From: Candidatus Oxydemutatoraceae bacterium
Lineage (GTDB): Bacteria; Pseudomonadota; Gammaproteobacteria; Poriferisulfidales; Oxydemutatoraceae
NCBI GenBank assembly: GCA_965226235.1
Contig: OZ245335.1
Span: forward strand, 1,260,427 to 1,324,426
Direction: 5' to 3'
DNA length: 64,000 bases
In this document: positions 1-64,000 of the stretch, piece after piece
Layout of the letters: the number at the start of each line of letters is the position of its first letter
How positions within the stretch are numbered: position 1 is the stretch's first letter
Notes under the pieces: model-generated
Seen by the model: only the letters and a program-made list of their open reading frames with translations
Databases searched by the model: none
What the model was told of the DNA's origin: nothing
Translations under genes and position numbers: made by a program

Positions 1-800
1 AGAAACAACCGGAGCCGGTTGCGACCGAGAACCCGTTGGCAAACAGGATGCTCGCGATCGAGCAACGCATGACGTCGCTCGAGCAGCAGATCAAGGACCT
101 GGCCGAAACCAGCAACGACAAGGTAAAGCTTGTAGAATCGAACCAGGCATGGTGGTTGGTCGAAGTCGAGCGTTATTTGGTGGAAGCCGGCGAGCGGGTG
201 AAAAACGGCGCGAGTGCACGGTCTGCCCTGGCGGCACTGAAATCTGCAAGGAGCACCCTGGAGGGTATCGATCTGCAAGACATCGATGCCACCGCGATCG
301 GCAGGATCAAGGGTATCCTGGACCAGGAAATCCTGTCGCTGGAAAAGTATGAGAACCCTGCCGCAAAGCGCGCAGTGGAGTTGATTGACAACACGATCAG
401 GCATCTGGAACGTAGCGCAATGCCGGATAAGCATACGACCGTGGCGGATGCCCCGATAGCCGCCGCATCAAACGGCGACGGGTGGTCAAACCTGACGGAG
501 CGCCTCAAACGCATGGTCGTCGTTGAGACGCAATCGGGTGACGAGTTGCAGCGATTGAATCGGGGGCTTGTCGTCCACTCGCTGATGCTTGCAAAAACCG
601 CGATAGCCGGCAGCGATGCCCGGTCTTATCACTACGCGGTCGCCAACGCCCTGCAGATGCTCGAGCAAAGCGACGCATTCAGCCGGGAGGTATATGGTGC
701 CTTGCAGACACTCCAGTCGATCGACATTACGCCGTCGCCGCCTTACGCCGGCAAAGCACTTCGGGAAGTCCGCCTGCTTGCCACGGAGATCCTGCCTTGA
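1..800 (+). CDS. hemX: HemX-like protein (putative uroporphyrinogen-III C-methyltransferase), 5' partial. The reading frame is open from the window start and the listed ORF begins at 36.
   Basis: The central WLLAQ.D.LV.LAGR.L region aligns with E. coli HemX. No stop codon lies between position 3 and 36. It is followed directly by hemY. Confidence 0.65.
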   Translation, partial: KQPEPVATENPLANRMLAIEQRMTSLEQQIKDLAETSNDKVKLVESNQAWWLVEVERYLVEAGERVKNGASARSALAALKSARSTLEGIDLQDIDATAIGRIKGILDQEILSLEKYENPAAKRAVELIDNTIRHLERSAMPDKHTTVADAPIAAASNGDGWSNLTERLKRMVVVETQSGDELQRLNRGLVVHSLMLAKTAIAGSDARSYHYAVANALQMLEQSDAFSREVYGALQTLQSIDITPSPPYAGKALREVRLLATEILP

Positions 801-1921
801 GAGGGTGGATGTTCATCGTCTCGCTGGTCGTCCTGCTTTCAGTGATGATCGTGTTCACCGAGCAACAACCGTGGGCGACCGTCACTGTTATTTTCGGCAA
901 CGAGCGAGTGTCTGCAAACTTTGCGTTCCTGTTGCTGATCCTGGTCGGCACGCTGATTTCCATGCAGTTGCTGGCCAAGCTTTTCAGACTGCCGGCACAC
1001 CTCGTCGCAACCAACCGCAAGCGTCGCACGGAGCGACTGCGAGAAGAGTTCGATCGGGGCATCCTGCTGTACCTGCAGGGTGGCTACGAGCAGGCGCAGC
1101 GGTGTTTTCTGAAAGCGTCACAGGAACGTCTTCTCGGTTATACCGCCCGGTTGCTTGTGGCATCCTGCGCCCTTGCGCAAAGAAATTTTCCCGAGGTGCG
1201 CGGAGCGCTGCAAGCGGCGCAAGCAGTCAATGCGCGGGATAATCTCGGCGTGGGCGTAATTCAATCGGAAATGCTGCTCAAATCCGGGGAAGACGAGCAA
1301 GCGCTGGCGCACCTGACCAGGTTGCGCCGCCGGCAACCCGACAACCGCAAACTGGTCGATTTGCTGGTGCAGGCCTGTGAGTCGACCGACGCATGGGAAT
1401 TGCTGGAGGTGGCGCTGCCAAAACTGCGCAAGCTGTATCAGGATAAACCAGGCAGGCTCCGCGCGATCGAAACTTCGGTGGCACGCAAGCTGTTGCAGCT
1501 AGCGGCAAAGCGCATGAGCGAGAGCGACCTGCTAAAGCAATGGCGCGGCACCGCGCGCGCTCTCCAGCCGCAGTTGCTCATGGATTACGCGCGCTTGCTG
1601 GTCTCCGTTGGTGCTCAAAATACGGCACAGAATGTCCTGAGCGCGGCGATCGAATCGGACTGGGCATGGGATTGCATCGTCTGCTACGGCGACCTTGAAG
1701 GAATTGATGTAGAACAACGCATCAAGCGTGTCGAATACTGGTTGCGGGACAGGCCCAGAGACCCAGCCTTGCTGCTTTGTCTCGGCAAACTGTGCCGCCA
1801 GGCGGGCCAGTGGGATCGAGCCGCGCGTTGTTTGGAGAAAAGCCTGCAACTGTCACCACGACCGCAAACCGGCGAAGAACTGGGACGCGTGTTGGGATAT
1901 TTGGACGAAAGCGGGGACTGA
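797..1921 (+). CDS. hemY: HemY-like heme biosynthesis-associated membrane/TPR protein
   Basis: Two N-terminal TM helices are followed by a TPR-like helical region. It overlaps the hemX stop by 4 bp, as in the hemCDXY arrangement. Confidence 0.7.
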   Translation: MRGWMFIVSLVVLLSVMIVFTEQQPWATVTVIFGNERVSANFAFLLLILVGTLISMQLLAKLFRLPAHLVATNRKRRTERLREEFDRGILLYLQGGYEQAQRCFLKASQERLLGYTARLLVASCALAQRNFPEVRGALQAAQAVNARDNLGVGVIQSEMLLKSGEDEQALAHLTRLRRRQPDNRKLVDLLVQACESTDAWELLEVALPKLRKLYQDKPGRLRAIETSVARKLLQLAAKRMSESDLLKQWRGTARALQPQLLMDYARLLVSVGAQNTAQNVLSAAIESDWAWDCIVCYGDLEGIDVEQRIKRVEYWLRDRPRDPALLLCLGKLCRQAGQWDRAARCLEKSLQLSPRPQTGEELGRVLGYLDESGD

Positions 1922-1950
1922 TACGGAACATCTGGCGTATGCGCGGTAAC

Positions 1951-2421
1951 ATGATCAAAGCGTTGTTTTTCATACTGCTGCTCGGATTCTGGCTGTTGCT
2001 CTCCAACCGGCCACAGACGTACCTCGTGATCCTGGGTACCAGTAGCGCGATTTTGGTCATCGCGTTGCTCGCGAGAATGGATATTCTCGACCGGCGCCTG
2101 CCTTCACTCCAATCTTTTCTCCGCTGGCTGCGGTACTCTATGTGGCTACTGTTTCGCGTCGTGAGTTCCTCCACACGCGTTGCCTTGACGGTGTTGCGTC
2201 CGAAGCTGTCGATAGCACCGGGATTTATCCGTGTGCCGATGAGCCAAAAGAAAGATTTCACCAGGATGATACACGCCAACTCGATTACACTGACCCCCGG
2301 CACGGTGAGTACCGAGTTCAACGAAGGCTACATCGAGGTACACGCGCTAGACCATCGCGGGCAACAACAGGTGCAGGCCGAACTTGATCGCCGGGTTACG
2401 CATATCGAGGGAGAGCAGTGA
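1951..2421 (+). CDS. mrpE: Na+/H+ antiporter subunit E (MrpE/MnhE)
   Basis: ATG at 1951 lies inside the 1777..2421 ORF. The hydrophobic N-terminus and length match MnhE. It heads an E-F-G-B-C-D series. Confidence 0.7.
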   Translation: MIKALFFILLLGFWLLLSNRPQTYLVILGTSSAILVIALLARMDILDRRLPSLQSFLRWLRYSMWLLFRVVSSSTRVALTVLRPKLSIAPGFIRVPMSQKKDFTRMIHANSITLTPGTVSTEFNEGYIEVHALDHRGQQQVQAELDRRVTHIEGEQ

Positions 2422-2708
2422 TGCTGCAGGTGCTGTTTGCTGTAATTGTACTGGTCATGGCGATGCTGCTGGCACGAGCCGTCATGGGTCGAGGGCTGTT
2501 CAACCGCATGCTGGCAATCAACTCTTTCGGCACAATGACGGTGTTATTGTTGGTACTGCTCAGCGTATGGTTCGACCAGTACGACCTGATCGACATTGCC
2601 CTCCTGTATGCACTGATCAACTTCATCGGCCCCCTCGTGATATTGAGGTTCTTCGAGGGGCACAAGTTGCCCGGGGAACAAGTGCATATGGATGATTTTC
2701 ATGATTGA
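2418..2708 (+). CDS. mrpF: Na+/H+ antiporter subunit F (MrpF/MnhF)
   Basis: A 96 aa protein with three TM helices. It overlaps mrpE by 4 bp. Confidence 0.7.
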   Translation: MMLQVLFAVIVLVMAMLLARAVMGRGLFNRMLAINSFGTMTVLLLVLLSVWFDQYDLIDIALLYALINFIGPLVILRFFEGHKLPGEQVHMDDFHD

Positions 2709-3003
2709 CGCGGTATTGAACCTGGTCAGTTGGGGGCTGCTAATCATCGGGAGTTTCTTCCTGGTCGCCGGAGGAGTCGGCATACTGCGCCTGCCCCACT
2801 TCTACGCGCGCCTGCATGCGGCAAGCTTGATCGACACACTCGGTGTGCTGGCGCCGTTGGTCGCGCTCGCGCTACAGACCGAAGAACTGAAAAGCGCGTT
2901 GAAAGTATCGTTGGTCTTCCTGTTTCTGCTGATCACCCTGCCAGCCACAACCCACGCGCTGGCAAAGGCCGCACGCCGTTACAACAGCGAGGAACCGCCC
3001 TGA
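2692..3003 (+). CDS. mrpG: Na+/H+ antiporter subunit G (MrpG/MnhG)
   Basis: The motif GILRLPHFYARLHAASLIDTLG matches the conserved MnhG core (RFPDxYxRLHA). Confidence 0.75.
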   Translation: MIFMIDAVLNLVSWGLLIIGSFFLVAGGVGILRLPHFYARLHAASLIDTLGVLAPLVALALQTEELKSALKVSLVFLFLLITLPATTHALAKAARRYNSEEPP

Positions 3004-3570
3004 ATGGAATACATCATTCAGGTTCCGCTACTGTTGCTGTTGACAGTTACCGCAGTGCTGACGGCAGCCTGCAAAAATCTGTTTGCCGCTGTGCTGTTGC
3101 TTTGTATCTACAGCCTGTTGGCTGCCACCGTATTCATCGTACTCGACGCACCCGACGTCGCCTTCACCGAAGCGGCGGTCGGTGCGGGCTTGTCGACCGT
3201 CTTGTTCCTGATGGCGATCGCGTTGACCTCGAAGCTGCACAGCTATAAATCCAGCCGTCCATGGTCGGCCATAGCACTGGTGTCGCTCGTGGCCTGCATG
3301 CTGCTGTACGCGGTGCCGGATTTTCCACCCTTCGCGTCACTGGACGCGCCGGCCCATGGGCGTGTCGCAGAGTATTACCTGGACAACACCGAACGGGATA
3401 TCGGGGTGCCCAACGTGGTGACCGCGGTGCTTACGAGTTACCGTGGGTTTGATACCCTGGGGGAACTGATAATGATCTTCACGGCGGGGGTCGGGGTCGT
3501 CGGGTTATTCGCAACCGGGTTCCACCGTCGGACGCGTCGTCCGCCTCCAGCCTCCAAGGCAACACGATGA
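3004..3570 (+). CDS. MnhB-related membrane protein. This is a DUF4040-like domain equivalent to the C-terminal domain of MrpA.
   Basis: A 188 aa polytopic membrane protein placed between mrpG and mnhB. Such a free-standing MrpA C-terminal domain is typical of Mbh/Mrp-like modules that lack a fused MrpA. Confidence 0.55.
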   Translation: MEYIIQVPLLLLLTVTAVLTAACKNLFAAVLLLCIYSLLAATVFIVLDAPDVAFTEAAVGAGLSTVLFLMAIALTSKLHSYKSSRPWSAIALVSLVACMLLYAVPDFPPFASLDAPAHGRVAEYYLDNTERDIGVPNVVTAVLTSYRGFDTLGELIMIFTAGVGVVGLFATGFHRRTRRPPPASKATR

Positions 3571-4001
3571 AGATGGTCAACCGCAACCCGGTTCTGCGCG
3601 AAACCGCGCATCTTCTGGTGCCGTTGATTCTGATGTACGCACTTTACGTGCAGTTCCATGGCGAGCTCGGTCCTGGGGGGGGGTTCCAGGGAGGCGTTAT
3701 CTTTGCGACCGGCATACTGGTGTATGCCTTGATTCATGGACGAGAACGGTTGCGGCGGGTAATCTCGCCGCGTGCCGCAGAGGTGCTGGCATGCCTTGGA
3801 GTGCTGTTGTATGGCGGCACCGGCATGGCGACAATGCTGCTAGGTGGAGAATTTCTCAACTACAGCGTATTTGCCGACAATCCGATCGTGGGACAGCACG
3901 TGGGCATCTGGCTGGTTGAACTCGGCATTGGCATTACCATTGTTGGCGTCGTCGTCGTCGTGTTCCATTTGTTCGCCGATGCGCGGAAGCCACGCGAATG
4001 A
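3567..4001 (+). CDS. mrpB: Na+/H+ antiporter subunit B (MnhB/MrpB)
   Basis: Carries the MnhB hallmark GELGPGGGFQGG. Its start overlaps the upstream gene by 4 bp. Confidence 0.7.
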   Translation: MKMVNRNPVLRETAHLLVPLILMYALYVQFHGELGPGGGFQGGVIFATGILVYALIHGRERLRRVISPRAAEVLACLGVLLYGGTGMATMLLGGEFLNYSVFADNPIVGQHVGIWLVELGIGITIVGVVVVVFHLFADARKPRE

Positions 4002-4408
4002 GTGGGCAACTGCAGTCTTTGGCAGGCTATTACAGCTACGCGGTCGTGGTCGTGTTGATGATGACGGGACTCTATATACTCATTGCTTACGGGAACCTGA
4101 TCAAACAACTGGTCGGTCTCAGCCTGTTTCAAAGCGCAGTATTCATTCTGTTTATCCTGTTGGCCGCAGGCAACAACGCGGTTCCACCGATTCTTCGCGC
4201 GGGTGCTTCGGTGGATATCGTCTATGCAAGCCCGTTACCGCACGTGTTGATACTGACCGCTATCGTCGTTTCGGTAGCAACAACGGCGCTGGGGCTATCG
4301 CTGGTCGTGGGGATCGGAAAAATCCGGGGAACGATTGAGGAAGAAGAACTCGAGTCCCTGGATGATGCAACACACGGTAGATTACACAAAGCGGACGATT
4401 CAGCCTGA
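3998..4408 (+). CDS. mrpC: Na+/H+ antiporter subunit C (MrpC, NuoK-like)
   Basis: A 136 aa protein with three TM helices and an acidic C-terminal tail. It has the MnhC/NuoK size and topology. Confidence 0.7.
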   Translation: MSGQLQSLAGYYSYAVVVVLMMTGLYILIAYGNLIKQLVGLSLFQSAVFILFILLAAGNNAVPPILRAGASVDIVYASPLPHVLILTAIVVSVATTALGLSLVVGIGKIRGTIEEEELESLDDATHGRLHKADDSA

Positions 4409-4410
4409 CC

Positions 4411-5889
4411 GTGCTGCGCCACCTGCCCGTTATCGTTGTCGTGGCACCGCTTTTGAGTGCGCCGCTGTGCATTCTCTCCAATCGCTTCATGCCGGCACGC
4501 CTGATAGCACTGGGAACCTGCCTGCTGACTCTTGCATGCGCGATCACGATGCTCGCCGCAACCACGGATGGGTTCATATGGCGCTATGAACTGGGAGGAT
4601 GGGCCGCTCCCTGGGGTATCGTCTATCGAGTCGATGCGTTCAGTGCGCTGCTGGTACTGCTGATAGCCGGTATCGCCAGCGTCGTGGTTTTGTTTTCCGG
4701 TCGCCTCGCCACCCAGGAGATAGCCGGCAGGGAAACTTATTTCTTTGCCCTGTTCATGCTGGCTTGTGCCGGGTTTTTCGGAGTAGTCGTTACTGGCGAC
4801 CTGTTCAATATCTTTGTCTTCCTTGAAATCTGCGCGCTTGCTTCTTACGCATTGGTTGGGTTGAAAGGAGGCGATAAAGCACTGCTCGCCGCCTATCGTT
4901 ATCTGCTCATGGGATCCGTAGGAGCTACGTTTTTCCTGATCGGCATCGGCTACCTGTATATGATGACCGGCACGCTCAATCTCGAAGAGCTTGCTACGCA
5001 GCTCCCCGGGCTTACATCAAGCCGCACGGTGCTGGCGGCGATGGCTTTTATCGGCGCCGGACTGGCGATGAAAATCGCTTTGTTTCCTCTCCACTGGTGG
5101 TTGCCGAACGCATACACGTTTTCCTTTTCCCCGGTGTCGGCGCTACTCGCCGCCCTGTCTACCAAGGTCTCGATTTACCTGTTTATCCGATTGTTTTTCG
5201 GCGTGTTCGGCATCGATGCCGTTGCTGCGGAAAGCAGCTTCGACGTGGTTTTGTTCGGTCTATCTTCAGGTGCGATTTTTTTCGCGTCGGTGGCAGCAAT
5301 TTACCAAGACGACGTCAGACGCATCATGGCTTATTCAAGCATCTCGCAGATCGGCTTTATCATGCTTGGCGTCAGCCTGGTTTCCACGGCGGGGATAGGC
5401 GCGAGCGTAGTGTACCTGTTTAACCACGCGCTGATTAAATGCGGCTTGTTTCTTGCGCTGGGCTGTGTCGTTTACCGTTTTGGAAGTTGCCGGATTGTTG
5501 ATTTCGAGGGCCTCGGCAAACGCATGCCGTGGACGATGGCCGCGATCGTGATCGGTGGCCTGAGTCTCGTGGGTGTACCGCTTACTGCAGGATTCGTCGG
5601 CAAGTGGCAGCTTATCAGTGTCGCCTTTGAAGCGAACAGATGGCTCCCGGTGCTGGTGGTGCTTGCAGGGTCGCTATTGAGCCTGGTTTACGTGTGGAGA
5701 CTGACTGAAGCCGCGTACTTGCCACAGGCGCCTTCGGTTGAAGCAGAGAAGAATACGCGGTGTGAAGCACCGGCCGTCTTGCTGGTGCCGGTATGGCTTC
5801 TGATTGCATTGAATATTTACATAGGGATTGACTCGTCCAACCTCATCAGGATTGCGACGCAGGCAGCGCGCGGCGTTGTCGGAGAATAG
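4411..5889 (+). CDS. mrpD: NuoL/MrpD-family proton-conducting antiporter subunit, copy 1
   Basis: A 492 aa polytopic protein of the NADH-quinone oxidoreductase chain L/M/N (MrpD) family. Confidence 0.75.
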   Translation: MLRHLPVIVVVAPLLSAPLCILSNRFMPARLIALGTCLLTLACAITMLAATTDGFIWRYELGGWAAPWGIVYRVDAFSALLVLLIAGIASVVVLFSGRLATQEIAGRETYFFALFMLACAGFFGVVVTGDLFNIFVFLEICALASYALVGLKGGDKALLAAYRYLLMGSVGATFFLIGIGYLYMMTGTLNLEELATQLPGLTSSRTVLAAMAFIGAGLAMKIALFPLHWWLPNAYTFSFSPVSALLAALSTKVSIYLFIRLFFGVFGIDAVAAESSFDVVLFGLSSGAIFFASVAAIYQDDVRRIMAYSSISQIGFIMLGVSLVSTAGIGASVVYLFNHALIKCGLFLALGCVVYRFGSCRIVDFEGLGKRMPWTMAAIVIGGLSLVGVPLTAGFVGKWQLISVAFEANRWLPVLVVLAGSLLSLVYVWRLTEAAYLPQAPSVEAEKNTRCEAPAVLLVPVWLLIALNIYIGIDSSNLIRIATQAARGVVGE

Positions 5890-5895
5890 GCGGCA

Positions 5896-7341
5896 TTGAC
5901 CGAGATCACGCTGCAAATCACGCTGGCTTCGCCTTTCGCCTGCGCGTTACTGGCGGCGAGCCTCCGGCGCGGAGGGTATCAAACCGCGGTGCTGATAGTA
6001 CCGTTCATCACGCTGGTCGGCGTCGTGTTGCTGGCACTGCGCTTTGCCCTGTATGACGAAGGTGCGGCGTTGCCCCTGACGCAACTGATCGCTGGCATGA
6101 CGATCGGGTTCAAGGTGGAGGCATTGGGGCTGGTTTTCGCCCTGGTAGTCGCCGTTTTGTGGCCGATCAGCATGCTGTATTCCCTCTCTTACTGCGAGGC
6201 TGGTTCGCTCGATCACCGGCCGCGCTTTTTCGCTTGTTTCAGTCTGGCGATCGGAAGTGCTCTGGCTATGGCGTTCGCTGCCGACCTGCTGACGTTGTGG
6301 ATTTTTTACGAGGTATTGACGTTGAGCACCTACCCCTTGGTCGTGCATTATGGCGACGACCGGTCACGCGCAAGCGGTAGACTGTATCTTGGGTTTTTAC
6401 TTGGATCCTCGATACTGCTGTTTTTACCAGCGATAGTCTGGATTCAAGTCGCCTGCGGGACGCTGGAGTTCGCACCGGGCGGGGTGTCCCGGACCTGCAT
6501 CAGCGACAAGGAAGCGTCCTGGCTTTTGTTTATGCTGATCTTCGGGGCCGGCAAAGCGGCATTGATGCCGCTGCATCGCTGGCTGCCGGAGGCGATGGTC
6601 GCGCCGGCCCCGGTCAGCGCACTGTTGCACGCGGTCGCCGTGGTCAAGGCCGGGGTTTTTACGATTGCCACGGTTGTCGTTTATGTTTTCGGCTTTGAAC
6701 GCATGCATGCCATCGCCAGCGGTTGGCTGGTTTATGTCGCGGGCGCATCTGCCATACTCGCCTCACTGATCGCGCTACGCCAGAACGCGCTGAAGAAGAT
6801 GCTGGCGTATTCCACGATCAGCCAGTTGGCATACATCACTTTGGGGGTCGCGTTGTTAAAGCCGGCATTTTTCGGTGCGGTTTTGCATCTGGTCACGCAT
6901 GCTTTCGGCAAAATCACCCTGTTTTTCGCCGCTGGAGCCATTCAGAGTGTCACCGGAAAAGTGAAGATCAGTGATCTCAAGGGCATCGCGTATTCGATGC
7001 CGTGGACGATGGGCTGTTTCACCGTCGCTGCCTTGTCAATAATCGGAATACCACCACTGGCAGGGTTTGCCGGCAAATGGCTCTTGCTGCAGGGAGCAGT
7101 CGATTCCGGACATGATTTCGCGATCTGGACACTCATAGCAGGCATGGTGCTAAGTGCCGGTTATCTTATGCCGGTGGTGTACCGCGCCTACACGCGCGCC
7201 GATGCGGCAGTAGATACGGAACTGGTACAGGAAGAAGCGCCATTACCCATGTTGCTGGCGATGTTGTTACCGACCGGCGTCATGCTGATCATGTTTTTCT
7301 ACGCCAACGACATTGTTCGCTTTCTCGAGAGGATTGGATGA
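5896..7341 (+). CDS. NuoL/MrpD-family proton-conducting antiporter subunit, copy 2
   Basis: A 481 aa protein with the WLPEAM and HAVAVVKAGV motifs typical of MrpD/NuoM. Confidence 0.75.
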   Translation: MTEITLQITLASPFACALLAASLRRGGYQTAVLIVPFITLVGVVLLALRFALYDEGAALPLTQLIAGMTIGFKVEALGLVFALVVAVLWPISMLYSLSYCEAGSLDHRPRFFACFSLAIGSALAMAFAADLLTLWIFYEVLTLSTYPLVVHYGDDRSRASGRLYLGFLLGSSILLFLPAIVWIQVACGTLEFAPGGVSRTCISDKEASWLLFMLIFGAGKAALMPLHRWLPEAMVAPAPVSALLHAVAVVKAGVFTIATVVVYVFGFERMHAIASGWLVYVAGASAILASLIALRQNALKKMLAYSTISQLAYITLGVALLKPAFFGAVLHLVTHAFGKITLFFAAGAIQSVTGKVKISDLKGIAYSMPWTMGCFTVAALSIIGIPPLAGFAGKWLLLQGAVDSGHDFAIWTLIAGMVLSAGYLMPVVYRAYTRADAAVDTELVQEEAPLPMLLAMLLPTGVMLIMFFYANDIVRFLERIG

Positions 7342-7544
7342 AAAGCAAATGGTGGCCAGGTTTAGCGGTTGCGGCGGTGGCCGTCTTGCTACCTGAACTT
7401 TTCATCGACCGTGCCCGGCACATGACGATTGATGGATTCGGGTTTTATGCGTGGTTTGGTTGGGTGGCCTGTTTGCTGGTGGTAATCGTCGCGTTGCTCG
7501 TGGGGCGCGTGATCGAGCGCGGAGACGATTACTATGACGATTGA
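7338..7544 (+). CDS. Small two-TM membrane protein, translationally coupled within the mrp-like operon
   Basis: A 68 aa protein with 4 bp overlaps at both ends with the flanking MrpD-like genes. No homolog recognised. Confidence 0.35.
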   Translation: MKSKWWPGLAVAAVAVLLPELFIDRARHMTIDGFGFYAWFGWVACLLVVIVALLVGRVIERGDDYYDD

Positions 7545-9192
7545 GCTTGCCTGGTCGCCGGGATTACTGATTATTGCCAGCGCGGTACCGGCGCTTGTGT
7601 TTCGCGGTACTCCCAGAGCCGTTTTGCTACTTGCGCTACCGGTTCTAGCGTTGATCCTGGTTTGGATCGCGACCCCCGCTACAGCGGCGACAATCGAGTT
7701 TTTCGGTTATCCGCTACAGCCTTTCGGGGCGACCGAACTGGGACGTTTGTTTGCCACGGTGTTCATTTTCGCGCTGCTCGCCGGGCATGTATTCGCATTG
7801 CGCCATGCGCCTTCGTTCGAATTGGCGTGCGCTTGCCTTTATAGCGGCAGTGCCGTGTGCGTGACCCTGGTGGGAGACTTCCTGAGCCTGTTTATGTTCT
7901 GGGAAATAATGACGCTTGCTTCGAGCGGCATTCTGTTTTCAGCCGGTACGCGCGCCGCTCACGGTGCAACACTCCGCTACCTGCTGTTGCACCTGTTCGG
8001 CGGAATGCTGCTGCTGGGCGGGATTCTGGGGACGGCTGCCACCACGGGCGAAATTGCGCTACGCCCGTTACGTGCGGATGACGCCTATACCTGGATGATG
8101 CTTGCCGGTTTTCTGATCGGCGCTGGTGCTCCCCCTTTTTCCGCATGGGTCGCCGACGCCTATCCCGAGGCGAGCCCATCCGGCACCGTATACCTGTCCG
8201 CAGGCAAGACCAAAGCTGCGGTGTTCGCGTTACTCGCCGCGTTCCCGGGAGAAGCGATGCTGATACCAATCGGCGCCTATATGATTTTTTACGGGATTAT
8301 CTATGCGTTGCGTGAAAATGATATGCGCAGAATCCTCGCGTACACCACCGTCAACCAGGTTGGATTCATGCTGGTGGGCATTGGAATCGGCACTTCGCTG
8401 GCTCTCAACGGTGCTGTCGCCCACGCAGCCACACACATTGTCTACAAGGTCTTGCTCATGATGTCGGCAGGTAGCGTACTGTTCATGACCGGGAAGAGAA
8501 AATGCACCGAGCTCGGCGGCCTGTACCGCAGCATGCGTTTGACCACTGCCTGCGGGATTGTGGGCGTGTTATCCATCGCAGGGGCTCCCCTGACTTCGGG
8601 GTTCGTGTCCAAACCCATGATTATCGACGCCGCGCTCACCCAGCACCTTCCATGGCTTTGGTTCGCTCTGCTGGTGGCGTCGGCGGTGTTTTTACACGCA
8701 GGAGTCAAATTTCCGTGGTTTGTCTTCTTTCACAAGGATTCGGGGCTCAGGCCCGACGACCCGCCATGGAACATGCGTCTCGCGATGCTGGTTCTGGCGG
8801 CCTGCTGTTTGCTGACAGGGTTGTTCCCGCAATGGCTCTATGCATTGCTGCCCTGGTCTTCGGAGTATCAACCTTACACAGCCAGCCATGTCGTCACCCA
8901 GCTACAGTTGCTGGTTTTTTCCGCCATTGCTTTTTTCATGTTGCTGCCCTTGCTGCAGTGTTCACGCACCATCAGCCTGGACTTTGACTGGTTGTACCGT
9001 AGAGGCGGCGCACGGCTCTACGGCTCGTTGCTGAATCAACTGGCCACAACCGAACGGCTACGTGATGCCAGCTTGCGTCTTGTGGCAAGATTGAAACCGG
9101 CAGGCGCACCGATCGGGGAGTTGCAAAGCGGCTTGTCGATAAGATGGATGATCGCAGTGCTTGCATTGCTACTGCTACTGCATTACTTATAG
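7534..9192 (+). CDS. NuoL/MrpA/MrpD-family antiporter subunit, copy 3 (552 aa)
   Basis: Polytopic membrane protein with an MFWEIMTLAS motif of the complex I antiporter-like family. It is the last gene of the module. Confidence 0.7.
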   Translation: MTIELAWSPGLLIIASAVPALVFRGTPRAVLLLALPVLALILVWIATPATAATIEFFGYPLQPFGATELGRLFATVFIFALLAGHVFALRHAPSFELACACLYSGSAVCVTLVGDFLSLFMFWEIMTLASSGILFSAGTRAAHGATLRYLLLHLFGGMLLLGGILGTAATTGEIALRPLRADDAYTWMMLAGFLIGAGAPPFSAWVADAYPEASPSGTVYLSAGKTKAAVFALLAAFPGEAMLIPIGAYMIFYGIIYALRENDMRRILAYTTVNQVGFMLVGIGIGTSLALNGAVAHAATHIVYKVLLMMSAGSVLFMTGKRKCTELGGLYRSMRLTTACGIVGVLSIAGAPLTSGFVSKPMIIDAALTQHLPWLWFALLVASAVFLHAGVKFPWFVFFHKDSGLRPDDPPWNMRLAMLVLAACCLLTGLFPQWLYALLPWSSEYQPYTASHVVTQLQLLVFSAIAFFMLLPLLQCSRTISLDFDWLYRRGGARLYGSLLNQLATTERLRDASLRLVARLKPAGAPIGELQSGLSIRWMIAVLALLLLLHYL

Positions 9193-9262
9193 TCTGGAAC
9201 CTTATAACATGAGTGAGACCATGCTTCCTCCCCCGCAGACAGAAAACAAGGAACCGGTCTGA

Positions 9263-10165
9263 ATGTTTATTCTGGGTGTAGGAGCACCAAAAACAGGGAC
9301 GACCTGGCTCGCCGCGTATATAAGGCAATCACCCCGGTATGTGCGGTTTTGTGCAGAAAAAGAACAGCATGTCTGGGATCGCGTATGTATCCCATTAATG
9401 AAAGGACGGAAAAGAAAACTCCGCAGAATCTTGCAGGACTTGCTCCGTACCCGCCGCCGGTGGGACCATCTGCGGCAGTATATTGCGTTGTGGTTAATGG
9501 AAAAAATCCCGGCTTATTATTTTTACCGCCTGCAACGGACGCTTCGCAACAAGGAAAATATCACGCTGGATATCACCCCGGCTTACATGGGGCTGTCCAA
9601 AGAGGATTTCATCAAAATCAGAAACGGGCTGAAAAAATACGACATACGGACGAAAGTCGTGTTTCTCATGAGAGACCCTGTCGAAAGATGCATCAGCCAC
9701 TATGAAGCAGAAGAAGCATCACGCTTGAAGCGAGGCATCAACCTGTCCGGATCGGTGTTTGCATTACCGGACAAGGCAGGGCTGAAAAAATATTGTACAT
9801 TGGCAAAAAACAGGTTCAAAACAAGCTATCAAGATACGATCGCGAACCTGGAGGCTGTGTTTGCGCCGGAACAGTTGTTTTTCGGCATCTATGAAAACCT
9901 TTTCGAAGAACAGTCCATCGCCGCGCTGTCCGATTTCCTGGAATTACCCTATAATCCCGCGTTTGCCAAACGATGCATCAAGCCCGCGTTTTCCAAACGA
10001 CACATCAAGCCCACACAGTACCCCGATATAAATATCGACGACGACACAAGAAGATTCATCGCCGAAGAATACAGAAGCACCTATGCGTTTTGCGCAACCC
10101 GGTTTCCGGTAACCGGAAACTTGTGGAGAGGGTTCCAGTGGATCCGGACGAACGCCCCTTCCTGA
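9263..10165 (+). CDS. PAPS-dependent sulfotransferase-family protein, tandem copy 1
   Basis: The 5'-PSB motif GAPKTGTTW and the 3'-PB motif KVVFLMRDPVERCISHY correspond to PKSGTTW and KVVYVARNAKDVAVSYY in eukaryotic cytosolic sulfotransferases. Local GC is about 50%. Confidence 0.7.
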   Translation: MFILGVGAPKTGTTWLAAYIRQSPRYVRFCAEKEQHVWDRVCIPLMKGRKRKLRRILQDLLRTRRRWDHLRQYIALWLMEKIPAYYFYRLQRTLRNKENITLDITPAYMGLSKEDFIKIRNGLKKYDIRTKVVFLMRDPVERCISHYEAEEASRLKRGINLSGSVFALPDKAGLKKYCTLAKNRFKTSYQDTIANLEAVFAPEQLFFGIYENLFEEQSIAALSDFLELPYNPAFAKRCIKPAFSKRHIKPTQYPDINIDDDTRRFIAEEYRSTYAFCATRFPVTGNLWRGFQWIRTNAPS

Positions 10166-10222
10166 CTTGTTCAGCCCCCCGCAATCAAGGGTTCCCGTTC
10201 TGATCATACGCGGAGGATCTTC

Positions 10223-11173
10223 ATGTTTATTCTGGGTGTAGGAGCACCAAAAACAGGGACGACCTGGCTCGCCGCGTATATAAGGCAATCACCCCGGTAT
10301 GTGCGGTTTTGCGAAGAAAAAGAACAGCATGTCTGGGATCGCGTATGTATCCCATTAATGAAAGGACGGAAAAGAAAACTCCGCAGAATCTTGCCGGGCT
10401 TGCTCCGTACCCCCGGCCGCCGGTGGGACCGTCTGCGGCAGTATATTGCGTTGTGGTTAATGGAAAAAATCCCGGCTTATTACTTTTACCGCCTGCAACG
10501 GACGCTTCGCAACAAGGAAAATATCACGCTGGATATCACCCCGGCTTACATGGGGCTGTCCAAAGAGGATTTCATCAAAATCAGAAACGGGCTGAAAAAA
10601 TACGACATACGGACGAAAGTCGTGTTTCTCATGAGAGACCCTGTCGAAAAATGCATCAGCCACTATAAGAGCATCAGCTATCGGCACCTCAACACACAAG
10701 GAAAAGGAACCCTGGAGAAGCCTGCCCCGTACTGGTGGAAAGAAGTATTTCACTTGCATGGATCAGCGTCCGCATTAGCCGATACGGCAGGACTGAAAAA
10801 ATATTGTACATTGGCAGAAACCAGGTTCAAAACAAGCTATCAAGATACGATCGCGAACCTGGAGGCTGTGTTTGCGCCGGAACAGTTGTTTTTCGGCATC
10901 TATGAAAACCTTTTCGAAGAACAGTCCATCGCCGCGCTGTCCGATTCCCTGGAATTACCCTATAATCCCGCGTTTGCCAAACGATGCATCAATTCCGCGT
11001 TTGCCAAACGATGCATCAATCCCAATCTCATAAAGCACATTGATGTGGATGTCGACGACGACACAAGAAGATTCATCGCCGAAGAATACAGAAGCACCTA
11101 TGCGTTTTGCGCAACCCGGTTTCCGGTAACCCGGAAACTGTGGGGCGGTTTTCAATGGCTGGACCGGGCATAG
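10223..11173 (+). CDS. PAPS-dependent sulfotransferase-family protein, tandem copy 2. It is a paralog with a replaced central segment.
   Basis: Shares more than 90% identity with copy 1 apart from a mosaic region (HYEAEEASRLKRGINLSGSVFALPDKAG versus HYKSISYRHLNTQGKGTLEKPAPYWWKEVFHLHGSASALADTAG). Both copies keep the PSB and PB motifs. Confidence 0.7.
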   Translation: MFILGVGAPKTGTTWLAAYIRQSPRYVRFCEEKEQHVWDRVCIPLMKGRKRKLRRILPGLLRTPGRRWDRLRQYIALWLMEKIPAYYFYRLQRTLRNKENITLDITPAYMGLSKEDFIKIRNGLKKYDIRTKVVFLMRDPVEKCISHYKSISYRHLNTQGKGTLEKPAPYWWKEVFHLHGSASALADTAGLKKYCTLAETRFKTSYQDTIANLEAVFAPEQLFFGIYENLFEEQSIAALSDSLELPYNPAFAKRCINSAFAKRCINPNLIKHIDVDVDDDTRRFIAEEYRSTYAFCATRFPVTRKLWGGFQWLDRA

Positions 11174-11198
11174 CAGAAAGCGATCGACCACTGTCGAT

Positions 11199-13286
11199 TT
11201 ATACCTCTGCGTATCTGCCGACATCCCCCAGCCATCTGCGAATAAGCTTGTCGCAAGCATCCGGGTGGCATGCCAGCATATTGCCGGATATCTTCAACAC
11301 CCGCTCGAGCTGTTTCTCGTCGCGTGTCAGGTCAGCAATACGAAACTGCATCGCGCCAGTCTGTCGGGTGCCAAGAATTTCCCCCGGCCCGCGTATCTTC
11401 ATGTCTTCCTGCGCGATCTCAAACCCGTTGCACGTCCGGCGCATGATGTCGAGGCGCCGCCGCGCAGTGCTCGATAACGGTGGGTGATACAGTAGCGCGC
11501 AAGTGGCTTGCTTTACGCCGCGTCCAACTCGACCGCGCAACTGATGCAATTGCGCGAGTCCGAAGCGTTCTGCATTTTCAATGACCATCAGGTTGGCGTC
11601 GGGTATATCGACACCGACTTCGATCACTGTGGTCGCAACCAGCACCTGGGCTTGCTTGCTTTTGAACCTTGCTATCGCCTGCTCTTTCTCTTCGGCATTC
11701 ATCCGCCCGTGAAGCAAGGCAACGCTGACGTCGGGCATAGCCCGACATAACATTTCGAAAGTTGTCTGGGCCGTTTCGTAATACAGGGTATCTGATTTTT
11801 CAATCAGAGGGCACACCCAGTAAACCTGTCCTCCGCCGATGCAGGTTTTGCGGATGCGTCCGATGAGTTCCTTGCGGCGACTGTCCGGCAACACGATGGT
11901 TTTTACCGGCAGACGTCCGGGAGGGACTTCATCGATCACCGAGTAGTCAAGGTCGGCATACAAGGCCATAGCCAGACTCCGCGGGATCGGAGTTGCCGTC
12001 ATAATGAGTTGATGTGGTTGAAGACCCCCGGCTTCTCCCCTTTGCTTGAGTGCCAGCCGCTGGTGAACTCCAAACCGGTGCTGCTCATCTACGACGATCA
12101 ACGCCAGGCAATGGAATGCAACTTTTTCCTGAAACAAGGCGTGGGTGCCTACGATGATGTCGATTTCTCCGTTGCGCGCTTGATGCAGTACGGAGCGGCG
12201 TTCGGTCATTTTCTGTTTGCCTGCAAGGATACCGACACTCACTTCAAACGGATCGAACCAATCTTTCAGGTTGCGATAATGTTGCTCGGCCAGAATCTCT
12301 GTTGGGGCCATCATGGCCGCTTGACAGCTCGATTCGACTGCCTCGAGCATCGCTGCCACAGCGACAAGCGTTTTGCCTGAACCCACATCACCTTGCACGA
12401 GACGCATCATCGGCGTGTTTTTGCGAACATCGGCGCGGATAACCTCGATTACCCGGTGCTGAGCCCGCGTTAGCTCAAATGGTAATAGCCGCTGCAGCCG
12501 GTCGAACAGCTTCCCTTCAGGTTGCAGTGTCCGCGCAAACTGCCTCCGGGTCTCGCTGCGCATGCGCTTGAGGCTTAGACATTGCGACAGCATCTCTTCG
12601 AAGGCAAGCCGCTTTTGCATCGGGTGTTGCTTGTTTTGCAGCAGTTCAATGTCGGAGTCGGCAGGAGGGCGGTGGACGTAGAGGATGGCTTCTTGCAGGG
12701 AAAACGACAACTCTGCGTCCATGTAGTCGGCCGGTAACAGTTCTTCAAGGCCGTTTCCCGGCTTTGACAACCACCGCAACGCAGCGTCAGTAAATTTCCG
12801 CAGGTTGAATTGACTAATACCTTCGGTAGTCGGGTAAACGGGGGTGTAGCCGGTTGCCGGGCAGCTTTTATCGTAAGGGCCTACGAACTGGTAATCAGGA
12901 TGAATCATTTCAAGCCGGGGGGTGCTCCCCTGGACCTTGCGCAATACACCGAAGCAACGGATGCGGCTCCCCGGACGCAGACTGCTTTGCTGTGCACCCG
13001 AGAAGTGGAAAAAGCGCAGCGACAACTCGGCGGTACCATCGTCGATGACAACCAGCAACATGCGCCGCCCCCGGTAAACAACCCGATTTTTTACGACATT
13101 GCCTTCAACCAGGGCCTCCTGGCTGGCGTGCAGCAAAGAGATGGGGCTGATCCGGGTTCGGTCCTGGTAATGGTCCGGCAGGTGAAAAAGCAGATCCTCA
13201 ACATGGCAGATGTGGAGACGTTTCAGCTTTTCTGCGACCACCCTGCCAACGCCTTGAAGCTCGGTGATGGGCGTCATAACGAGCAA
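11199..13286 (-). CDS. recG: ATP-dependent DNA helicase RecG
   Basis: A 695 aa protein with an N-terminal wedge domain. The Walker A motif is GDVGSGKT and the DEQH box is VVDEQHRFG. It belongs to the conserved gmk-rpoZ-spoT-recG cluster. Confidence 0.9.
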   Translation of the reverse strand: MLVMTPITELQGVGRVVAEKLKRLHICHVEDLLFHLPDHYQDRTRISPISLLHASQEALVEGNVVKNRVVYRGRRMLLVVIDDGTAELSLRFFHFSGAQQSSLRPGSRIRCFGVLRKVQGSTPRLEMIHPDYQFVGPYDKSCPATGYTPVYPTTEGISQFNLRKFTDAALRWLSKPGNGLEELLPADYMDAELSFSLQEAILYVHRPPADSDIELLQNKQHPMQKRLAFEEMLSQCLSLKRMRSETRRQFARTLQPEGKLFDRLQRLLPFELTRAQHRVIEVIRADVRKNTPMMRLVQGDVGSGKTLVAVAAMLEAVESSCQAAMMAPTEILAEQHYRNLKDWFDPFEVSVGILAGKQKMTERRSVLHQARNGEIDIIVGTHALFQEKVAFHCLALIVVDEQHRFGVHQRLALKQRGEAGGLQPHQLIMTATPIPRSLAMALYADLDYSVIDEVPPGRLPVKTIVLPDSRRKELIGRIRKTCIGGGQVYWVCPLIEKSDTLYYETAQTTFEMLCRAMPDVSVALLHGRMNAEEKEQAIARFKSKQAQVLVATTVIEVGVDIPDANLMVIENAERFGLAQLHQLRGRVGRGVKQATCALLYHPPLSSTARRRLDIMRRTCNGFEIAQEDMKIRGPGEILGTRQTGAMQFRIADLTRDEKQLERVLKISGNMLACHPDACDKLIRRWLGDVGRYAEV

Positions 13287-13305
13287 CTATATGGCGGGCA
13301 AAAAA

Positions 13306-13692
13306 TTACTTCCCAATCACCATGATCGCATCCGCCTCGATACGTGCCCCTCGCGGCAGGGACGCCACACCAACGACGGCACGCGCCGGGTAAGGGCGCG
13401 CAAAATACTCTCCCATTATTTCATTCACATGCTGAAAATTTTCAAGGTCGGTAAGGAACACGTTCAGCTTGACGATATCATCCAGACCGCCGTTTGCGGC
13501 CTCGGCGACCGCCTTCAGGTTGTCAAAAACCCTGCGAATATGCACTTTGATATCGCCTTCGACCAGTTCCATCGTATCGGGTTCCAGCGGAATCTGACCC
13601 GAAAGGTAAACGACGTTATGTACAACGACCGCTTGCGAGTAGGCACCAATCGCCTGCGGTGCCGTTTGCGTGTCGATAATGCGTTTGCTCAT
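13306..13692 (-). CDS. ridA: RidA/YjgF-family reactive-intermediate deaminase
   Basis: A 128 aa protein with the typical YjgF/TdcF pattern (AIGAYSQAV...VKLNVFLTD...[16 protein letters not shown]). Confidence 0.85.
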
Positions 13693-13733
13693 GGAAGTGC
13701 CTCTGGAAAATCAATTGGCTAACCAAGCCAGGG

Positions 13734-15971
13734 TTATCTTACGCGCGACACCTGAACATCCTTTGAAACACTGCGTATCTTGCGAATGATATCGGCCAGA
13801 TGCTTGCGGTTCTTGACGCTGATCGTGAAATTCAGCAATGCCATTGCGCCAGGACGTTCTTCGATCGATATATTTTCGATATTCGAGCCCATCTGCGCGA
13901 TCTTGTCCGCAATGACCGCGAGCATCCCGCGACGATGGTGGGTAACGGCGCGAATCGCGGCCGAGTATTCCGCCCCGGGCGGTTCGTTTTTCGACCACTG
14001 TAGTAGAAGATCCTGTCCATTTTTCGTGTTGTGTCGGTTGATATTGTGGCAGTTGTCACGATGCACGACCAGACCCTTCCCCAAATTCAGGATTCCGATG
14101 ATGCTGTCCCCCGGGATCGGGTGACAACACTTTGCGTACGTAACTACGATACCTTCGGTCCCGGTGATCTCGAGCGGGGTTTCTGCAACGTGGCGATCCT
14201 GGAACGGCTCGAGTAGCCTCCGGGTAATCAATGAAGGTATCTGGTTTCCCAGACCGATCTCGCGGAATAACTCCTCCGAGTGTTTGAGGCCAAGTTCCCG
14301 CAACACGGTTGACCATTGCCCGGACCTGATTTCATCGAGTCTGCTGCCGTGGCTGCTGAGCGCGTTGTCCAGCAGGCGCTTGCCAAGCTTGACGGAAGAT
14401 TTGTCGCTGGTCTTTTTCAGGCAGTTATGAATCGCGGCACGTGCCTTTGCCGTGACCGTAAATCCCAGCCACAACGGCGTCGGACGCATCTTTTTATCGG
14501 TGACGATTTCGACGCTCTGCCCGTTTTTAAGCTCGGTGCTCAAAGCGGCGTGGCGATTGTCTATCAGTGCTTTCGCGCAGGACAGCCCGATGTCGGTGTG
14601 TACCGCGAAAGCAAAATCAAGCGCGGTCGCACCGCGCGGCAGGTTCATGATCTCCCCTTGCGGCGTAAACACATACACCTCATCGGGGAACAGATCGACC
14701 TTGACGTTTTCAAGAAACTCAGCCGAACTGCCGGCGTGTCTATGCAACTCCATCAGGCGGTGGGTCCATGCCTGCGCTAACGAATGACCTTTGCCGCTGC
14801 CGCCTTCGCCGGTTTTGTACATGGCGTGCGCGGCGATGCCCTGCTCGGCGACATGATCCATATCCTGGGTGCGGATCTGGATTTCCATGGGTGCCGCGTG
14901 CGTGCCGAACAGCACCGTATGCAGTGATTGATAGCCGTTGCTTTTGGGGATGGCGATATAGTCCTTGAAGCACCCCGGCTTCGGTGTATACAAGCTGTGA
15001 ACGAGACCCAGCGCACGGTAGCAATCATCGACGCGATCGACGATCAACCGCAAGGCAAACAGATCAAGGACTTGCGAAAACTTCAAATGCTTTTCCCGCA
15101 TTTTTTTGTAAACGCCGTAAACGCTTTTGCGCCGACTCTCGATTTCATGGGAAATGTCCGCCAGCGCAAGAAGCTTATTGATGCTACGTTCCATGCCGAT
15201 CATCAGCTTTTTGCAGCGCCGCTCACTTTTCTTGATCGCTTCGGACAACCCCCGATAGCGCAACGGGTACAGTGTCTTGAATCCCAACTCTTCGAATTCA
15301 CGGCGCAGTCTGTCCATGCCGAGACGTTGCGCGATCGGCGCGTAGATCTCGAGCGTCTCTCTGGCAACAAGCTTTTGCTTGTGCGCGGAGAGATGGCGCA
15401 GGGTACGCATATTGTGCAGTCGATCGATCAGCTTCAGTAAAATCACGCGCCGGTCTTTCGACATGGCGAGGATCATCTTCTGGAAGTTGGCAGCCTGGCT
15501 GGATTCCCGGGTTGCGAACTGCAGGTGGTCTATCTTGCTTACACCGTCGACAATTTTTGCGACTTCGGCGCCAAACTTCCTGGCGAGCCGATGTCTCGTA
15601 ATATGGGTATCTTCCAGGACATCGTGCAGGATCCCGGCGATGATGGTCGTGGCGTCAAACCGCAGTTGCGCCATCAGTTGAGCGACTTTTACCGGATGGG
15701 AAATATAGGGTTCTCCAGACATACGCATTTGCCCGCTGTGCGCTTTGGCACTGAACAAATAAGCCTGGCGGATCGCGTCTATGTCCTGGGGTGAGAGATA
15801 AGCCTCGAGCGTGGTTTCAAGCTCATCAAGCAACTCGCCGCCCTCCACCTCGGGCAACGGGCGACCGGTCTTGTTCCCGGAACGTTTGTGCAGCAACGAC
15901 CTGCCGGCATCTCCTCCGATTCTTCCAGCCGCATCAGAAGAAGTTGCGGAACGAGCGCGCATGGTTGCCAA
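13734..15971 (-). CDS. spoT: Bifunctional (p)ppGpp synthetase/hydrolase SpoT/RelA-family. The ORF has about 40 extra N-terminal residues and the true start is uncertain.
   Basis: The HD domain (HPVKVAQLMA...HDVLEDT), RelA/SpoT synthetase domain, TGS and ACT domains are all present. It lies between rpoZ and ridA. Confidence 0.9.
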   Translation of the reverse strand: MATMRARSATSSDAAGRIGGDAGRSLLHKRSGNKTGRPLPEVEGGELLDELETTLEAYLSPQDIDAIRQAYLFSAKAHSGQMRMSGEPYISHPVKVAQLMAQLRFDATTIIAGILHDVLEDTHITRHRLARKFGAEVAKIVDGVSKIDHLQFATRESSQAANFQKMILAMSKDRRVILLKLIDRLHNMRTLRHLSAHKQKLVARETLEIYAPIAQRLGMDRLRREFEELGFKTLYPLRYRGLSEAIKKSERRCKKLMIGMERSINKLLALADISHEIESRRKSVYGVYKKMREKHLKFSQVLDLFALRLIVDRVDDCYRALGLVHSLYTPKPGCFKDYIAIPKSNGYQSLHTVLFGTHAAPMEIQIRTQDMDHVAEQGIAAHAMYKTGEGGSGKGHSLAQAWTHRLMELHRHAGSSAEFLENVKVDLFPDEVYVFTPQGEIMNLPRGATALDFAFAVHTDIGLSCAKALIDNRHAALSTELKNGQSVEIVTDKKMRPTPLWLGFTVTAKARAAIHNCLKKTSDKSSVKLGKRLLDNALSSHGSRLDEIRSGQWSTVLRELGLKHSEELFREIGLGNQIPSLITRRLLEPFQDRHVAETPLEITGTEGIVVTYAKCCHPIPGDSIIGILNLGKGLVVHRDNCHNINRHNTKNGQDLLLQWSKNEPPGAEYSAAIRAVTHHRRGMLAVIADKIAQMGSNIENISIEERPGAMALLNFTISVKNRKHLADIIRKIRSVSKDVQVSRVR

Positions 15972-16046
15972 TCAGCAACCCCAATTGCAGATCATGCTTC
16001 TCCTCATCGGGGTGCTTTCCGGAAATGAATCCTGCTATGGGATGGC

Positions 16047-16580
16047 CTATCCTGTGGTGTCGGTATCGGTTTTTTTCGCATTGCCGCCGTTGGTTCCTGT
16101 AACGGGCAAATCGATCTCTTCGCTCGTGAATGCAGCGCCCTGCAGGGTGCTTTCCTTTTGGCCCGGATTCACCCCGACACCGCTACCGTTCTCGCCCTGT
16201 GGATGACCCTCCACCGAATCGGTCGCCTTCGGCGGCAACATGCCCGCCGAGGGTTCAGCGCCACCCGGAGCAACTTCATCCTCCTCTATCTCGCCAAGCG
16301 CACGGGCCATGTTTCTTTGATTCATGAGCCCATGGTTGATCAACTCAGCCAACTCCGAGTCTGCGGTGGCGTCTTTGATCAGCGGTTCGGTGAAGACCTC
16401 CTTGCCAACCAGACCAGCGGCAATCTCACGCAGTGCGATAATGCTCGACTTCTCGCCGCTGTCTTCGATCCGGGGGGTGCTCCCCTCCTGTAATTGCCGC
16501 GCCCTGCGGCTCGCAACCAACACCAACTGGAAGTGGTTGCTGATTTTCTCCAGACAATCCTCAATAGTAATCCTTGCCAT
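16047..16580 (-). CDS. rpoZ: DNA-directed RNA polymerase omega subunit with a long Gly/acidic C-terminal extension
   Basis: The N-terminus [31 protein letters not shown] matches the omega consensus [29 protein letters not shown]. Total length is 177 aa against about 90 aa typical. Confidence 0.8.
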
Positions 16581-16644
16581 GTTTCCCTCCGTAATACGCT
16601 TAATCTGTCCATTGTAGGCATTGCCTGCTCAAGATCAATGGGGA

Positions 16645-17268
16645 TCAGCTCATGGATGGATCCCCATCGATCCTTCGCAGCGCTGTTTCGACCAAGGCCA
16701 ACTCGGTCTGGGTGGGTGGCTGGTTCAGCAATAATCGTTTCAGGGCCTTGCAGGTGGTGTCAAAGTCTTCGTTGACAATCCGCGCGTCAAATTCTCCGTG
16801 GTGGCGTATTTCTTCGCGTGCCTTGCCAAGTCGGTACCCTATAGCTTCTGGGGAATCCTGGCAACGTCGTTGCAGGCGAGCTTCCAGCGATTCGATCGAA
16901 GGCGGCAAGATGAATATGGAGAAGGCGCTTGCAAAATTGCGCTTGACCTGTTGCGCGCCCTGCCAATCAATTTCAAGCACGATCGAAATCCCTTCGGCAA
17001 TTTTTTTTTCGACCTCATCTCGCGCGGTGCCATAGAAATGCCGAAAAACTTCGGCATGCTCGAGAAAACGCCCGGCGTCTTTCATCCGGTGAAACTCCTG
17101 GGCGGAAACAAAATAATAGTCGCGACCGTGCTTCTCGTTTTCTCGTGGAGGGCGCGTCGTGTAAGAGACCGAGACACGAAACAGCGGCAGGTCGGCCAGC
17201 ACCCGTTTCAGCAGCGAGGTTTTCCCGACGCCCGAGGCACCCGCAACTATGAACAGCTTCCCGGTCAC
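16645..17268 (-). CDS. gmk: Guanylate kinase
   Basis: P-loop GASGVGKTSL, the GMP-binding SVSYTTRPPRENEKHGRDYYFV, and a length of 207 aa. Confidence 0.9.
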   Translation of the reverse strand: MTGKLFIVAGASGVGKTSLLKRVLADLPLFRVSVSYTTRPPRENEKHGRDYYFVSAQEFHRMKDAGRFLEHAEVFRHFYGTARDEVEKKIAEGISIVLEIDWQGAQQVKRNFASAFSIFILPPSIESLEARLQRRCQDSPEAIGYRLGKAREEIRHHGEFDARIVNEDFDTTCKALKRLLLNQPPTQTELALVETALRRIDGDPSMS

Positions 17269-17295
17269 AAATCCTGGATCACGTCACGGGGCCGG

Positions 17296-18741
17296 CTATT
17301 TTCTCCAGAACATCGGGGTGAATACTACCAGCAGGGTGAATATTTCGAGCCTGCCGAGCAGCATCGAGACACACAACAGCCATTTGTCGTAGGTGCCCAA
17401 CCCAACGTAGTTTTCGCTTACCTGCCCCAGCCCGGGACCCAGGTTGTTCAGGGTCGCGGCGACCGCGGAAAACGCAGTGACTTCGTCGACGCCGGACACC
17501 ATCAACAACATGACCATCAGGGTGAACACACCGATATAGGCAGAAAAAAAACCCCAGACCGCGTTCATAACCCGTGGCTCGACATTCTTGCCGTTGATCT
17601 TCACCGGAACCTCGGCTTTGGGGTGCAGGAGACAAACCATTTCACGCACGCCTTGCTTGATCAACAGCCAGATCCGGATCACCTTGATGCCGCCACCGGT
17701 CGATCCGGCGCATCCGCCGACGAAGCTTGCGGAGAGTAACAGCGCGGTCAGGAATGTCGGCCACTCGCTGTAATCGGTCGTGGTAAAGCCGCTGGTCGTG
17801 GCAAAAGAAACCGCCTGGAAAACGCCATGGTAAAAAATTTTCACATCGCCGTCGGCCTGCACCAACAGGTATACGCTGACGATAGCCAGCAACACACACA
17901 CCACCGAGAGATAAACCTTGAATTCGCTGTCTTGGCGATAGGGTACCAAAGTGCGCTTCCGTAGCGCCAGAAAATGCAAGGCAAAATTGGCTGCGGAAAT
18001 CAACATGAAAACAACCGCGACGATATTGATCCTGACGCTGTCAAAATAGCCAATGCTCTGGTCATGCGTAGAGAATCCGCCGATGGCGATTGTCGAAAAC
18101 CCGTGACAAACCGCGTCGAAAGCGTCCATGCCAGCCAGGTAATAACTGCCAGCGCACAGGACCGTAAGCAGCAGGTACACATACCACAACGCTTTGGCAG
18201 TTTCGTGGATGCGCGGCGTGATCCTGGTATTCTTGATCGGCCCCGGCGTTTCGGTTTTATACAATTGCATTCCACCGACACCCAGCATCGGCAGCACCGC
18301 AATGGCCAGAATGATGATGCCCAGCCCACCCAGCCACTGCAAAAACTGTCGGTAGAACAGAATCGCACGTGGCAGTTCATCAAGCCCTGTCAACACAGTC
18401 GCGCCGGTGGTCGTCAGTCCTGAAACCGACTCGAAAACCGACTCGACAAACCCGATATCCGGCTGTTCTCCCAGATAAAACGGCAAGGCCCCGAATAAGC
18501 CGAGCACCACCCAAATCAGCACCGCCGACAAAAACCCATCGCGCAGCCGCAGATCTTTCGTGGCATTGCGCGCAGGGAACCACAGCACCAGACCCGTGCC
18601 GGCAGTGATCCCGAAGGCAAGGATAAACGGTGACGATTCGCTTTCCGCGTAAAGCAAACCGACCAATACCGGTATCAGCATCGCCACGCTGAAGAGAACC
18701 AGCAGCGCGCCAATCACTCTTTGCACGGATAGTAGATGCAT
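17296..18741 (-). CDS. trkH: Potassium uptake protein TrkH
   Basis: A 481 aa polytopic membrane protein of the TrkH/KtrB family. It overlaps the trkA stop by 1 bp. Confidence 0.9.
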   Translation of the reverse strand: MHLLSVQRVIGALLVLFSVAMLIPVLVGLLYAESESSPFILAFGITAGTGLVLWFPARNATKDLRLRDGFLSAVLIWVVLGLFGALPFYLGEQPDIGFVESVFESVSGLTTTGATVLTGLDELPRAILFYRQFLQWLGGLGIIILAIAVLPMLGVGGMQLYKTETPGPIKNTRITPRIHETAKALWYVYLLLTVLCAGSYYLAGMDAFDAVCHGFSTIAIGGFSTHDQSIGYFDSVRINIVAVVFMLISAANFALHFLALRKRTLVPYRQDSEFKVYLSVVCVLLAIVSVYLLVQADGDVKIFYHGVFQAVSFATTSGFTTTDYSEWPTFLTALLLSASFVGGCAGSTGGGIKVIRIWLLIKQGVREMVCLLHPKAEVPVKINGKNVEPRVMNAVWGFFSAYIGVFTLMVMLLMVSGVDEVTAFSAVAATLNNLGPGLGQVSENYVGLGTYDKWLLCVSMLLGRLEIFTLLVVFTPMFWRK

Positions 18742-20117
18742 CAGATGAAAGTGGCGCTGACCTGGAAAAGCTTTTCGACTTCCGGGATGCGGCGTTTGTC
18801 GCTTAAAAACAGGATGACGTGATCGCCGGGCTCGATCGTCACGTTGTGATAGGCCATAAAGATCCTGTCGCCACGAACCACGGCGTTGATGGTGGCGTCG
18901 CGGGGGGGGCGAATGTCCTGCACCCTGCGTCCAACCAGTTGCGATGTACTGGAGTCGCCGTGGGCGATGCCTTCGATCGCTTCAGCCGCACCGTATCTTA
19001 GCGAGTGCACCTTGACCAGATCGCCCTTGCGAATGTGGCGCAACAACGCTCCGATGGAATCCTTCTGGGGTGAAATGGTGATGTCTATGCTGCTTTCGCG
19101 CATCATTTCGACGTAGCTGGTGCGATTGACCAGCGCCATGACCTTGCGCGCTCCCAGATGCTTGGCAAGCATCGCCGACAGGATGTTGTCCTCATCGTCG
19201 CTGGTCAACGCGCAAAACACATCGGCATGGTCGATATTTTCTTCCCGCAGGATTTCTTCGCTCGAGGCATCGCCATGCAATACCAGCACGTGATTGAAAT
19301 ACTCGGCGAGATAGCTTGCGCGAGACTGGTCCTGCTCGATGATCTTGACCTTGTACCTGCCGTTGAGCGTTTCAGCCAGATGCGCGCCGATTCGACCGCC
19401 GCCGGCAATCACAATACGCGAGTAACGCTCCCTGGCGTTGCGCAAAGCCAGGGTGATCTCAGGGACATGCTCAGGCGCCGCAAGGAAGAATATTTCGTCG
19501 TTGCTGTGCAGACGGGTCGTTCCGCCAGGGATGATGAACTCGGTGTCACGATAGATCGCGGATATGCACACTTCCACGTCAGGCAGCAGGCTGGGGATAT
19601 CGCCTACCTGCCTGTCGATCAATCGACCGCCACGCTCCGCTTTCATCGCGACCATCAACAAGTACCGCCTGGCAAACTCGACGACCTCGAACGCGCCAGG
19701 ATAGTCGATCAGCCGCGCGATGTTTTCCGACACCAGCCGCTCGGGGTTGATCAGCATATCGATCGGCACCGCGTCCTTTTTGAACAGCAGGTCGCTATGG
19801 TCGAGATACTGCGTCGAATGAATGCGGGCAATTTTTTTCGGGGTGTTGAATATGGTATTCGCAACCCGGCAGGCAACCATGTTGACTTCATCGCTGGGGG
19901 TCAACGCGATCAGCATGTCGGCGTTCTCGGCATCGGCGCTCTGCAGCACGTCGGGGTGCGAAGGAAATCCGGAAACTATCTTGAGATCGGCTTGTTCCTG
20001 GTACCGTCTGAGCTTTTCGATGTCCTCATCTACCAGCGTGATATCGTTCGCTTCGTCGGCGAGGATGCGCGCGAGCGACCCGCCTACGTGGCTTGCACCG
20101 AGAATGATGATCTTCAT
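18741..20117 (-). CDS. trkA: Potassium uptake NAD-binding protein TrkA
   Basis: A tandem RCK/TrkA-N fold with MKIIILGASHVGGSLA and a second Rossmann motif VIAGGGRIGAHLA. Length 458 aa. Confidence 0.9.
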   Translation of the reverse strand: MKIIILGASHVGGSLARILADEANDITLVDEDIEKLRRYQEQADLKIVSGFPSHPDVLQSADAENADMLIALTPSDEVNMVACRVANTIFNTPKKIARIHSTQYLDHSDLLFKKDAVPIDMLINPERLVSENIARLIDYPGAFEVVEFARRYLLMVAMKAERGGRLIDRQVGDIPSLLPDVEVCISAIYRDTEFIIPGGTTRLHSNDEIFFLAAPEHVPEITLALRNARERYSRIVIAGGGRIGAHLAETLNGRYKVKIIEQDQSRASYLAEYFNHVLVLHGDASSEEILREENIDHADVFCALTSDDEDNILSAMLAKHLGARKVMALVNRTSYVEMMRESSIDITISPQKDSIGALLRHIRKGDLVKVHSLRYGAAEAIEGIAHGDSSTSQLVGRRVQDIRPPRDATINAVVRGDRIFMAYHNVTIEPGDHVILFLSDKRRIPEVEKLFQVSATFI

Positions 20118-21379
20118 CAGCCCTTGTTGCCGTCATGCAAGGGAATATACAGCGAGCGCAACTTTCTGTAGAGATTGGAACGCTCCATGCCGATTTTTTC
20201 TGCCACCCGACTGACGCTACCGTTAGCGAGTCTGAGTTGATGCATCAGGTAGGCGCGCTCGAAAATCGCGCGGGCTTCCCGAATCGGCTTGCTCATCGCC
20301 TGCTCTACCCAGATACGGGTTTCATCACCGTCGGCAGTCAGCTTTTCCAGCAACTCTTCGACCTCTTTCAGGGAAACATCCCCGTCTCCCCCTTCTTCCA
20401 GCAAACGGCACACGAACTCGTTGAGTTCATCCAGGTTATTCGGCCAGTCATGGTGCAGCATGCGGTTTTGCGCTGCGATGGAAAAACGCCGATAGGACAA
20501 CTGACGCTGCTGACACCAGTAGTCGGTACAGGCACTGATCAACTCCGGCATATCCTCCACATGGTCCCGCAACGCGGCAACGGCGATTTCTACCACGTCC
20601 ATCCCGCTATCGCCGGCAAGTTCCGGGAGCGTGTTGGAACCGGTAATGATCAGCCGCGCCCGGCCAGGTTTGAACCTGTCAGCAAACAGCACCATGGCCT
20701 GGCGCGTCGACGGTGGCAACTCGTTGGCGTGTCGTACTACCAAAGTGCCGGACGAGGTTTTTGCCAACGTCGCGAGGAAAGTCTTTTCATCCATCACGGC
20801 ACCGTGCAAAGAAGCAAACGCGCCGCTACGTCCGTCGCCAAGGGAATGAATATACCGTGCCAGAGCCGTCTTCCCGGTACCGGGCTCACCGACGATCGAT
20901 ACGTTGCTGCCACTTTGCGCAAGCTGTATCGCCTGCTTGCGCAGGGCACGCGTCGCTTCGCTTTGGCCGACGGGTTCCCGGATCGGCGGCAGCGCCGTTT
21001 GCGGCTCGATCCGGTCCGACAGCGCCTGATATACGCTTTGCAACAGCTTCGCCGTGGTGAGCGGTTTCTCGATGAATTCATATGCGCCCAGACGGGTCGC
21101 TTCTATGGCGGTTTCTACTGTGCCGTGCCCCGACATAATGATCACGGGCGTAGCAAGCGGCGCTGTTTTCTGCCAGTCTTTCAGCAAGCTGATGCCGTCT
21201 TCCCCCGGCATCCAGATATCGAGCAGCACCAGGTCAGGACGCTGCCTGATGAATTGAGCCCGCGCCTGACGCGTATCGCGCGCGGTACTCACTTCAAATC
21301 CCTCGTCCCTGAGAATGTCTTCGACCAAGGCACAAATATCCGGCTCGTCGTCAACAACGAGTATCTGAATGGCGCTCAT
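20117..21379 (-). CDS. ntrX: Sigma-54-dependent response regulator NtrX-like (REC + AAA+ + Fis-type HTH)
   Basis: The REC domain reads VVDDEPDI...LLDIWMP. The AAA+ core reads IVGEPGTGKTALARYIH. A C-terminal HTH is present. It is translationally coupled to ntrY and trkA. Confidence 0.75.
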   Translation of the reverse strand: MSAIQILVVDDEPDICALVEDILRDEGFEVSTARDTRQARAQFIRQRPDLVLLDIWMPGEDGISLLKDWQKTAPLATPVIIMSGHGTVETAIEATRLGAYEFIEKPLTTAKLLQSVYQALSDRIEPQTALPPIREPVGQSEATRALRKQAIQLAQSGSNVSIVGEPGTGKTALARYIHSLGDGRSGAFASLHGAVMDEKTFLATLAKTSSGTLVVRHANELPPSTRQAMVLFADRFKPGRARLIITGSNTLPELAGDSGMDVVEIAVAALRDHVEDMPELISACTDYWCQQRQLSYRRFSIAAQNRMLHHDWPNNLDELNEFVCRLLEEGGDGDVSLKEVEELLEKLTADGDETRIWVEQAMSKPIREARAIFERAYLMHQLRLANGSVSRVAEKIGMERSNLYRKLRSLYIPLHDGNKG

Positions 21380-23547
21380 GCGACGCTTCCTGTAGCGGCT
21401 TTCGATATCGGCCTCATGTTAAAACAGGGCAGCGTCACCGTAACCAGCGCGCCACCCTGCACAAGGTTGGCGACCTTGATTTTCCCATTGTGTTCTTCAG
21501 TGATCTTCTTGACGATCGCCAGCCCCAACCCTTGGCCTTTGATCTTGGAAGACACATAGGGTTCGAAGATCCTCTCCATCAGGTTTTTATCAAAACCCGG
21601 ACCATTGTCACTGACACTGACCTCCACCAGGTCAAACGGTACCTGTCGCGCCCGGGTTTTGACGCGGATACGACCCTCGGGTTTTCCCGCGAGCGCTTCG
21701 CTGGAATTTTTCAGCAGATTGTGTAGCAGTTGCCTCAGACGCGCATCATCGCCCGCTATTGGCGGGTTTCCCGCATCCAGATCAAGTTCGAGAGAAAAGT
21801 TCGCGGGAGAATAAAGCTCGCAGACATCCCGCACGATGCGGTTGATTTCAAGTGGGGTCAACTCCGATGGGAAGCTATGCGAGTACTGGCTGAACTCGTC
21901 GACCATCTTCTGCATCGACTGCACCTGATCGACTATCGTATTGGTGCAGCGTTTCAGAAACTCCGCGCTGGTGCCACCCAGTTGCTTTGCCAGCTTGGTG
22001 TGCAGGCGTTCCGCCGCCAGTTGTATCGGGGTCAGGGGGTTCTTGATTTCATGCGCCATGCGGCGCGCGACTTCTTCCCATGCGGTTTCTCGACTTGCCT
22101 GCACCGTTTCGGTTACGTCGTTGAAGACGATGACGTAACTGCCGCTCGGGATGGTGGCAACGTGGAGGGTCAACGTTTTGTATTCATCTCCGACGAACAG
22201 GCCAAGCTCCTGCTTCCACTCGGTTCGACCGCTCTTGATCGGAGCAAGCACGCGCTCGCAGAGACCTCTCAACACCGGGTTGTCGGCGCTCGGGCACAAC
22301 GGGCGACCCAGCAGTCCGGAAAACCGTATATCCAGAATCTTTTCAGCCGCCGGATTGGCCGTCTGCAGCACAAACTCGTCGTCGAGACTGAGTACCCCGG
22401 AGGAAATACCTTCCAGTACCGTATGCAGGTGCGCGCTTTTGTTCTCGATCAAGCGCTGGTTGGCTTCATTGACGTCACGGGCATGCGCCAGACGCGCGGT
22501 CATTTGATTGAAGGAGTCGACCAACTGCCCAAGATCATCCTTCGAAGATGCGTCAAGCTGAATGTCCAGCTTGCCGCTTCCCACGTCGCGCGTGGCGTTG
22601 GTCAGCATCGCAATCGGGCGCATCAGGCTCGCCGAAGAATAAAACGCCAGCCATATTGCGTAGAGTACCCCGGACAGCAGTACCAAGGTCAGTATCGCGA
22701 CCAGCATCGATTGCAGCGCTTCGCGAAGATAAAAAAGACGGTCGTACTCACGGTAAGCGCTCTGGACGTTGGCTGCCAGGGAATTGACGCGTTCGGACAT
22801 CGGATACAGCACCTGAAGCAGACGATTTTCTGCTTCCACCCCGGTCTGGTTGAGCGGAAATACCAAGCGTGCAAACAGACCGCTGTCCGTAATATAGTCC
22901 ACGCCAAGATAGGGTCGTCCCTGTGAGGTTTCACCCAACGCTTCGGCGCCAGGCAGGTTGGGCAGCAGACTTGCTTCTCCCGTGCTCACCGAAGCGACGA
23001 TATTCTGGTTGTTGCTGATAATCGACATCTCGCTCGCGCCGCTTTTAGACAACAAGGACGGTAGTACGTAAGACGACAACTCATCGGGGGTATCGTTCAG
23101 TTCGCTGACGATCGGGCTGACCATCCGGCGATACTGCTCGAGCTGGATTTCAAGCGAATACCGACTGAGCTCGAGGGCGTCGCTCAGAGCCGCCTCGATT
23201 TTTACATCAAACCAGGAATCGACGCTTTTGGTAACCAGCCAGGTCGAAAACACATACAGCATCGCCGCCGGCACCAACACCAGCGAAACCAGCGATACCG
23301 TCAGCTTCATCGTTAACCGGGACCCGGCCTGTTTGCGCAGGCACCTGCGGGTCAGGCTGACGAAGTTGATGATGATCAGCACAAGAAACACCCCCGCCAG
23401 CAGTATGTTCGAGCCGAAAAACCACCAGCGGTAACGATCAAATCGCTCAATGTCGGCTACCAACCCCGCCAGCAGGGTCAGAGACAGCACCAGCAATACG
23501 GTGAGTAGAATGATCGACGGGGTGGTTCCGGAGCGCAGGGTGCTCAT
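21376..23547 (-). CDS. ntrY: Sensor histidine kinase NtrY-like (TM, HAMP, PAS, HisKA, HATPase)
   Basis: A 723 aa protein with N-terminal TM helices, the H-box MAHEIKNPLTPIQLAAERL and a C-terminal G-box GQGLGLAIV. It overlaps ntrX by 4 bp. Confidence 0.75.
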   Translation of the reverse strand: MSTLRSGTTPSIILLTVLLVLSLTLLAGLVADIERFDRYRWWFFGSNILLAGVFLVLIIINFVSLTRRCLRKQAGSRLTMKLTVSLVSLVLVPAAMLYVFSTWLVTKSVDSWFDVKIEAALSDALELSRYSLEIQLEQYRRMVSPIVSELNDTPDELSSYVLPSLLSKSGASEMSIISNNQNIVASVSTGEASLLPNLPGAEALGETSQGRPYLGVDYITDSGLFARLVFPLNQTGVEAENRLLQVLYPMSERVNSLAANVQSAYREYDRLFYLREALQSMLVAILTLVLLSGVLYAIWLAFYSSASLMRPIAMLTNATRDVGSGKLDIQLDASSKDDLGQLVDSFNQMTARLAHARDVNEANQRLIENKSAHLHTVLEGISSGVLSLDDEFVLQTANPAAEKILDIRFSGLLGRPLCPSADNPVLRGLCERVLAPIKSGRTEWKQELGLFVGDEYKTLTLHVATIPSGSYVIVFNDVTETVQASRETAWEEVARRMAHEIKNPLTPIQLAAERLHTKLAKQLGGTSAEFLKRCTNTIVDQVQSMQKMVDEFSQYSHSFPSELTPLEINRIVRDVCELYSPANFSLELDLDAGNPPIAGDDARLRQLLHNLLKNSSEALAGKPEGRIRVKTRARQVPFDLVEVSVSDNGPGFDKNLMERIFEPYVSSKIKGQGLGLAIVKKITEEHNGKIKVANLVQGGALVTVTLPCFNMRPISKAATGSVA

Positions 23548-23563
23548 GGAAAAGTTCAGAGCC

Positions 23564-24391
23564 TCAGTTCAAGGGCCAGGCGTACCAGTTCGAAGACAGC
23601 TTCCACGTTTGGGAAAAAAACCTCTTGAGGCGTAGCGGCAACGGGAGTTCTTTGTGAATCAACCGAATGCGAACGAGGATCCGCGTGTCGGGAGACCTGT
23701 CCACGATTGCTTGATTGATCAGGGGGATTTGTCGATGGTTGCCCAATGCAGCCAGCGCGCTGGGCAGGTTGGCAAAGCTCGACGTTGTGTCAAAGGTCAA
23801 GTCGCGAACCACGTATTTTTTCGTCAGCGCGTGAAAACTGATCCGGCGGACAATTTCCAGGTTTACGCTGGTTTCGTCCGGTAGCCATTGCTTGCGTCTG
23901 GCAATTTTCACGTCGGTGGCGAAGAATAAATCAACCCCTTTGTCCAGTGCCACTTGCGCCTGTTCCGGCAGCCGAATGTCCGCAACAACGTTCAGGTAAA
24001 GCGTCTCCTGCTTTGTAACGATGTCAGCGGTGGTAATCTCGATCGTGTCAGCAAGAGGAGAATCGAAACCCGCCAACGCCAGGGAGATCGCTCCCACCAC
24101 CTTGATCGCCCGGACACGATGATGAAACCGCCAGCGTGATGACGTGGCAGAGATGGTTGGCGGGTCTATAAGCATCTTGAAACGGCGCGTGATGCCTTCA
24201 TCGCGCACTGTGAAACAATTCACTTTATTGTTTCCTCCCAAAAAATCAATGGAATGTATGAGTCCACCACAGATGGGATAACCGCGGCAGGCGCTGGGTG
24301 AGCATTTGGCAGGGTGTTCGGTTATCGATTCCTCGGTGTGGTCTCTGCCCATTATAGCGATCATGGTAGCCTGGCAAGCACTTGCGGTCAT
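23564..24391 (-). CDS. DUF4390-domain periplasmic protein, as commonly found upstream of ntrY. The likely true start is Met73 at about 24175.
   Basis: A signal-peptide-like segment RVRAIKVVGAISLALAGF is followed by the DUF4390-like pattern (LNVVADIRLPEQAQVALDKGVDLFF...RRISFHALTKKYVVRDL). Confidence 0.55.
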   Translation of the reverse strand: MTASACQATMIAIMGRDHTEESITEHPAKCSPSACRGYPICGGLIHSIDFLGGNNKVNCFTVRDEGITRRFKMLIDPPTISATSSRWRFHHRVRAIKVVGAISLALAGFDSPLADTIEITTADIVTKQETLYLNVVADIRLPEQAQVALDKGVDLFFATDVKIARRKQWLPDETSVNLEIVRRISFHALTKKYVVRDLTFDTTSSFANLPSALAALGNHRQIPLINQAIVDRSPDTRILVRIRLIHKELPLPLRLKRFFSQTWKLSSNWYAWPLN

Positions 24392-24403
24392 TGGTACCGT
24401 CGG

Positions 24404-25633
24404 CTATGTCGAGGAACGTAGGTGCGACGCAGGACTCCCCTTGAACTCGGCAAACAAGGCATTCGCCCGTGCATACAGTCGCTCGGCGTCATCGCCAATC
24501 ACGCAAAAATGCCCCATCTTGCGACCTGGCTGCGCTGTTGCCTTGCCGTACAGGTGCAGTTTCAGATCCGGGCAACGTAGCAGAACGTCCCACGGTGGTT
24601 CGCCCGCTTTCCACAAGTCTCCGAGCAGGTTGATCATGACCGCCGACAAGGTCAGGTCAGTGCTGCCGATTGGCAACCGACACATTGCCCGCACTTGCTG
24701 TTCGAACTGCGAAACGACACAGGCATCCAGCGTGTAATGCCCGCTGTTATGTGGGCGCGGAGCGATTTCGTTGACCAGCAATCGCCCATCCGCGGTAATA
24801 AAGAACTCAACCCCGAGCACCCCGCAATAATCCATCGCTTCGACCAGCGCGATAGCCACTTCCCGCGTGGCATCGCTCAACGAAGAGCTGATACGCGCAG
24901 GGACGGTGCTTGAATGCAGAATGCCGCCGCGATGCTCATTGCACGCGGCCGGGTAGCATTTCACCTGACCTCCACTGGCGCGCACGACCATGACCGAAAC
25001 CTCACGCTCAAGCTCGACCTTCTCCTCCAGGATATTCTCGCGCATGCTAAAAGCAGCCACCTTTTCCACAACATCGTCGACCGTCCCCACCTCGGATTGG
25101 TACTTGCCGTCATAACCCCAGCGCGCGCTTTTCAATATGTACGGTGGCGTCGCGGCGGCGGACAGGCGCTCAAATGCAGCCACCGCGTCGCTGCCCTCGC
25201 GGATCGCCTCGAAGGCAACCGTCTCGATACCGATCCTGTGCATGAAGCGCTTTTCGGCAATGCGATTCTGCGCGATGGCAAGCGCATTCGAAGCAGGCGA
25301 AATCAGGACCCGATCCTGCAGGTATTCAACCGCACCCACCGGTACATTTTCAAACTCGACCGTCACCGCTGTGCAGTGGCGAACCAGTCTGTCCAAAGCG
25401 GCATTATCTTCGTATGGCGCACAGACGTGCCGGTACGCAATCTGTCCGGCGGGGCTTTGTGAATCCGGATCGAACACCACCGTGCGGTACCCCATGGCCT
25501 GCGCCGCCATCACAAACATCCGCCCCAACTGCCCCCCACCCAGAATGCCCAGGCAACCACCGTCAGCGGTGGAAGGCAGGATAGCCTTGTCATTCACCTT
25601 CATGTAACCCGCAATATCCTTCCGGTAGATCAA
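24404..25633 (-). CDS. purK: N5-carboxyaminoimidazole ribonucleotide synthase PurK. An alternative start is Met11 at 25603.
   Basis: ATP-grasp protein with the PurK N-terminal motif GILGGGQLGRM. It lies immediately upstream of purE on the same strand. Confidence 0.85.
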   Translation of the reverse strand: MIYRKDIAGYMKVNDKAILPSTADGGCLGILGGGQLGRMFVMAAQAMGYRTVVFDPDSQSPAGQIAYRHVCAPYEDNAALDRLVRHCTAVTVEFENVPVGAVEYLQDRVLISPASNALAIAQNRIAEKRFMHRIGIETVAFEAIREGSDAVAAFERLSAAATPPYILKSARWGYDGKYQSEVGTVDDVVEKVAAFSMRENILEEKVELEREVSVMVVRASGGQVKCYPAACNEHRGGILHSSTVPARISSSLSDATREVAIALVEAMDYCGVLGVEFFITADGRLLVNEIAPRPHNSGHYTLDACVVSQFEQQVRAMCRLPIGSTDLTLSAVMINLLGDLWKAGEPPWDVLLRCPDLKLHLYGKATAQPGRKMGHFCVIGDDAERLYARANALFAEFKGSPASHLRSST

Positions 25634-25690
25634 TCAGCGAAGCGGGTGCGCCATTGGCTCTCGCCCAGTCGGCAACCGCCCCTGGCCGGT

Positions 25691-26272
25691 TCACTCCGGC
25701 AGCAGCATTCGCTTCACTTTCTCGCTTTGCTGCTCCCGGAACGCCTCCAGTTTGTGCAGCAAATCGTCGCGGTCGCCGGCAAGCATCGCACACGCAAACA
25801 AGCCCGCGTTGGCAGCTCCCGCCTCGCCGATGGCGAATGTGGCAACCGGCACCCCTCGGGGCATCTGCACGATAGACAGCAGTGAGTCCTGACCGGACAG
25901 ATGGCGCCCCGGCACCGGGACCCCAAGCACCGGCACCGGTGTCATCGCGGCAATCATCCCCGGCAAGTGTGCCGCGCCTCCAGCGCCGGCAATGATACAC
26001 CTGAGGCCACGCCCGAGCGCCTGCTTTGCGTACTCGGCCATCAGGTCGGGCGTACGGTGTGCGGAAACAACTTTTTTTTCATAGGCGATAGAGAAATGAT
26101 CGAGTGAGCCGGCCGCTTGTTTCATCACTGGCCAATCGCTGTCGCTACCCATCACGATGCCGACTACAGGGGATTCCCTTCGCTCCTGCAAGTCCTGGTG
26201 CCTGTTGTCGCTATCTCTATCCATCGCAGTGTCGACTACAGAAGCCGACTGCAGGAACATGACCCGCGACAA
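25691..26272 (-). CDS. purE: N5-CAIR mutase PurE. The likely start is Met17 at 26224.
   Basis: The motif [14 protein letters not shown]...[13 protein letters not shown] is the class I PurE signature. Confidence 0.85.
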
Positions 26273-26388
26273 TAACCTATGATCTCGTACATGTTCACAA
26301 GCAAGGAACGAAAATGTATTCTACATAAACCGCTTGCAAATTGCCGCTGGAACGGTTGCGTTCATCAATCGGGGGCGAAGCCGAGGAA

Positions 26389-27303
26389 ATGCATTCCCAG
26401 ACCCGAACCGGACACGAATCAACGAGGCTCGACCGGATGATCGGCAACCTGCCCCTGCTCAAGCGCGGCAAGGTCCGCGACATCTATGCAATTGACGAAG
26501 AACGTATTCTGATTGTTGCCAGCGACCGCCTGTCGTGTTTCGACGTCGTATTACCCGATGAAATTCCGGGCAAAGGCAGCATACTCACACGAATCAGCAA
26601 CTTCTGGTTCGACAAGACCCGTAAGATCGTTCCGAATCACCTGGTTGACACCCCCATGGACGAGGTGCTGCCAGGCGCGCAAATCACCGACGAACTGCGC
26701 GCACGCAGCGTTGTCGCCAAAAAACTGACACCGTTACCGCTGGAGGCAATCGTGCGCGGCTACCTGGCGGGTTCCGGTTGGAACGACTACTGTGCCACGG
26801 GCGCTATCTGCGGAATCGCTTTGCCGGCGCGGCTGAAACTCGGACAGCCACTGCCCCGGCCACTGTTCACCCCTTCTACCAAAGCCACGGACGGACACCA
26901 CGATAGCAACCTGCCTTTCACAAGAATCATTGACTTGATCGGCAAACAACTTGCTGAAAAGGTACGGGAGACCGCTCTTGAAATCTATCGCGTCGGCACC
27001 ACCTACGCGCGTGAACGCAACCTCATCGTCGCTGATACCAAGCTCGAGTTCGGCGTCGATGAAAACGGAGAACTGGTGTTGATCGACGAAGTGCTGACCC
27101 CGGATTCATCGCGCTTCTGGCCCCGCGAGCAATATCGCCCCGGCGTGTCGCCGCCTGGCCTCGACAAGCAGTTTGTGCGCGATTACCTGGAAGAGACCGG
27201 GTGGAACAAACATCCACCAGGACCTCTTCTGCCACGGCAGATTATCGACGCGACAGCGGAAAAATACCGCCGGATTCAAAGCTTGCTGCTAGGCGACGAT
27301 TGA
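26389..27303 (+). CDS. purC: SAICAR synthetase PurC (long form)
   Basis: The motif LLKRGKVRDIYAIDEERILIVASDRLSCFDVVLPDEIPGKG matches PurC. The ORF track starts at a TTG (26341); the first ATG is at 26389. Confidence 0.85.
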   Translation: MHSQTRTGHESTRLDRMIGNLPLLKRGKVRDIYAIDEERILIVASDRLSCFDVVLPDEIPGKGSILTRISNFWFDKTRKIVPNHLVDTPMDEVLPGAQITDELRARSVVAKKLTPLPLEAIVRGYLAGSGWNDYCATGAICGIALPARLKLGQPLPRPLFTPSTKATDGHHDSNLPFTRIIDLIGKQLAEKVRETALEIYRVGTTYARERNLIVADTKLEFGVDENGELVLIDEVLTPDSSRFWPREQYRPGVSPPGLDKQFVRDYLEETGWNKHPPGPLLPRQIIDATAEKYRRIQSLLLGDD

Positions 27304-27406
27304 TCTGCCTCGTGTAACCGTGACCGCCGCTCATTCATCAGCCAGTCCGCACCGTGGCTGGCGGCGGGCAACGAGCTTCACGCAAAAGCACCGGTAATGG
27401 CGACAA

Positions 27407-28096
27407 GTGAAGGGGGTATTCGTCACCGCGACTGACACCGGCGCCGGAAAAACAACGCTGCTGTGCCGGCTGATTCCGCTACTGGAGGAGACCGGTTGCG
27501 TGCTGCACATTTCCAAACCCGTCGAGAGCGGGTGCGCAATCAAGAATGGTCGTCTGGTTGCTTGCGATGCGACGGCTCTGGCAGCCGCTTCACGCCGGAG
27601 CCTCGCACCGGAGCAGGTTTGCACGTACCGCTTGCGAAATTTTGCTTCGCCTGCAAGGGCGGCCCGGTTGGAAGGAATGGAACTGACGGTGCAAAAACTA
27701 GCCGCCGCATGTGCCGCGAATATTGACCGGGATGGTGCTTTCCTGCTTGTAGAGGGCGCTGGCGGGTTGTACTCGCCGATCGCGCGCGACGGACTCAACG
27801 CCGACCTGGCCTGCCACCTTGGACTGCCTTTGCTGATCGTGGTCGAGGACCGCCTGGGCTGCATAAACCATGCACTGTTAACCTTGGAAACCGCGCGCCG
27901 CAGAGGCCTGCGTGTCATCGCGCTCGTCGTCAACCAGACGCAGCCTGTCAGCAACGCGGATACCGACAATTTCGCGGAATTAAAAACCCTCGCCGACGTG
28001 GCGATGTTCAGGTCAAACCATATCAAAGGCAAACGGCCAGCCCCGACCAGGGAAATGACGGCGCTCGCGCGACATATACTCGATTGGCAAAGGTAG
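27407..28096 (+). CDS. bioD: Dethiobiotin synthetase BioD (GTG start)
   Basis: FVTATDTGAGKT resembles E. coli FVTGTDTEVGKT. VEGAGGLYSP and LGCINHALLT match the EGAGGW and LGCINHAMLT motifs. Confidence 0.8.
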   Translation: MKGVFVTATDTGAGKTTLLCRLIPLLEETGCVLHISKPVESGCAIKNGRLVACDATALAAASRRSLAPEQVCTYRLRNFASPARAARLEGMELTVQKLAAACAANIDRDGAFLLVEGAGGLYSPIARDGLNADLACHLGLPLLIVVEDRLGCINHALLTLETARRRGLRVIALVVNQTQPVSNADTDNFAELKTLADVAMFRSNHIKGKRPAPTREMTALARHILDWQR

Positions 28097-28121
28097 CCTG
28101 GGGGCCTCCAGGCACTGAAAA

Positions 28122-28157
28122 TGCGCCGTTGCCTTTGAAGGGAACAGGCAACGGCGC
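28122..28157. terminator. Inverted repeat between convergent bioD and amt, a candidate bidirectional terminator
   Basis: gcgccgttgcc-N13-ggcaacggcgc forms an 11-bp perfect stem. There is no strong T-tract, so an intrinsic terminator is not assured. Confidence 0.3.
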
Positions 28158-28190
28158 GGCCTGAATGCCTGCGCCGTCAGGCGCGAGCAA

Positions 28191-29477
28191 TCATAGGTAA
28201 TAAGACCTTTCGTCGTGCTGGGTGATATCGAGCCCCTCGTCTTCTTCGCTTTCCTCGACCCTCAGCGGGGTAACCAGGGCGACCAGTTTCAACGCAACCC
28301 AGGTGAACACGGCGGTCCAGATCACCGCGAACAAAACGCCGATCAGTTGCGTCATCAATTGCTCGCCAGCCGGCCCCTCCAGACCCACGCCGCCGAACTG
28401 TTCTGCGGCAAGCACGCCGACCAGCAAGGTGCCGAGCGCTCCTCCGATACAGTGCACCGGAAACACGTCGAGGGAATCATCTATCCGCAGCTTGCGCTTG
28501 ATAAACTGCGTCGCAAAATAACAGACGCCACCGGCCGCGGCGCCTATAATCAACGCGCCCATCGGCCCAACGTACCCGGAAGCCGGCGTGATCGTACCGA
28601 GACCGGCAACCATGCCGGTCACGATACCCAGAACGCTGGGCTTACCGTACTTGATCTTCTCTAACAACGCCCACATCAGCGACGCCGTCGCGGCACTGAT
28701 ATGCGTAACCAGCATCGCCATACCCGCGTCTGCATTGGCGGCAACGGCACTGCCGGCATTGAAGCCGAACCAGCCAAACCACAGCATCCCTGCCCCTGTC
28801 ACGGTAAGTACCAGGCTGTGCGGTGGCATCGCAACCTCCGGGAACCCATGCCGCTTCCCGAGTACGACGGCGGCTACCAGCGCCGCCACGCCAGCGGTAA
28901 TATGCACTACCGTACCGCCGGCAAAGTCAAGCAGACCCATTTGCCCAAGCCAGCCGCCCCCCCAGACCGAGTGACAAACCGGAACATAGACCAACAATAG
29001 CCACAGCAAGGTGAAAAGAACAACTGCCGAAAATCTCATTCTCTCGGCAAACCCGCCGACGATCAGTGCCGGAGTAATTGTCGCGAAAGTCAACTGGAAC
29101 ATGACAAACACGGTCTCCGGAATGGCACCCTCGGTGGCTTCCCGGGTAACGCCCGCCAGCAGCACATGTTCGAAGCCGCCGATGATTGCGTTCAGCCCCC
29201 CCCCGTCGCCGAACGCCAGACTGTAGCCGACAACCAGCCAGAATAACGTGGCGAGACAAACGATCGTAAAGCACTGCATCATCACCGACAGGGCGTTCTT
29301 GCTTCTCACCAGACCGGCATAAAACAGCGAGAGCCCCGGGATCGTCATGAACAGAACCAGTGCCGTCGAAGTCAAAAGCCAGGAAGTGTCGCCAGGACTG
29401 GTCGCGGCGGAAGCGGTGACCGGCAGGGCGAGCGTGAAAGCGGCAACGATTGGTTTCTTCATGGTGAAAAATCTCAT
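28191..29477 (-). CDS. amtB: Ammonium transporter Amt. The ORF track extends to a GTG at 29627, but the signal peptide begins at MRFFTMKKPIVAAF.
   Basis: A polytopic Amt/MEP/Rh family protein with the signature region DFAGGTVVHI. It sits downstream of glnK. Confidence 0.9.
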   Translation of the reverse strand: MRFFTMKKPIVAAFTLALPVTASAATSPGDTSWLLTSTALVLFMTIPGLSLFYAGLVRSKNALSVMMQCFTIVCLATLFWLVVGYSLAFGDGGGLNAIIGGFEHVLLAGVTREATEGAIPETVFVMFQLTFATITPALIVGGFAERMRFSAVVLFTLLWLLLVYVPVCHSVWGGGWLGQMGLLDFAGGTVVHITAGVAALVAAVVLGKRHGFPEVAMPPHSLVLTVTGAGMLWFGWFGFNAGSAVAANADAGMAMLVTHISAATASLMWALLEKIKYGKPSVLGIVTGMVAGLGTITPASGYVGPMGALIIGAAAGGVCYFATQFIKRKLRIDDSLDVFPVHCIGGALGTLLVGVLAAEQFGGVGLEGPAGEQLMTQLIGVLFAVIWTAVFTWVALKLVALVTPLRVEESEEDEGLDITQHDERSYYL

Positions 29478-29496
29478 GGCGTGATGTCCTGCAAAA

Positions 29497-29835
29497 TCAG
29501 AGCGCGTCCGCGCCTGTTTCCCCGGTACGAATACGGATTGCCGTCTCGAGATTCTGGACAAATATCTTGCCATCGCCGATGGTGCCGGTCGCCGCAGTTC
29601 GCAGGATGGTGTTGGTAACCTGTTCACAAATATCGTCCGAAACCGCTATTTCGAGTTTTTTCTTCGGCAGAAACTTCACCTCGTACTCGGTACCCCGGTA
29701 GTGCTCGGTGTGTCCCTTCTGGTTCCCAAAGCCCACTGTATCGGTCACGGTGATGCCTTTTACACCGATGGCGGACAATGCTTCCTGAACCGGGGCCAGC
29801 TTGCTGGGTTGAATAATGGCGGTGACTATTTTCAT
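29497..29835 (-). CDS. glnK: Nitrogen regulatory protein P-II (GlnK)
   Basis: MKIVTAIIQPSKL...GFGNQKGHTEHYRGTEYEVKFLPKKKLEIAV, 112 aa. It is adjacent to amt. Confidence 0.9.
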   Translation of the reverse strand: MKIVTAIIQPSKLAPVQEALSAIGVKGITVTDTVGFGNQKGHTEHYRGTEYEVKFLPKKKLEIAVSDDICEQVTNTILRTAATGTIGDGKIFVQNLETAIRIRTGETGADAL

Positions 29836-29971
29836 GAAAACCTCCGGTTGATACCTTGCGTCAAGGCAACATGTTTGTGAATTATGCCCGAGAAAGTCAA
29901 CCAATGAATAAAATACGTTATGATTTAGATATTATTTTATTTGATATGCTCCTGCCTCAAGGCGACCCGCG

Positions 29972-30892
29972 ATGACCTTGCACCAACTGAGGATTATAGC
30001 CGCGCTGATCAGCAACCGTCTCAACGTTTCTGTGGCGGCCAACGAGCTCTACCGAGGGCAATCCGCGTTGAGCAACCAGTTGCGCCTTCTGGAAGAGGAG
30101 TTTGGCGGAAAGCTGTTCGAGCGGCACGGAAAGCGTCTGACAAAACCGACCCTGCTGTGCAAAGCGCTATTGCCCGAAATCAAATGCATGCTGATTGCGG
30201 AAAAAAATGTCAAATCCCTGGCCAGGGAACACGCAAACCCCGACAAGGGCGAGTTGAGAATCGCGACCACACATACGCAGGCACGTTATTTTCTACCGAA
30301 GGCCATTGCTGAATTTCTTGCCCGGTATCCCGAAGTTCGTCTGGGCATTCACCAAGGCAGCCCCGCTGACTTCATGAGCATGCTGAAACGACACAGAATA
30401 GACTTGGCAGTCTTTTCCAGCGAAGGAAATATCCCTGCCGACTTCATGAAAACCAGGTGCTACACGTGGAACCGCGTGCTGATTCTCCCCGACGGCCATA
30501 CATTGGCAAACGAGCGTATTACGCTGAAAAAAATAGCGCACCATCCGATCATTACCTACCCTCCTGGTTTTTCCGACCGTGGCCTGATAGAAAGTACGTT
30601 TGACCGCGCGGGAGTGAACATCGACGTCGCTTTCAGCGCGGAGGATACCGAGGTCATCAAAACTTACGTGCGCCTCAAACTCGGCATCGCCATCGTCGCG
30701 CAAATGGCGAAGCCACAAGCCGCCGAAGAAAACGGCAGTGGCGGCCTGGTTTATCGAGATCTCTCCCACCTGTTTAGAAGCTCGACTACCTGCGCCGTAC
30801 AACTCAAAGGTTTGGTGATGCGCGAATATATGCGGAAGTTCACCCAGATGCTGTATCTGAACGGAGAGCGGTTTGAAAGAACCCTGGGATAG
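29972..30892 (+). CDS. cysB: LysR-family regulator of the CysB/Cbl type
   Basis: The N-terminal HTH MTLHQLRIIAALISNRLNVSVAANELYRGQSALSNQLRLLEEEFGGKLF and the ATTHTQARYFLP motif parallel E. coli CysB (ATTHTQARYALP). Confidence 0.65.
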   Translation: MTLHQLRIIAALISNRLNVSVAANELYRGQSALSNQLRLLEEEFGGKLFERHGKRLTKPTLLCKALLPEIKCMLIAEKNVKSLAREHANPDKGELRIATTHTQARYFLPKAIAEFLARYPEVRLGIHQGSPADFMSMLKRHRIDLAVFSSEGNIPADFMKTRCYTWNRVLILPDGHTLANERITLKKIAHHPIITYPPGFSDRGLIESTFDRAGVNIDVAFSAEDTEVIKTYVRLKLGIAIVAQMAKPQAAEENGSGGLVYRDLSHLFRSSTTCAVQLKGLVMREYMRKFTQMLYLNGERFERTLG

Positions 30893-30894
30893 TT

Positions 30895-31461
30895 TCAGGT
30901 TTTTGGCAAGGTGACGCCTGACTGACCTTGATATTTGCCCTTGCGGTCCTTGTAGGACACTTCGCATGGGTGGTCGGACTCAAAAAACAGCATCTGCGCA
31001 ACGCCTTCGTTGGCATAAATCCTTGCCGGCAGCGGGGTCGTGTTTGAAAACTCCAGGGTGACGTGCCCTTCCCATTCGGGTTCAAGCGGCGTCACGTTGA
31101 CAATTATGCCGCACCTGGCATATGTCGACTTGCCGACACAGATGGTCAACACCGATCGCGGTATACGAAACCGTTCGACGGTACTGGCCAGGGCGAAAGA
31201 ATTCGGTGGAATCATGCAGACATCGGCCTGCACGTCGACAAAGCTGTCTTCGTCGAACGATTTGGGATCGACGATGGCGGAGTTGATGTTGGTAAACACC
31301 TTGAAATGATTGCTGCAACGCACATCGTAGCCGTAGCTCGAAGTCCCGTAAGACACGATGCGGTTGCCGTCCAGGCAACTGATCTGGTGGGGTTCGAACG
31401 GCTCGATCATCCGATGCCTGCTCGCCATCTGCCGAATCCATTGGTCGGATTTGATCGCCAT
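30895..31461 (-). CDS. dcd: dCTP deaminase
   Basis: A 188 aa protein. The motif [36 protein letters not shown] matches the Dcd active-site region. Confidence 0.9.
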
Positions 31462-31484
31462 TTCTCCGCAACCGGAATCGGCTC

Positions 31485-32570
31485 TCAGTCGTTCTGGATG
31501 ACGATCCTGGGAAACCTGGCGGAGTAATCCTTGCCACGTGCCGCCAAACGACCTGCGACGCGCCTTGCGATAGCGCGGTAGATTTCGGCCACACGCCCCT
31601 CGGGCTCTGCGACCACGGGAGGCATGCCGCTATCGGTCTGTTCGCGAATGGCAACATCAAGGGGCAGACACCCCAGCAACTCTACCTTGTTTTCCTTCGC
31701 TATTCTTTCGCCTCCGCCACTGCCGAAGATCGGCTCTTCATTACCACACTGCTTGCAGATATGCAGGCTCATATTTTCAATAATCCCCAATAGCGGCACG
31801 TCGACTTTCTCGAACATCTTTATGCCCTTGCGAGCATCCAGCAACGCGATGTTTTGCGGGGTGGTCACAATAACCGCGCCGCTGACCGGAACCTTCTGTG
31901 CCAGGGTCAACTGCACATCGCCGGTGCCCGGCGGCAAGTCAATCACCAGGTAATCAAGGTCGCGCCAGTTGGTGTCGTTGAGCAACTGCTCCAACGCCTG
32001 GGTAATCATTGGCCCGCGCCAGATCATGGGTGTTTCTTCGTCGATCAAAAACCCGATGGACATCGCCTGCAGGCCATGGTTTTCAATCGGCTCCAGAGTC
32101 TTCCCATCCTTGGATTCCGGCTGCCCCTTGATGCCCAGCATCATCGGTTGGCTGGGACCGTAGATGTCGGCGTCAAGAATACCCACCCGCGCACCTTCGG
32201 CCAGCAACGCAAGCGCCAGGTTGACGGAAGTCGTGGATTTCCCAACGCCACCCTTGCCCGAAGCAACCGCGATGACGTTCCTGATGTTTTCCATCGGCTT
32301 CAGGCTCTTTTGTACCGAATGCGACTGGATTTCCCAATTGACGCTGACTTCAACGCTTTTGACCCCGGGCAAGGACTGCAGTTTTGTTTGCACCGCATCC
32401 GACAAATCATTGATGTACCCGTGCGCCGGGTAACCGAGGCAAAGGTCTATCGACACCTTGCCATCCACCACCGAAAGGTCTTTGAGCACACCACCGGCAA
32501 GCAATCCCTTGCCCGTGTGAGGGTCTTGCATTTCTGCCAACAGATTTTCTACGACGGTCTTGTCAGGCAT
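31485..32570 (-). CDS. apbC: Fe-S cluster carrier ATPase ApbC/Mrp (NBP35 family)
   Basis: An N-terminal DUF59 domain, the deviant Walker [11 protein letters not shown], the CxxC motif CKQC, and a length of 361 aa. Confidence 0.9.
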
Positions 32571-32879
32571 CGACTAAATGTGCACATTGTGTAATGGGCG
32601 TTCGCTAATATACCATGCCGGTTTCGGCAAATCTGCAGACCCGCGTGTTAACCCAATCCTTAGCTGCAGGGGCGACACAACCCGGGACAACATGGCCTGC
32701 CGGCCACCACCTGTGGGCCAGACCGAGCGGGATGCCCGGTCTGGCCACGCGGGTTGGCCGGTTCAGCCTGTGGGTCTTACAAGGGAAGCGAAATGCCTGC
32801 CCATACCAGATCGTGGTCGAGTGCTTCATCCCGAGTCAGGTTCCCGCCTGCAATCGAATAGCTGATGTAAGCAGTCAGT

Positions 32880-33488
32880 TCACGCTCGCCAGGAAGAGTC
32901 ATCGGCCAGGACATACGGCGACAGCGTAAATCCGGAGAACTCGAACTCCCCTTCCATGGACACCACCAGTAACTCGCCATAGTTCAGATCGCTATAGGCG
33001 AACTCGATGCCCGGCGTCCACGTCTCCCATCCATCGTAGGACAAGGTAGCCGTGTACTCGTTGTAGTAAAGAGTTTCGTCTCCTGCCCCATAGTCGGCCT
33101 CTATGAAAAACCGGGAAAAGAAGACAGAGCCGCTGAAGTCGCCAAGGGACCGGCCAAAGCCGAGAATCACTTCAGCTTCCCGATAATCTTCGCTGGGTGC
33201 CCCAAGGAGTATCGCTTCGGCAAAAAAATCACCGCTCCGGGTCTCCTGTGAAACATTCATAACGAGGCTGAAAAGCCCTCCTTCGCCACGCTCAAAACTG
33301 TTGTCAAGAACGTCGTAGCCCTCCAGCATGTAGCGCGTGTGATAACCAACCTCGCCTTCAAGCTCCACCGCGGCTACCTGCCCCATCGGCAACGCAACCA
33401 GCAGGACAAACAGCAGGGAAACCCTTCGGTATGCCTTTCCCCAGGCATGTGAACCTGCAATTTTTCCATACAAAGAAAACATAACCAT
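32880..33488 (-). CDS. Hypothetical secreted acidic protein with a signal peptide and beta-strand-rich, OMP-like sequence. A possible +1 frameshift continues into ORF 32777..32980.
   Basis: The segment MVMFSLYG...LLFVLLVALPMGQVAAVE looks like a signal peptide. Aromatic and polar residues alternate. No homolog recognised. Confidence 0.35.
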   Translation of the reverse strand: MVMFSLYGKIAGSHAWGKAYRRVSLLFVLLVALPMGQVAAVELEGEVGYHTRYMLEGYDVLDNSFERGEGGLFSLVMNVSQETRSGDFFAEAILLGAPSEDYREAEVILGFGRSLGDFSGSVFFSRFFIEADYGAGDETLYYNEYTATLSYDGWETWTPGIEFAYSDLNYGELLVVSMEGEFEFSGFTLSPYVLADDSSWRA

Positions 33489-33937
33489 CGTTAAGTGCCT
33501 CTTGATAACTGTAAGAGTCGCGGGAATAACGCACGAGAACACAAACACCGCAATTGCATCCGTGTGCCTTGATACCTGCCTTTTGGGGTATGGTTCGGCG
33601 TGTCCGACAATCGGCACCGGATCGACAAACACAACTGCCACAAGCTGCACAACCTTTGTAGGCCGCGCACCCATTTATCACCACATTCATATCCGTTATT
33701 CACAAGCCGCATAAATAGAGCCCTCGGTAAAGCGGATGGGCCTGAGAGAATTGAACCTGGTTTATGCACGGCTTCCCTGTTGTACCGGGTTGTGTCGCCC
33801 TTGCAGGTGAATCTGTGCGGACGTGTTGTTGGGCGAGGCATGCCTCGCCCCTACAAAACGCTGCAAATAAGCCAGGCCCGATTTCATCGAATTGTGTATA
33901 GTATCCATGTTGCGTGAACCAACATGGGTATTTGAGA

Positions 33938-34018
33938 ATGAACGTCTACAAAACCTCCGCCATTATCGTCGGCCTCGTCATCATCGGGTTGGCTATCTAT
34001 ATGGCGAACTTCCAGTAG
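33938..34018 (+). CDS. Candidate 26-aa hydrophobic small ORF (MNVYKTSAIIVGLVIIGLAIYMANFQ) in the 640-bp intergenic region upstream of fimT
   Basis: Found by manual translation; it is below the ORF-track size cutoff. It has a single predicted TM helix and is preceded by an 8-bp-stem hairpin at 33905..33927. There is no strong SD. Confidence 0.2.
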   Translation: MNVYKTSAIIVGLVIIGLAIYMANFQ

Positions 34019-34150
34019 CCCTGCGCCCGCGACATCCGCCTGCATCCATCAGGCAACCGCACGCACACTGGCCGACCTTTCGGCCACCGTTAGACCGCCG
34101 TACGTCCGGTATCCTGGCCGCGTGGCACACAGTTGCGATACAACCACTGC

Positions 34151-34675
34151 ATGCACCAGCGTGGCTTTACCCTGATCGAGTTGCTGCTCGTTCTCGCGGC
34201 GGGCACTGCAGCACTGACGCTATCGATGCAGACTTTCAAACAGCTATCCGAGCGCGGGCTGCTCATCCATCCCATGGCAAAAATTTCGGAGGCGCTACGG
34301 TTTGCGCGCGCGATGGCGATCGGGAGCAGACGCAGCATCAGCTTATGCCCCAGTAAAGATGGCTATTCATGCACGGATAGCACAGGATACGAACAGGGCT
34401 GGATTATTTTTGCAGACGACGACAACCTGGGCCGACGCGACCCGGACGAACCGTTGTTGACAACCGAGGGTGCTTTCAGCCGGCGCATTACCCTCCGCTC
34501 GAATACATTTGCCACATTCATCAGCTTTCATGCCGATGGCCGTGCCAGCACCAATGGTAATTTCGTCGCCTGCGCGGACGGACACCCGGACAACGCGATG
34601 GGCATCTTCGTGATCCGCTCCGGAAGGCTACGCAAGACCCCCGCTGATGCCATCGAACAATGTTTCTCGACATGA
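34151..34675 (+). CDS. fimT: Type IV minor pilin FimT/GspH family
   Basis: Prepilin leader and N-methylation motif QRGFTLIELLLVLAAG. It is the first gene of the minor-pilin operon. Confidence 0.7.
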   Translation: MHQRGFTLIELLLVLAAGTAALTLSMQTFKQLSERGLLIHPMAKISEALRFARAMAIGSRRSISLCPSKDGYSCTDSTGYEQGWIIFADDDNLGRRDPDEPLLTTEGAFSRRITLRSNTFATFISFHADGRASTNGNFVACADGHPDNAMGIFVIRSGRLRKTPADAIEQCFST

Positions 34676-35160
34676 GAACGCGAGCAACAGGGCACAGCTT
34701 GATCGAATTGCTCGTCACGCTGGCTTTGACATCGACGGGGGTGATCGGCTTCATGCATGTGCAACATTGGCGTGAGACCACCGAGATCGAGCTACTCGCG
34801 CGAATTCAGGCTTCGATGCTGGTACACGACATGTCGCGCAAAATCGATGCCAATTCCGGTGCGCTCGCCGCCTATCGCACCGCCTATGGCTTGCCGCCCC
34901 CGATCGAGACGCGCTGCCGACACGACTCCTGCTTCCCTGATGAGCTTGCACGCTTTCATGTCGCACAGTGGAAATGCCGCCTCGGGCAATGGGCAGGCAA
35001 CCCGGTTTGTCGCGACGCGCCGGCGGCACCGGTTGCTCTGCCCGCGGGCGACGGCAGGATCACCCTGGCAAACAACGGAATCGACATCGCTGTTCGCTGG
35101 CTTGGCAGCAACCAGCAGCTCCAGTCATTTGAACTGGACTACCCATTGACGGAGCATTGA
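34672..35160 (+). CDS. pilV: Type IV pilus minor pilin PilV
   Basis: The class III signal GHSLIELLVTLAL is present. An ATGA overlap joins it to the fimT stop. Confidence 0.7.
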   Translation: MRTRATGHSLIELLVTLALTSTGVIGFMHVQHWRETTEIELLARIQASMLVHDMSRKIDANSGALAAYRTAYGLPPPIETRCRHDSCFPDELARFHVAQWKCRLGQWAGNPVCRDAPAAPVALPAGDGRITLANNGIDIAVRWLGSNQQLQSFELDYPLTEH

Positions 35161-36128
35161 GCCCTCCCCCAAACACCGGAGCCCACGGGGTTACGTTGAT
35201 CGAGACGCTGCTCGCTGCCGCGCTGGGAGCGGTCATCCTCACCGCGCTGCTCACCTTGTACCAGCGTGGAGTCGCGGGGCACGCGTTCGCGGCAAGCCGC
35301 AACGCGTTGACCGAGAAGATCTGGACCATCGATCGCTTGTTTGCCGATGAACTGCACCTCACCGACGGCTCTTTCTGCCGACCCGACGCAACCACCTTCA
35401 ACCTGGTCAACCACTCCCTGACCGAAACCTGGCTGCGTGCGTTCGACCAGCCGGTGCAAATCACCGACGACAGCATGACGGTGCTGAAAACCGGCATCCC
35501 GGTGCCGCTGGAAAGCCACGACACCGACAGGGCGCGACTGACCCTCACACACGCGGCACCCTTTGAACGCGGTGGTCTGCTCGTGGTCTGCGACGATGAA
35601 GTCTCCGTTTTGCTGCAGATCACACACACCGCGAACGGCAAACGCACCTTTGGCTACGCCCCCGACGCCAGCGTGCATCCGGGCAACTGCAATTCACCTT
35701 TCGCAGTGGACGGTTGCGGACCCGAAGGGTACCGCTTTCTCGCCGGCGCGCTGGTTGCTCCCTACCGACCGGTTACATTTTTTATCGCGGCGACGGGTGA
35801 TCGCGCTCCAGCCCTGCACCGCAGGCAACTCGTCATCACAAACACCGCTGGCGGAGACGCAATCGCAAGATTGCTCTCCGAAGAAATCGCCGAAAACGTC
35901 ATCGCGCTGAAGGCACGGGCCGGTGTGACGGCTGCAGCGGGCCAGATAGCTCTGACGCAGAACCCGCAAACAGGTAAAGTCGTCTTGCTCGATATCGGGT
36001 TTGTTGCCGGCATCGACACCGGTACCTTCGCCATGCTCTCGAACAAGCCGCTGCACCTGTTTGGCGAGACCGTTGCATTACCCGCCGGTCAACTGTTTGC
36101 CAGTCATGAACTCAGCGTCAGGCTGTAA
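35157..36128 (+). CDS. pilW: Type IV pilus assembly protein PilW
   Basis: The prepilin N-terminus GVTLIETLLAAALG and a length of 323 aa typical of PilW. It overlaps pilV by 4 bp. Confidence 0.7.
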   Translation: MSPPPNTGAHGVTLIETLLAAALGAVILTALLTLYQRGVAGHAFAASRNALTEKIWTIDRLFADELHLTDGSFCRPDATTFNLVNHSLTETWLRAFDQPVQITDDSMTVLKTGIPVPLESHDTDRARLTLTHAAPFERGGLLVVCDDEVSVLLQITHTANGKRTFGYAPDASVHPGNCNSPFAVDGCGPEGYRFLAGALVAPYRPVTFFIAATGDRAPALHRRQLVITNTAGGDAIARLLSEEIAENVIALKARAGVTAAAGQIALTQNPQTGKVVLLDIGFVAGIDTGTFAMLSNKPLHLFGETVALPAGQLFASHELSVRL

Positions 36129-36546
36129 AGCCCGCGGCAGTACCCTGATTCTGTCCCTGGTGATGATCTCGATACTATCGACCCTCTCGCTGGCGGGACT
36201 CGCTCGCACCGGCAACCAGTCGCAACTCGCAGCCGTGCTCGCGCACCAGGCCACGCTACAGGCACAAGCCCGCCGCACACTCGTCACCGCCTCGCGCCGC
36301 GTCAGCGTGACGGATGCGGAGCACATCGGGCCACCGGTACCGGGATGCCCCGCGCAGTGTGACTGGAGACACGCTCGGTCGGTCCACACGGACACGGACA
36401 TCACTGCTGCCTATATCGTGCAACAGCTTGCGCCCGAGGTGCGGCAGTTTTTGATCAGCGTCCGTGCAACGCAGCCAACCGGCGGCGAGTTCATCCTGCA
36501 CGGGTTGTTTGACGCGGACGAAAACCGCTTCCGCTTCATCCTGTGA
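36106..36546 (+). CDS. pilX: Type IV pilus assembly protein PilX
   Basis: The N-terminus GSTLILSLVMISILSTL is a PilX_N-like hydrophobic segment. ATG at 36106 lies inside the 36001 ORF. Confidence 0.6.
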   Translation: MNSASGCKARGSTLILSLVMISILSTLSLAGLARTGNQSQLAAVLAHQATLQAQARRTLVTASRRVSVTDAEHIGPPVPGCPAQCDWRHARSVHTDTDITAAYIVQQLAPEVRQFLISVRATQPTGGEFILHGLFDADENRFRFIL

Positions 36547-36566
36547 AACGCGCCGCAGACCTGTGC

Positions 36567-36971
36567 ATGGACGCCAAAGCGGCATCCGGCATACGCGGGT
36601 TTTCCCTTATCGAACTACTGGCGGTGGTCATCATCGTTGCAACGCTGGCGACAGTCGCGACGCCCCTGTATCGAAAACACGCACAGCAACTGCGCTACCT
36701 CGACGGCCAAACCAGGCTACTCGAGCTAATGGGCCTCGAACACCGCTACTACGCGGAAGCGTTGGCTTATACCGATAATTTCGAACAACTTGGCCTGGAT
36801 GGCGAAACCGCGAACCTTTCTGCACATGGGCATTATCGAATCTCCGCCGCCGCCTGCGAAGATAATCTGAACCTGTGTGTAACACTCACCGCCTCCCCCA
36901 CCCGACACGCCAATGCCGTGATGACGCTGGATTCACGGGGACGACGTGCGCCGGCCGATGTCTGGCGCTGA
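36567..36971 (+). CDS. pilE: Type IV pilin PilE-like minor pilin
   Basis: A GFSLIELLAVVIIVATLATVA prepilin N-terminus and a size of about 135 aa. It follows pilX directly, with no pilY1 between them. Confidence 0.65.
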   Translation: MDAKAASGIRGFSLIELLAVVIIVATLATVATPLYRKHAQQLRYLDGQTRLLELMGLEHRYYAEALAYTDNFEQLGLDGETANLSAHGHYRISAAACEDNLNLCVTLTASPTRHANAVMTLDSRGRRAPADVWR

Positions 36972-36999
36972 CAGCCTCGGACCCCCCGGAGGTTTCGAT

Positions 37000-37941
37000 T
37001 CAGGTGCCGCTGCGCAACTCCCGCGGCAGCGAAAAAGTAACACGCTCCTGCACGCCGGGCAGTTCGTGCACCTGGCAGTTTCCTTGCTTTACAAGCACCG
37101 CGATGATCTGCTTCACCAGCACTTCCGGAGCAGAAGCACCAGCCGATACGCCGATACGTCGCTTGCCCTCGAGCCAGTCGCTTTTGATCGCGCCGGGCCG
37201 ATCAATCAGGTAGGCGTCGATGCCACGCTTGGTTGCAATTTCGCGCAGACGATTTGAATTGGAACTGTTAGGAGAACCGACAATCAGCACCAGGTCACAA
37301 TCAGAGACGAGACATTTGACCGCATCCTGGCGGTTCTGCGTGGCGTAGCAAATATCGTCCTTGCGCGGTCCGACAATCCCGGGAAACCTCGACTGGAGCA
37401 CGCTGATAACCTTGCGCGTGTCATCTACGGACAACGTTGTCTGGGTGACAAACGCCATATGGTCCGGACGTTTGACCGCCAGATTCTTTGCCTCCTCGAC
37501 TGACTCGACCAGGTAAATATCCCCACCGCAGGAATAATCGTACTGCCCCATTGTCCCCTCGACTTCGGGATGCCCTCGGTGACCAATCAGAATGGTTTCC
37601 CGACCTTCCCGACTATAGCGCATGACTTCCATGTGCACCTTGGTTACTAACGGACAGGTTGCGTCCAGCACTTTGAGACCACGCTGCTTCGCTGCCTCAC
37701 GTACCTCCAGAGACACCCCGTGCGCGCTGAAAACAACGATCGCATCACGCGGCACTTGCTCGATTTCCTGTACGAAAACGGCTCCCCGACGTCGTAAATC
37801 TTCGACGACAAACCGATTATGCACAACCTCGTGACGCACATACACGGGGGAGCCAAACGCCTCGAGTGCTTCGGTGACAATGGCGATCGCTCGATCTACG
37901 CCAGCACAAAAACCTCGCGGATTGGCCAAAAACAGTTGCAT
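37000..37941 (-). CDS. ispH: 4-hydroxy-3-methylbut-2-enyl diphosphate reductase IspH/LytB
   Basis: The N-terminus [19 protein letters not shown] and conserved Fe-S cysteines are present. Start is taken at Met45 of the 357 aa ORF, giving 314 aa. Confidence 0.9.
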
Positions 37942-38273
37942 CGGTTTCAAACAAGCGGCTTGTGCATAACCCGGTGATTCAATCCAGGGGGTGGTATGAA
38001 TTGTACACGGAAGTCCCACCCAGGCTTCATCGTTTCCGTTGCAGGAATTTTCATCTTCTCCCGGATGGCACAATGGGCCTCATCTGCAACCCGGCTTCCG
38101 GTGACGCGCCCCTTCGCTTCGCTCTTGCTTCACAATCACCATGACAACCGTTTGCTGTGTCCTTGTTCAGGGAGTTTCGGTGCAGTGGTGCAATATCAGC
38201 TTTTCCTTTATCATTGTCCGAAGGCCAAACGAAATCGACAAGATCGAGCCTGATCTGCTCCGGTAGCCCCCAC

Positions 38274-39383
38274 ATGACATCCGCTTCGCAGGACAATCCT
38301 GCTCTACGCCGTTGCATACAAAAAGTAGCCACGGGCCCTGAATACAGCAAAGACCTGAGCTTTGAAGAGGCACTCGACGGCGGCAAAAGCCTGCTTCGAC
38401 CGGACGCGGACCCAGCGCAGGTCGCGGTTTTCCTCATCGCGCTCAGGATGAAACGTGAAACCGACGATGAGAACGCAGGCATACTGCAGGCGATACTTGA
38501 GAACATAAATCACGTAACCGCACCCGTCGACACGCTGCTGGATATCGGCGAACCCTACAATGGCTATACGCGTTGCGTCCCTGTGTCGGCGTTTCTGCCG
38601 GCAGCGCTGGCAGCGTGCGGTGTCCCTGCCGTCATCCATGGTATCGAAACAATCGGCCCCAAATACGGTGCGACCGCCTGCAAAGTGTTGCGGGCGGCAG
38701 GCAAGGCGATCGACCTCGACAACAACACGGCCGCAACGCAACTAGGTACGGAGGGCTGGGCCTACATCGACCAAAGTCGCTTCTGCCCGCGCCTGCACGC
38801 ATTGCTTTCTCTCAGAAACCGCATGGTCAAGCGTTCGGTGCTAAACACCCTGGAAGTGCTCACGGCACCCATTCATGCGCGCAATCAAACACACCTGCTG
38901 ACGGGATACGTGCACAAAGCCTACCCGCCGGTGTACGCGAACCTTGCGCGGCAAGCAGGCTTTTCTTCCGCCATCATCGTGCGCGGCTCAGAAGGCGGGG
39001 TGATGCCGTCGCTGCGCAGTCCGACCGAGATGTTTGCGTATCACGACCAAGGCGCGGAATACGCCTTGACCATCGACCCGACGGCAGTGAATATCCAGCA
39101 GCAGGTCAAGAATGTGCCGTTGCCGAAATCACTGCCGGGCGTCAAGGCAAAAGACGGCACTGCAGCCAGGATTGACATCGACGCGCTTGCATCGGTGGCA
39201 GCACAGGCAGGACTCGACGCGTTGCAGGGCAACGAGGGGGCACCGCGAGACAGCCTTGTGTTCACGGGCGCGGTGGTGCTGACGCACCTGAAACGGGCAA
39301 CCTCGATGCAGGAAGCTGCGGACCAGGTCAGAGGTGTACTGGACAGCGGCGCGGCGATGGCGCGGTTTGCAGCCGCCGCCTGA
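38274..39383 (+). CDS. ybiB: YbiB/TrpD2-family protein, a nucleic-acid-binding glycosyltransferase-family-3 paralog of TrpD
   Basis: VAVFLIALRMKRE and IGEPYNG align with E. coli YbiB LGGVLIALRIKGE and IPSYNG. The canonical TrpD GTGGDG PRPP motif is absent. Confidence 0.6.
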   Translation: MTSASQDNPALRRCIQKVATGPEYSKDLSFEEALDGGKSLLRPDADPAQVAVFLIALRMKRETDDENAGILQAILENINHVTAPVDTLLDIGEPYNGYTRCVPVSAFLPAALAACGVPAVIHGIETIGPKYGATACKVLRAAGKAIDLDNNTAATQLGTEGWAYIDQSRFCPRLHALLSLRNRMVKRSVLNTLEVLTAPIHARNQTHLLTGYVHKAYPPVYANLARQAGFSSAIIVRGSEGGVMPSLRSPTEMFAYHDQGAEYALTIDPTAVNIQQQVKNVPLPKSLPGVKAKDGTAARIDIDALASVAAQAGLDALQGNEGAPRDSLVFTGAVVLTHLKRATSMQEAADQVRGVLDSGAAMARFAAAA

Positions 39384-39697
39384 TCCGGTCTCGCGCTGGC
39401 GAACCCGCTGGCCGATCGTTGCCTCGATAGCCGAGACACGATCCGGTTATTTCCTGGGCAAAGTAATGCTCTCCTTCGGCACAGCCCCTCCGGTTCCCAA
39501 CAGGCGGCATACCTGTTGACAGACTGACAATACCCTGCCGAAGATTGCCGATCAAATCGGCAGTCGGTACACTTGCATGCTTACAAGCCACACGGCCTGA
39601 TGGCTATTGAGACAAAGGCAGTGAAAAATACAATCATCCACTCACATGCACAACTTTACTTTCATAAAAAAGTTGGTAATCCCGGGAGCATTCAACC

Positions 39698-39892
39698 ATG
39701 AATAAATTCTACTTCGACGCAATCGAAAAAATGGAAAAGGCAGCCGTCGATCCAGAATACATCCTGGGCTGGCAGGGCGGATGCCTGGCCCACCCGCAAC
39801 GCGAGGAACAACGCCTCAGCGAAGCGTATACCGCCGGCTACGAAGACGGCCAAAACAAAACCGCCGACAACTTCGAGAAATGGAAACAGTGA
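39698..39892 (+). CDS. Hypothetical small protein (64 aa)
   Basis: ORF only; no recognisable motif. Confidence 0.25.
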   Translation: MNKFYFDAIEKMEKAAVDPEYILGWQGGCLAHPQREEQRLSEAYTAGYEDGQNKTADNFEKWKQ

Positions 39893-39904
39893 TGCTGTGG
39901 CGAT

Positions 39905-40453
39905 TCACAGCACGGAACGCGTGGCACGTCGCAAACCCTTGAAAATTTCGGGCGCCTCGGCATCCAGGACATAGTCGGGAATCCACTTGCCGTCTTTCTT
40001 GCCCATCGCGCGCTGTACGTGACCGCCGAGTATGCGGCGCATCGTAAAGCCAGGGCCTTCGACCTCATCAAAACTGCATTGCGCGTATTCTTCACTACGC
40101 TGGTTGATCAAATCGATAACCCTTTTCCCATCATCGAATTCGTCACCCACGTCCCGGCGACTTTCGTGCATGATCCCGATGCTGCGCGCGGCAACCGAAG
40201 CAATGAGTTGTGCACGCTTATGGTCATCCAGGCGTTGGTGCGCGAGTCGGTCGACCAAATGGATGGAATAGGCAAGAAATTCACCGATCACATCGAGGCG
40301 CTGTGAGTTTGTGCGTGTCTCGAACCCTTCGTTTTCAAGGTTCAGCAAGCTTTCGATCGCGAGCTTCCAGGCGCTTATCGCGAGCACGCTGCCGAACGCA
40401 CCGGAGGAACGCACCCGGTCTTTCCGATTCCAACGCGTTTTCAGTCGAACCAT
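39905..40453 (-). CDS. Hypothetical protein (182 aa, acidic)
   Basis: ORF only; no recognisable domain. It is divergent from the S24 peptidase gene. Confidence 0.35.
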   Translation of the reverse strand: MVRLKTRWNRKDRVRSSGAFGSVLAISAWKLAIESLLNLENEGFETRTNSQRLDVIGEFLAYSIHLVDRLAHQRLDDHKRAQLIASVAARSIGIMHESRRDVGDEFDDGKRVIDLINQRSEEYAQCSFDEVEGPGFTMRRILGGHVQRAMGKKDGKWIPDYVLDAEAPEIFKGLRRATRSVL

Positions 40454-40553
40454 TATCCTGTCCTGATTACCGGCACTCGGCGCTGCCCGTCATGGCACGG
40501 AGCACGCCCACAAGATAAGATACCCCGGTTCCACTCCTGCGGATTGCCGAATA

Positions 40554-40937
40554 ATGAGCGAAATAACGGACACAATACCGCAAGCGACCGATTGCTCTGC
40601 ACACGAGCCATTCGCGTTGCGCGTGCTGGGCGATAGCATGGAGCCAGAATTCCCGGATGGAACCATCATCCTCATCGACCCTTCGGGGGTGGTCGAAAAC
40701 GGTTGTTACGTCCTCGCGGAAATCAGCGAGGCCGACATTGAAAAAATCCAGCCCGATAGCCTCCTCCCCGACGCGGGATATATATTTCGCCAGCTTGCCG
40801 TCATAGACGGGCGCTATCATTTGAAGCCATTGAACGCAGGCTATGCGACGATAGAGATTTCAAACCAAGGTGCCGTCAAGGGAGTCATCGTGCAAAAAAC
40901 CGGTATTCGGCGCCACGACATCAAGCACTACAGTTGA
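40554..40937 (+). CDS. Stand-alone S24-family LexA/UmuD-like peptidase domain protein (127 aa)
   Basis: The Ser nucleophile lies in LRVLGDSMEPEFPDGTIILIDP and a downstream catalytic Lys lies in AVKGVIV. There is no N-terminal HTH. Confidence 0.6.
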   Translation: MSEITDTIPQATDCSAHEPFALRVLGDSMEPEFPDGTIILIDPSGVVENGCYVLAEISEADIEKIQPDSLLPDAGYIFRQLAVIDGRYHLKPLNAGYATIEISNQGAVKGVIVQKTGIRRHDIKHYS

Positions 40938-41062
40938 CGTGCGCCAGATTGCTTCCGGCTCAGGCCAGGTCAACGCGGTGTTTTTTCTGGCATCGCAGGA
41001 AAGCAGAGGTACGCCGCGGTAGGCGCTACGAAGCAAGCGATGGATGCCGGGCTTCGGCACGA

Positions 41063-41719
41063 TCAGTGTCCCTTGCGCGCGGCGTTCTGCCGCTCTCGCT
41101 TGACGGCAAGAATAGCTGCTTCAACGCGTGAGCGCATCCCGAGCTTCCTCAGAATGGACTTTACGTGTAGCTTGACGGTGCCGTCGGAAATACCAAGCTC
41201 CTTGGCAATCAATTTGTTGCTCTGCCCCTCCGCCAGCAGATGAAAGGTCTCCCTCTCTCTCGGCGTGAGGCTGTCAAGCGAGTCTGGCTCCTTGATTCCC
41301 TGGCTGACAAGCTGCAAATACTTGCTATGCATCTCCGGCGCCACTTCGGTACCCCCCGCAATGACCCTGCGTAAAGTAACAACCAGTTCGTCTGGCTCCA
41401 TGTCCTTGAGAAAGTAACCACGGGCACCCCACTGCATCGCATCGGCAAGATCTTTTTCAGCCCGGCTGGTCGTCAGGATAATAACCGGCACCGTAGCGCT
41501 CTGATCGGCCAATTCCTTGAGCACGCTGATCCCGTCCATTTCAGGCATTCTCACATCCAGAAGCACCGCGCTCGGCTGCAGTTGCCTCACCAGATCAACA
41601 CCCTCCCTGCCGTCTCCCAGAGAAGCAGCGACTTCTATGTTGCGCAACTTGAGTAAACCCTCAAGACCCTCCCGAAACAGGGTGTGGTCGTCGATGAGAA
41701 TCACCTTGATCTTATCCAT
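41063..41719 (-). CDS. NarL/FixJ-family response regulator (REC + LuxR HTH)
   Basis: The REC domain reads MDKIKVILIDDH...LLDVRMPEMDG. The C-terminal GerE/LuxR HTH reads LTPRERETFHLLAEGQSNKLIAKELGISDGTVKLHV. Confidence 0.85.
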   Translation of the reverse strand: MDKIKVILIDDHTLFREGLEGLLKLRNIEVAASLGDGREGVDLVRQLQPSAVLLDVRMPEMDGISVLKELADQSATVPVIILTTSRAEKDLADAMQWGARGYFLKDMEPDELVVTLRRVIAGGTEVAPEMHSKYLQLVSQGIKEPDSLDSLTPRERETFHLLAEGQSNKLIAKELGISDGTVKLHVKSILRKLGMRSRVEAAILAVKRERQNAARKGH

Positions 41720-42791
41720 CGGTCGCTGCCTCCCTTGGCTCGTGGTGGTGCGAGGGAACGGAGAAATCCAGGGAAACATGCACGCCTTCGCCCACTTCGC
41801 TTTCAATGGACAGCTTGCCTCCAATACGCAGTGCGCGGTTGTGCATGCCGCCCAGCCCGATGTGTTCGTCGCTGTCGCCCGGGTTGACCCTCATCCCGAC
41901 GCCATCGTCTTCTATCAGCACCCGATAATGGCCACTTTCGTTGCTACGCACCATCACCCTCACCACCGATGCCCTGGCGTGCTTTTGCACGTTGTTCAGC
42001 GCTTCCTGAATAACCCTGAGCACCTGGACCTCGTACTCCTGCGGCATCGCCTCCCGTGACCAGGCTTTTTGGAAAAACAACTGCACCCCGGGGTTGTCCT
42101 CGCGAAATTTGAGGATCAACTGGTCAACCGTACGCTCGAGGCTTCCCATCAGCGAGGTGGTGTGGAAATAGCCGATCAAATCGCGTATCTCGCGATTGGC
42201 CGTGCGCAATGTATCACTCAGTTTTTCAAACTGCTTGCGTAACAGTTGCGTGTCGCCGCTTTGCAGGCTTTCTTCGAGTACGTGCACCTGGAACCGCATA
42301 CCACCGATCGTTTGTGCCAGCGAATCATGCAATTCGTAAGCGATCCAGGCGCGTTCCTGCATCCGTGTCTTGTCGGTCAAGTGTTCGGTATAACGCTGCA
42401 CTTGCACATTGCCACGGGATGATTGCGCTTCCAGCATATGCGCTAATGAATTGAAGTCATGGCACAGGCCGTTGAAGCTGCTGCCGCGGACTTCGGCAAC
42501 GCGCGAAGCGAGGTTGCCGGCATGAATGTCCAGCAACCAGGCCCGCAGGTTGTTCGACGGCTTGACGTAATCCAGCCACAGAAACACGGCGGACACCGCC
42601 AGCAACACCAGCAACGCCCCCAACGCCACGCCCTGCCACCTCTGCCATAGTGCGTAATCCGACAGGTAAACGAGAATCGCCCCCCCTGCCAGAGAAAGCG
42701 CCGCCAGCAACAGAACCATCGCACGAAAGTGGATCAGTTGCTCGGTAGCCCGCCAGTCCAGGCTGGTTCTTGAACTCTCTTGCCAGAACAT
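41712..42791 (-). CDS. Sensor histidine kinase with HisKA_3-type (NarX/NarQ class) dimerisation domain and HATPase
   Basis: Two N-terminal TM helices, the H-box YELHDSLAQT, and the ATP-lid region DDGVGM...GLGGM. It overlaps the response regulator start. Confidence 0.8.
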   Translation of the reverse strand: MFWQESSRTSLDWRATEQLIHFRAMVLLLAALSLAGGAILVYLSDYALWQRWQGVALGALLVLLAVSAVFLWLDYVKPSNNLRAWLLDIHAGNLASRVAEVRGSSFNGLCHDFNSLAHMLEAQSSRGNVQVQRYTEHLTDKTRMQERAWIAYELHDSLAQTIGGMRFQVHVLEESLQSGDTQLLRKQFEKLSDTLRTANREIRDLIGYFHTTSLMGSLERTVDQLILKFREDNPGVQLFFQKAWSREAMPQEYEVQVLRVIQEALNNVQKHARASVVRVMVRSNESGHYRVLIEDDGVGMRVNPGDSDEHIGLGGMHNRALRIGGKLSIESEVGEGVHVSLDFSVPSHHHEPREAATDG

Positions 42792-42810
42792 TTATCTCCC
42801 CGCAATGATC

Positions 42811-43137
42811 CTAAGCGCCTAGAGGAATGTGCTGAGGACGCACATAGGAAGGATCGTTGGGATTCAGAAAGATGAAATGAAACTGCCCTGCCTCCAGCTC
42901 GACGTAATCTATCGTCATGTCCCTTACCAGGTCGCGCGACCCACTCGATATGACAACGTCGATATCCTGCGCGCGAATCAGCAGGTCTCCCTCCCAGGTC
43001 TTGTCGTCAAAACCCATCAGGTAATGAAATCTGCCGTCCTTGCGCTCCACGGCAATGCGCAGCGGCAAACCTTCCGCCGCCCCAGCACTGGCACTTTCCC
43101 TGATTTGCCTCGCCGCAGATTCCGTCAGCTTGATCAT
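42811..43137 (-). CDS. dsrR: DsrR, an IscA/HesB-like protein lacking the conserved cysteines
   Basis: It has the HesB fold pattern (LTESAARQI...LRIAVE...GFDD...DIDVVISSG) and a C-terminus FHFIFLNPNDPSYVRP with no Cys. Cysteine-less IscA homologs encoded after dsrN are known as DsrR in Allochromatium vinosum. Confidence 0.65.
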   Translation of the reverse strand: MIKLTESAARQIRESASAGAAEGLPLRIAVERKDGRFHYLMGFDDKTWEGDLLIRAQDIDVVISSGSRDLVRDMTIDYVELEAGQFHFIFLNPNDPSYVRPQHIPLGA

Positions 43138-43377
43138 TTGAAAAACCAACGCCCGTTACAACCACATCTGCCCGCACCAAGCATCGGGTTGTGGCGGCGT
43201 GCGTTGCTCCTCCCGCCCACTATATTACACCCCTCCCACTGTGGCTCAATGGAACCAGGCTTCGCCAGCATTGCGCAACCGACCGGTGAGCCCACCGGCC
43301 TACGGGGACGGTACTCACGAAACAGGAACCTCGCCACCCGGACAGTCGCCGCTGTGCTCACAACAAGCAAGCGAAAC

Positions 43378-43820
43378 TCACCCGACCAACCCGACAAACC
43401 TGGCAAATCTCGCGGGCCAACTGCTGTTGGTCGAGCGCAAATGAACAAAGGACGCCAGCAGGTTGGCGTATACGATCCCATCCTTGCCACCACCGATACC
43501 ATCGCCTCGCAATACCTTGTAAGCGGTTTTCATCTCGCCACCGAAATTGACCAGCTTTGCATGATGAAACTCGTGGCCCGCGTAAACGGACAGCGCGTCA
43601 TCGCTGTTCGTCCAGGGCATATCAAGGGTTTCCTCCACTCGCACGTACCCTCTAGCCTAAATGACACCGACCATCGCATGGCGCTCCTTCCGCCAAGCTA
43701 TGCTGCGGCTCAAGTACATCAACCCGCCGCATTCAGCATAGGCAGGAAGCCCCCCTTCGATAGCACCTTTGACCGCCGCGCGTAAAGAGATGTTGGCTTC
43801 CAAGTCGGCGGCATGAACCT
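43378..43820 (-). pseudogene. Decayed duplicate of the dsrN 3' end (last ~148 codons), copy 1
   Basis: ORFs 43657..43896 and 43378..43644 together reproduce ...VHAADLEANISLRAAVKGAIEGGLPAYAECGGLMYLSRSIAWRKERHAMVGVI / RVEETLDMPWTNSDD...ARFARFV of intact DsrN (49110..50633). It carries a TAG nonsense codon and a 30-bp deletion relative to the intact gene. Confidence 0.75.
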
Positions 43821-44087
43821 TTATCGCCAAATTGATCGTCACCCAACCAGGACCGTGGTCTTCGCCTCCCTTCCCGGCGCGACACCGACACCACATCCCA
43901 AGGCGCGCACAAAAACATCAACTTCTCCAACAATTTTCCGGCTTCGTCCATCGTCTCCTCCAGATCGCACGGAAAAGACCATCCTACTCCTCATCCCACA
44001 CAAAATCTCGAAGAACCAAATTATAATGGCGTAATTGCAGGCACCGGAAATTCGAGCAGGTATCAAGTCGCTGGAGGAAAATGCCCC

Positions 44088-46082
44088 ATGAATATCCCCC
44101 TCGGGAAAAAATTGTTCTTTTCGGCAATCTACCTCGCGTTAATTACCGGCGCGCATTTTTCCGGATTAAGCCTCGTCAGCGGTAACCTGTGGATCAAGGT
44201 CTTCTGGAAAGATTTGCAAATCCTTCTGCTGTCAGCATTGGTGCTGATGGTTGTTTATATCGTCTCATTCTCGGCTTTTTTACTCTCCGGAAAAAAACGG
44301 GAACTGCGTTGGCCAATAGTGTGTTTCCTGTTCAGTCTTGGAGTGGTGTGTTTTTCGTACATGATGCTCTTTCCCAAAGGTGTATTTCTCCAGAAGGTCA
44401 GTGTCAGTGTGGTCTTGTTCTCATGGATTGCAATTGCTCTGGTTTTTTTCCAGACAGAAGCAACTTTCCTGTCGAAAGTCATGCGTTATGTTCTGGGAAT
44501 CATTTTGTTTGCCATTAGCATGACCTCGATATACAAGCATCAGGATCTGCTGGAGATGCTTTTTTATCCGAAGGCTCTGATTGCAGATCAGTCTGTTGAG
44601 AAAAAATTCGACAAGAAAGAATCAAAGATTCGCACAAGTTTTTATAACCTGTCCGCCATAGAGTATTCCATTTCAGATTACTACATACCGGCAAAACTGG
44701 CAAATATTCCCAGTTACCTTGGAGTGATCAATGACAAAAATTTTCTTGTCATTGATCGTCTCGGCAACATGTTTCATTTGTATCTGAAAAGCAACGCAAA
44801 AGAAAAGGCAACATTTGAAAAAGAGAATCTCTATAGAAGGATGCTGGCGGCAAGGTTCCCGATCAATTACCGGGAGGTCAACAAGTTCAACAAGTTCAAC
44901 AAGTCTTATTTTCGGGTACATGATTTGTATATAGAAAGAGAGAATGAGAGTGGAGAGCAACGATCACTGTACGTTTCCCATAGTTTCTGGAACGCTGAAA
45001 AGGAATGTTTTACTGTAAGAATCACAAAGATGACCCAGGATATTTCGGTGCTGCTGGAATCGCACGCCACACCGACGTGGCGTACGCTTTATGAAAGCAC
45101 TCCTTGCTTTCACAGATTATCTTCCGGCCACCAGGCAGGCGGCAGAATTGTCGGGATGGATGAGGAGAGTTTGCTGTTTACAATCGGCGATCACGGGTTT
45201 GATTCCGCAGAAGATCCGGGGAACTTTCCTCAGGATATTGATACGGCGTATGGGAAAATCTGGAAGATTAACCGTACTACCGGAGAATCTGACATGATTT
45301 CTCTGGGACACCGAAATCCTCAGGGGCTATATCGCGCGCCCAACGGAACAATTTGGTCGACCGAGCATGGGCCTGCAAGCGGCGACGAATTAAACAAGGT
45401 AAATGTCGGTGCCAACTATGGATGGCCACACGCATTGTACGGGACAAGTTACGGTGCGGAAACTTTGCGCGGCGAGGTAATTCAGAATGACCACGGAGAT
45501 TATGAGCATCCTGTGTTTGCATGGGTGCCTGCAATTGCTGTATCCGAGTTGATTGGAGTCGAAGGAGATTTGTTCCCGCTGTGGAAAGATAACCTCCTGG
45601 TTTCTTCCCTGAAAGCACAAACCTTGTTTCGCCTGCAAATACATGAAGATCGTGTTGTTTATAGTGAAGCCATTAAAATAGATAAAAGAATCCGGGATTT
45701 GGCACAGACTTCCAATGGAGAACTCCTTCTCTGGACAGATGACCAATCGCTGGTGCGATTGTTGCACAAGGAACAGCCCACAATAAGCAAGGGCGAACAG
45801 ATTTTCCAGGAAAAATGTGCTGCTTGTCATAACATGTGGCCTGATCATGCGCACGGGTTCGGTCCGAATCTACACAATGTATACGCAAGCAAAATTGCAA
45901 GACACTCCGACTACAACTACTCAAAAGCATTATTGGCACGAGCTCAGGACTCTTGGACCCGAAAAAATCTTGATCTTTTTCTGGAAAACTCCCTGCGTTT
46001 TGCGTCTGGCACTACCATGCAGCAAATAGAAATATCCGCCGCCGAAAGACAGACATTGATTCAATATATGAGGAACAATTGA
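44088..46082 (+). CDS. Membrane-anchored quinohemoprotein, copy 1. It has five N-terminal TM helices, a PQQ-dependent soluble glucose/sorbosone dehydrogenase (sGDH-family) beta-propeller domain, and a C-terminal class I cytochrome c domain.
   Basis: sGDH motifs HQAGGRIVGMDEESLLFTIGDHG and GHRNPQGLYRAPNGTIWSTEHGP...GANYGWP are present. The cytochrome c2-like domain has CAACH...GPNLHNVYASKIA...GTTM. The N-terminal 160 aa are strongly hydrophobic. The gene is AT-rich (about 45% GC). Confidence 0.8.
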   Translation: MNIPLGKKLFFSAIYLALITGAHFSGLSLVSGNLWIKVFWKDLQILLLSALVLMVVYIVSFSAFLLSGKKRELRWPIVCFLFSLGVVCFSYMMLFPKGVFLQKVSVSVVLFSWIAIALVFFQTEATFLSKVMRYVLGIILFAISMTSIYKHQDLLEMLFYPKALIADQSVEKKFDKKESKIRTSFYNLSAIEYSISDYYIPAKLANIPSYLGVINDKNFLVIDRLGNMFHLYLKSNAKEKATFEKENLYRRMLAARFPINYREVNKFNKFNKSYFRVHDLYIERENESGEQRSLYVSHSFWNAEKECFTVRITKMTQDISVLLESHATPTWRTLYESTPCFHRLSSGHQAGGRIVGMDEESLLFTIGDHGFDSAEDPGNFPQDIDTAYGKIWKINRTTGESDMISLGHRNPQGLYRAPNGTIWSTEHGPASGDELNKVNVGANYGWPHALYGTSYGAETLRGEVIQNDHGDYEHPVFAWVPAIAVSELIGVEGDLFPLWKDNLLVSSLKAQTLFRLQIHEDRVVYSEAIKIDKRIRDLAQTSNGELLLWTDDQSLVRLLHKEQPTISKGEQIFQEKCAACHNMWPDHAHGFGPNLHNVYASKIARHSDYNYSKALLARAQDSWTRKNLDLFLENSLRFASGTTMQQIEISAAERQTLIQYMRNN

Positions 46083-46237
46083 GTTCCTTGCGGACCAAAG
46101 GGCCAGCTCCATCAAACCCGGAGCCTTCTGGCAACCGGTGATCTTTCCCCTGTAATCCGGTTCATTTGGATTGAGAAAAAAACATTGTATTGGAGGCCAC
46201 CCATTTTTAGTGCCACGCCCGGCAGGCAAACGGGAGC

Positions 46238-46683
46238 TTATCCGACCGACCTGACAAACCTGGCAAATCTCGCGGGCCAACTGCTGTTGGTCGCGCGCAG
46301 ATGGACCAAGGACGCTAGCAGGTTGGCGTATACGATCCCATCCTTGCCACCACCGATACCATCGCCTCGCAATACCTTGTAAGCGGTTTTCATCTCGCCA
46401 CCGAAATTGACCAGCTTGCGCATGATGAAACTCGTGGCCCGCGTAAACGGACAGCGCGTCATCGCTGTTCGTCCAGGGCATATCAAGGAGTTTCCTCCAC
46501 TCGCACGTACCCTCTAGCCTGAATGACACCGACCATCGCATGGCGCTCCTTCCACCAAGCTATGCTGCGGCTCAAGTACATCAACCCGCCGCATTCAGCA
46601 TAGGCAGGAAGCCCCCCTTCGATAGCACCTTTGACCGCCGCGCGTAATAGAGATGTTGGCTTCCAAGTCGGCGGCATGAACCT
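46238..46683 (-). pseudogene. Decayed duplicate of the dsrN 3' end, copy 2
   Basis: ORFs 46483..46677 and 46238..46486 match the DsrN C-terminus. It shares the 30-bp deletion (QADAVMCERPCGRGY reduced to QARGY) with copy 1 and has an additional frameshift. Confidence 0.75.
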
Positions 46684-46950
46684 TTATCGCCAAATTGATC
46701 GTCACCCAACCAGGACCGTGGTCTTCGCCTCCCTTCCCGGCGCGACACCGACACCACATCCCAAGGCGCGCACAAAAACATCAACTTCTCCAACAATTTT
46801 CCGGCTTCGTCCATCGTCTCCTCCAGATCGCACGGAAAAGACCATCCTACTCCTCATCCCACACAAAATCTCGAAGAACCAAATTATAATGGCGTAATTG
46901 CAGGCACCGGAAATTCGAGCAGGTATCAAGTCGCTGGAGGAAAATGCCCC

Positions 46951-48954
46951 ATGAATATCCCCCTCGGGAAAAAATTGTTCTTTTCGGCAATCTACCTCGC
47001 GTTAATTACCAGCGCGCATTTTTCCGGATTAAGCCTCGTCAGCGGTAACCTGTGGATCAAGGTCTTCTGGAAAGATTTGCAAATCCTTCTGCTGTCAGCA
47101 TTGGTGCTGATGGTTGTTTATATCGTCTCATTCTCGGCTTTTTTACTCTCCGGAAAAAAACGGGAACTGCGTTGGCCAATAGTGTGTTTCCTGTTCAGTC
47201 TTGGAGTGGTGTGTTTTTCGTACGTGATGCTCTTTCCCAAAGGTGTATTTCTCCAGAAGGTCAGTGTCAGTGTGGTCTTGTTCTCATGGATTGCAATTGC
47301 TCTGGTTTTTTTCCAGACAGAAGCAACTTTCCTGTCGAAAGTCATGCGTTATGTTCTGGGAATCATTTTGTTTGCCATTAGCATGACCTCGATATACAAG
47401 CATCAGGATCTGCTGGAGATGCTTTTTTATCCGAAGGCTCTGATTGCAGATCAGTCTGTTGAGAAAAAGTTCGACAAGAAAGAATCAAAGATTCGCACAA
47501 GTTTTTATAACCTGTCCACCATAGAGTATTCCATTTCAGATTACTACATACCGGCAAAACTGGCAAATATTCCCAGTTACCTTGGAGTGATCAATGACAA
47601 AAATTTTCTTGTCATTGATCGTCTCGGCAACATGTTTCATTTGTATCTGAAAAGCAACGCAAAAGAAAAGGCAACATTTGAAAAAGAGAATCTCTATAGA
47701 AGGATGCTGGCGGCAAGGTTCCCGATCAATTACCGGGAGGTCAACAAGTTCAACAAGTTCAACAAGTTCAACAAGTCTTATTTTCGGGTACATGATTTGT
47801 ATATAGAAAGAGAGAATGAGAGTGGAGAGCAACGATCACTGTACGTTTCCCATAGTTTCTGGAACGCTGAAAAGGAATGTTTTACTGTAAGAATCACAAA
47901 GATGACCCAGGATATTTCGGTGCTGCTGGAATCGCACGCCACACCGACGTGGCGTACGCTTTATGAAAGCACTCCTTGCTTTCACAGATTATCTTCCGGC
48001 CACCAGGCAGGCGGCAGAATTGTCGGGATGGATGAGGAGAGTTTGCTGTTTACAATCGGCGATCACGGGTTTGATTCCACAGAAGATCCGGGGAACTTTC
48101 CTCAGGATATTGATACGGCGTATGGGAAAATCTGGAAGATTAACCGTACTACCGGAGAAGCTGACATGATTTCTCTGGGACACCGAAATCCTCAGGGGCT
48201 ATATCGCGCGCCCAACGGAACAATTTGGTCGACCGAGCATGGGCCTGCAAGCGGCGACGAATTAAACAAGGTAAATGTCGGTGCCAACTATGGATGGCCA
48301 CACGCATTGTACGGGACAAGTTACGGTGCGGAAACTTTGCGCGGCGAGGTAATTCAGAATGACCACGGAGATTATGAGCATCCTGTGTTTGCATGGGTGC
48401 CTGCAATTGCTGTATCCGAGTTGATTGGAGTCGAAGGAGATTTGTTCCCGCTGTGGAAAGATAACCTCCTGGTTTCTTCCCTGAAAGCACAAACCTTGTT
48501 TCGCCTGCAAATACATGAAGATCGTGTTGTTTATAGTGAAGCCATTAAAATAGATAAAAGAATCCGGGATTTGGCACAGACTTCCAATGGAGAACTCCTT
48601 CTCTGGACAGATGACCAATCGCTGGTGCGGTTGTTGCACAAGGAACAGCCCGCAATAAGCAAGGGCGAACAGATTTTCCAGGAAAAATGTGCTGCTTGTC
48701 ATAACATGTGGCCTGATCATGCGCACGGGTTCGGTCCGAATCTACACAATGTATACGCAAGCAAAATTGCAAGACACTCCGACTACAACTACTCAAAAGC
48801 ATTATTGGCACGAGCTCAGGACTCCTGGACCCGCAAAAATCTTGATCTTTTTCTGGAAAACTCCCTGCGTTTTGCGTCTGGCACTACCATGCAGCAAATA
48901 GAAATATCCGCCGACGAAAGACAGACATTGATTCAATATATGAGGAACAATTGA
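46951..48954 (+). CDS. Membrane-anchored PQQ-dependent dehydrogenase-cytochrome c fusion protein, copy 2 (667 aa)
   Basis: About 99% identical to copy 1, with around 8 amino-acid substitutions. It carries one extra 9-bp aacaagttc (NKF) repeat unit. Confidence 0.8.
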   Translation: MNIPLGKKLFFSAIYLALITSAHFSGLSLVSGNLWIKVFWKDLQILLLSALVLMVVYIVSFSAFLLSGKKRELRWPIVCFLFSLGVVCFSYVMLFPKGVFLQKVSVSVVLFSWIAIALVFFQTEATFLSKVMRYVLGIILFAISMTSIYKHQDLLEMLFYPKALIADQSVEKKFDKKESKIRTSFYNLSTIEYSISDYYIPAKLANIPSYLGVINDKNFLVIDRLGNMFHLYLKSNAKEKATFEKENLYRRMLAARFPINYREVNKFNKFNKFNKSYFRVHDLYIERENESGEQRSLYVSHSFWNAEKECFTVRITKMTQDISVLLESHATPTWRTLYESTPCFHRLSSGHQAGGRIVGMDEESLLFTIGDHGFDSTEDPGNFPQDIDTAYGKIWKINRTTGEADMISLGHRNPQGLYRAPNGTIWSTEHGPASGDELNKVNVGANYGWPHALYGTSYGAETLRGEVIQNDHGDYEHPVFAWVPAIAVSELIGVEGDLFPLWKDNLLVSSLKAQTLFRLQIHEDRVVYSEAIKIDKRIRDLAQTSNGELLLWTDDQSLVRLLHKEQPAISKGEQIFQEKCAACHNMWPDHAHGFGPNLHNVYASKIARHSDYNYSKALLARAQDSWTRKNLDLFLENSLRFASGTTMQQIEISADERQTLIQYMRNN

Positions 48955-49109
48955 GTTCCTTGCGGACCAAAGGGCCAGCTCCATCAAACCCGGAGCCTTC
49001 TGGCAACCGGTGATCTTTCCCCTGTAATCCGGTTCATTTGGATTGAGAAAAAAACATTGTATTGGAGGCCCCCCATTTTTAGTGCCACGCCCGGCAGGCA
49101 AACGGGAGC

Positions 49110-50633
49110 TTATCCGACCGACCTGACAAACCTGGCAAATCTCGCGGGCCAATCACTGTTGGTCGAGCGCAAATGAACAAAGGACGCCAGCAGGTTGGCG
49201 TATACGATCCCGTCCTTGCCACCACCGATACCGTCGCCTCGCAATACCTTGTAAGCGGTTTTCATCTCGCCACCGAAATTGACCAGCTTTGCATGATGAA
49301 ACTCGTGACCGGCGTAAACGGGCGTTGCGTCATCGCTGTTCGTCCAGGGCATGTCAAGGGTTTCCTCCACTCGCACGTACCCTCTGCCGCATGGGCGCTC
49401 GCACATGACGGCGTCAGCCTGAATGACACCGACCATCGCATGGCGCTCCTTCCGCCAAGCTATGCTGCGGCTCAAGTACATCAACCCGCCGCATTCAGCA
49501 TAGGCAGGAAGCCCCCCTTCGATAGCACCTTTGACCGCCGCGCGTAAAGAGATGTTGGCTTCCAGGTCGGCGGCATGAACCTCGGGGAACCCGCCACCTA
49601 TGAAAAGCGCGTCCACCGCGGGCAACCTGGCGTCGTGCAGCGCGTCGACAGCCACCAGCCTGAACCCGGCATGCGAGAGCGCCACGAAATCATCCGGGTA
49701 ATAAAAGGAAAAAGCAGCATCGAAAAAAACGCCCAGTGCCTTTTTGGAAGTCTGGTTGCTCCCGGCTCCGGACGGTGTGTTTTTCCGCATCGTCGACACG
49801 AAAGCTGCCGGGCGCTTGTCTTCGGCAGAAGTGCCCGCCGCGTCGGGAGCCTGCCGCTGGCCACCCTGATTGGGCGCGCGCGCAAAGGTGATGATTGCGT
49901 CCAGGTCCGTATTCTCGCTCACGATTTGCCGCATGGCTTCGACTCGCTCGGCAGCCTGCCGATGCTCGCGGCCAGGTATCAGACCGAGATGTCTCTGCGC
50001 CAATGACATGCGCCGCTCGCGCGGCAGGTGGCCGACGACGGGTACATCGGTGTAAGACGTTACGGCAGCTTCGAGTTTGCCCGCATGGCGCGAGCCGCCA
50101 ACCTTGTTGAGCACAACTCCCGCGATATGCACTTCACGGTCAAAATCAAGATAACCACGCAGCAAGGGAGCCACGCCTCGAGTCATACCCTCGCAGTCGA
50201 GCACCAGGATAACCGGAACACGAAGGAGTTTCGCTAAAGCAGCATTGCTGTCACTGCCATCGAGGGAGACGCCGTCGTAAAGGCCCTTGTTGGCTTCGAT
50301 CACAGCGATGATGTCAGGCTTCCCCTCCGCACCGGTGAGACCAGGGCGGCGAACGGCAGCATCGAGAAAAACGTCGCCGTCCCACCCGGCAGCGCATCGG
50401 CCAACAAACATGTCGACGATCTCTTCGGGTGTCTGGGTATTGAAGTCCAGGTTATAGCAAGCGCGCTTCGCGGCACTGCCAAGCCATTGAGGGTCAATGT
50501 AATCAGGCCCCTTTTTGAAGGGATACACCGCACGGCCCCGGCGCGTCAGTTCGGCGCACAGCCCGGTGGAGAATACGGTCTTGCCGGACGACTTGTGCGC
50601 TGCGCTGATCAGCAAGCGTGGGAAGGCAAACAC
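49110..50633 (-). CDS. dsrN: DsrN, siroheme amidase (CobB/CbiA-like cobyrinic acid a,c-diamide synthase homolog)
   Basis: A 507 aa protein with an N-terminal ATP-binding CobQ/CobB/MinD-type domain (SAAHKSSGKT) and a C-terminal glutamine amidotransferase domain. It is the last gene of dsrABEFHCMKLJOPN. Confidence 0.85.
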   Translation of the reverse strand: MFAFPRLLISAAHKSSGKTVFSTGLCAELTRRGRAVYPFKKGPDYIDPQWLGSAAKRACYNLDFNTQTPEEIVDMFVGRCAAGWDGDVFLDAAVRRPGLTGAEGKPDIIAVIEANKGLYDGVSLDGSDSNAALAKLLRVPVILVLDCEGMTRGVAPLLRGYLDFDREVHIAGVVLNKVGGSRHAGKLEAAVTSYTDVPVVGHLPRERRMSLAQRHLGLIPGREHRQAAERVEAMRQIVSENTDLDAIITFARAPNQGGQRQAPDAAGTSAEDKRPAAFVSTMRKNTPSGAGSNQTSKKALGVFFDAAFSFYYPDDFVALSHAGFRLVAVDALHDARLPAVDALFIGGGFPEVHAADLEANISLRAAVKGAIEGGLPAYAECGGLMYLSRSIAWRKERHAMVGVIQADAVMCERPCGRGYVRVEETLDMPWTNSDDATPVYAGHEFHHAKLVNFGGEMKTAYKVLRGDGIGGGKDGIVYANLLASFVHLRSTNSDWPARFARFVRSVG

Positions 50634-50660
50634 AACGGTGGTCCGGGAAAAGCCCGCCAG

Positions 50661-51866
50661 CTACTCTGCCTGCAAGTCAAATTGCGAATCCCTGAGATCG
50701 GCTGGCAGGAAATCCAGCACGGCGAGCAGAAAAGTCAGCACCGCCAGCGACAAGCCAAGTCCGCCGATACACAGCAACAACTCGGGCACACTCGGCACAT
50801 AAGAGGCAACCTCGCCGTCAAAGAAAGAACTGCTCTCCTGCATGCCCGGGAACATCACCAGCGGGTAGGCCTGCCCTCCAATGATCATCACGTACAGTTG
50901 CGCGAAAGCACCGACCAGCACCAACGCGCACCCGGCGACCATCGCTGTCCGCGAGCGCCTGCATGGCGAGGTGTAAAACAGTGCCAGCGGAAGCAGGCTA
51001 CCGAGGCCAATCTGCACCAGCCAGAACAACGCGGTATATACCCCGCCATCGCGCAGGATAAACGCGACGATGCCGTGGTGCTCGGTTGCATACAACTTGG
51101 TCAGGAAGTAAGCGAGTACGAAATACAGTACCGCGCCGATAAATATGCCCAGCAGGTTCCTCAAGCGAAACAGTATGTAGTCTCCGACACCGACGCCGGC
51201 AAAACGTGACGCCGCCATCAGCACCAGTATGAAAACCGCGAGTCCGTAAGCAAAAGACATGAAGATAAACAGCGGAGGCAGGATCGCGGTGTCGTAAGCC
51301 TGACGGGCAACCAGGAACCCGAAAATGGCACCGGTGCCGGTGGTCAGCATCAGCCGCCAGAAAAACGCCACAAACCCGAGCGCGCGGATGTATTTGTTCA
51401 TGCGCCGCTCGAACATCATCCATAAGTACACGATCACCACCAGGAACAACCCCATATAGAGAAAGATATTCCAGGCAAAGATCGACTTGAAGTTGTAGTA
51501 CGTCATGGCGATGATCAACCGGTCAGGACGCCCCAGGTCCAGTACCAGCACCGCGAGACCACCGATGAGGAAAGAGATCGCCACCAAACCCGACAACCGG
51601 GCCAGCGGCTTGTAGTGCGCTTGGTTGAAAACCGACGCGATAGAAGCGGCATTCAGCGCGCCTGAGGCGACCAGGATCATGAAGATCGCGGCGACATGCG
51701 GCACGCCCCAGATGACCTGGTTGCTCATACCGGTGACGTGATGTCCCTGGTGTTCCATGTAATAGGCGGCACCGCCGCCGATGGCAGCAAGCACGGCGAA
51801 AGCAGCCAAGGTCAGATAATAGCCGGCGGTGTCCGCATCAAACGCCCTGTAGCGAAGCGGTTTCAT
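50661..51866 (-). CDS. dsrP: DsrP, NrfD/PsrC-family integral membrane quinone-interacting subunit
   Basis: A 401 aa polytopic membrane protein of the NrfD family, positioned between dsrO and dsrN. Confidence 0.85.
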   Translation of the reverse strand: MKPLRYRAFDADTAGYYLTLAAFAVLAAIGGGAAYYMEHQGHHVTGMSNQVIWGVPHVAAIFMILVASGALNAASIASVFNQAHYKPLARLSGLVAISFLIGGLAVLVLDLGRPDRLIIAMTYYNFKSIFAWNIFLYMGLFLVVIVYLWMMFERRMNKYIRALGFVAFFWRLMLTTGTGAIFGFLVARQAYDTAILPPLFIFMSFAYGLAVFILVLMAASRFAGVGVGDYILFRLRNLLGIFIGAVLYFVLAYFLTKLYATEHHGIVAFILRDGGVYTALFWLVQIGLGSLLPLALFYTSPCRRSRTAMVAGCALVLVGAFAQLYVMIIGGQAYPLVMFPGMQESSSFFDGEVASYVPSVPELLLCIGGLGLSLAVLTFLLAVLDFLPADLRDSQFDLQAE

Positions 51867-51883
51867 CCTGTGGGTTGCCTGCG

Positions 51884-52627
51884 TCAGATACCTTGATAAC
51901 GCACGCCGAGGTTCAAGCCCAGATCTGCACGGATCTGCGAACCGCCATACTCGGCAAGGCGTCTGGATATTTCACTGCCAGGATCATTCAAGTCACCGAA
52001 AATCAGTGCCCGATGTCCTTCCTCCTCGCACGCCGCCGCGCAGGCTGTAATGCCGTCCCCCCGATCTACCTTGTGCACACACAGGGTGCAGCTCTCCACC
52101 GTGCCTTTCCCCCTGGGAGCATGCGGCAGCGGCTCCTCAACCGGCTCGTGGATAAACGACCTGGCCTTGTATGGGCACGCCATCATGCAATAACGGCAGC
52201 CGATGCAGGTATGCTTGTCTACCAGCACGATGCCGTCGGCACGCCGAAAGGACGCGCCAGTCGGACATACATCGACGCAAGGTGGGGTCTCGCAGTGCTG
52301 GCACATGACCGGAAAGGACTTCTGGTAGCCGGTCGTAGCGTCACGAATCGTTACTTTGCGTATCCATTGCGCGTCGGTCGCAGGTCGATCATGCCCGGCA
52401 AGACCATGCTCTTCGTTACAGGCAGTCACGCAGGCGGTACAGCCATTGGCACAACGATTGGTATCGACCAACATGCCCCAGCGTGCCTCGCTGCTTACCG
52501 GCTCGTGCGGAAGACGGTTTTTCGCTTGCCCAACCGAATACAGCAACACGCCAGGCGCAACGCCGAGACCGACGACCGCTGCGGTACTTTTGAAAAAATC
52601 CCGGCGAGACTCGTCCACATTACTCAC
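51884..52627 (-). CDS. dsrO: DsrO, periplasmic 4Fe-4S ferredoxin-like subunit (Tat signal; probable GTG start overlapping the dsrJ stop)
   Basis: The Tat motif SRRDFFKSTAAVVGLGVA is present. There are multiple CxxCxxCxxxCP ferredoxin motifs (CTACVTACNEE, CQHCETPPCVDVCP, CIGCRYCMMACP, CTLCVHK). Confidence 0.8.
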   Translation of the reverse strand: MSNVDESRRDFFKSTAAVVGLGVAPGVLLYSVGQAKNRLPHEPVSSEARWGMLVDTNRCANGCTACVTACNEEHGLAGHDRPATDAQWIRKVTIRDATTGYQKSFPVMCQHCETPPCVDVCPTGASFRRADGIVLVDKHTCIGCRYCMMACPYKARSFIHEPVEEPLPHAPRGKGTVESCTLCVHKVDRGDGITACAAACEEEGHRALIFGDLNDPGSEISRRLAEYGGSQIRADLGLNLGVRYQGI

Positions 52628-53061
52628 CGCAGACGGGAAACCTGTTCTTTCAGCCCATCGACCCTGCGCACATACGCTTCCAGGGGACGGTCCGCATGGC
52701 ATTGGAAACAATCCACGCTGACACTGCTGAAAACATGGCAGCCCTGGCAGAAGTGATCTGCATCGACGTGACGAGGGTAGGTGCCGTCTGCGCGCGCTTG
52801 TACGTGGCAATCAATGCAGTTCACAAATCGGTGCTGCTCGGTCCGGATGCCGTGATGCACTGTTTCGTCACGCTGGTGGAGAAGAAACTCCATGTGACTG
52901 CGACGCATGATTTCGGTCGGCTCAACGCAACGATCCCCTTTGGCGGGGGGGATTTCCGGCAACAAACGACCATCAGCATACGCCTGCGCCATTAGGAAAA
53001 TCGCACCGGCCAACGATAGCACTAATGCCAGGGCGGAAAGAGGCGCAATCGGAAAGGACAT
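52624..53061 (-). CDS. dsrJ: DsrJ, triheme cytochrome c
   Basis: Signal peptide MSFPIAPLSALALVLSLAGAIF and three CxxCH motifs (CIDCH, CQGCH, CFQCH). Start is taken at Met32 of the ORF. Confidence 0.8.
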   Translation of the reverse strand: MSFPIAPLSALALVLSLAGAIFLMAQAYADGRLLPEIPPAKGDRCVEPTEIMRRSHMEFLLHQRDETVHHGIRTEQHRFVNCIDCHVQARADGTYPRHVDADHFCQGCHVFSSVSVDCFQCHADRPLEAYVRRVDGLKEQVSRLR

Positions 53062-53081
53062 CGCCGTGCGATCGACAACTT

Positions 53082-55058
53082 TCAGTGATCGCCCAAAGCC
53101 ATGTCGATGTAGCCGGTCGGACATACGTCCGCGCAAATATGACAACCTATGCATTTGTCGTAATCGGTGTCCACATAGCGCCCAAGCGTGCTATCGGACT
53201 TTTCGACCCGATACACCGCGTCCTGTGGACAGTAAATGACGCAGTTATCGCACTCAAAGCACATCCCGCAACTCATGCAACGGCCGGCTTCCTGTATCGC
53301 TTGCTCTTCGGTCAGACCGACCACACGCTCATTGAAATCTCCCAGCACACTTTTTTCGTCAGGACCACAGGTGGCGCGACGGACGCGGGGGGTGTAGTCA
53401 AAGTGGCCGAGGAACAGGTGATCGGAATCCGCTATCTCCTGTGCCGATCGGTCTTCATAATTGTGTACCGAATATCTGGCGTCGCAAGTCCCCCACTCGC
53501 CCGTCTCCCCGGCAGCAAAAGCATCCGGCTCAAGCCCGGCTTCCTGAAGCTTGGCAAGCAGACTGAAGTGGTGCACGTCAACCTTGGGACGTTTGCCGGC
53601 TTCCTTGCCGGATAGATAGCTGTCTATGGTAGACGCGGCAACCGAGCCCTGCCCGATCGCGGTAGTCAGCAGATGCGGACGAATGATGTCGCCGGCAGCA
53701 AAGTGCCCTGGCCTGTCGGGCAAGGCATATAGCGGATCGACATCCATCAGCCCTCTACCGTTGTCGAATTCTTCCAACCCCTCCAGGTCACCGCCCTGGC
53801 CGATAGCCGACACAATCAAGTCGCATTCCACTTCAAACTCGGTGCCCTCGATCGGCATCGGCTTGTTCTCGCGTATTTCGCATTTCACCATTCTCAGCGC
53901 ACGCGCCCGGCCGTTTTCATGCAACAGCACCTCAATCGGCATCACACCGTCGTGCACATTCACCCCTTCCTTGAGGGCATCGTCGACCTCCTCTTCGCTG
54001 GCGGTCATCTTGTCCCGCAGAAACAACGAGGTCAGAACCACACTGGCACCCTCACGCGCCGCCGCCAATGCCGCATCGTGCGCGACGTATCCACCGATCA
54101 CGTACTCGGGCAACGCCTTTTCGTGTATCCTCGGAACCTTACCGAGACGTCTGGCAACCGACACCACATCGATCGACGTATCGCCGCCGCCAACGCAGAT
54201 AACCCGGTCTGCGGTCACCTTCAGCCGCCCCGTGTTAAAGGCTTCGAGAAACTTCACCCCGGAAACGCAGTTAGGTGCCTCACCGCCCGGGACCGGAAGC
54301 CCGCGGCCGGTCTGGCAGCCTACGCACCACAGCACCGCGTCAAACTCTTCTTCAATATCAGCTACCGCGATATCGCGCCCAACGCGCACCGCGGTTCGCA
54401 CCTCTATGCCCCCGAGCTCAAGAATTCTCTGAATCTCGTGATCGAGCAACTGCCGCGGGGTTCTGTATCCAGGGATGCCATAACGCATCATTCCACCCAA
54501 CTCGTCGTGTTCTTCGAAGACCGTGCTGCCGTGCCCCTTCTGCCGCAGATGGTACGCTGCCGAGAGCCCTGCCGGGCCACCGCCGATGATAGCCACGTGC
54601 TTGTTCCCGAGTGCTACGCCATTGGCAAACTTGAATCCCTTCTGAATTGCCGTATCGCCAATGTATTGCTCAACCGCGTTGATGCCGACGTAATCCTCAA
54701 CATGGTTGCGGTTGCAGCCTTCCTGGCAGGGCGCGGGACACACGCGTCCCATCATGGAGGGGAATGGATTAGCGGCAGTCGAGCGCTGAAACGCGTATTC
54801 CGCGGCACTGACTTCCTCGGGCGGCTTTTCAATGCCGCGAACGATCTGCAGCCAGCCGCGAATGTCCTCGCCAGAAGGGCAACTACCCTGGCACGGCGGC
54901 GTGCGATGAACATAGGTGGGGCATTTGTGGGAACGGTCGGCAGAGAAAATGTCGTCCGCGAGAGCGGACCACTTGTTGTCGCCCTCCTGAAACCGGAGGA
55001 AGGTAAGCTTCTGTGTGGCCGGTTGCTGGGTGGCCGTGTCTTTGATGTTTGCGCTCAT
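53082..55058 (-). CDS. dsrL: DsrL, NAD(P)H:acceptor oxidoreductase (GltD-like flavoprotein with Fe-S clusters)
   Basis: A 658 aa protein with N-terminal Cys clusters (CPTYVHRTPPCQGSCP), the FAD/NAD Rossmann motifs VAIIGGGPAGLSAA and VICVGGGDT, and a C-terminal ferredoxin (CMSCGMCFECDNCVIYCP...CIGCHICADVCP). Confidence 0.85.
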   Translation of the reverse strand: MSANIKDTATQQPATQKLTFLRFQEGDNKWSALADDIFSADRSHKCPTYVHRTPPCQGSCPSGEDIRGWLQIVRGIEKPPEEVSAAEYAFQRSTAANPFPSMMGRVCPAPCQEGCNRNHVEDYVGINAVEQYIGDTAIQKGFKFANGVALGNKHVAIIGGGPAGLSAAYHLRQKGHGSTVFEEHDELGGMMRYGIPGYRTPRQLLDHEIQRILELGGIEVRTAVRVGRDIAVADIEEEFDAVLWCVGCQTGRGLPVPGGEAPNCVSGVKFLEAFNTGRLKVTADRVICVGGGDTSIDVVSVARRLGKVPRIHEKALPEYVIGGYVAHDAALAAAREGASVVLTSLFLRDKMTASEEEVDDALKEGVNVHDGVMPIEVLLHENGRARALRMVKCEIRENKPMPIEGTEFEVECDLIVSAIGQGGDLEGLEEFDNGRGLMDVDPLYALPDRPGHFAAGDIIRPHLLTTAIGQGSVAASTIDSYLSGKEAGKRPKVDVHHFSLLAKLQEAGLEPDAFAAGETGEWGTCDARYSVHNYEDRSAQEIADSDHLFLGHFDYTPRVRRATCGPDEKSVLGDFNERVVGLTEEQAIQEAGRCMSCGMCFECDNCVIYCPQDAVYRVEKSDSTLGRYVDTDYDKCIGCHICADVCPTGYIDMALGDH

Positions 55059-55179
55059 AATGCTATCCGTGGATTTCCTTGACCCTGATTATTCTAGAGG
55101 GCAGCACGGAAGAACCGAATATACCCTTTTGTATATACTCGCCTGCAAGGCTTGGTGGTGCCCACCCGCCTTGAAGACC

Positions 55180-56760
55180 TCATGCCAACTGCGCTTCGGC
55201 GGGGACATCCGCTGCCTGCGAAACCGCCGACGCCGCGTCGTACGTATCATCGACGGGTGCTACTTCAGGTTCGAGCACGATGGCATCGCCAACCAGTTGA
55301 TGCAGGCTGACGATTTGATCCATCTCAAATCCGTAGTAAGGCAACACCTTGGAAAACTGGCTCTTGCAAATGGCACAAATCGCCGCCATGTGAGTTACGC
55401 CATAGTCTTCTACAACCTCCTTGAGTGCCTCCATGCGAGGCAAGGCTCCCTTGACCCGCAATTCGATCAGGTCATCGGTGAGCAAACCGCCACCGCCACC
55501 GCAACAGTAAGTGCCCTCCCGGATCGTTTCTGCAGACATATCATAAAAATGATTGCAGACCGACCGGATAATGTCCCGCGGAATAGTGAATTGACCCCCG
55601 GGGACGTCTCCCATGCGAGACGCGCGCGCGACGTTGCACGAGTCGTGGTAGGTCACACGAATGGAGTCGTTGCACGACGGGTCGAGCTTGAGCCTGCCCG
55701 CCTTGATCAATCCGTGCGTGACTTCGCAGATATGCTGCGGTACCGGATAATCAGGGTCGAGAAAATCGAACGGCCCGGCAAGCGTGTTGAGGAAACTGTA
55801 CGCGACCCGCCAGGCGTGCCCGCACTCGCCAAATACGATGCGCCTGACGCCCAGTGAAATCGCGGATTCGCGAATCCGTAGTGCCAGCTTGCGCATGTTC
55901 TCATAGTTGCCGATAAACATGCCGAAGTTGGCGGCTTCGCTGGCGCTCGAACTGACCGTCCAGGAAATGCCGGCCTGATGGAATACTTTGGCATAGCCGA
56001 TCAATCCATCGATGTGCGGTTCGGCAAAAAAGTCGGCCGACGGCGTCACCAACAACACTTCCGCGCCTTTCTCATTGAGCGGGAATCGCACCTTGACCCC
56101 GGTATCGTCAAACACCTCTTCCTCCAACCCTTCGAGCGTGTCACGCAACGCCGGTTCCGGCAAACCCAGGTTATTGCCGATCTTATGCACCTTGCCGATG
56201 ATTTCATTGCAGTATTTCTGCCCTTTGCCGACGTGATTCATCACTTCCCGGGCCGCCATGGCAATTTCCGAGGTATCGATGCCGTAGGGGCAATACACCG
56301 AACAGCGTCTGCATTGCGAACACTGATGAAAATAATTCCACCACTGGTCCAGCACATCCTTGGTCATGTCCTCGGCACCGACCAGTTTGGGGAAATACTT
56401 GCCGGCAAGGGTGTAGTAGCGCCGATAGACCTTGCGAAACAGGTCCTGCCTGGCAACCGGCATATTGTTCGGGTCGGTAGTCCCCAGATAGTAATGACAC
56501 TTGTCGGTGCACGCCCCGCACTTGACGCACGAGTCAAGAAACACTTTCAACGAGCGATACTTGCCAACCAGCTCGCCCATTTTGTCGACCGCGTGTGATT
56601 CCCAGTTATCGATCAATTCTCCGGGAAACCCCAGTGGCTTCTGTATCCCGGGCTTTGCCACGTAGGGGCCGCTGATGTGGGCCATCGCGCCTTCCTGCAA
56701 TTTTGGAATAGCACGATCCTCGCGCATCTTCGGTGTTTCAAACTGCTGTTCCTTCGCCAT
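55180..56760 (-). CDS. dsrK: DsrK, HdrD-like catalytic subunit with CCG domains
   Basis: Ferredoxin-like motifs CVKCGACTDKC and CSQCRRCSVYCP, plus the CCG-domain cysteines CCGGGGG. Length 526 aa. Confidence 0.9.
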   Translation of the reverse strand: MAKEQQFETPKMREDRAIPKLQEGAMAHISGPYVAKPGIQKPLGFPGELIDNWESHAVDKMGELVGKYRSLKVFLDSCVKCGACTDKCHYYLGTTDPNNMPVARQDLFRKVYRRYYTLAGKYFPKLVGAEDMTKDVLDQWWNYFHQCSQCRRCSVYCPYGIDTSEIAMAAREVMNHVGKGQKYCNEIIGKVHKIGNNLGLPEPALRDTLEGLEEEVFDDTGVKVRFPLNEKGAEVLLVTPSADFFAEPHIDGLIGYAKVFHQAGISWTVSSSASEAANFGMFIGNYENMRKLALRIRESAISLGVRRIVFGECGHAWRVAYSFLNTLAGPFDFLDPDYPVPQHICEVTHGLIKAGRLKLDPSCNDSIRVTYHDSCNVARASRMGDVPGGQFTIPRDIIRSVCNHFYDMSAETIREGTYCCGGGGGLLTDDLIELRVKGALPRMEALKEVVEDYGVTHMAAICAICKSQFSKVLPYYGFEMDQIVSLHQLVGDAIVLEPEVAPVDDTYDAASAVSQAADVPAEAQLA

Positions 56761-56764
56761 GAGA

Positions 56765-57508
56765 TCAACGTCCTGTTTTATCGGCCTCCAGCTTCAGTGC
56801 CCATGCAACCACGTGACGACGGTCCCGAGGGTCGTCGACCTGGTTGCGCGTCGGGCTGAAGAAAATTCCCGGCGCATGCAACAGCTTGCTGAAGGGGAAA
56901 ACCAGCATCAGCATGGCGACCAGTGTCAGGTGAACAATGGCCAGGGCGTCTCCCGGCAAAGGCTGCCAGTCAAAATACATAAGCCCCAGAAAAAATGCCT
57001 TGATCGAAACGATATCGACTTTGAAAGCGAACGTCATCAGTATGCCGGTGACCCCGATTGCAAGCAGTAATAACAGCATCAGGTGATCGGAAGGCGAAGA
57101 AATATACCGCACCCGATCGACGACGATGCGGCGCAGCCATAGTCCTGCCAGCCCGACTACCATCATCAGCGACGCGTACTTGCCGAGCGGCTGTATCCAG
57201 TTGACCCAGAACCACACCGGTTCGGTGAAATAGCGCAAATGGCGCAGCAATACCAGCAGCAAACCGAAGTGGAAGAGCCAGCCAAACAACCATATCCACT
57301 TGTTGGATTTGAACAGGCTCTCGAACAACGTCAACTCCTTGAACATCCTGAACACCACACCGCTACGGGTGACGGGGGCGGGCATCGTCGGGATTTTCAG
57401 CGGCGCAGGCGTGCGCGCGTAATCCCACACCTTGCACGCCGTGGCAACCACCAGCACCGCGGTGGCGGCGTAAAAGAGCAAGGCATAGGCAACCGTCAGG
57501 GCCGACAT
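56765..57508 (-). CDS. dsrM: DsrM, NarI-like dihaem cytochrome b membrane subunit (start taken at Met88 of the ORF)
   Basis: A five-TM protein with the conserved His ligands (FHFGLLLVLLRH and HLTLVAMLMLVFPFSKLLH). Confidence 0.85.
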   Translation of the reverse strand: MSALTVAYALLFYAATAVLVVATACKVWDYARTPAPLKIPTMPAPVTRSGVVFRMFKELTLFESLFKSNKWIWLFGWLFHFGLLLVLLRHLRYFTEPVWFWVNWIQPLGKYASLMMVVGLAGLWLRRIVVDRVRYISSPSDHLMLLLLLAIGVTGILMTFAFKVDIVSIKAFFLGLMYFDWQPLPGDALAIVHLTLVAMLMLVFPFSKLLHAPGIFFSPTRNQVDDPRDRRHVVAWALKLEADKTGR

Positions 57509-57647
57509 GCCACGTGCGCTGGCCGTTGATCGCCAGGCCGGCTGGCGATGACCCGCTTCAGTATTCGCATACCGCCCGGCGTATGCCCGCGACCCCGGCA
57601 CAACAGGTCTCCGGCGACTTCGCCTGGCAGAGCGAGGTATCCTGAAT

Positions 57648-57980
57648 TCAAACGCATCCGGTAGGCTTGGGTAGCCCGGCGTACTTGCAGGCTTGTTTCG
57701 CTGGACCGTACGGAAACAACTCGTACAGATACTTGCTGTTGCCCTTGTCCTTGCCAAGCTTTTTGCCAATCGCTTTGGTCAGCACCCGCACCGCCGGCGC
57801 GACTTGATACTGCTCGTAGTATTCACGCAGAAAGTTGATGACTTCCCAATGATTGTTGCCGAGTTCGGCGTCGTCGGCTTCCGCCATCGCATTCGCCAGC
57901 TCCGGCCTCCAGTCGCTCAAATCGGCCAGATAACCTTCTTCATCGGTCTCATAACTTTGTCCATTGATCTCCAGCGCCAT
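57648..57980 (-). CDS. dsrC: DsrC, sulfur-carrier substrate protein of DsrAB (TusE family)
   Basis: A 110 aa protein ending in the diagnostic C-terminal arm CKYAGLPKPTGCV, which carries the two conserved Cys. Confidence 0.95.
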   Translation of the reverse strand: MALEINGQSYETDEEGYLADLSDWRPELANAMAEADDAELGNNHWEVINFLREYYEQYQVAPAVRVLTKAIGKKLGKDKGNSKYLYELFPYGPAKQACKYAGLPKPTGCV

Positions 57981-58026
57981 GTTTCGCCTCCTTACAGCTA
58001 GTTATACATACGCGGCCGCGTATTGT

Positions 58027-58335
58027 TCACAGCCACGCCTGGATGGCTTTGTGCGAGACCGCAAGATCGACAAACCCCGCATAATCAACGATCCCGACGC
58101 CATCCATTATATGGCTTTTATCAAGACCGCGCGCCTGCACATCAGGGGCAAGCGCGTAAAACTTCAGATGTCCCATGGCAGCTTTTATTTTCTCCGCATG
58201 CGGTGTGCAATCGAGCGAGGCAAGCACGCCGTCTTCAAACAACAGCACCGAACTACCCTCTTTGGCAAGGCGCAGACACGACGCCAGCGTATTGCGCTCA
58301 AACGGAGACTTGTTCACCGTGTGCAGTACCGCCAT
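58027..58335 (-). CDS. dsrH: DsrH (TusB-like)
   Basis: A 102 aa protein with the DsrH/TusB fold pattern, in the E-F-H order. Confidence 0.85.
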   Translation of the reverse strand: MAVLHTVNKSPFERNTLASCLRLAKEGSSVLLFEDGVLASLDCTPHAEKIKAAMGHLKFYALAPDVQARGLDKSHIMDGVGIVDYAGFVDLAVSHKAIQAWL

Positions 58336-58345
58336 CGTAATTTCC

Positions 58346-58786
58346 CTAAAAGCTCAGGATGACATCCTGGGCGTCAATCACATCAGCCATTTCCCGACGG
58401 CTGACCACGTGAATTGAACTTTTTTCTACCCAGTCATCGTCCTCGTCCTCGTACGTAAGATCAAGCAGATCGGCAACGCTCAAACCACGTTCCTCAAGCG
58501 ATTCCTTCTCAACGTATATCTTGTGAATATCATAGTCTCCCAACGCGTTGTAAGTCGGCGAAAAGTTTTTCATGCCGATGCCCTTCGTATCCTGCCCTTT
58601 CTTCAGTTGGTAAACGCCATCGTCGATGAAGGCCAGACTCACGTCCTGCTCGAACGCCGCCGTAATCAGCACGACCTCCAGTGCCTCAAGCGCATAAATG
58701 GTGCCGTAAGGCAGCTTTCGGTTCACATAAAGAAACTTTCTGACGGCGCCACCGTTCCCGGCTTTCTCTTCAGGTTCTACCTGCAT
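58346..58786 (-). CDS. dsrF: DsrF (TusC-like)
   Basis: RKFLYVNRKLPYGTIYALEALEVVLITAAFEQDVSLAFIDDGVYQLKKGQDTKGIGMKNFSPTY closely parallels A. vinosum DsrF. Confidence 0.85.
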   Translation of the reverse strand: MQVEPEEKAGNGGAVRKFLYVNRKLPYGTIYALEALEVVLITAAFEQDVSLAFIDDGVYQLKKGQDTKGIGMKNFSPTYNALGDYDIHKIYVEKESLEERGLSVADLLDLTYEDEDDDWVEKSSIHVVSRREMADVIDAQDVILSF

Positions 58787-58822
58787 CTTCCCTTACCCGA
58801 CCGTTGCATCTGCGACAAGCTT

Positions 58823-59215
58823 CTAGTCGCCAAAAACCATCAGGCGGTCCGCCTGTATGCCCGCCTCGATCAACTGCCCCAAACCCGAAATACGAAACCC
58901 CTCGGCAAGATTGTGAGCGTCCTTGCCATGACGCCTGGCTTCATCCTGGTCGAGAATTCCACGTCTTTGCGCGGCGGCAACGCACACAACCAGATCAATT
59001 TTGTGCTCCTTCGCCAGATCGCTCCACAGGTCCGTCAGGTTGCGGTCATCTTGCGGGGGCACCGTCAACCGGGTGCCGTTATTGACACCGTCGTTGTAAA
59101 AAAACACTCGGAATATCTCGTGGCCCTTCTCAAGGGCAGCTTTCGTGAATCGGTAAGCGCTGTCCGAGGCTTGATGGGTGTAAGGGCCTTCGTTGACCAG
59201 AATGCCGAACTTCAC
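58823..59215 (-). CDS. dsrE: DsrE (TusD-like) with the active-site Cys
   Basis: MKFGILVNEGPY...DLVVCVAAAQRRGI, 130 aa. Confidence 0.85.
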   Translation of the reverse strand: MKFGILVNEGPYTHQASDSAYRFTKAALEKGHEIFRVFFYNDGVNNGTRLTVPPQDDRNLTDLWSDLAKEHKIDLVVCVAAAQRRGILDQDEARRHGKDAHNLAEGFRISGLGQLIEAGIQADRLMVFGD

Positions 59216-59260
59216 AGCGAGATTACCTCGTGAGCGCTACGACGGGCCGCACCCTTGCGA

Positions 59261-60334
59261 TCAGAACCGGATATGTGTCGAAGCGTTCAGGCTACGCCGG
59301 GCACCGGGCCAGTTATCAACGTGAAACTTGGTAAACGGCAACTCGGTAAACTCGAAGAACCGCGGCCATCCGATACGCTCGATCCACTCGTTCATGCGCT
59401 CCCAATCCTTCGCGTTGTCCCTGTAGGCGTACAGGATTTTCTTGACCACCGCGGTCGCTTCGGGCCAGCGTGGCGGATTGTTGGGTATACCGGCCGCGAC
59501 CAACTTCTGGAAGGTCGGCTTGCCGCGCGCGTTCGAATGGTTGCCGCCGACCCAGACCGCAAGCTTGGTATGCTCCGGATCATTGATCTGCATGGGTGGA
59601 CACGGCGGGTAACACGCCCCGCAGCAGATGCATTTTTTCTCGTCTACTTCCAGGGACGGCTTGCCGTTCACCACGGCCGGACGAATTGCCGCGACCGGGC
59701 AACGCGCGACCACCGAGGGTCGCTCACATACGTTGGAAACCAGGTCGTGGTTGATCTTTGGCGGCTTGGTGTGTTGTACGTTGATCGCGATATCTCCCTG
59801 CCCACCGCAGTTGATCTGACAGCACGAAGTGGTCATATGCACCCGGTTCGGCATGTTCCAGCCCTTGAACTCCTCGATGAGTTCATCCATCATCGCCTTG
59901 ACAACCCCGGACGCATCGGTGCCGGGAATATCACAATGCAGCCATCCTTGCGTGTGCGACATCATCGCCACCGAATTCTTGGTGCCACCAACGACGAACC
60001 CCTCGCTTACAAGTGCTTCGATCAGCGGCTCGACCCTGGACTCGTCCGCCACCATGAATTCGATATTGCTGCGGATCGTGAAACGCACGTAGCCGTCGGC
60101 GTACTTGTCACCGATATCGCAAAGCTTGCGCAAGGTGAATACGTCGAGGATACGTTGGGTTGCGGCGCGCACCGTCCAGATCGCGTCGCCGCTGTGCGCG
60201 ACATGGCGCAATACGCCCGGTTTCGGGTCATCGTGGAACTTCCAGTTTCCGTAGTTCTTGCGCATCACGGGGTGCATGAACTGAAACCCATCGGGGCACC
60301 CGGATTCAATGGGGCTACGGTGATGTTGTGCCAT
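59261..60334 (-). CDS. dsrB: Dissimilatory sulfite reductase beta subunit DsrB (reverse-type)
   Basis: A 357 aa protein. It has a ferredoxin insert (CICCGACYPPCP) and a siroheme/4Fe-4S Cys cluster (TTSCCQINCGG). Confidence 0.95.
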   Translation of the reverse strand: MAQHHRSPIESGCPDGFQFMHPVMRKNYGNWKFHDDPKPGVLRHVAHSGDAIWTVRAATQRILDVFTLRKLCDIGDKYADGYVRFTIRSNIEFMVADESRVEPLIEALVSEGFVVGGTKNSVAMMSHTQGWLHCDIPGTDASGVVKAMMDELIEEFKGWNMPNRVHMTTSCCQINCGGQGDIAINVQHTKPPKINHDLVSNVCERPSVVARCPVAAIRPAVVNGKPSLEVDEKKCICCGACYPPCPPMQINDPEHTKLAVWVGGNHSNARGKPTFQKLVAAGIPNNPPRWPEATAVVKKILYAYRDNAKDWERMNEWIERIGWPRFFEFTELPFTKFHVDNWPGARRSLNASTHIRF

Positions 60335-60392
60335 AGTCAGTCTGTTCCTGTAAGCGAAGTCGGTTCGTTCATCACAACTTGTCCATCAATGG

Positions 60393-61685
60393 CTAATTGA
60401 CGCTGGCAGACTGCCCGTCGTCCGCATCGGCACCGTTGCCGTCCTTCGCTCTGCGCTTGAACCACTTGACCGCTTCCTGGTCCCATTCATCCATGCGCAC
60501 GTAGGAACTGGTCCGCGGCTCGCTGACCATGTTGGGGTCAACCTCAACACCTATGCCTTCAAGGAAGTTTACCAAGCCAATACGCTCGATCATCTCGCCG
60601 CAACGCTCATGCTCGAGGCCGTTCTCAGCCCAGAAATCAATGACGCTCTCGGACAACTCTACAAGCTTTTCGTAGTCCTCTTCGCTTTTGAGCTTCATGA
60701 AAGGCACTACGACCGTGCCCATCAGGTCACCGATCTTAAGGGTGCGTTTGCCGCCGATAAGAATCGACACGCCTTTGTCGTCACCTGGAGAGAGTGCTTT
60801 CGGCATGACGTTCAGGCAGTGCATGCAGCGCACGCAAGCGCGGTTATCGACACCGAGCGTATCGTCTTCGCGCAGCGAAAGCGCCTGGGTAGGGCAGCGT
60901 GCAATGACGTTGTCCACAATGTACTGGCGCCCTTTCTTCCTGACGTATGCCTTGACTTCATCCTGATCGACTTTCATATCATCCCGCCATGTCCCGATAA
61001 TCGCGAAATCGGCACGCTCGATCGAATTCATGCAGTCGTTGCTACAGCCGGACACCTTGAACTTGAACTTGTACGGCAACGAAGGACGGTGTACGTCATC
61101 GGTAAAATTGTTGAGCAAAGTGCGGTGAATGCGCATTTCATCGATGTTTGATTGTTCGCACCGCGCCGAACCCACACATGATTGCCCGGTACGAACGCAC
61201 GGCCCCGCGCCGCCAAGATCCCAACCGTAGTCGTTGATCTCGTCAAAAAAGTGTTGTGTGTTCTCGGTAGATGCACCGATGAACATGATGTTGCCGGTCT
61301 GGCCATGGAAGGTAACCAAGCCTGATCCCCATTTTTCCCAACTCGACGCGAGCTCGCGCAACGCCTTCGTTGTATAGTGATTGCCTGCTGGCGGCTGCAC
61401 CCGCAGGGTATGAAATTCCTTGGATGCCGGAAACGCCGCGCCCACCTCGGAAAAACGCGGGATGATGCCGCTGCCGTAGCCATAGACGCTCACGGTTCCA
61501 CCTTTCCAGTAGCCTTTCCGGGTTTCATACGAATGCTCGAGTTGGCCCAGCAGGTCATTGGCCATGCTGTTGACGCGACTGTCAGGATGCTCATCGCGAA
61601 GGCGCTTGATTCCGGAAACAAAGCTCGGCCAAGGGCCGTGCTCAAGTTCATCGAGCATTGGAGTTACATGGTTTTTGTCAGTCAT
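60393..61685 (-). CDS. dsrA: Dissimilatory sulfite reductase alpha subunit DsrA (start at Met9, MTDKNHVTPMLDELEHGPWPSF)
   Basis: The N-terminus matches DsrA (PMLDQLETGPWPSF..IKRLRD). The siroheme-binding motif reads CVRTGQSCVGSARC...C, and the ferredoxin domain reads CVRCMHC. Confidence 0.95.
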   Translation of the reverse strand: MTDKNHVTPMLDELEHGPWPSFVSGIKRLRDEHPDSRVNSMANDLLGQLEHSYETRKGYWKGGTVSVYGYGSGIIPRFSEVGAAFPASKEFHTLRVQPPAGNHYTTKALRELASSWEKWGSGLVTFHGQTGNIMFIGASTENTQHFFDEINDYGWDLGGAGPCVRTGQSCVGSARCEQSNIDEMRIHRTLLNNFTDDVHRPSLPYKFKFKVSGCSNDCMNSIERADFAIIGTWRDDMKVDQDEVKAYVRKKGRQYIVDNVIARCPTQALSLREDDTLGVDNRACVRCMHCLNVMPKALSPGDDKGVSILIGGKRTLKIGDLMGTVVVPFMKLKSEEDYEKLVELSESVIDFWAENGLEHERCGEMIERIGLVNFLEGIGVEVDPNMVSEPRTSSYVRMDEWDQEAVKWFKRRAKDGNGADADDGQSASVN

Positions 61686-61809
61686 TTTCCCTCTCCGCAC
61701 ATCGTTCATTGACCATAGGTTTCTAATGATTGCACATGAACTCCGCCAAAGGAAACCTACCCTTTGGTGATAGCGGCGCAGCCTGCATGGCGTTTTACAC
61801 TAAGCCAGT

Positions 61810-62820
61810 ATGAAAATGAGCAACGCCGTCTGTTCAGCCACCTGGGCCGCTCGACAGAATGCTCCGGTTCTCTCTGACCAAACATCCGTCCAGGCGGCAG
61901 AGTCACCGTTTCTGATCGAAAACGAAACGGCCTACCGTCGCTGGCGTACGCGCAAGCTCGCTTGCTTCGTGGCCGGGCGCAACGACCTTGCCACCCCGGT
62001 GACCGTTACCGATCCGGCAGCGTTGAACGCAGCACAGCACGCCGCGATCACAACCCGCTGCCGACAACATAACCTCGCCTTTTACCAAGTCGCATGCGAC
62101 CGGGACAGGGGGATCGACAAAGACACATTCAAACTGCTTTGTCGGCAACTCGGTCTGCGGACGCTGATCACCAACCCCTGTGCCGATACCGACGCCATCA
62201 GCAGCATCCGCATGGTACCGGGTGCCCGCTACATCCCTTACACGGGAAACTGCCTGAAGTGGCACACCGACGGCTACTATAATGACACGACCGGTACCGT
62301 GCGCGCGTTCGCCATGCATTGCGTGCGACCGGCTGACAAAGGAGGCGAAAACCAGTTCTTTGATCCGGAAATTCTGTACATCCTTCTACGCGATGAAAAC
62401 CCGGATTACGTAACAGCGCTGATGCACCCGGAAACTTTGACCGTGCCGCAAAACTCCGAAGAGAAAAATCCTGCCGACATCAGGCCCCGGCGTTCGACCT
62501 CCGCGCTGACAGTGGACGGGATGGACGGGGACCTGGTGATGCACTACACGCAACGTAACCGACACGCGATCTGGCGTGATGACCCTGTCACCGCCCGGGC
62601 ACGCCGCTTTATTCGGGAGGTGCTCGACTCGCCCGGGGAATACCATGTCCGTTATCGTCTCGACCGCAACGAAGGCGTGGTTTGCAACAACGCCATTCAC
62701 AACCGTAGCGGGTTTGGTGATTCACCACGGCCCTCGCGACGGTTGCTGTACCGCGCGCGTTACCGGGAGCGGGTTGCCGGCACGGGACATGCAACGCTAC
62801 CCGCCCAACCTCGATGCTGA
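61810..62820 (+). CDS. TauD/TfdA-family Fe(II)/2-oxoglutarate-dependent dioxygenase
   Basis: The HxD facial-triad motif LKWHTDGYY and the C-terminal VVCNNAIHNRSGF...R region fit the TauD fold. It is divergent from dsrA across about 125 bp. Confidence 0.65.
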   Translation: MKMSNAVCSATWAARQNAPVLSDQTSVQAAESPFLIENETAYRRWRTRKLACFVAGRNDLATPVTVTDPAALNAAQHAAITTRCRQHNLAFYQVACDRDRGIDKDTFKLLCRQLGLRTLITNPCADTDAISSIRMVPGARYIPYTGNCLKWHTDGYYNDTTGTVRAFAMHCVRPADKGGENQFFDPEILYILLRDENPDYVTALMHPETLTVPQNSEEKNPADIRPRRSTSALTVDGMDGDLVMHYTQRNRHAIWRDDPVTARARRFIREVLDSPGEYHVRYRLDRNEGVVCNNAIHNRSGFGDSPRPSRRLLYRARYRERVAGTGHATLPAQPRC

Positions 62821-63008
62821 CCGTCAGCGACATACTGCTCAAGCACCACGAACTGTCGAGCTTTGAACAAATGCGGCAGTTGGTCAAAGCCTACGCGAGC
62901 AACGGCGAAATATTTCTCGCGTTTGACGTGCGCCCCCCCTTCAAGGATACGCCAGAAAACTGGGAAGCCCTGCTGGAAGCAACCTTTACCACCAACGTCA
63001 AAAAGTAA
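62814..63008 (+). CDS. Hypothetical small protein (64 aa), possibly spurious
   Basis: ORF only. It overlaps the end of the dioxygenase gene by 7 bp. Confidence 0.2.
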   Translation: MLTVSDILLKHHELSSFEQMRQLVKAYASNGEIFLAFDVRPPFKDTPENWEALLEATFTTNVKK

Positions 63009-63025
63009 CCGCAAGGGAATCATCC

Positions 63026-63706
63026 ATGTACTGGGAAGACGCCACGCAGGAGCCTCGGTATAAAGTGCCGGAAGACATCATCGACCTGAGTTTTCGGATC
63101 GCTTGCCGCTGCCTGCCGACGAACTACGCCGCCCCGCTGGAGGCGGCACTGGTTACACAGTTGCCGTGGCTTGCCGACGAACCACTCGCTGGTATATATA
63201 TGGTGTATGGTGCCGAGTTCGGCAATGGCTGGGCGCGCCAGAGCGGTGACGACGCACTCGTGCACCTGTCCACGCGCGCACGCCTGAATCTACGCTTGCC
63301 GCGAGCACGCGTTGCACAGGCCACGCAACTGGAGAAACGGAACATCGACATCCTCGGGTACCCATGTGGCATAGGCAGGAGCAAAACACGTCTGTTGAGC
63401 ACACATGGCACTTTATTCACCCGGCACCTCTTCCCGGCCGGGCGCGACGAAGAAGCGTTTCTGGAAAACGCCGCCCGCATGCTTGGAGAGCTAGGCATCA
63501 AGCCGTTGAAAATGCTGGCAGGACTCAGCCGGACTATCGAGACCCCACAGCAAAAAATAGCAACCAGCAGCCTGATGATAGATGGACTGAAGCCACAGGA
63601 GTCGGTGCTGTTACAGCAACACGGATTGGGGAAACGGCGAACGCTGGGTTGTGGTATTTTCCTTCCCCACAAAAGCATCGCCCCCACGAGAGCATCACCG
63701 CCATAA
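63026..63706 (+). CDS. Cas6e (CasE/Cse3)-like RAMP endoribonuclease homolog, orphan
   Basis: The C-terminal segment ESVLLQQHGLGKRRTLGCGIFLP parallels E. coli CasE LIDLVQQGIGPAKSMGCGLLSLAPL, including the QQ-G-x-G...GCG glycine-rich loop. The N-terminal RLNLRLP resembles CasE LYFRLRANP. No other cas genes or repeats are in view. Confidence 0.4.
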   Translation: MYWEDATQEPRYKVPEDIIDLSFRIACRCLPTNYAAPLEAALVTQLPWLADEPLAGIYMVYGAEFGNGWARQSGDDALVHLSTRARLNLRLPRARVAQATQLEKRNIDILGYPCGIGRSKTRLLSTHGTLFTRHLFPAGRDEEAFLENAARMLGELGIKPLKMLAGLSRTIETPQQKIATSSLMIDGLKPQESVLLQQHGLGKRRTLGCGIFLPHKSIAPTRASPP

Positions 63707-64000
63707 GCAGCAAACCAATGTCGGGGCAGGGCGATCACCGACGCGGCGCCCCCTGGAGTTTATGCGGCAACACGCATCGTCGCCTATCGCCCGCCGCCGC
63801 CATGCGGCAGACCCTGCCCCTGCAGAGCCCCCCCGTTCACCGAGTCCGGGTTCAGCAAAATCTGCCGGTTGCAGTAAGGCCAGGGTCAAACCGGACCGAC
63901 CCACATCCTGCCAACACCTGGCTCGTACGGAGGTCCATGGTGCGGTAGACTTGTACGGTGTGGTTCTGCAATGCAGATTTGCTACATGATTCCAACAACT

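Follow-up and report, generated by a model that had tools for sequence, protein, structure and literature searches.

Sulfotransferase genes between mrp and recG

The window analyzed here, the whole stretch of 64,000 nucleotides taken from a contig of a Candidatus Oxydemutatoraceae bacterium, carries two open reading frames between mrp and recG that lie head-to-tail on the forward strand. The first, copy A (positions 9263 to 10165), encodes a protein of 300 amino acids with a pI of 9.8, and the second, copy B (positions 10223 to 11173), encodes one of 316 amino acids with a pI of 9.7. They are separated by a 57-bp spacer (positions 10166 to 10222, forward strand), in which GGAGGA stands 6 nt 5' of the copy B start codon and attC-like or IS-like features are absent. 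Both proteins exceed the curated gathering thresholds of the two relevant Pfam families, PF00685 (cutoff, 22 bits) and PF13469 (cutoff, 27 bits), with scores of 40.4 and 31.8 bits, respectively, for copy A and 27.8 and 34.4 bits for copy B. The AF2 models are confident for both copies (pLDDT of 87 and pTM of 0.87 for copy A; 86 and 0.86 for copy B) and display the sulfotransferase alpha/beta fold, with all 34 PDB matches at an E value of 1e-3 or lower in a structure search being sulfotransferases. By profile, motifs, and predicted fold, both proteins belong to the superfamily of PAPS-type sulfotransferases, and sulfotransferase activity is predicted for them. The preliminary description of this DNA, which had named the two genes as same-strand sulfotransferase paralogs of these lengths and had proposed a search with these two profiles, is borne out.

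No match to the pair was found in NCBIfam, among proteins of phage records, or, at E values up to 0.01, among the anti-phage defense families of PADLOC, and an Rfam search of the window was likewise negative. Against plasmid records there was no match at the DNA level, and protein matches were confined to the Roseobacter group, at 24 to 33% identity; no NodH-bearing replicon or other replicon with a characterized sulfotransferase was among these matches.

An inserted islet of low GC content

The pair lies in an islet of lower GC content, as had been noted before: positions 9263 to 11173 have a GC content of 0.493, compared with 0.560 for the whole window and 0.55 to 0.59 for the flanking genes. 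The earlier figure of about 50% holds for the pair, and the 60% background set against it is too high for the window. GC3 follows the same trend (0.57 to 0.58 for the pair versus 0.64 to 0.73 for its neighbors), and both measures also fall below those of the flanks in each of the three further genomes with sulfotransferases of this clade.

Comparison with a sister genome, L087, defines the islet. Homology between L087 and the window in blastn stops at position 9155 and restarts at 11195, the islet taking the place of a spacer of about 210 bp between mrp and recG in L087. The gene table of L087 has recG, the product of which is 86% identical to RecG of the window, immediately adjoining the Proton_antipo_M gene. 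As recG lies directly beside mrp in that genome, the roughly 2 kb at positions 9156 to 11194 (no strand assigned; boundaries within about 40 bp, from blastn and GC content) represents a lineage-specific insertion. The same spacer is variable in a further genome, L089. An independent short-read contig (L088) matches positions 11102 to 16143 of the window at 99.96% and stops where the stretch repeated between the two copies begins, which supports both the recG junction and the duplication.

Little else marks the insertion. A sigma-70-like match, TTGCTA-16-TATAGT, lies just 5' of copy A (positions 9166 to 9193, forward strand) and is only a weak match to the consensus, the promoter scan having returned 3 sites against 2.3 expected, which is not significant. 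No forward-strand terminator was found between mrp and copy A. An integron cassette array or known mobile element was considered as an origin and rejected: the surroundings of the window pair were searched for attC-like structures, flanking direct repeats or target-site duplications, IS ends, and an integrase or transposase, and none was found. Across the related arrays, the spacers between copies measure 57 to 70 bp and have no attC-like structure, and IS remnants occur only beside two of the related loci (L001 and L003). No glycosyltransferase or polysaccharide gene adjoins the window pair, and a crude motif scan of the six-frame translation of the 64-kb window revealed no APS kinase, ATP sulfurylase, CysD, CysH, or CysQ. 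The view of the preliminary description that these enzymes have no part in Dsr-type sulfur oxidation is supported.

A predicted active site built around a glutamate

The 5'-PSB loop of copy A, GVGAPKTGTTW (positions 9275 to 9307, forward strand), contains K10, which aligns with K162 of the heparan sulfate sulfotransferase 3-OST-3, and its core GAPKTGTTW occupies residues 7 to 15 in both copies. About 20 residues past this P-loop, alignments identify a catalytic motif, K33-E34-Q-H36-V-W-D39-R40 (positions 9359 to 9382, forward strand), in which E34, H36, and D39 align with E184, H186, and D189 of 3-OST-3. In the latter enzyme Glu184 is the catalytic base, and roles have also been described for His186, Asp189, and Arg190 (PMC8341778). 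The 3'-PB motif of copy A, KVVFLMRDPVERCISHY (positions 9653 to 9703, forward strand), provides R137 and S145; the sequence KVVFLMRDPVE(R/K)CISHY is common to both copies, and the segment aligns with RDPVTRAIS of 3-OST-3, where an Arg and a Ser likewise stand eight residues apart. Copy B keeps K10, E34, H36, and D39, its R138 and S146 correspond to R137 and S145 of copy A, and its 3'-PB helix has an R143K substitution (R142 in copy A numbering). G7, G12, T13, E34, R137, and S145 do not vary among 42 family members, at least 90% of which conserve K10. At residue 240, copy A has Lys in place of an Asn that is found in at least 90% of the family.

The presence of 5'-PSB and 3'-PB motifs in both copies confirms the earlier observation; motifs of this kind occur throughout the superfamily. 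The further label of "eukaryote-like cytosolic sulfotransferase" does not survive the comparison. The nearest solved structures are 3-OST-3, -5, and -1 (E value of about 4e-6, TM scores of 0.50 to 0.55), then OLS/CurM, TPST, and a bacterial sulfotransferase, and the first cytosolic SULT appears at rank 30, after the 3-OSTs, OLS/CurM, TPSTs, 3RNL, and NDST1. The position of the SULT catalytic His falls in D103-I104-T105-P106-A107-Y108, and His is found there in no family member. Cytosolic SULTs carry the C-terminal motif GxxGxxK (RKGxxGDWK), which, on reading the sequence, is absent from the C-terminal third (DDDTRRFIAEEYRSTYAFCATRFPVTGNLWRGFQW). Loss of the catalytic His or Lys had been put forward as grounds for rejecting the assignment; the His position is indeed lost, and the PSB Lys is present in both copies. 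Since the family has an invariant Glu and not the SULT His, a test on loss of the His would have wrongly rejected these genes.

The correspondence with 3-OST-3 is partial as well. The equivalent of its Lys215, which precedes T-P-S-Y, is Ile104, leaving this Lys without a counterpart. The region of Lys368 and Arg370 aligns to a patch (HV3) that is variable, carries a 9-residue duplication, and is modeled with low confidence, and the alignment shows no clear counterpart of KGR.

Near-identical frameworks with replaced patches

Copies A and B form a mosaic. The preliminary description had given more than 90% identity outside one central segment; the framework DNA is indeed 98 to 99% identical, and the proteins share 81% identity overall and diverge in several patches, namely HV2, HV3, the 3'-terminal ~16 codons, and a few closely spaced differences at codons 58 to 69. 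The transitions from framework to HV2 and HV3 are sharp. The patch HV1 is a long helical hairpin inserted past the catalytic motif (residues 44 to 81); it is very basic, with 12 Lys and Arg in 40 residues, and differs slightly between the copies.

HV2 of copy A (codons 148 to 173; 78 nt, positions 9704 to 9781, forward strand) is of the ancestral type and common to the copies of a related locus, L002, with 72 to 73% identity to them over 25 amino acids compared with 29% to copy B. HV2 of copy B (codons 149 to 190; 126 nt, positions 10667 to 10792, forward strand) is replaced and 16 codons longer, and no donor for it was found in the window, loci L001 to L091, or 197 non-RecG proteins. HV3 spans codons 240 to 258 in copy A (nucleotides 9980 to 10036; pLDDT below 50 at residues 240 to 251) and codons 257 to 277 in copy B (nucleotides 10991 to 11053). 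As stated earlier, both copies contain 27-bp tandem repeats: TRF finds 2.1 units with 90% matches in copy A (positions 9956 to 10012, forward strand), encoding PAFAKRCIK/PAFSKRHIK, and 2.2 units with 93% matches in copy B (positions 10964 to 11023, forward strand), encoding PAFAKRCIN/SAFAKRCIN. Framework changes between the copies are 10 nonsynonymous versus 2 synonymous, a ratio that is compatible with relaxed constraint too.

In 3-OST-3, Gln255/Lys259 and Lys366-Arg370 make acceptor contacts (PMC8341778). In an anchored sequence alignment only, the start of HV2 coincides with the equivalents of Gln255/Lys259 and that of HV3 with those of Lys366-Arg370. The three HV patches are also the most variable and indel-rich ones across the wider family. 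DGR-type mutagenesis was rejected as their source, the HV blocks being replaced outright, indels included, and the neighborhood lacking a reverse transcriptase.

Arrays in related genomes and the wider family

Close relatives were found in only three other contigs, which hold one, three, and six copies and differ in the chromosomal site of these, and all 12 copies in the four contigs are intact, full-length open reading frames. The six copies of L002, an assembly of 3x coverage, record at least 12 recombination events (Rm). Frameworks are 55 to 76% identical across genomes and homogenized within them; the HV patches fall below 30%, and HV2 types are common across genomes. In L002 some copies have an altered catalytic motif: copies 4 and 5 show H36R/D39N, and copy 1 shows W38L/D39N. 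A 23-nt poly-C tract lies 66 bp upstream of the first L001 copy, and two PF03407 genes lie near the L001 array; the window, L002, L003, L087, and L089 all lack this glycosyltransferase-like gene. Beside none of the four clade loci was a PKS, NRPS, or candidate substrate-peptide gene found.

Beyond this clade, other relatives in the contig scan are at most 36% identical among the matches listed. At 50% identity, the subfamily falls into about 2,000 clusters with E values below 1e-30, and an acceptor is assigned for no member. Members with 27 to 36% identity lie in a polysaccharide biosynthesis cluster in 6 of 10 loci checked, one of these 6 adjoining a CysN/CysC fusion; the remaining 4 of the 10 lie outside such clusters, one adjoining a carotenoid oxygenase. 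A literature search on sulfotransferases in sulfur-oxidizing symbionts returned nothing relevant.

Interpretation and alternatives

We lean toward the view, which we judge somewhat probable, that the pair consists of horizontally acquired, duplicated PAPS-dependent sulfotransferases with diverged acceptor specificity, most probably acting on a sugar of a cell surface glycan. A low-GC cassette would have entered this lineage horizontally at the mrp-recG spacer and then been duplicated in tandem, with gene conversion, or the very recent date of the duplication, keeping the frameworks near-identical. In the proposed reaction, the P-loop Lys would hold the 5'-phosphosulfate and the Arg and Ser of RDPVERCIS the 3'-phosphate of PAPS, and the invariant Glu of K-E-x-H-x-W-D would take the proton from the acceptor hydroxyl, setting up in-line transfer of the sulfuryl group. 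The segments predicted by homology to line the acceptor cleft differ between the copies, slightly in HV1, completely in HV2, and with a 9-residue duplication in HV3. Most likely, each enzyme sulfates an acceptor of its own, or the two act at different positions of a single acceptor, the acceptor most probably being a sugar of a cell surface glycan or of its lipid-linked precursor.

An active enzyme with a noncarbohydrate acceptor is the strongest alternative, and still an unlikely one. The acceptor could be a protein tyrosine (TPST/RaxST-like), a lipid, or a polyketide or small-molecule hydroxyl, as in the activating sulfation of CurM/OLS type or in sulfated lipids and pigments. The best structural neighbors include TPST1/2 and the OLS and CurM domains, at E values near those of the 3-OSTs, the pair has no glycan genes near it, the minority of wider-family loci outside polysaccharide clusters includes the one by a carotenoid oxygenase, and the basic HV1 might serve for binding to an acidic peptide or to the surface of a membrane. 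Against this, the best function-assigned matches by sequence and by structure are carbohydrate enzymes, polysaccharide clusters are the commoner family context, and the four clade loci do not adjoin genes of the kind that such an acceptor would suggest.

Acquisition, duplication, and divergence in acceptor specificity, as favored above, can be extended to the arrays as a whole. A mobile low-GC cassette in an uncultured clade of sulfur-oxidizing Gammaproteobacteria may amplify into tandem arrays of as many as six copies, with HV1 to HV3 swapped by recombination and the framework homogenized, so as to give each strain a variable range of sulfation specificities that, like the 3-OST isoform family, would place differing patterns on a surface glycan under phage or host selection. 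We consider this extension doubtful, and we rate a little lower again the related proposal that the arrays are a diversification locus of contingency type, in which exchange of acceptor loops yields a changing sulfation repertoire selected by phages, grazers, or a host. Copy numbers of 1, 2, 3, and 6 in four related contigs, mosaic HV1 and HV2 types, the recombination recorded in L002, HV2 types shared across genomes with homogenized frameworks, the poly-C tract of L001, and the IS remnants by two loci are all consistent with such a locus. However, no machinery for targeted mutagenesis, be it a reverse transcriptase or an invertase, was found at any locus, PADLOC gave no match, L002 is the low-coverage assembly, the 27-bp repeat is in frame and therefore cannot switch expression, and ordinary neofunctionalization after duplication accounts equally well for the window pair.

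It seems to us very improbable that the pair lacks function and is a passenger, a cassette acquired and duplicated not long ago and now decaying by drift. The orphan location in a spacer variable in L089, the excess of nonsynonymous framework changes, K240 and R142K, and the catalytic-motif substitutions in L002 would fit decay, but no copy in the four contigs is truncated, copies A and B have lost none of the residues mapped to catalysis and PAPS binding, a good Shine-Dalgarno sequence precedes copy B, and the contrast between frameworks and HV patches is what constrained cores with selected loops would show. An assembly artifact, one gene assembled as two, is scarcely credible: tandem repeats are error prone in assembly and L088 breaks at the repeat, but the copies differ in HV2 (78 versus 126 nt), HV3, 3' ends, and upstream spacers and so are not collapsed reads of one gene, and relatives assembled independently also hold arrays.

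If the extended proposal is true, arrays that vary surface sulfation would let free-living or symbiotic sulfur oxidizers diversify their surfaces by a new route, and the assimilatory chemistry of PAPS would be tied to organisms that have drawn attention mainly for their dissimilatory sulfur metabolism; if it is not, the pair is an ordinary acquired accessory gene that has been duplicated. Bacterial carbohydrate-type sulfotransferases are poorly characterized. The enzyme type is known, and what sets the relatives apart is their habit of keeping three to six shuffled copies. With near-identical frameworks and differences almost only in predicted acceptor loops, copies A and B amount to a natural experiment on the determinants of specificity.

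Comparison with known sulfotransferases

The active site of the window proteins appears to be of the 3-O/N-sulfotransferase type, a resemblance read from sequence that does not make them members of that class; the 3-OST profile matches with an E value of 3e-6 and spans residues 96 to 242 only. Features in common with the heparan sulfate enzymes 3-OST-1, -3, and -5 (PDB 1T8T, 6XL8, 3UAN, and 3BD9) include the P-loop Lys, E-x-H-x-x-D(R) with a glutamate base, TP(S/A)Y, the RDPVxRxxSxY 3'-PB helix, and paralogous isoforms that diverge in acceptor-cleft segments. Unlike the 3-OSTs, to which they are 16 to 19% identical, the window proteins are bacterial and cytoplasmic, have neither signal anchor nor disulfide loop, contain the HV1 hairpin insert, carry Ile at the Lys215 site, and show no evident Lys368/Arg370 pair.

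The closest solved protein by sequence is 3RNL, an uncharacterized protein of Alicyclobacillus acidocaldarius (profile E value of 1.5e-15), which shares the GxxKxGT, KE-H-F, and RNPVDRxxS motifs and a conserved Asn-x-Ser but lacks the long HV1 hairpin. With the cytosolic SULT1/2 enzymes the pair shares the superfamily fold, the 5'-PSB and 3'-PB motifs, and a PF00685 score above the cutoff, and it differs from them in lacking the catalytic His (TH-P replaced by ITPAY) and GxxGxxK. TPST1/2 and the OLS and CurM sulfotransferases use a glutamate base; they are structural neighbors with E values near those of the 3-OSTs and lower TM scores (0.35 to 0.49), and the window locus lacks the substrate-peptide or PKS context that goes with them.

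The sulfotransferases of surface polysaccharide clusters (PF13469/PF00685), for example on Roseobacter-group plasmids, belong to the same subfamily at 27 to 36% identity, and the records searched show no biochemical characterization of any of them. They sit as single genes among GT2 and GT4 glycosyltransferases, Wzx-type flippases, ABC exporters, WecG, Bac_transf, and once CysN/CysC, whereas the window pair and its close relatives form stand-alone tandem arrays in low-GC islets free of glycan genes, the two PF03407 genes near the L001 array excepted.

Gene pair and enzyme type

The tandem open reading frames at 9263-10165 (copy A, 300 aa) and 10223-11173 (copy B, 316 aa) lie on the same strand, 57 bp apart. 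On one side the last mrp-type (Proton_antipo_M) gene ends at 9192; on the other lies recG, convergent, with its stop codon at 11199. The preliminary description read them as a sulfotransferase pair, and this core reading is right: in the profile search it proposed, both copies exceed the Pfam gathering scores of PF00685 and PF13469; no NCBIfam model matches either copy. The 27-bp repeats are found by TRF at 9956-10012 in copy A and 10964-11023 in copy B. The low GC is likewise borne out, at 0.49 for the pair against 0.56 for the whole window and 0.55-0.59 for neighboring genes (GC3, 0.57-0.58 against 0.64-0.73); the surrounding sequence, given as 60% GC, measures about 56%. Both proteins are very basic (pI 9.7-9.8, about 17% Lys plus Arg) and, because the P-loop begins at residue 7, have no N-terminal signal or anchor.

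In the confident AlphaFold models of copy A (pLDDT 87, pTM 0.87) and copy B (pLDDT 86, pTM 0.86), low confidence is confined to the repeat-encoded insertion and the loop formed by HV2, one of three variable patches (HV1 to HV3). All 34 Foldseek matches in the PDB at E ≤1e-3 are sulfotransferases, led by human heparan-sulfate 3-O-sulfotransferase 3 (3-OST-3; E ~4e-6, TM 0.50-0.55) and followed by the OLS and CurM sulfotransferase domains, TPST1/2, bacterial 3RNL, 3-OST-5/-1, and NDST1. Among solved chains, the sequence profile places that of 3RNL, an uncharacterized bacterial protein, closest (E 1.5e-15) and 3-OST-3 next (3e-6).

Alignment with 3-OST-3 pairs copy A residues K10, E34, H36, D39, and R40 with K162, E184, H186, D189, and R190, and R137 and S145 with the Arg and Ser of the PAPS-binding 3'-PB motif. 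In 3-OST-3, Glu184 is the catalytic base, and Lys162, Arg166, Glu184, His186, Asp189, Lys215, Gln255, Lys368, and Arg370 are listed as important for activity (PMC8341778). A 42-member family alignment shows no variation at E34, G12, T13, R137, or S145 and near-invariance of K10 (≥90%); copies A and B both retain all of these. The label "cytosolic, eukaryote-like" does not hold, as cytosolic SULTs first appear at Foldseek rank 30 and the position of their catalytic His reads ITPAY in both copies. For the same reason the loss of that His, which had been offered as a refutation, is the wrong test for a family with a glutamate base. Both copies belong to the PAPS-sulfotransferase superfamily, and from the conserved glutamate motif and ITPAY at the SULT His position we infer that they work like its glutamate-base members. 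Most likely they act as cytoplasmic PAPS-dependent O-sulfotransferases, in which K10 and the P-loop would hold the 5'-phosphosulfate, R137 and S145 would hold the 3'-phosphate, and E34, assisted by H36 and D39, would deprotonate the acceptor hydroxyl.

Likely acceptor

An exhaustive profile search for the wider family returned 1,963 cluster representatives at E <1e-30, and the named genomes include marine Alphaproteobacteria, Planctomycetota, Actinomycetota, and Synechococcus. Polysaccharide genes adjoin the family member in six of the ten loci examined. These are L084 (GT2, GT4, and Alg14/13-like genes, Sulfotransfer_2), L085 (a CysN/CysC fusion, an ABC exporter), L086 (GT4, WecG, Bac_transf), L016 (an epimerase/dehydratase, a flippase), and the Roseobacter-group plasmids L090 and L091 (GT4, a flippase, ManC, a UDP-sugar dehydrogenase); the other four (L011, L021, L026, and L053) have no polysaccharide neighbors. 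These contexts make a carbohydrate the leading candidate, and the acceptor of copies A and B would probably be a glycan or its lipid-linked precursor. No glycan genes lie beside the window pair, and a crude motif scan for PAPS-supply genes was negative within the 64 kb. A non-carbohydrate acceptor, suggested by TPST and the CurM and OLS domains among the near structural neighbors, seems rather unlikely.

The variable patches fall, by alignment at low identity, at segments predicted to contact the acceptor. With the mapping anchored on the exact 3'-PB motif, 3-OST-3 Gln255 and Lys259 map to residues 149 and 153, at the beginning of HV2; Lys259 lies in the active site and contacts the acceptor (PMC8341778). 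HV1 directly follows the D39-R40 pair (Asp189-Arg190 of 3-OST-3), and FNKT of 3-OST-3 is matched by the Asn-x-Ser column at residue 240; the residues after this column (HV3) align with Lys366-Arg370. The same three segments (approximately 41-80, 151-180, and 231-260) show the highest entropy and most indels in the wider family.

Tandem arrays in relatives

A search of 5.8 billion clusters yielded only 51 homologues, and close ones (48-59% identity) occur on only three contigs, all from long-read metagenome assemblies. Between lspA and fmt, L001 (a 2.43-Mb contig) has three tandem copies and L002 has six with a period of about 1.06 kb; L003 has one, downstream of a glmU/SIS-domain gene pair and beside IS fragments. 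With the window pair included, the reading frame is open in 12 of 12 copies, those of L002 probably starting seven codons upstream, at a conserved ATG. Array GC is 8-14 points below the flanks in every genome.

Framework segments group by genome (94-100% identity within, 55-76% between genomes), and HV1 and HV2, with 6-36% identity between types, occur in mosaic combinations: along L002, the order of types is a, a, b, c, c, b for HV1 and a, a, b, b, b', b'' for HV2. A four-gamete test on these six copies found 1031 of 4950 site pairs incompatible, corresponding to at least 12 recombination events; at the 3x coverage of L002 singleton errors are likely, and such errors do not yield incompatible informative sites.

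Several details of these loci may be added. Catalytic-motif substitutions occur in the L002 copies at 9243-10151, 12376-13242, and 13393-14259 (copy 1: W38L with D39N; copies 4 and 5: H36R with D39N), and copies 1, 2, 3, and 6 carry G12A in the P-loop; such changes may mark inactive forms of the enzyme or reflect errors in the 3x assembly. The single L003 copy lies within 2449-6126, between IS fragments (rve_3) and the SIS-domain gene, itself preceded by glmU-like genes and atpC; this is the stretch downstream of glmS, where insertions are common (attTn7, for example). L001 is the only close-relative locus with nucleotide-sugar-type genes upstream of the array: a tandem pair of PF03407 (nucleotide-diphospho-sugar transferase-like) genes at 5653-6675 and 6846-7853, 2-4 kb away, which share 86% identity. 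Disrupted transposase ORFs (HTH_28/rve-like) at 8290-9480 lie between this pair and the array. No PF03407 homologue was found in the window, L002, L003, L087, or L089 (the last two described below). In L001, a 23-nt poly-C tract, of which none is expected by chance, lies at 9913-9935, 66 bp upstream of the first sulfotransferase, and is a possible slipped-strand switch, its homopolymer length being uncertain in a long-read assembly.

Copy-number differences among loci, mosaic HV cassettes, and this poly-C tract would also suit a diversification or contingency locus, which we regard as unlikely.

Differences between the two copies

Copies A and B share 81% protein identity, and their DNA identity starts essentially at the ATG. 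Compared codon by codon (copy A numbering), the pair forms a mosaic. Codons 1-147 hold two synonymous and seven nonsynonymous changes and one extra codon, five of these differences clustering at codons 58-69. Codons 148-173 (HV2) are replaced, copy B being 16 codons longer; codons 174-239 hold three nonsynonymous changes; codons 240-258 (HV3, which contains the 27-bp repeat) are strongly diverged; codons 259-284 are identical; and the last 16 or so are again diverged. In its 3' half, HV2 can still be aligned in frame, at about 60% nucleotide identity, beside flanks of 98-99%; the patch boundaries are therefore sharp. HV2 of copy A is 72-73% identical to that of L002 copies over 25 residues and 29% to that of copy B, the first 30 or so residues of which have no match in the window, loci L001-L091, or 197 non-RecG proteins. 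Copy A has thus retained the older cassette, and HV2 of copy B is a replacement. The nine-residue duplication PAFAKRCIK is shared by the two window copies and absent from every other family member.

As two sulfotransferases with near-identical cores and different acceptor loops, the copies would most likely serve two acceptors, or two positions on one. Decaying passenger genes might be read from the 10:2 count of nonsynonymous to synonymous changes, from K240 of copy A, where the family has a near-invariant Asn, and from the R142K change of copy B; we consider this reading improbable. Differences in HV2, HV3, and both ends in practice exclude an assembly artefact.

Insertion between mrp and recG

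In a sister genome fragment (L087), recognized by its RecG (86% identity), the last mrp gene lies 177 bp beyond recG. The blastn homology of this fragment to the window stops at 9155 and restarts at 11195; the window thus has about 2.04 kb in place of a spacer of about 210 bp. An independent short-read contig (L088) matches window positions 11102-16143 at 99.96% and ends at the start of the A/B repeat. The flanks of the pair show no sign of an IS, an integrase, an attC-like site, or a target duplication. A remoter relative (L089, a circular 1.74-Mb contig; 72% RecG identity) has other small genes in its recG-mrp spacer, and the insertion site is thus variable within the lineage; RecG homologues from named genomes reach at most about 55% identity.

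Directly downstream of the full recG, L089 carries a short ORF with a RecG_dom3_C match (12230-12475), apparently a second copy of the 3' part of recG; a SnoaL-like gene comes next. In the Pirellulales locus L011 (7046-10834), a 34%-identical family member directly follows recG, probably by coincidence. Elsewhere, between gmk and rpoZ (4349-6597), L087 has an IS1595-type transposase fragment and a pair of genes for DNA methyltransferases (MT-A70, N6_N4_Mtase). In the window, the ORFs that correspond (16645-17268 and 16047-16580) appear to lie side by side; this suggests another strain-specific indel, judged from ORF sizes only.

The window holds a second low-GC tandem duplicate, at 44088-46082 and 46951-48954 (664 and 667 aa; GC 0.45, GC3 0.50). 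The proteins, 99% identical, combine an N-terminal membrane region, a glucose/sorbosone dehydrogenase domain (PF07995), and a C-terminal cytochrome c; in one of them a KFNKFNK repeat carries an additional KFN unit. The source genome may be prone to duplicating low-GC accessory genes in tandem.

Relation to known sulfotransferases

What sets the pair apart is its evolution: a sulfotransferase gene of low GC that moves horizontally, with tandem amplification and diversification of its predicted acceptor loops. We rejected the cytosolic SULTs as its family on account of ITPAY at the His position, and did not file the copies as true 3-OSTs, since the equivalent of 3-OST-3 Lys215 is Ile104. Copies A and B add two members to a known enzyme superfamily, within an uncharacterized subfamily.

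Follow-up and report, generated by a model that had tools for sequence, protein, structure and literature searches.

The dsr operon of Allochromatium vinosum has the canonical order dsrABEFHCMKLJOPNRS (PMC3368242, PMC4205035), and in about 45 of the 80 gammaproteobacterial loci that we examined dsrR lies 18–100 bp downstream of dsrN. The locus studied here raises the question of how two additional genes came to separate this pair. All coordinates refer to the window, a stretch of 64,000 nt from contig OZ245335.1 (GCA_965226235.1, Candidatus Oxydemutatoraceae bacterium). The order of genes from dsrA to dsrN is the same as in A. vinosum, and a cysteine-free IscA-like DsrR is encoded downstream; however, dsrN and dsrR are 6 kb apart with two oppositely oriented genes of foreign appearance between them, and dsrR is directly followed by a two-component system instead of dsrS. 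Thus the usual adjacency, with dsrR on the same strand and no more than about 100 bp downstream, is broken. A foreign cassette of about 2.4 kb has apparently entered between dsrN and dsrR via homologous recombination with the end of dsrN and was later doubled in tandem. The resulting array is a fresh example of known processes; it clearly illustrates, in a natural setting, a type of rearrangement already described and does not constitute an element of a new kind. To the whole account, that is, a foreign cassette, its insertion-duplication by homologous recombination anchored in dsrN, and subsequent unequal crossing-over and passage between lineages, we assign a probability of about 0.7.

The dsrR gene (42811..43137, minus strand) matches the Pfam Fe-S_biosyn and NCBIfam IscA/ErpA-type models and encodes no cysteine, as an earlier reading of this DNA from its sequence alone (below, the sequence-only reading) had stated. 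Next to it lies the native dsrN–dsrR intergenic region (43138..43377), homologous to the intergenic DNA of two related genomes, L001 and L086. The array itself (43378-49109) adjoins the intact dsrN and consists of two head-to-tail units, 2.86 kb each and 97.4% identical. Within each unit, a fragment of the dsrN 3' end is followed by a leader of 267 bp, by a low-GC gene of 2 kb that is read from the other strand (the cargo gene) and by a tail of 155 bp. In the first unit these are copy A, a pseudogene fragment delimited by alignments (43378..43820, minus strand), leader 1 upstream of the cargo gene (43821..44087, plus strand), cargo copy 1, an intact reading frame of 664 aa (44088..46082, plus strand), and tail 1, which extends from the cargo stop to the stop codon of copy B (46083..46237). 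The second unit is formed by copy B, delimited by alignments and a site table and joining both units (46238..46683, minus strand), leader 2, 100% identical to leader 1 (46684..46950, plus strand), cargo copy 2 of 667 aa (46951..48954, plus strand) and tail 2, which abuts the stop codon of the working dsrN (48955..49109). The resident dsrN (49110..50633, minus strand, 507 aa, Pfam and NCBIfam matches) contributes its own 3' segment, copy C (49110..49582, minus strand), and the repeat finder accordingly reports this segment three times.

Self-BLAST yields a single direct repeat, 43382-46683 versus 46242-49582; its alignment of 3,344 columns shows 97.4% identity, with 42 mismatches and 8 gap openings, and its end at 49582 delimits copy C. 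A repeat of 3.3 kb at 97% identity rules out chance. The two-unit direct-repeat structure proposed by the sequence-only reading is therefore borne out, and its exact parts were recovered. The insertion between dsrN and dsrR also stands; the distance between the two genes, given as 5.7 kb, is corrected to 5,972 bp from the dsrR start to the dsrN stop, 240 bp of which are native intergenic DNA (43138-43377).

The edges of the unit are of two kinds. Leader 1, which carries a GGAGGA ribosome-binding site 9 nt ahead of the ATG, meets dsrN at its left end in an illegitimate junction, AACCT|TTATCG, identical in copy A, copy B and L001. On the stop side, similarity between the repeats is lost gradually over about 20 nt of homology, and no sharp site is seen. 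Between these edges copies A, B and C share 443–473 bp, from about 20 nt past the dsrN stop through 49582, and repeat, in direct orientation, a single uninterrupted part of the target gene. The two tails are 99.4% identical.

In the cargo protein, five transmembrane helices precede a propeller of the PQQ-type glucose/sorbosone dehydrogenases, and the C terminus is formed by a cytochrome c domain. Cargo copy 1 scores 183 bits against PF07995 (GSDH; cutoff 25) and 31 bits against Cytochrom_C (cutoff 21.3), and its PDB sequence matches are 7CDY and 2G8S. Cargo copy 2 also has Pfam matches, and its AlphaFold model (mean pLDDT 84) places the helices at residues 5-150, the propeller at 175-563 and the cytochrome c domain at 571-666, with a single CAACH haem motif at residue 580. 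Foldseek matched this model to E. coli Asd (2G8S; E 4.5e-20, target TM-score 0.77) and also to 7CDY. The protein thus shares the six-bladed GSDH propeller fold with soluble PQQ-dependent aldose sugar dehydrogenases, such as E. coli Asd/YliI (2G8S) and glucose dehydrogenase (7CDY). What sets it apart from them are five membrane helices added at the N terminus and a class I cytochrome c domain at the C terminus; it is only about 20% identical to the solved enzymes, and its PQQ dependence is a predicted one. We infer from the sequence and the model that it may be a periplasmic quinoprotein dehydrogenase passing electrons via its own haem. What a membrane-anchored quinoprotein–cytochrome c dehydrogenase does in a small-genome sulfur oxidiser that keeps two intact copies of it is one of two testable questions that the locus offers to the biology of sulfur oxidation; the other concerns the expression of dsrR. 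Between the two reading frames there are 11 substitutions and an in-frame indel of 9 bp. The GC content is 45% in the cargo, 59.9% in dsrN and 56.0% in the whole window, and GC3 is 50% in the cargo versus 65–67% in dsrN; where the genome has 56% GC, homologues of the cargo reach a GC3 of about 60%. Judged from these values, the cargo is foreign in composition.

Such a composition, along with presence or absence among relatives, a single promoter-proximal gene and short non-coding ends, would suit a conventional mobile element moved by a remote enzyme (an integron cassette, a non-autonomous transposon or a Xer-dependent element), the dsrN repeats being its target duplication. We regard this as extremely improbable. 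A duplication of 443–473 bp far exceeds any target duplication made by a transposase, and a boundary that fades over about 20 nt is not the sharp edge of such an event. No terminal inverted repeats were found in the cassette: the best match of its ends scores 9, compared to a mean of 7.6 and a maximum of 12 in shuffles. The tail contains no attC-like or terminator-like fold (z-scores of +1.08 for the plus strand and −0.97 for the minus strand). Neither an integrase nor a transposase was detected in the 26 window ORFs scanned, and no recombinase is encoded by the genes flanking the cassette in L001, where the sole transposase belongs to an unrelated IS about 8 kb away; the earlier statement that no such enzyme is present is thereby upheld within these genes. 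Hence the array has neither the features of an integron cassette (an attC palindrome, a nearby integrase or attI) nor those of a transposon or IS, lacking a transposase and inverted ends and having a duplication of more than 440 bp. The tRNA and Rfam scans of the region were empty. BLAST of the whole cassette against plasmids and phages yielded no match, nor did searches with the cargo protein in IMG/VR and in JGI metagenomes or with the exact 31-nt leader pattern in JGI metagenomes.

Three genomes were compared at the dsrN–dsrR site: the window, L001 and L086. In L086 the site is empty (dsrN, 72 bp, dsrR, kinase, regulator), the gene order being otherwise identical, and L087 likewise has dsrN and dsrR separated by 72 bp with the same genes around them. 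L001 contains a single cassette with the same dsrN fragment. The case that would speak against the insertion, namely the same gene residing natively between dsrN and dsrR without dsrN fragments, was not seen in these relatives: L086 is empty, and L001 carries the fragment. No cargo homologue was found near the pair in the approximately 45 dsrN–dsrR loci among the 80 gammaproteobacterial ones, and direct comparison of the L001 dsrR region with the cargo yields no similarity. A purely in-situ duplication, in which a cargo gene native between dsrR and dsrN was duplicated and a deletion followed, was rejected: like the dsrN end in L086, copy A is joined to the intergenic DNA in the native way.

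Pairwise identities among the window, L001 and L086 are 84–87%; the relationship is almost a star, in which L001 and L086 are closest by a small margin. Against this background, window and L001 are 97–98.5% identical across the leader, cargo and tail (leader 97.8%, tail 98.7%), and identity falls off at the dsrN stop; the edges of the high-identity tract are the junction on the left and a point about 45 nt into dsrN on the right. The cassette dS between window and L001 is 0.038–0.042, compared to 0.45 for dsrN and 0.47 for dsrP. Since it is about tenfold below that of the flanking dsr genes, the cassette has been shared horizontally, and would have passed between lineages about 15% diverged at the nucleotide level. 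Such sharing across diverged lineages (dS 0.04 versus 0.45) was absent from the sequence-only reading. The two window cargo genes are each other's closest relatives (dS 0.009); 52 differences are unique to L001, 18 to cargo 1 and 8 to cargo 2. Judging by these counts, the duplication is the youngest event.

The three dsrN 3' segments record how the cassette was joined to its host. The resident gene encodes a sirohaem-amidase/CobB-like a,c-diamide synthase (CobB 372 bits, cutoff 254). Copy A has a TGA stop (43378-43380), an internal TAG (43657-43659) and an in-frame 30-bp deletion, and continues directly into the native intergenic DNA and dsrR. Copy C ends with TAA (49110-49112), and the TAA stop is fused to the tail in copies B and C and in the resident gene of L001. 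The TGA of copy A and its states at resident positions 49308, 49322 and 49326 match L086 and not the resident copy; at the same three positions copy B agrees with A and L086, and copy C with both L001 copies. Copy B has the TAA stop and the tail on its left and the 30-bp deletion with A-specific states on its right. Compared to C, its tail is 100% and its first 46 nt are 93.5% identical; compared to A, it is 99.4% identical in region III (resident 49207-49385) and 98.8% in region V (49416-49582). On this pattern of states, copy A is most simply read as the displaced native end of dsrN, and copy B as a hybrid that arose at the duplication. The deletion shared by both pseudo-copies (resident 49386-49415) was correctly noted from the sequence, as were their different inactivating mutations, TAG in copy A and, in copy B, a frameshift, which resolves into three separate 1-nt insertions private to that copy. 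The claim that the pseudo-copies are older than the cargo genes does not hold in this simple form, given the origins of A and B just described. For annotation it follows that a decayed-looking dsrN copy may be the original end of the gene, while the working dsrN bears a foreign 3' end.

All three copies are, as far as their site patterns indicate, mosaics of gene-conversion patches. Copy C contains patches that agree fully with the L001 copies at places where outgroup states persist in A and B; across 49156-49206 its identity to copy A is 100%, a sign of gene conversion. In the junction-proximal half, copy A is 98.8% identical to C and 88.6% identical to the L001 pseudo-copy, although the leaders next to these segments agree at 97.8%. 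Under the history proposed below, this half would be expected to be of donor type and nearly identical between the genomes; at 88.6%, either an additional conversion from the resident copy or a duplication older than the present cassette allele has to be assumed.

The affinity between the window and L001 also extends past the repeat. In the 3' part of dsrN, about 850 nt (49110-49960), the window groups with L001 against the genome background: the three-taxon site counts are 120/41/33 in this segment and 888/912/1096 in the background (chi-square p about 1e-18). The window–L001 affinity thus reaches 380 nt into dsrN beyond the 473-bp arm, at an intermediate identity of 88–93%.

We propose the following course of events. 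The leader–gene–tail cassette would have arrived on the same molecule as the 3' portion of a dsrN from a relative; the predicted donor would be a genome in which the cargo is natively convergent with dsrN. Integration would have proceeded by homologous recombination anchored in dsrN and not by a site-specific recombinase or a transposase, and RecA-type recombination may be the agent. The native dsrN 3' end (copy A with its TGA) would have been left joined to the native intergenic DNA and dsrR, where it is now decaying, and the working dsrN would have been re-completed by the incoming 3' end with the TAA stop and the tail, which is the Campbell topology. The 443–473-bp direct repeats could then have served as recombination substrates: unequal crossing-over between copy C of one chromatid and copy A of the other would produce the hybrid copy B and a second cassette, and gene conversion would have patched all three copies. 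The same repeats would permit precise loss or excision.

In Campbell-type insertion-duplication, circular DNA integrates by a single homologous crossover, as with suicide vectors or in Hfr formation via shared IS copies. There, as here, the insert lies between direct repeats, one of which is a truncated fragment while the other makes the gene whole again, and excision and amplification are possible. At our locus the truncated fragment beside the old downstream DNA (copy A), the restored gene (dsrN above the CobB cutoff) and the unoccupied site in relatives (L086 and L087) are all seen. The two repeats of such an insertion are also expected to be reciprocal chimeras of donor and recipient; here the stop codon and positions 49308–49326 fit, and the junction-proximal half of copy A is resident-like, for which later gene conversion has to be invoked. 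In contrast to the known cases, the insertion is natural, its host is uncultured and has a genome of symbiont type, part of a metabolic gene serves as the arm in place of an IS or a cloned fragment, the circle is a putative one, and the donor-like tract extends beyond the arm. Integration of a circle with a dsrN homology arm had been proposed by the sequence-only reading. The topology part of this proposal is supported (copy A with TGA and native DNA; copies B and C and L001 with TAA and tail); the arm-only circle is not, since an affinity 380 nt past the arm, which such a circle could not produce, speaks against it for at least one event and calls for a longer linear fragment or two successive events. 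On the distribution of these identities, a longer linear fragment or a second event would fit at least as well as the arm-only circle. A related route is transformation-triggered merodiploidy, in which a linear fragment that is partly repeated pairs in alternative ways (Johnston et al. 2013, PMC3784515). In that model the ends of the fragment are homologous to overlapping targets, and sister chromatids and unequal crossing-over lead to a tandem duplication bordered by repeats, which would account for the donor tract past the repeat. The duplications described there cover 100–900 kb, have IS861 remnants at their borders and occur in a Gram-positive bacterium that is competent (PMC3784515), whereas here the unit is 2.9 kb and the repeat is a gene end.

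The same data were considered under a single ancestral insertion-duplication inherited vertically, with precise loss in L086 and the near-identity of the cassettes explained by later double-crossover allelic replacement, neither repeated integration nor a circle being involved. The identical junction in both occupied genomes fits this, as does the divergence of the old parts: copy A is about 88% identical to the L001 pseudo-copy, and the intergenic DNA aligns weakly. Recombination between the repeats would leave a scar-free empty site, and the intermediate-identity tract in the 3' half of dsrN suggests layered recombination. However, in a near-star with L001 and L086 slightly closer, ancestral presence needs a loss; the edges of the high-identity tract coincide with those of the cassette, which would be a coincidence if crossovers fell randomly in 85%-identical flanks; and horizontal movement of the cassette is needed anyway. 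We consider vertical descent from one ancestral event unlikely, and favour insertion anchored in dsrN with later passage between lineages.

Head-to-tail units, a hybrid joint repeat, copy numbers differing between close relatives (one cassette in L001, two in the window) and duplicates that are mutually closest are the features of unequal crossing-over, and the amplification proposed by the sequence-only reading is upheld by copy B, whose left part follows C and whose right part follows A. The copy number of two is taken from one metagenome-derived assembly, in which two strain haplotypes might have been concatenated; if so, the second unit would be an artefact and the true count would be one, as in the sole related occupied genome, L001. 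This is very unlikely. The units differ along the whole repeat by the 42 mismatches and 8 gap openings mentioned above, and within the compared cassette stretch by 17 substitutions and the 9-bp in-frame indel. Copy B is flanked by a tail and a leader, mixes the TAA end of C with the deletion of A and has private insertions; as the tail/copy-B/leader joint is absent from either single-copy haplotype, reads must contain it. Moreover, both cargo proteins are found on the same 2.1-Mb contig in NCBI and ENA. An example of gene duplication-amplification for comparison is the IS-mediated, RecA-dependent duplication in Burkholderia thailandensis (PMC9946442), which shares with the array the head-to-tail units, the hybrid joint repeat and the copy number varying between close relatives. 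In our case, by contrast, the repeats were created by the insertion itself and are only about 450 bp long, and the rearrangement is known from sequence.

No donor was found, and the collections contain only two occupied genomes; in 88 loci neither leader nor tail has a nucleotide or translated match except in L001. Two candidates were rejected: in L088 dsrN is followed by nth and rnf genes with no cargo, and in L083 a 67%-identical cargo homologue adjoins a thiolase gene.

Two known processes resemble parts of this history. Neisserial minimal mobile elements are cassettes without mobility genes that are swapped between lineages via homology of conserved flanking genes; they replace DNA between two different conserved genes and do not duplicate the flank, whereas here one flank is duplicated. 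In homology-facilitated illegitimate recombination, homology on one side suffices and the other joint is illegitimate, and the AACCT|TTATCG junction resembles such a joint. The empty, single and double states in three genomes show how a gene free of mobility functions enters a conserved operon, spreads between lineages about 15% apart and amplifies; nothing is required beyond homologous recombination by the host and part of the target gene itself. A bolder and rather doubtful extension is that the cassette with one dsrN repeat forms a recombinase-free self-propagating unit, looping out as a circle through recombination of its flanking repeats, re-entering the dsrN of other lineages by host homologous recombination and rebuilding the repeats each time. 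It would then be a natural suicide-vector-like element that circulates among related sulfur-oxidising symbionts and attaches through part of a gene conserved in its hosts.

Separation from the operon raises the question of whether dsrR, a regulator-like component (for the role of DsrR see PMC11406059), is expressed from its own promoter. A consensus scan for promoters and terminators performed no better than on shuffled sequences and did not flag the TTGAGC-N17-TAATAT block. This promoter-like block is located on the minus strand at 43222-43249, within the native intergenic region, is kept in the window, L001 and the empty site of L086, and may serve dsrR as a promoter of its own. The native dsrN–dsrR intergenic region folds weakly better than shuffled sequences (z −2.0).

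The space between dsrN and dsrR in the window is occupied by a tandem array of two cassettes, each comprising a leader, a cargo gene and a tail. Self-comparison of the region yielded a single long direct repeat (43382–46683 vs 46242–49582; 97.4% identity over 3,344 columns), and a repeat finder located the 3' segment of dsrN in three copies, referred to as A, B and C. The boundaries of the parts were set using alignments and coordinate checks. dsrR (42811–43137, minus strand) is followed by native intergenic DNA (43138–43377), copy A (43378–43820), leader 1 (43821–44087), cargo 1 (44088–46082, 664 aa), tail 1 (46083–46237), copy B (46238–46683), leader 2 (46684–46950), cargo 2 (46951–48954, 667 aa), tail 2 (48955–49109) and the intact dsrN (49110–50633, minus strand, 507 aa), whose last 473 nt, up to 49582, constitute copy C. 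Copies A and B have a common in-frame 30-bp deletion; in addition, copy A contains a TAG at 43657–43659, and copy B, three 1-nt insertions. The cargo has a GC content of 45%, dsrN of 60% and the window as a whole of 56%. All essentials of the structure described in the sequence-only reading were borne out, and the tandem cassette array between dsrN and dsrR is a real finding.

We examined 80 gammaproteobacterial dsr loci. In approximately 45 of them dsrR lies 18–100 bp after dsrN and is followed by genes of a HisKA_3 kinase and a LuxR-type regulator; a cargo homologue near dsrN–dsrR was found in none of these 45. The window has the same histidine kinase and response regulator after dsrR (41063–42791), as do the approximately 45 loci, all from the set L006–L079, which points to a conserved pair of regulators linked to the dsr operon. 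Two informative relatives were reached via the protein database. L001 (138-kb ENA contig; DsrN 85% identical to that of the window) contains a single cassette in the order dsrR, intergenic DNA, dsrN 3' fragment, leader, cargo, tail, dsrN. L086/L087 (2.43-Mb ENA contig; DsrN 79% identical) has an empty site, dsrN–72 bp–dsrR, with identical order of the flanking genes. The window, L001 and L086 are nearly equidistant (84–87% nucleotide identity), L001 and L086 being marginally closer; the three-taxon site sums across the three genomes are 888, 912 and 1,096. Among named genomes, the nearest are MAGs from the Chromatiales, about 2 Mb in size and of the Candidatus Oxydemutatoraceae/Porisulfidus type; these names occur in the sponge-microbiome literature. 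The dsr locus is present at both ends (L086 and L087) of the linear contig ctg836508_38x_l; the two are 98–99.5% identical and differ by indels located downstream of the response regulator gene. Such a doubling would come either from a circular overlap left untrimmed, with two strains in it, or from a genuine large repeat.

Copy A is continuous with intergenic DNA that has homologous counterparts in L001 and L086, and its ending, GGG-TGA, is that of L086. In copies B and C, as in the resident dsrN of L001, the ending is GGA-TAA and the tail comes next. Copies A and B have the L086 state at positions 49308, 49322 and 49326, where copy C has the state of both L001 copies. Given the stops, the intergenic continuity and these three states, copy A is probably the native dsrN end in a displaced position, and the end of the working dsrN is probably imported. 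A displaced end together with an imported one is what integration through dsrN homology would predict, the informative sites being few. The cassette would thus have integrated via homology within dsrN, displacing the native 3' end as copy A. The copies also form a mosaic: A equals C across 49156–49206, and the two are 98.8% identical over 49416–49582, a stretch in which the pseudo-copy of L001 reaches only about 89% identity with any of the others. The L001 pseudo-copy also has its own 61-nt insertion and 95-nt terminal deletion. We read this mosaic as probable repeated gene conversion. The L001 insertion (approximately 9475–9535, including a 19-nt duplication) is at the same spot as the 30-bp deletion in A (43653/43654) and B (46515/46516), which looks like a local rearrangement hotspot.

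The left side of copy B matches copy C in its tail and TAA end, and its right side carries the 30-bp deletion and A-specific states. Such a hybrid is the expected product of unequal exchange, and would have arisen from copy C on one chromatid recombining with copy A on the other; the amplification by unequal crossing-over proposed from the sequence alone agrees with it. The second unit could instead be an assembly artefact formed from concatenated single-copy haplotypes, but this is unlikely, since the copy-B joint cannot be produced from such haplotypes. The two window cassettes are sisters (dS 0.009), and the unique differences number 52 for L001, 18 for cargo 1 and 8 for cargo 2.

Leader, cargo and tail of the window match those of L001 at 97–98.5% identity, and the flanking dsr genes at 77–90%; the identity falls off at the dsrN stop. 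The cargo has a dS of 0.038–0.042, dsrN of 0.45 and dsrP of 0.47. The cassette is shared horizontally between the two lineages: the lineages split first, the cassette was then shared, and the duplication came last. Copy A, copy B and L001 all have the same junction of the dsrN fragment with the leader (AACCT/TTATCG); hence this illegitimate joint was made once. A donor was searched for and not found, and the L086 contig is not among the contigs with the best 120 cargo homologues listed. In other small genomes of the same broad group, distant homologues (47–50% identity) occur as ordinary genes of the chromosome, often arranged in tandem pairs, and their GC content tracks that of the host; the source of the cassette is likely a relative with lower GC. 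Tandem pairs of such homologues occur in an unrelated chromosomal context in two further small genomes from this group, L002 (7689–9707 and 10001–12019) and L084 (10001–11986 and 12300–14354), so this gene family duplicates in tandem repeatedly.

In the 3' part of dsrN (about 850 nt, 49110–49960), 120 three-taxon sites unite the window with L001, vs 41 and 33 for the other pairings (background fractions 0.31, 0.31 and 0.38; chi-square p ~1e-18). Window–L001 identity here is intermediate, 88–93%, making this tract a third divergence tier between the genome background and the cassette, explained in part. The tract extends 380 nt past the repeated arm, and therefore a circle with only a 473-bp arm cannot explain everything: of the earlier proposal of a circular DNA carrying a dsrN arm, integration through dsrN homology stands, and the arm-only circle is at best a partial explanation. 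A longer linear fragment integrated by alternative pairing between sister chromatids, a process shown experimentally in pneumococcus (PMC3784515), fits the tract. An older import followed by a recent cassette swap fits as well.

No terminal inverted repeats were found at the cassette ends, no attC-like or terminator-like fold in the tail, and scans revealed no tRNA or Rfam element. As previously noted from the sequence, transposases and integrases are absent, here among 26 window ORFs scanned. The sole such gene in L001 belongs to an unrelated insertion sequence about 8 kb from the cassette. Plasmid, phage, IMG/VR and JGI collections gave no match. A less likely reading is that the cassette with one repeat is a recombinase-free unit excising and re-integrating on its own. 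A DDE_Tnp_1 insertion sequence lies between lytB and a glycosyltransferase gene in L001 (748–2040) and is not found at the matching window position (approximately 37955–38181).

dsrN is intact. dsrR is separated from it by 6 kb of DNA, any transcription of which would run the opposite way. A TTGAnC-N17-TA(G/A)TAT block, not flagged in a promoter consensus scan, is present upstream of dsrR in all three genomes (43222–43249 in the window); as these include the empty-site one, dsrR may always have been under its own putative promoter. Between the old dsrN stop and this block, the window and L001 have about 100 nt of extra intergenic DNA (43250–43377), absent from the empty-site genome and folding somewhat better than shuffled sequences (z −2.0).

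DsrN has a full-length match above the CobB cutoff, and DsrR is IscA-like with zero cysteines. The cargo protein combines a GSDH (PQQ-dependent glucose/sorbosone dehydrogenase) domain, scoring 183 bits, with a cytochrome c domain of class I that has one CAACH motif. Its AlphaFold model (mean pLDDT 84) has five long N-terminal helices (residues 5–150), a propeller (175–563) and the cytochrome domain (571–666); in a Foldseek comparison (E ~5e-20, target TM-score 0.77), the propeller resembles those of glucose dehydrogenase (7CDY) and E. coli Asd (2G8S). We infer a putative quinoprotein dehydrogenase, periplasmic and membrane-anchored, that would pass electrons out through its own haem. The ORF is intact in all three known copies, with dN/dS of about 0.5. 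Cargo 1 and cargo 2 differ in length solely by a slippage-type indel of a 9-bp in-frame repeat (NKF), present three times in cargo 2 (47741–47749) and L001 and twice in cargo 1 (after 44877). Both window copies contain a 32-nt near-perfect palindrome, GATCAATGACAAAAATTTTCTTGTCATTGATC, inside the coding sequence (44726–44757 and 47589–47620).

Homologous insertion-duplication, unequal crossing-over and gene conversion are processes already known; the comparison with relatives adds the empty site, the stage with one copy and the horizontal sharing. An ORF close to the right end of the window, at 63026–63706 (plus strand), strongly matches Cas6 (PF09559, E 1e-50), and a CRISPR-Cas locus may start there.

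Follow-up and report, generated by a model that had tools for sequence, protein, structure and literature searches.

A Cmx6-family Cas6 homologue in a conserved operon beside the dsr genes of sulfur-oxidizing bacteria

The dsr cluster and its divergent operon

The window, by which we mean the whole stretch of 64,000 nucleotides analysed here, contains a dsr cluster on the minus strand and, close to its right end, a divergently oriented operon which comprises a Cas6-like gene. The operon continues past the window end, and its last gene is therefore given on locus L001, a sequence from the same genome:

49110–57769: dsrMKLJOPN region, after dsrH
58027–58335, minus strand: dsrH
58346–58786, minus strand: dsrF
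58823–59215, minus strand: dsrE
59261–60334, minus strand: dsrB
60393–61709, minus strand: dsrA, open reading frame with NIR_SIR domains, divergent from the Cas6-like operon
61686–61809, no strand: spacer that separates dsrA from the divergently oriented TauD-like gene, with the conserved motif AAACCTACCCTTTGGTGATAG at 61753–61773
61810–62820, plus strand: TauD-like Fe(II)/2-oxoglutarate dioxygenase of 336 aa, which opens the operon (PF02668, E=2.7e-14)
62814–63008, plus strand: s64, conserved protein of 64 aa (open reading frame)
63026–63706, plus strand: Cas6-like gene of the Cmx6/PF09559 family, dsr-linked clade, 226 aa, ATG start (MYW...)
63930–64000, plus strand: start of the leader/promoter block of the DsrC paralog, conserved in L001, L090 and L092
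L001 4529–4870: cysteine-free DsrC paralog, beginning 62 nt past the window end

An earlier note on this DNA had reported the 226-aa open reading frame and, upstream of it, a TauD-like gene divergent from dsrA, and we find both as described. The note overlooked the 64-aa open reading frame that lies between these two genes. The start of s64 overlaps the stop of the TauD-like gene by 7 nt and its end is 17 nt ahead of the start of the Cas6-like gene. The start codon of the TauD-like gene is kept in close relatives, and its product has weak matches to TmpA and to the trimethyllysine and gamma-butyrobetaine dioxygenases. The true start of dsrA is likely Met9 at 61685, which has a Shine-Dalgarno-like sequence ahead of it.

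The s64 family comprises 4084 clusters with sixteen invariant columns, and the AF2 model is a confident three-helix structure (pLDDT 88) for which we found no analogue in the PDB; neither Pfam nor NCBIfam gave a match. Some NCBI records name this protein DsrC, to which it has no similarity. Its similarity to DUF6967 is weak, the comparison with the DUF6967 protein of loci L085/L086 giving an hhalign probability of 7.5% only.

Loci L001 and L002 are identical to the window over 63000–64000 and extend past its end, where a DsrC-family gene and then a polyprenyl synthase gene follow. The earlier note had proposed a look for cas genes or arrays beyond 64000; these next two genes are not cas genes. 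The DsrC paralog ends in ...RKGGY, which is invariant across the loci and for which the DsrC-family literature searched holds no description, and it has lost both redox cysteines and therefore cannot serve as a sulfur carrier. Proteins of this family with neither of the C-terminal cysteines form the RspA group of DsrC/TusE/RspA (PMC8477390). Within the leader ahead of the gene there is a −10-like box, TAGACT, at 63946–63951.

Family, fold and conserved residues of the Cas6-like protein

The product of 63026–63706 is a Cas6 of full length and belongs to the Cmx6/type I-MYXAN (I-B) family. Its residues 19–217 cover the Pfam model PF09559 completely (1–191 of 191) with E=1.3e-50 and 172.5 bits at a cut-off of 26.7; TIGR02807 of NCBIfam is matched with 102 bits, barely exceeding the cut-off of 98.85, and PADLOC Cas6 models match down to 5e-52. 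The sole sequence relative in the PDB found by profile search is the Cas6 of the CAST type I-B Cascade (E=3.4e-24). The AF2 model (pLDDT 86.8, pTM 0.84) has the Cas6 fold, with two beta-alpha-beta units forming the tandem ferredoxin-like (RRM) domains that define the superfamily. Its best structural matches are 8fcu_B/8fcj_B, the type I-B CAST Cas6, with TM 0.76–0.80, and at least the top 40 PDB matches are exclusively Cas6 or Cse3. The similarity to Cas6 far exceeds chance, and a false similarity, which the earlier note had considered, is refuted by these profile, PDB-sequence and structure matches.

The same note had described the protein as a Cas6e-like RAMP on account of its C-terminal loop. 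A RAMP of the Cas6 type it is, and the resemblance of the loop is real: the C-terminus in the window reads QQHGLGKRRTLGCGIFLPHKSI, and the E. coli CasE motif quoted for comparison, VQQGIGPAKSMGCGLLSLAPL, is the C-terminus of PDB entries 4dzd/4qyz. This loop (QQHGLGKRRTLGCGIF in the window) is, however, common to the entire superfamily. We reject the Cas6e assignment since PF08798 is unmatched at E≤1. In addition, Cas6e chains are absent from the PDB-sequence profile search at E≤10, and Cas6e/Cse3 structures superimpose on the model with TM of only 0.39–0.49.

The alignment of 37 diverse members contains twelve invariant columns. The glycine-rich loop, which in Cas6 proteins is the element that binds the RNA backbone, is the most strictly kept part of the protein: G200, G202, G208 and G210 as well as Q197 and C209 are invariant and are also found in CRISPR-linked Cmx6. 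R84, R90, R133 and K216 are each retained by 93% or more of the 261 members compared. Other conserved features are not found in CRISPR-linked Cmx6, namely an N-terminal MYW, Cys27 (188/261 members), the loop GAESGNGWxRP (G68 in 257/261 and W69 in 254/261) and a PHK motif after the glycine-rich loop. The GNGWxRP loop has a low pLDDT in the AF2 model and is probably flexible. The divergent dsr-linked relatives P0094 and P0096 have the PHK motif but neither MYW nor Cys27 nor the GNGW loop. With the profile of the gamma clade, gamma members score about 300 bits, P0094 and P0096 138–153 bits and true Cmx6 81–101 bits. The conserved gains MYW, Cys27, GNGWxRP and PHK suggest a new function of the clade.

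The catalytic residues of Cas6 usually include a histidine near the start of helix 1. Position 34, directly before the helix 35–45, is histidine in 237 of the 261 members and tyrosine in 16 others and in the window protein, where N33-Y34 replaces D-H; the CAST Cas6 has asparagine at the equivalent position. Since Tyr34 replaces the putative catalytic histidine, it is uncertain whether the protein of the window cleaves RNA.

The dN/dS of the Cas6-like gene is 0.06–0.34, comparable to the values of the adjacent genes, and the gene is under purifying selection. That no cas genes or array are nearby would agree with a fortuitous similarity, or with the inactive leftover of a CRISPR-Cas locus of type I-E or I-B that has decayed. 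Nevertheless, conservation refutes this explanation and we regard it as practically negligible: the open reading frame is intact, of full length and spans the entire Pfam model, orthologues exist in at least 592 species, dN/dS is as low as given above, and both the twelve columns (n=37) and the synteny are conserved. The degraded I-E locus that the earlier note had offered as one of its options is refuted by purifying selection together with the single, non-CRISPR context in all loci examined.

Linkage to the dsr genes and CRISPR context

Relatives of the Cas6-like gene are encoded in at least 592 GTDB species, and they make up about 1700 clusters at 50% identity. The carriers include MAGs of Sulfuricaulis, Thiohalobacter and Thiogranum and the complete chromosomes OZ243040.1, OZ245010.1, OY759361.1 and OZ241890.1; the genome to which the window belongs has a size of 2.1 Mb. 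Among the best 80 of at least 592 genomic matches, to which the neighbour counts below refer and which are biased towards Gammaproteobacteria, the gene is adjacent to dsr genes in all 80 species loci, and this is also the case in six further loci. The linkage to dsrAB, dsrEFH and dsrC in sulfur oxidizers by which accessory genes of the reverse-Dsr (rDsr) pathway are recognized is thus present. The arrangement is dsrABEFHC on one strand and, on the opposite strand, the TauD-like dioxygenase, the 64-aa protein, sometimes a protein of ~235 aa, the Cas6-like protein and the cysteine-free DsrC paralog with its RKGGY end. The module diverges from dsrA in 60/62 loci and in the remaining two from dsrEFHC. 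The TauD-like gene is found in 73 of the 77 loci with sufficient upstream sequence, s64 in 76/80 loci, and the DsrC paralog lies downstream of the Cas6-like gene in 68/71 loci. The same context extends to relatives at 33–40% identity on Tara Oceans marine contigs and in one 3.7-Mb genome, and the two divergent relatives P0094 (Rhodocyclaceae) and P0096, of loci L085/L086, are dsr-linked too; in these two loci a DUF6967 protein occupies the place of s64. Our literature search yielded no description of an association between a Cas6-like gene and dsr and no genetic or expression data for such a gene in sulfur oxidation, and as far as this literature goes, the dsr-linked accessory operon containing a Cas6 appears not to have been described previously.

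The earlier note had called the gene an orphan, and this is borne out: in the 64-kb window there is no CRISPR-like array, and the 57 window open reading frames scanned against PADLOC include no other cas gene, in particular none of cas3, cas8a1, cas7, cas5, cas1 and cas2 of the I-MYXAN/I-B system. The only Cas3-like PADLOC match in the window is RecG (11199–13286). CRISPR arrays are also absent from the flanks of the gene in 82 dsr-linked loci (1.36 Mb in total), scanned with a script that recovers the arrays flanking the genuine I-MYXAN operon on the Nostoc plasmid. We found no viral copy, and the dsr-linked clade does not occur on plasmids or phages; the only plasmid-borne relatives are cyanobacterial and genuinely CRISPR-linked.

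In principle, the protein could still be a functional Cas6 that processes crRNA in trans, from a CRISPR array or for a type III or another effector elsewhere in the genome, its position next to dsr being incidental. There are CRISPR systems whose Cas6 gene lies at a separate site (PMC12669027), the NCBI pipeline names members of the clade 'type I-MYXAN CRISPR-associated protein Cas6/Cmx6', and our array search covered the window and the flanks of 82 loci, so that distant arrays are formally possible. We nevertheless consider this reading very improbable. In contrast to fast-moving defence genes, the Cas6-like gene keeps its place beside dsr in every one of the 80 species loci and the six additional ones and evolves slowly under purifying selection; the 1.36 Mb of flanks are free of arrays, many of the carriers have chromosomes of just 1.7–2.8 Mb, and the protein is only 25–26% identical to genuine Cmx6 and has its own conserved changes.

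As the Cas6 relative is kept beside the dsr genes everywhere sampled and without CRISPR nearby, a new job for it is probable. The protein is very probably a domesticated, dsr-linked, non-CRISPR homologue of Cas6, and among the three options of the earlier note it is the domesticated RAMP RNase that the evidence favours. Because of the Cas6/Cmx6 labels on members of the clade, genome surveys may be led to list CRISPR components for genomes that lack any such system. CRISPR classification pipelines, on the other hand, drop such matches as false positives (PMC12669027), and the clade may have gone unnoticed for this reason.

Possible role and comparison with known systems

Between dsrA and the TauD-like gene there is a set of motifs conserved across species, AGTCTAG, ~21 nt, A[AT]A[CT]CCCTNCCNTGGGGTG, ~20 nt and TTATCCC-N4-GRGATAG, of which AAACCTACCCTTTGGTGATAG in the window is a compact form. 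Read as RNA helices, the two palindrome-like motifs lack compensation and we therefore treat them as DNA sites: compensatory changes are absent from helix 2, helix 1 varies along with the phylogeny, and a pair-count test does not support hairpins, the right arm being invariant and the left arm varying uncompensated. The motif is likely a promoter or operator. Searches for an RNA target were negative throughout: Rfam gave no match near the operon in four loci, about 55 loci have no hairpin in common in the spacer from the Cas6-like gene to the DsrC paralog, the leader of the DsrC paralog showed no supportive covariation in a three-species fold, and the GC-rich hairpins which are frequent in the dsrA-dsrB and dsrB-dsrE spacers have no sequence in common. 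By computation, thus, no RNA target of the Cas6-like protein was found.

These negative searches would agree with a Cas6 fold that has been repurposed for a role not involving RNA, either within the sulfur relay, as a chaperone or as an adaptor that binds proteins, or as a thiol/persulfide sensor (Cys27, Cys209). An adaptor might hold the DsrC paralog's RKGGY arm, present this arm to the TauD-like dioxygenase or modulate the interaction of DsrAB with DsrC. The neighbours are all proteins of sulfur metabolism, the putative catalytic histidine is dispensable in the lineage of the window, and the gained loop GNGWxRP and Cys27 (188/261) can be partner-binding or redox features. On the contrary, it is the RNA-binding glycine-rich loop that is conserved most strictly, several arginines are kept too, and P0094 and P0096 do without Cys27. 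Overall, we judge a role of this kind to be unlikely.

We lean slightly towards the reading that a Cmx6 (type I-B/MYXAN) Cas6 left CRISPR-Cas, became fixed in a conserved accessory operon of the rDsr pathway and took on a role in dsr control at the level of RNA. The regulatory mechanism itself is proposed only tentatively, as the RNA target was not found. The protein would still bind a specific RNA, which most species may also have kept the ability to cut with it, and together with the DsrC-like paralog it would tune the expression or stability of dsr transcripts post-transcriptionally; the TauD-like dioxygenase could supply an oxygen-dependent input. A regulatory role has been proposed for the family of the DsrC-like paralog, and the conserved motifs in the region across which the operon diverges from dsrA provide a setting that suits regulation. 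In Allochromatium vinosum, DsrC reportedly binds DNA upstream of dsrA, and DsrR/DsrS are said to be linked to post-transcriptional control of dsr. Our literature search showed no link between the DsrC/TusE/RspA family and a Cas6-like protein.

A bolder version, which we hold to be rather doubtful, would have a single Cas6 captured by the core energy metabolism of sulfur oxidizers and devoted to regulating the dsr operon by binding or processing RNA. Its partners in the circuit would be a decoy DsrC with an RKGGY arm in place of the reactive cysteines, a small protein with a new fold and a dioxygenase as possible oxygen sensor. If true, no other Cas endoribonuclease would have been domesticated for housekeeping gene regulation before, and the circuit would provide a missing regulatory layer of rDsr in groups including marine and sponge-associated sulfur oxidizers. 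Abundant bacteria of marine, sediment and groundwater habitats, as well as symbiotic ones, oxidize sulfur by means of the rDsr pathway, and little on the regulation of this pathway was found in the literature searched. The conserved operon of four to five genes beside dsrA offers a concrete, testable candidate for the missing layer of control.

The closest known systems are those with a Cmx6 of type I-MYXAN (I-B), as on the plasmids of Nostoc sp. MS1 and Gloeothece PCC 7424 and in the CAST Cascade (8fcj/8fcu). These Cas6 proteins belong to the same Pfam and NCBIfam family as the window protein, are of similar length and have in common with it the two-domain fold (TM 0.76–0.80) and the loop Q..G.G.....GCG.F. 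However, genuine Cmx6 heads operons of the order cas6-cas3-cas8a1-cas7-cas5-cas1-cas2, whereas the gene of the window is accompanied by none of these, and arrays with repeats of 36 nt flank the operon in Nostoc, whereas the window gene has no array; in the Gloeothece PCC 7424 stretch with Cmx6 no array was found either. The sequences are only 25–26% identical, and the GNGWxRP insertion of 8–10 residues, MYW, Cys27 and PHK are all four missing from genuine Cmx6. Cas6e (CasE/Cse3) of type I-E is a member of the same RAMP/Cas6 superfamily with a similar loop (QQGIGPAKSMGCGLL compared to QQHGLGKRRTLGCGIF), but there is no profile match, the structures agree with TM of about 0.4–0.5 only, and cas5e and the other I-E genes are absent here. 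Among DsrC/TusE/RspA proteins, the paralog adjoining the Cas6-like gene is of the RspA type, without the C-terminal cysteines.

Cas proteins have been recruited by transposons, plasmids and viruses. Recruitments to functions other than defence comprise the CRISPR-associated transposons, a Streptomyces I-E derivative with a STAND NTPase and the haloarchaeal HRAMP (PMC8730458). A lone Cas6 fixed in a chromosomal locus of energy metabolism in hundreds of species is not among the cases given in PMC8730458 and PMC12669027. Like these recruitments, the Cas6-like protein is a Cas protein selected outside adaptive immunity and has no adaptation module, and in some of them an array is absent as well. 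In contrast, the known recruitments retain more than one effector subunit (Cas5/Cas7/Cas8) and are linked with defence or with mobile elements, whereas here a single Cas6 is found in a core locus of energy metabolism.

Family assignment of the Cas6-like protein

The ORF at 63026–63706 (+), which the earlier note had described as an orphan Cas6e-like gene, codes for a protein of 226 aa (N-terminus MYWEDATQ..., C-terminus ...QQHGLGKRRTLGCGIFLPHKSIAPTRASPP) that sequence and fold both place in the Cas6/Cmx6 family. The Pfam family PF09559 ('Cas6 Crispr') matches with E=1.3e-50 over the entire Pfam model, the NCBIfam family TIGR02807 (type I-MYXAN Cas6/Cmx6) matches with 102 bits at a cut-off of 98.85, and several PADLOC Cas6 models also match. 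With a profile of 37 homologues, the sole relative among PDB sequences is 8fcj_B, the Cas6 of a type I-B CRISPR-associated-transposon (CAST) Cascade (E=3.4e-24). The best fold match of the AlphaFold2 model (pLDDT 86.8) is likewise the CAST Cascade Cas6 chain (TM 0.76–0.80), followed by other Cas6 structures; Cse3/Cas6e structures reach TM ~0.4–0.5 only. The profile check against the Cas6e family that had been proposed gave no match, the Cmx6/I-B family being matched instead. Thus, the family profiles, the PDB-sequence match and the fold comparison together identify the protein as a true Cmx6/I-B Cas6: the assignment to Cas6 holds, whereas that to Cas6e has to be given up. The CasE motif that had been quoted is indeed how E. 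coli CasE ends, and therefore the local resemblance to Cas6e is real.

Gene neighborhood and its conservation

The genes around the Cas6-like gene are arranged as follows.

Gene layout at the Cas6-like gene (window positions)
begins ~124 nt from the TauD-like start, − strand: dsrA, dsrB, dsrE, dsrF, dsrH, then the dsrM, dsrK, dsrL, dsrO, dsrP, dsrN region
61810–62820, + strand: TauD-like Fe(II)/2-oxoglutarate dioxygenase, upstream of s64 and the Cas6-like gene
62814–63008, + strand: s64, ORF of 64 aa, overlapping with its start the stop of the TauD-like gene; 17 nt separate its end from the start of the Cas6-like gene
63026–63706, + strand: Cas6-like gene
64062–64403 (window-equivalent; 4529–4870 in L001, a locus of the same genome reaching past the window end): DsrC paralog, downstream of the Cas6-like gene

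The dsr genes make up a gammaproteobacterial reverse-Dsr cluster for sulfur oxidation, the closest species in GTDB being Candidatus Oxydemutatoraceae of the order Chromatiales. The TauD-like gene is divergent from dsrA, as had been noted before. Two loci of the same genome, L001 and L002, are identical to the window over 63000–64000 and allowed the suggested inspection beyond position 64000: the next genes encode a DsrC-family protein and then a polyprenyl synthase.

No CRISPR-like array is present within the 64-kb window, and among 57 ORFs scanned there PADLOC matched only the Cas6-like gene and one Cas3-like ORF. The latter (11199–13286) was rejected as cas3, being RecG with 945 bits to the RecG model; its weak matches to many Cas3 models of PADLOC and NCBIfam (E ~1e-13) are a false positive that could pass for cas3 near an orphan cas6 in automated scans. 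The description as an orphan is thus correct for the window. Across 82 dsr-linked loci (1.36 Mb) no CRISPR-like array was found by the same script that detected, as positive control, the Nostoc plasmid arrays flanking a genuine cas6-cas3-cas8a1-cas7-cas5-cas1-cas2 operon. The collections searched held neither viral nor dsr-type plasmid copies of the gene. As neighboring cas genes and a neighboring array, two features that define such systems, were both looked for and neither was found, the protein by context belongs to no CRISPR-Cas system; that it serves one in trans is very improbable.

The window also contains repeats inside two pairs of paralogs. Two adjacent paralogous sulfotransferase-like genes (9263–10165 and 10223–11173) each carry a 27-nt tandem duplication of nearly identical units (9953–10012; 10964–11023), and tandem paralogs with glucose/sorbosone-dehydrogenase domains fused to cytochrome c (44088–46082 and 46951–48954) each carry a perfect TCAACAAGT repeat in 3–4 copies (44878–44904; 47741–47776).

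In a GTDB scan with one genome per species, at least 592 species encode a Cas6-like relative. The best 80 of these loci were retrieved, and their carriers are almost all sulfur-oxidizing Gammaproteobacteria (Oxydemutatoraceae, Thiogranum, Sulfuricaulis, Acidiferrobacterales, Ectothiorhodospiraceae, Thiohalobacter and the sponge-associated 'Porisulfidus'). Using the window proteins as tblastn queries we found a single conserved layout, with dsrC-H-F-E-B-A on one strand and TauD-like, s64, Cas6-like and DsrC paralog on the opposite one. Counting loci with sufficient flank, dsrA is divergent from the module in 60 of 62 (the remaining 2 diverge from dsrEFHC), the TauD-like gene is present in 73/77, s64 in 76/80 and the downstream DsrC paralog in 68/71. 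The layout is retained in three close relatives of the window, on a 3.7-Mb chromosome whose relative has 40% identity, and on Tara Oceans contigs with relatives at 33% identity. It also extends to two divergent dsr-linked relatives, one from Rhodocyclaceae, where a DUF6967 protein replaces s64 and the TauD-like gene is missing.

Variants of the layout also occur. In 28 of 78 loci a conserved ORF of ~235 aa with no Pfam match separates s64 from the Cas6-like gene (e.g., L011 8197–8906; L087 7292–7999); in L087 s64 is not detectable. In two Chromatiales-type genomes (L009 and L010) the s64/Cas6-like/DsrC-paralog module is divergent from dsrEFHC, and dsrAB and the TauD-like gene are not there. 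In L091 (4685–7954), from a genome closely related to that of the window, a ~3-kb insertion with four minus-strand ORFs, none in a Pfam family, separates the Cas6-like gene from the DsrC paralog.

The DsrC paralog is a clear DsrC-family protein (PF04358; 1yx3, E=5e-24) with zero cysteines in 57 of 65 cases. In the clade it ends ...GLPES(R/M)RKGGY, where RKGGY is invariant; the two divergent relatives have ...GLPKPYGKGGY. The canonical DsrC encoded at these loci ends ...LPKPTGCV instead; unlike this protein, the paralog cannot carry sulfur in the DsrC manner. In the window lineage it has its own conserved leader (63930–64000) with a TAGACT −10-like box at 63946–63951. The s64 family comprises 4084 clusters with 16 invariant columns, and its confident model predicts three helices, for which no PDB analogue was found. 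Its naming as 'sulfur relay protein DsrC' in some NCBI records was rejected (hhalign probability 0.3%). The TauD-like protein shows by eye an HxD...H iron-binding motif (WHTDGYY ... NAIHNRSG), and its closest solved relative is TmpA, with a weak match.

Conserved residues and noncoding elements

Pairwise dN/dS of the Cas6-like gene (0.06–0.34) resembles that of the TauD-like gene and the DsrC paralog; dsrA is lower (0.01–0.09). Twelve columns are invariant in 37 members with identity down to 32%, and R84, R90, R133 and K216 are retained by 93% or more of 261 members. The remnant of a degraded locus considered in the earlier note is excluded. The glycine-rich loop (Q197, G200, G202, G208, C209, G210), the RNA-backbone-binding element of Cas6 proteins, also occurs in CRISPR-linked Cmx6. 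Conserved gains of the clade, not found in CRISPR-linked Cmx6, are the MYW N-terminus, Cys27, the inserted loop GAESGNGWxRP (low pLDDT in the model) and, following the glycine-rich loop, a PHK motif; of these gains, only PHK occurs in the two divergent relatives.

A discriminating profile built solely from gamma-clade members gives ~300 bits for these members, 138–153 bits for the two divergent ones and 81–101 bits for genuine Cmx6. A library of 1.84 billion proteins holds 1729 family clusters at E<=1e-3, 355 of them at E<=1e-30; since the profile scores separate the groups, these 355 would roughly correspond to the dsr-linked forms.

Position 34, directly before the first helix, matches the place of the catalytic histidine in many Cas6 enzymes (Cas6, Cas6e, Cas6f). 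It is His, with Asp before it, in 237 of 261 members (91%); Asn-Tyr stands at positions 33–34 (window 63122–63127) in the window protein and those most closely related to it, and CAST Cas6 has Asp-Asn. The site probably corresponds to the Cas6 catalytic histidine, so that the window lineage may no longer cut RNA.

The dsrA/TauD-like intergenic regions of L005–L080 (61686–61809 in the window) share in many species AGTCTAG, ~21 nt, A[AT]A[CT]CCCTNCCNTGGGGTG, ~20 nt, and TTATCCC-N4-GRGATAG; a compact version, AAACCTACCCTTTGGTGATAG at 61753–61773, is kept in the close relatives of the window. AGTCTAG reads CTAGACT on the dsrA strand, where it appears to resemble a −10 box. A pair-count test gave no support for RNA helices in these motifs, the right arm GRGATA being invariant and the left arm varying uncompensated. 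We take them as promoter/operator DNA and not as the Cas6 target. The dsrA-dsrB and dsrB-dsrE spacers of many species (e.g., L016, L021, L046, L050) form strong GC-rich stem–loops of 8–14 bp with no common sequence, which could be processing or stabilizing sites; no connection of these with the Cas6-like protein emerged.

Possible role and comparison with CRISPR-Cas systems

Thus, a protein that has the Cas6 fold and keeps its RNA-binding loop intact is co-inherited with, and divergent from, the dsr operon, together with a cysteine-less DsrC paralog, a small new-fold protein and a dioxygenase. We suggest that it would bind a specific RNA, which it may also process in most species, and would be directed at dsr or operon transcripts within a regulatory circuit. 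In this circuit the DsrC paralog could work on DNA or serve as decoy, and the dioxygenase could be an oxygen-dependent modifier. As the computational search identified no RNA target, this RNA-level regulation is proposed tentatively, as a possibility below even chances. The main rival, in which the Cas6 fold is retained in a non-RNA adaptor or sensor role, we consider somewhat less likely still.

The literature searched did not describe any linkage between a Cas6 homologue and dsr genes, and two recent reviews, on CRISPR exaptation and classification, contain no comparable case (PMC8730458, PMC12669027). A pipeline described in one of them treats Cas-profile matches outside cas islands as false positives (PMC12669027). 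We regard the Cas6-like protein as a domesticated Cas protein, and there is strong evidence that it is real and conserved.
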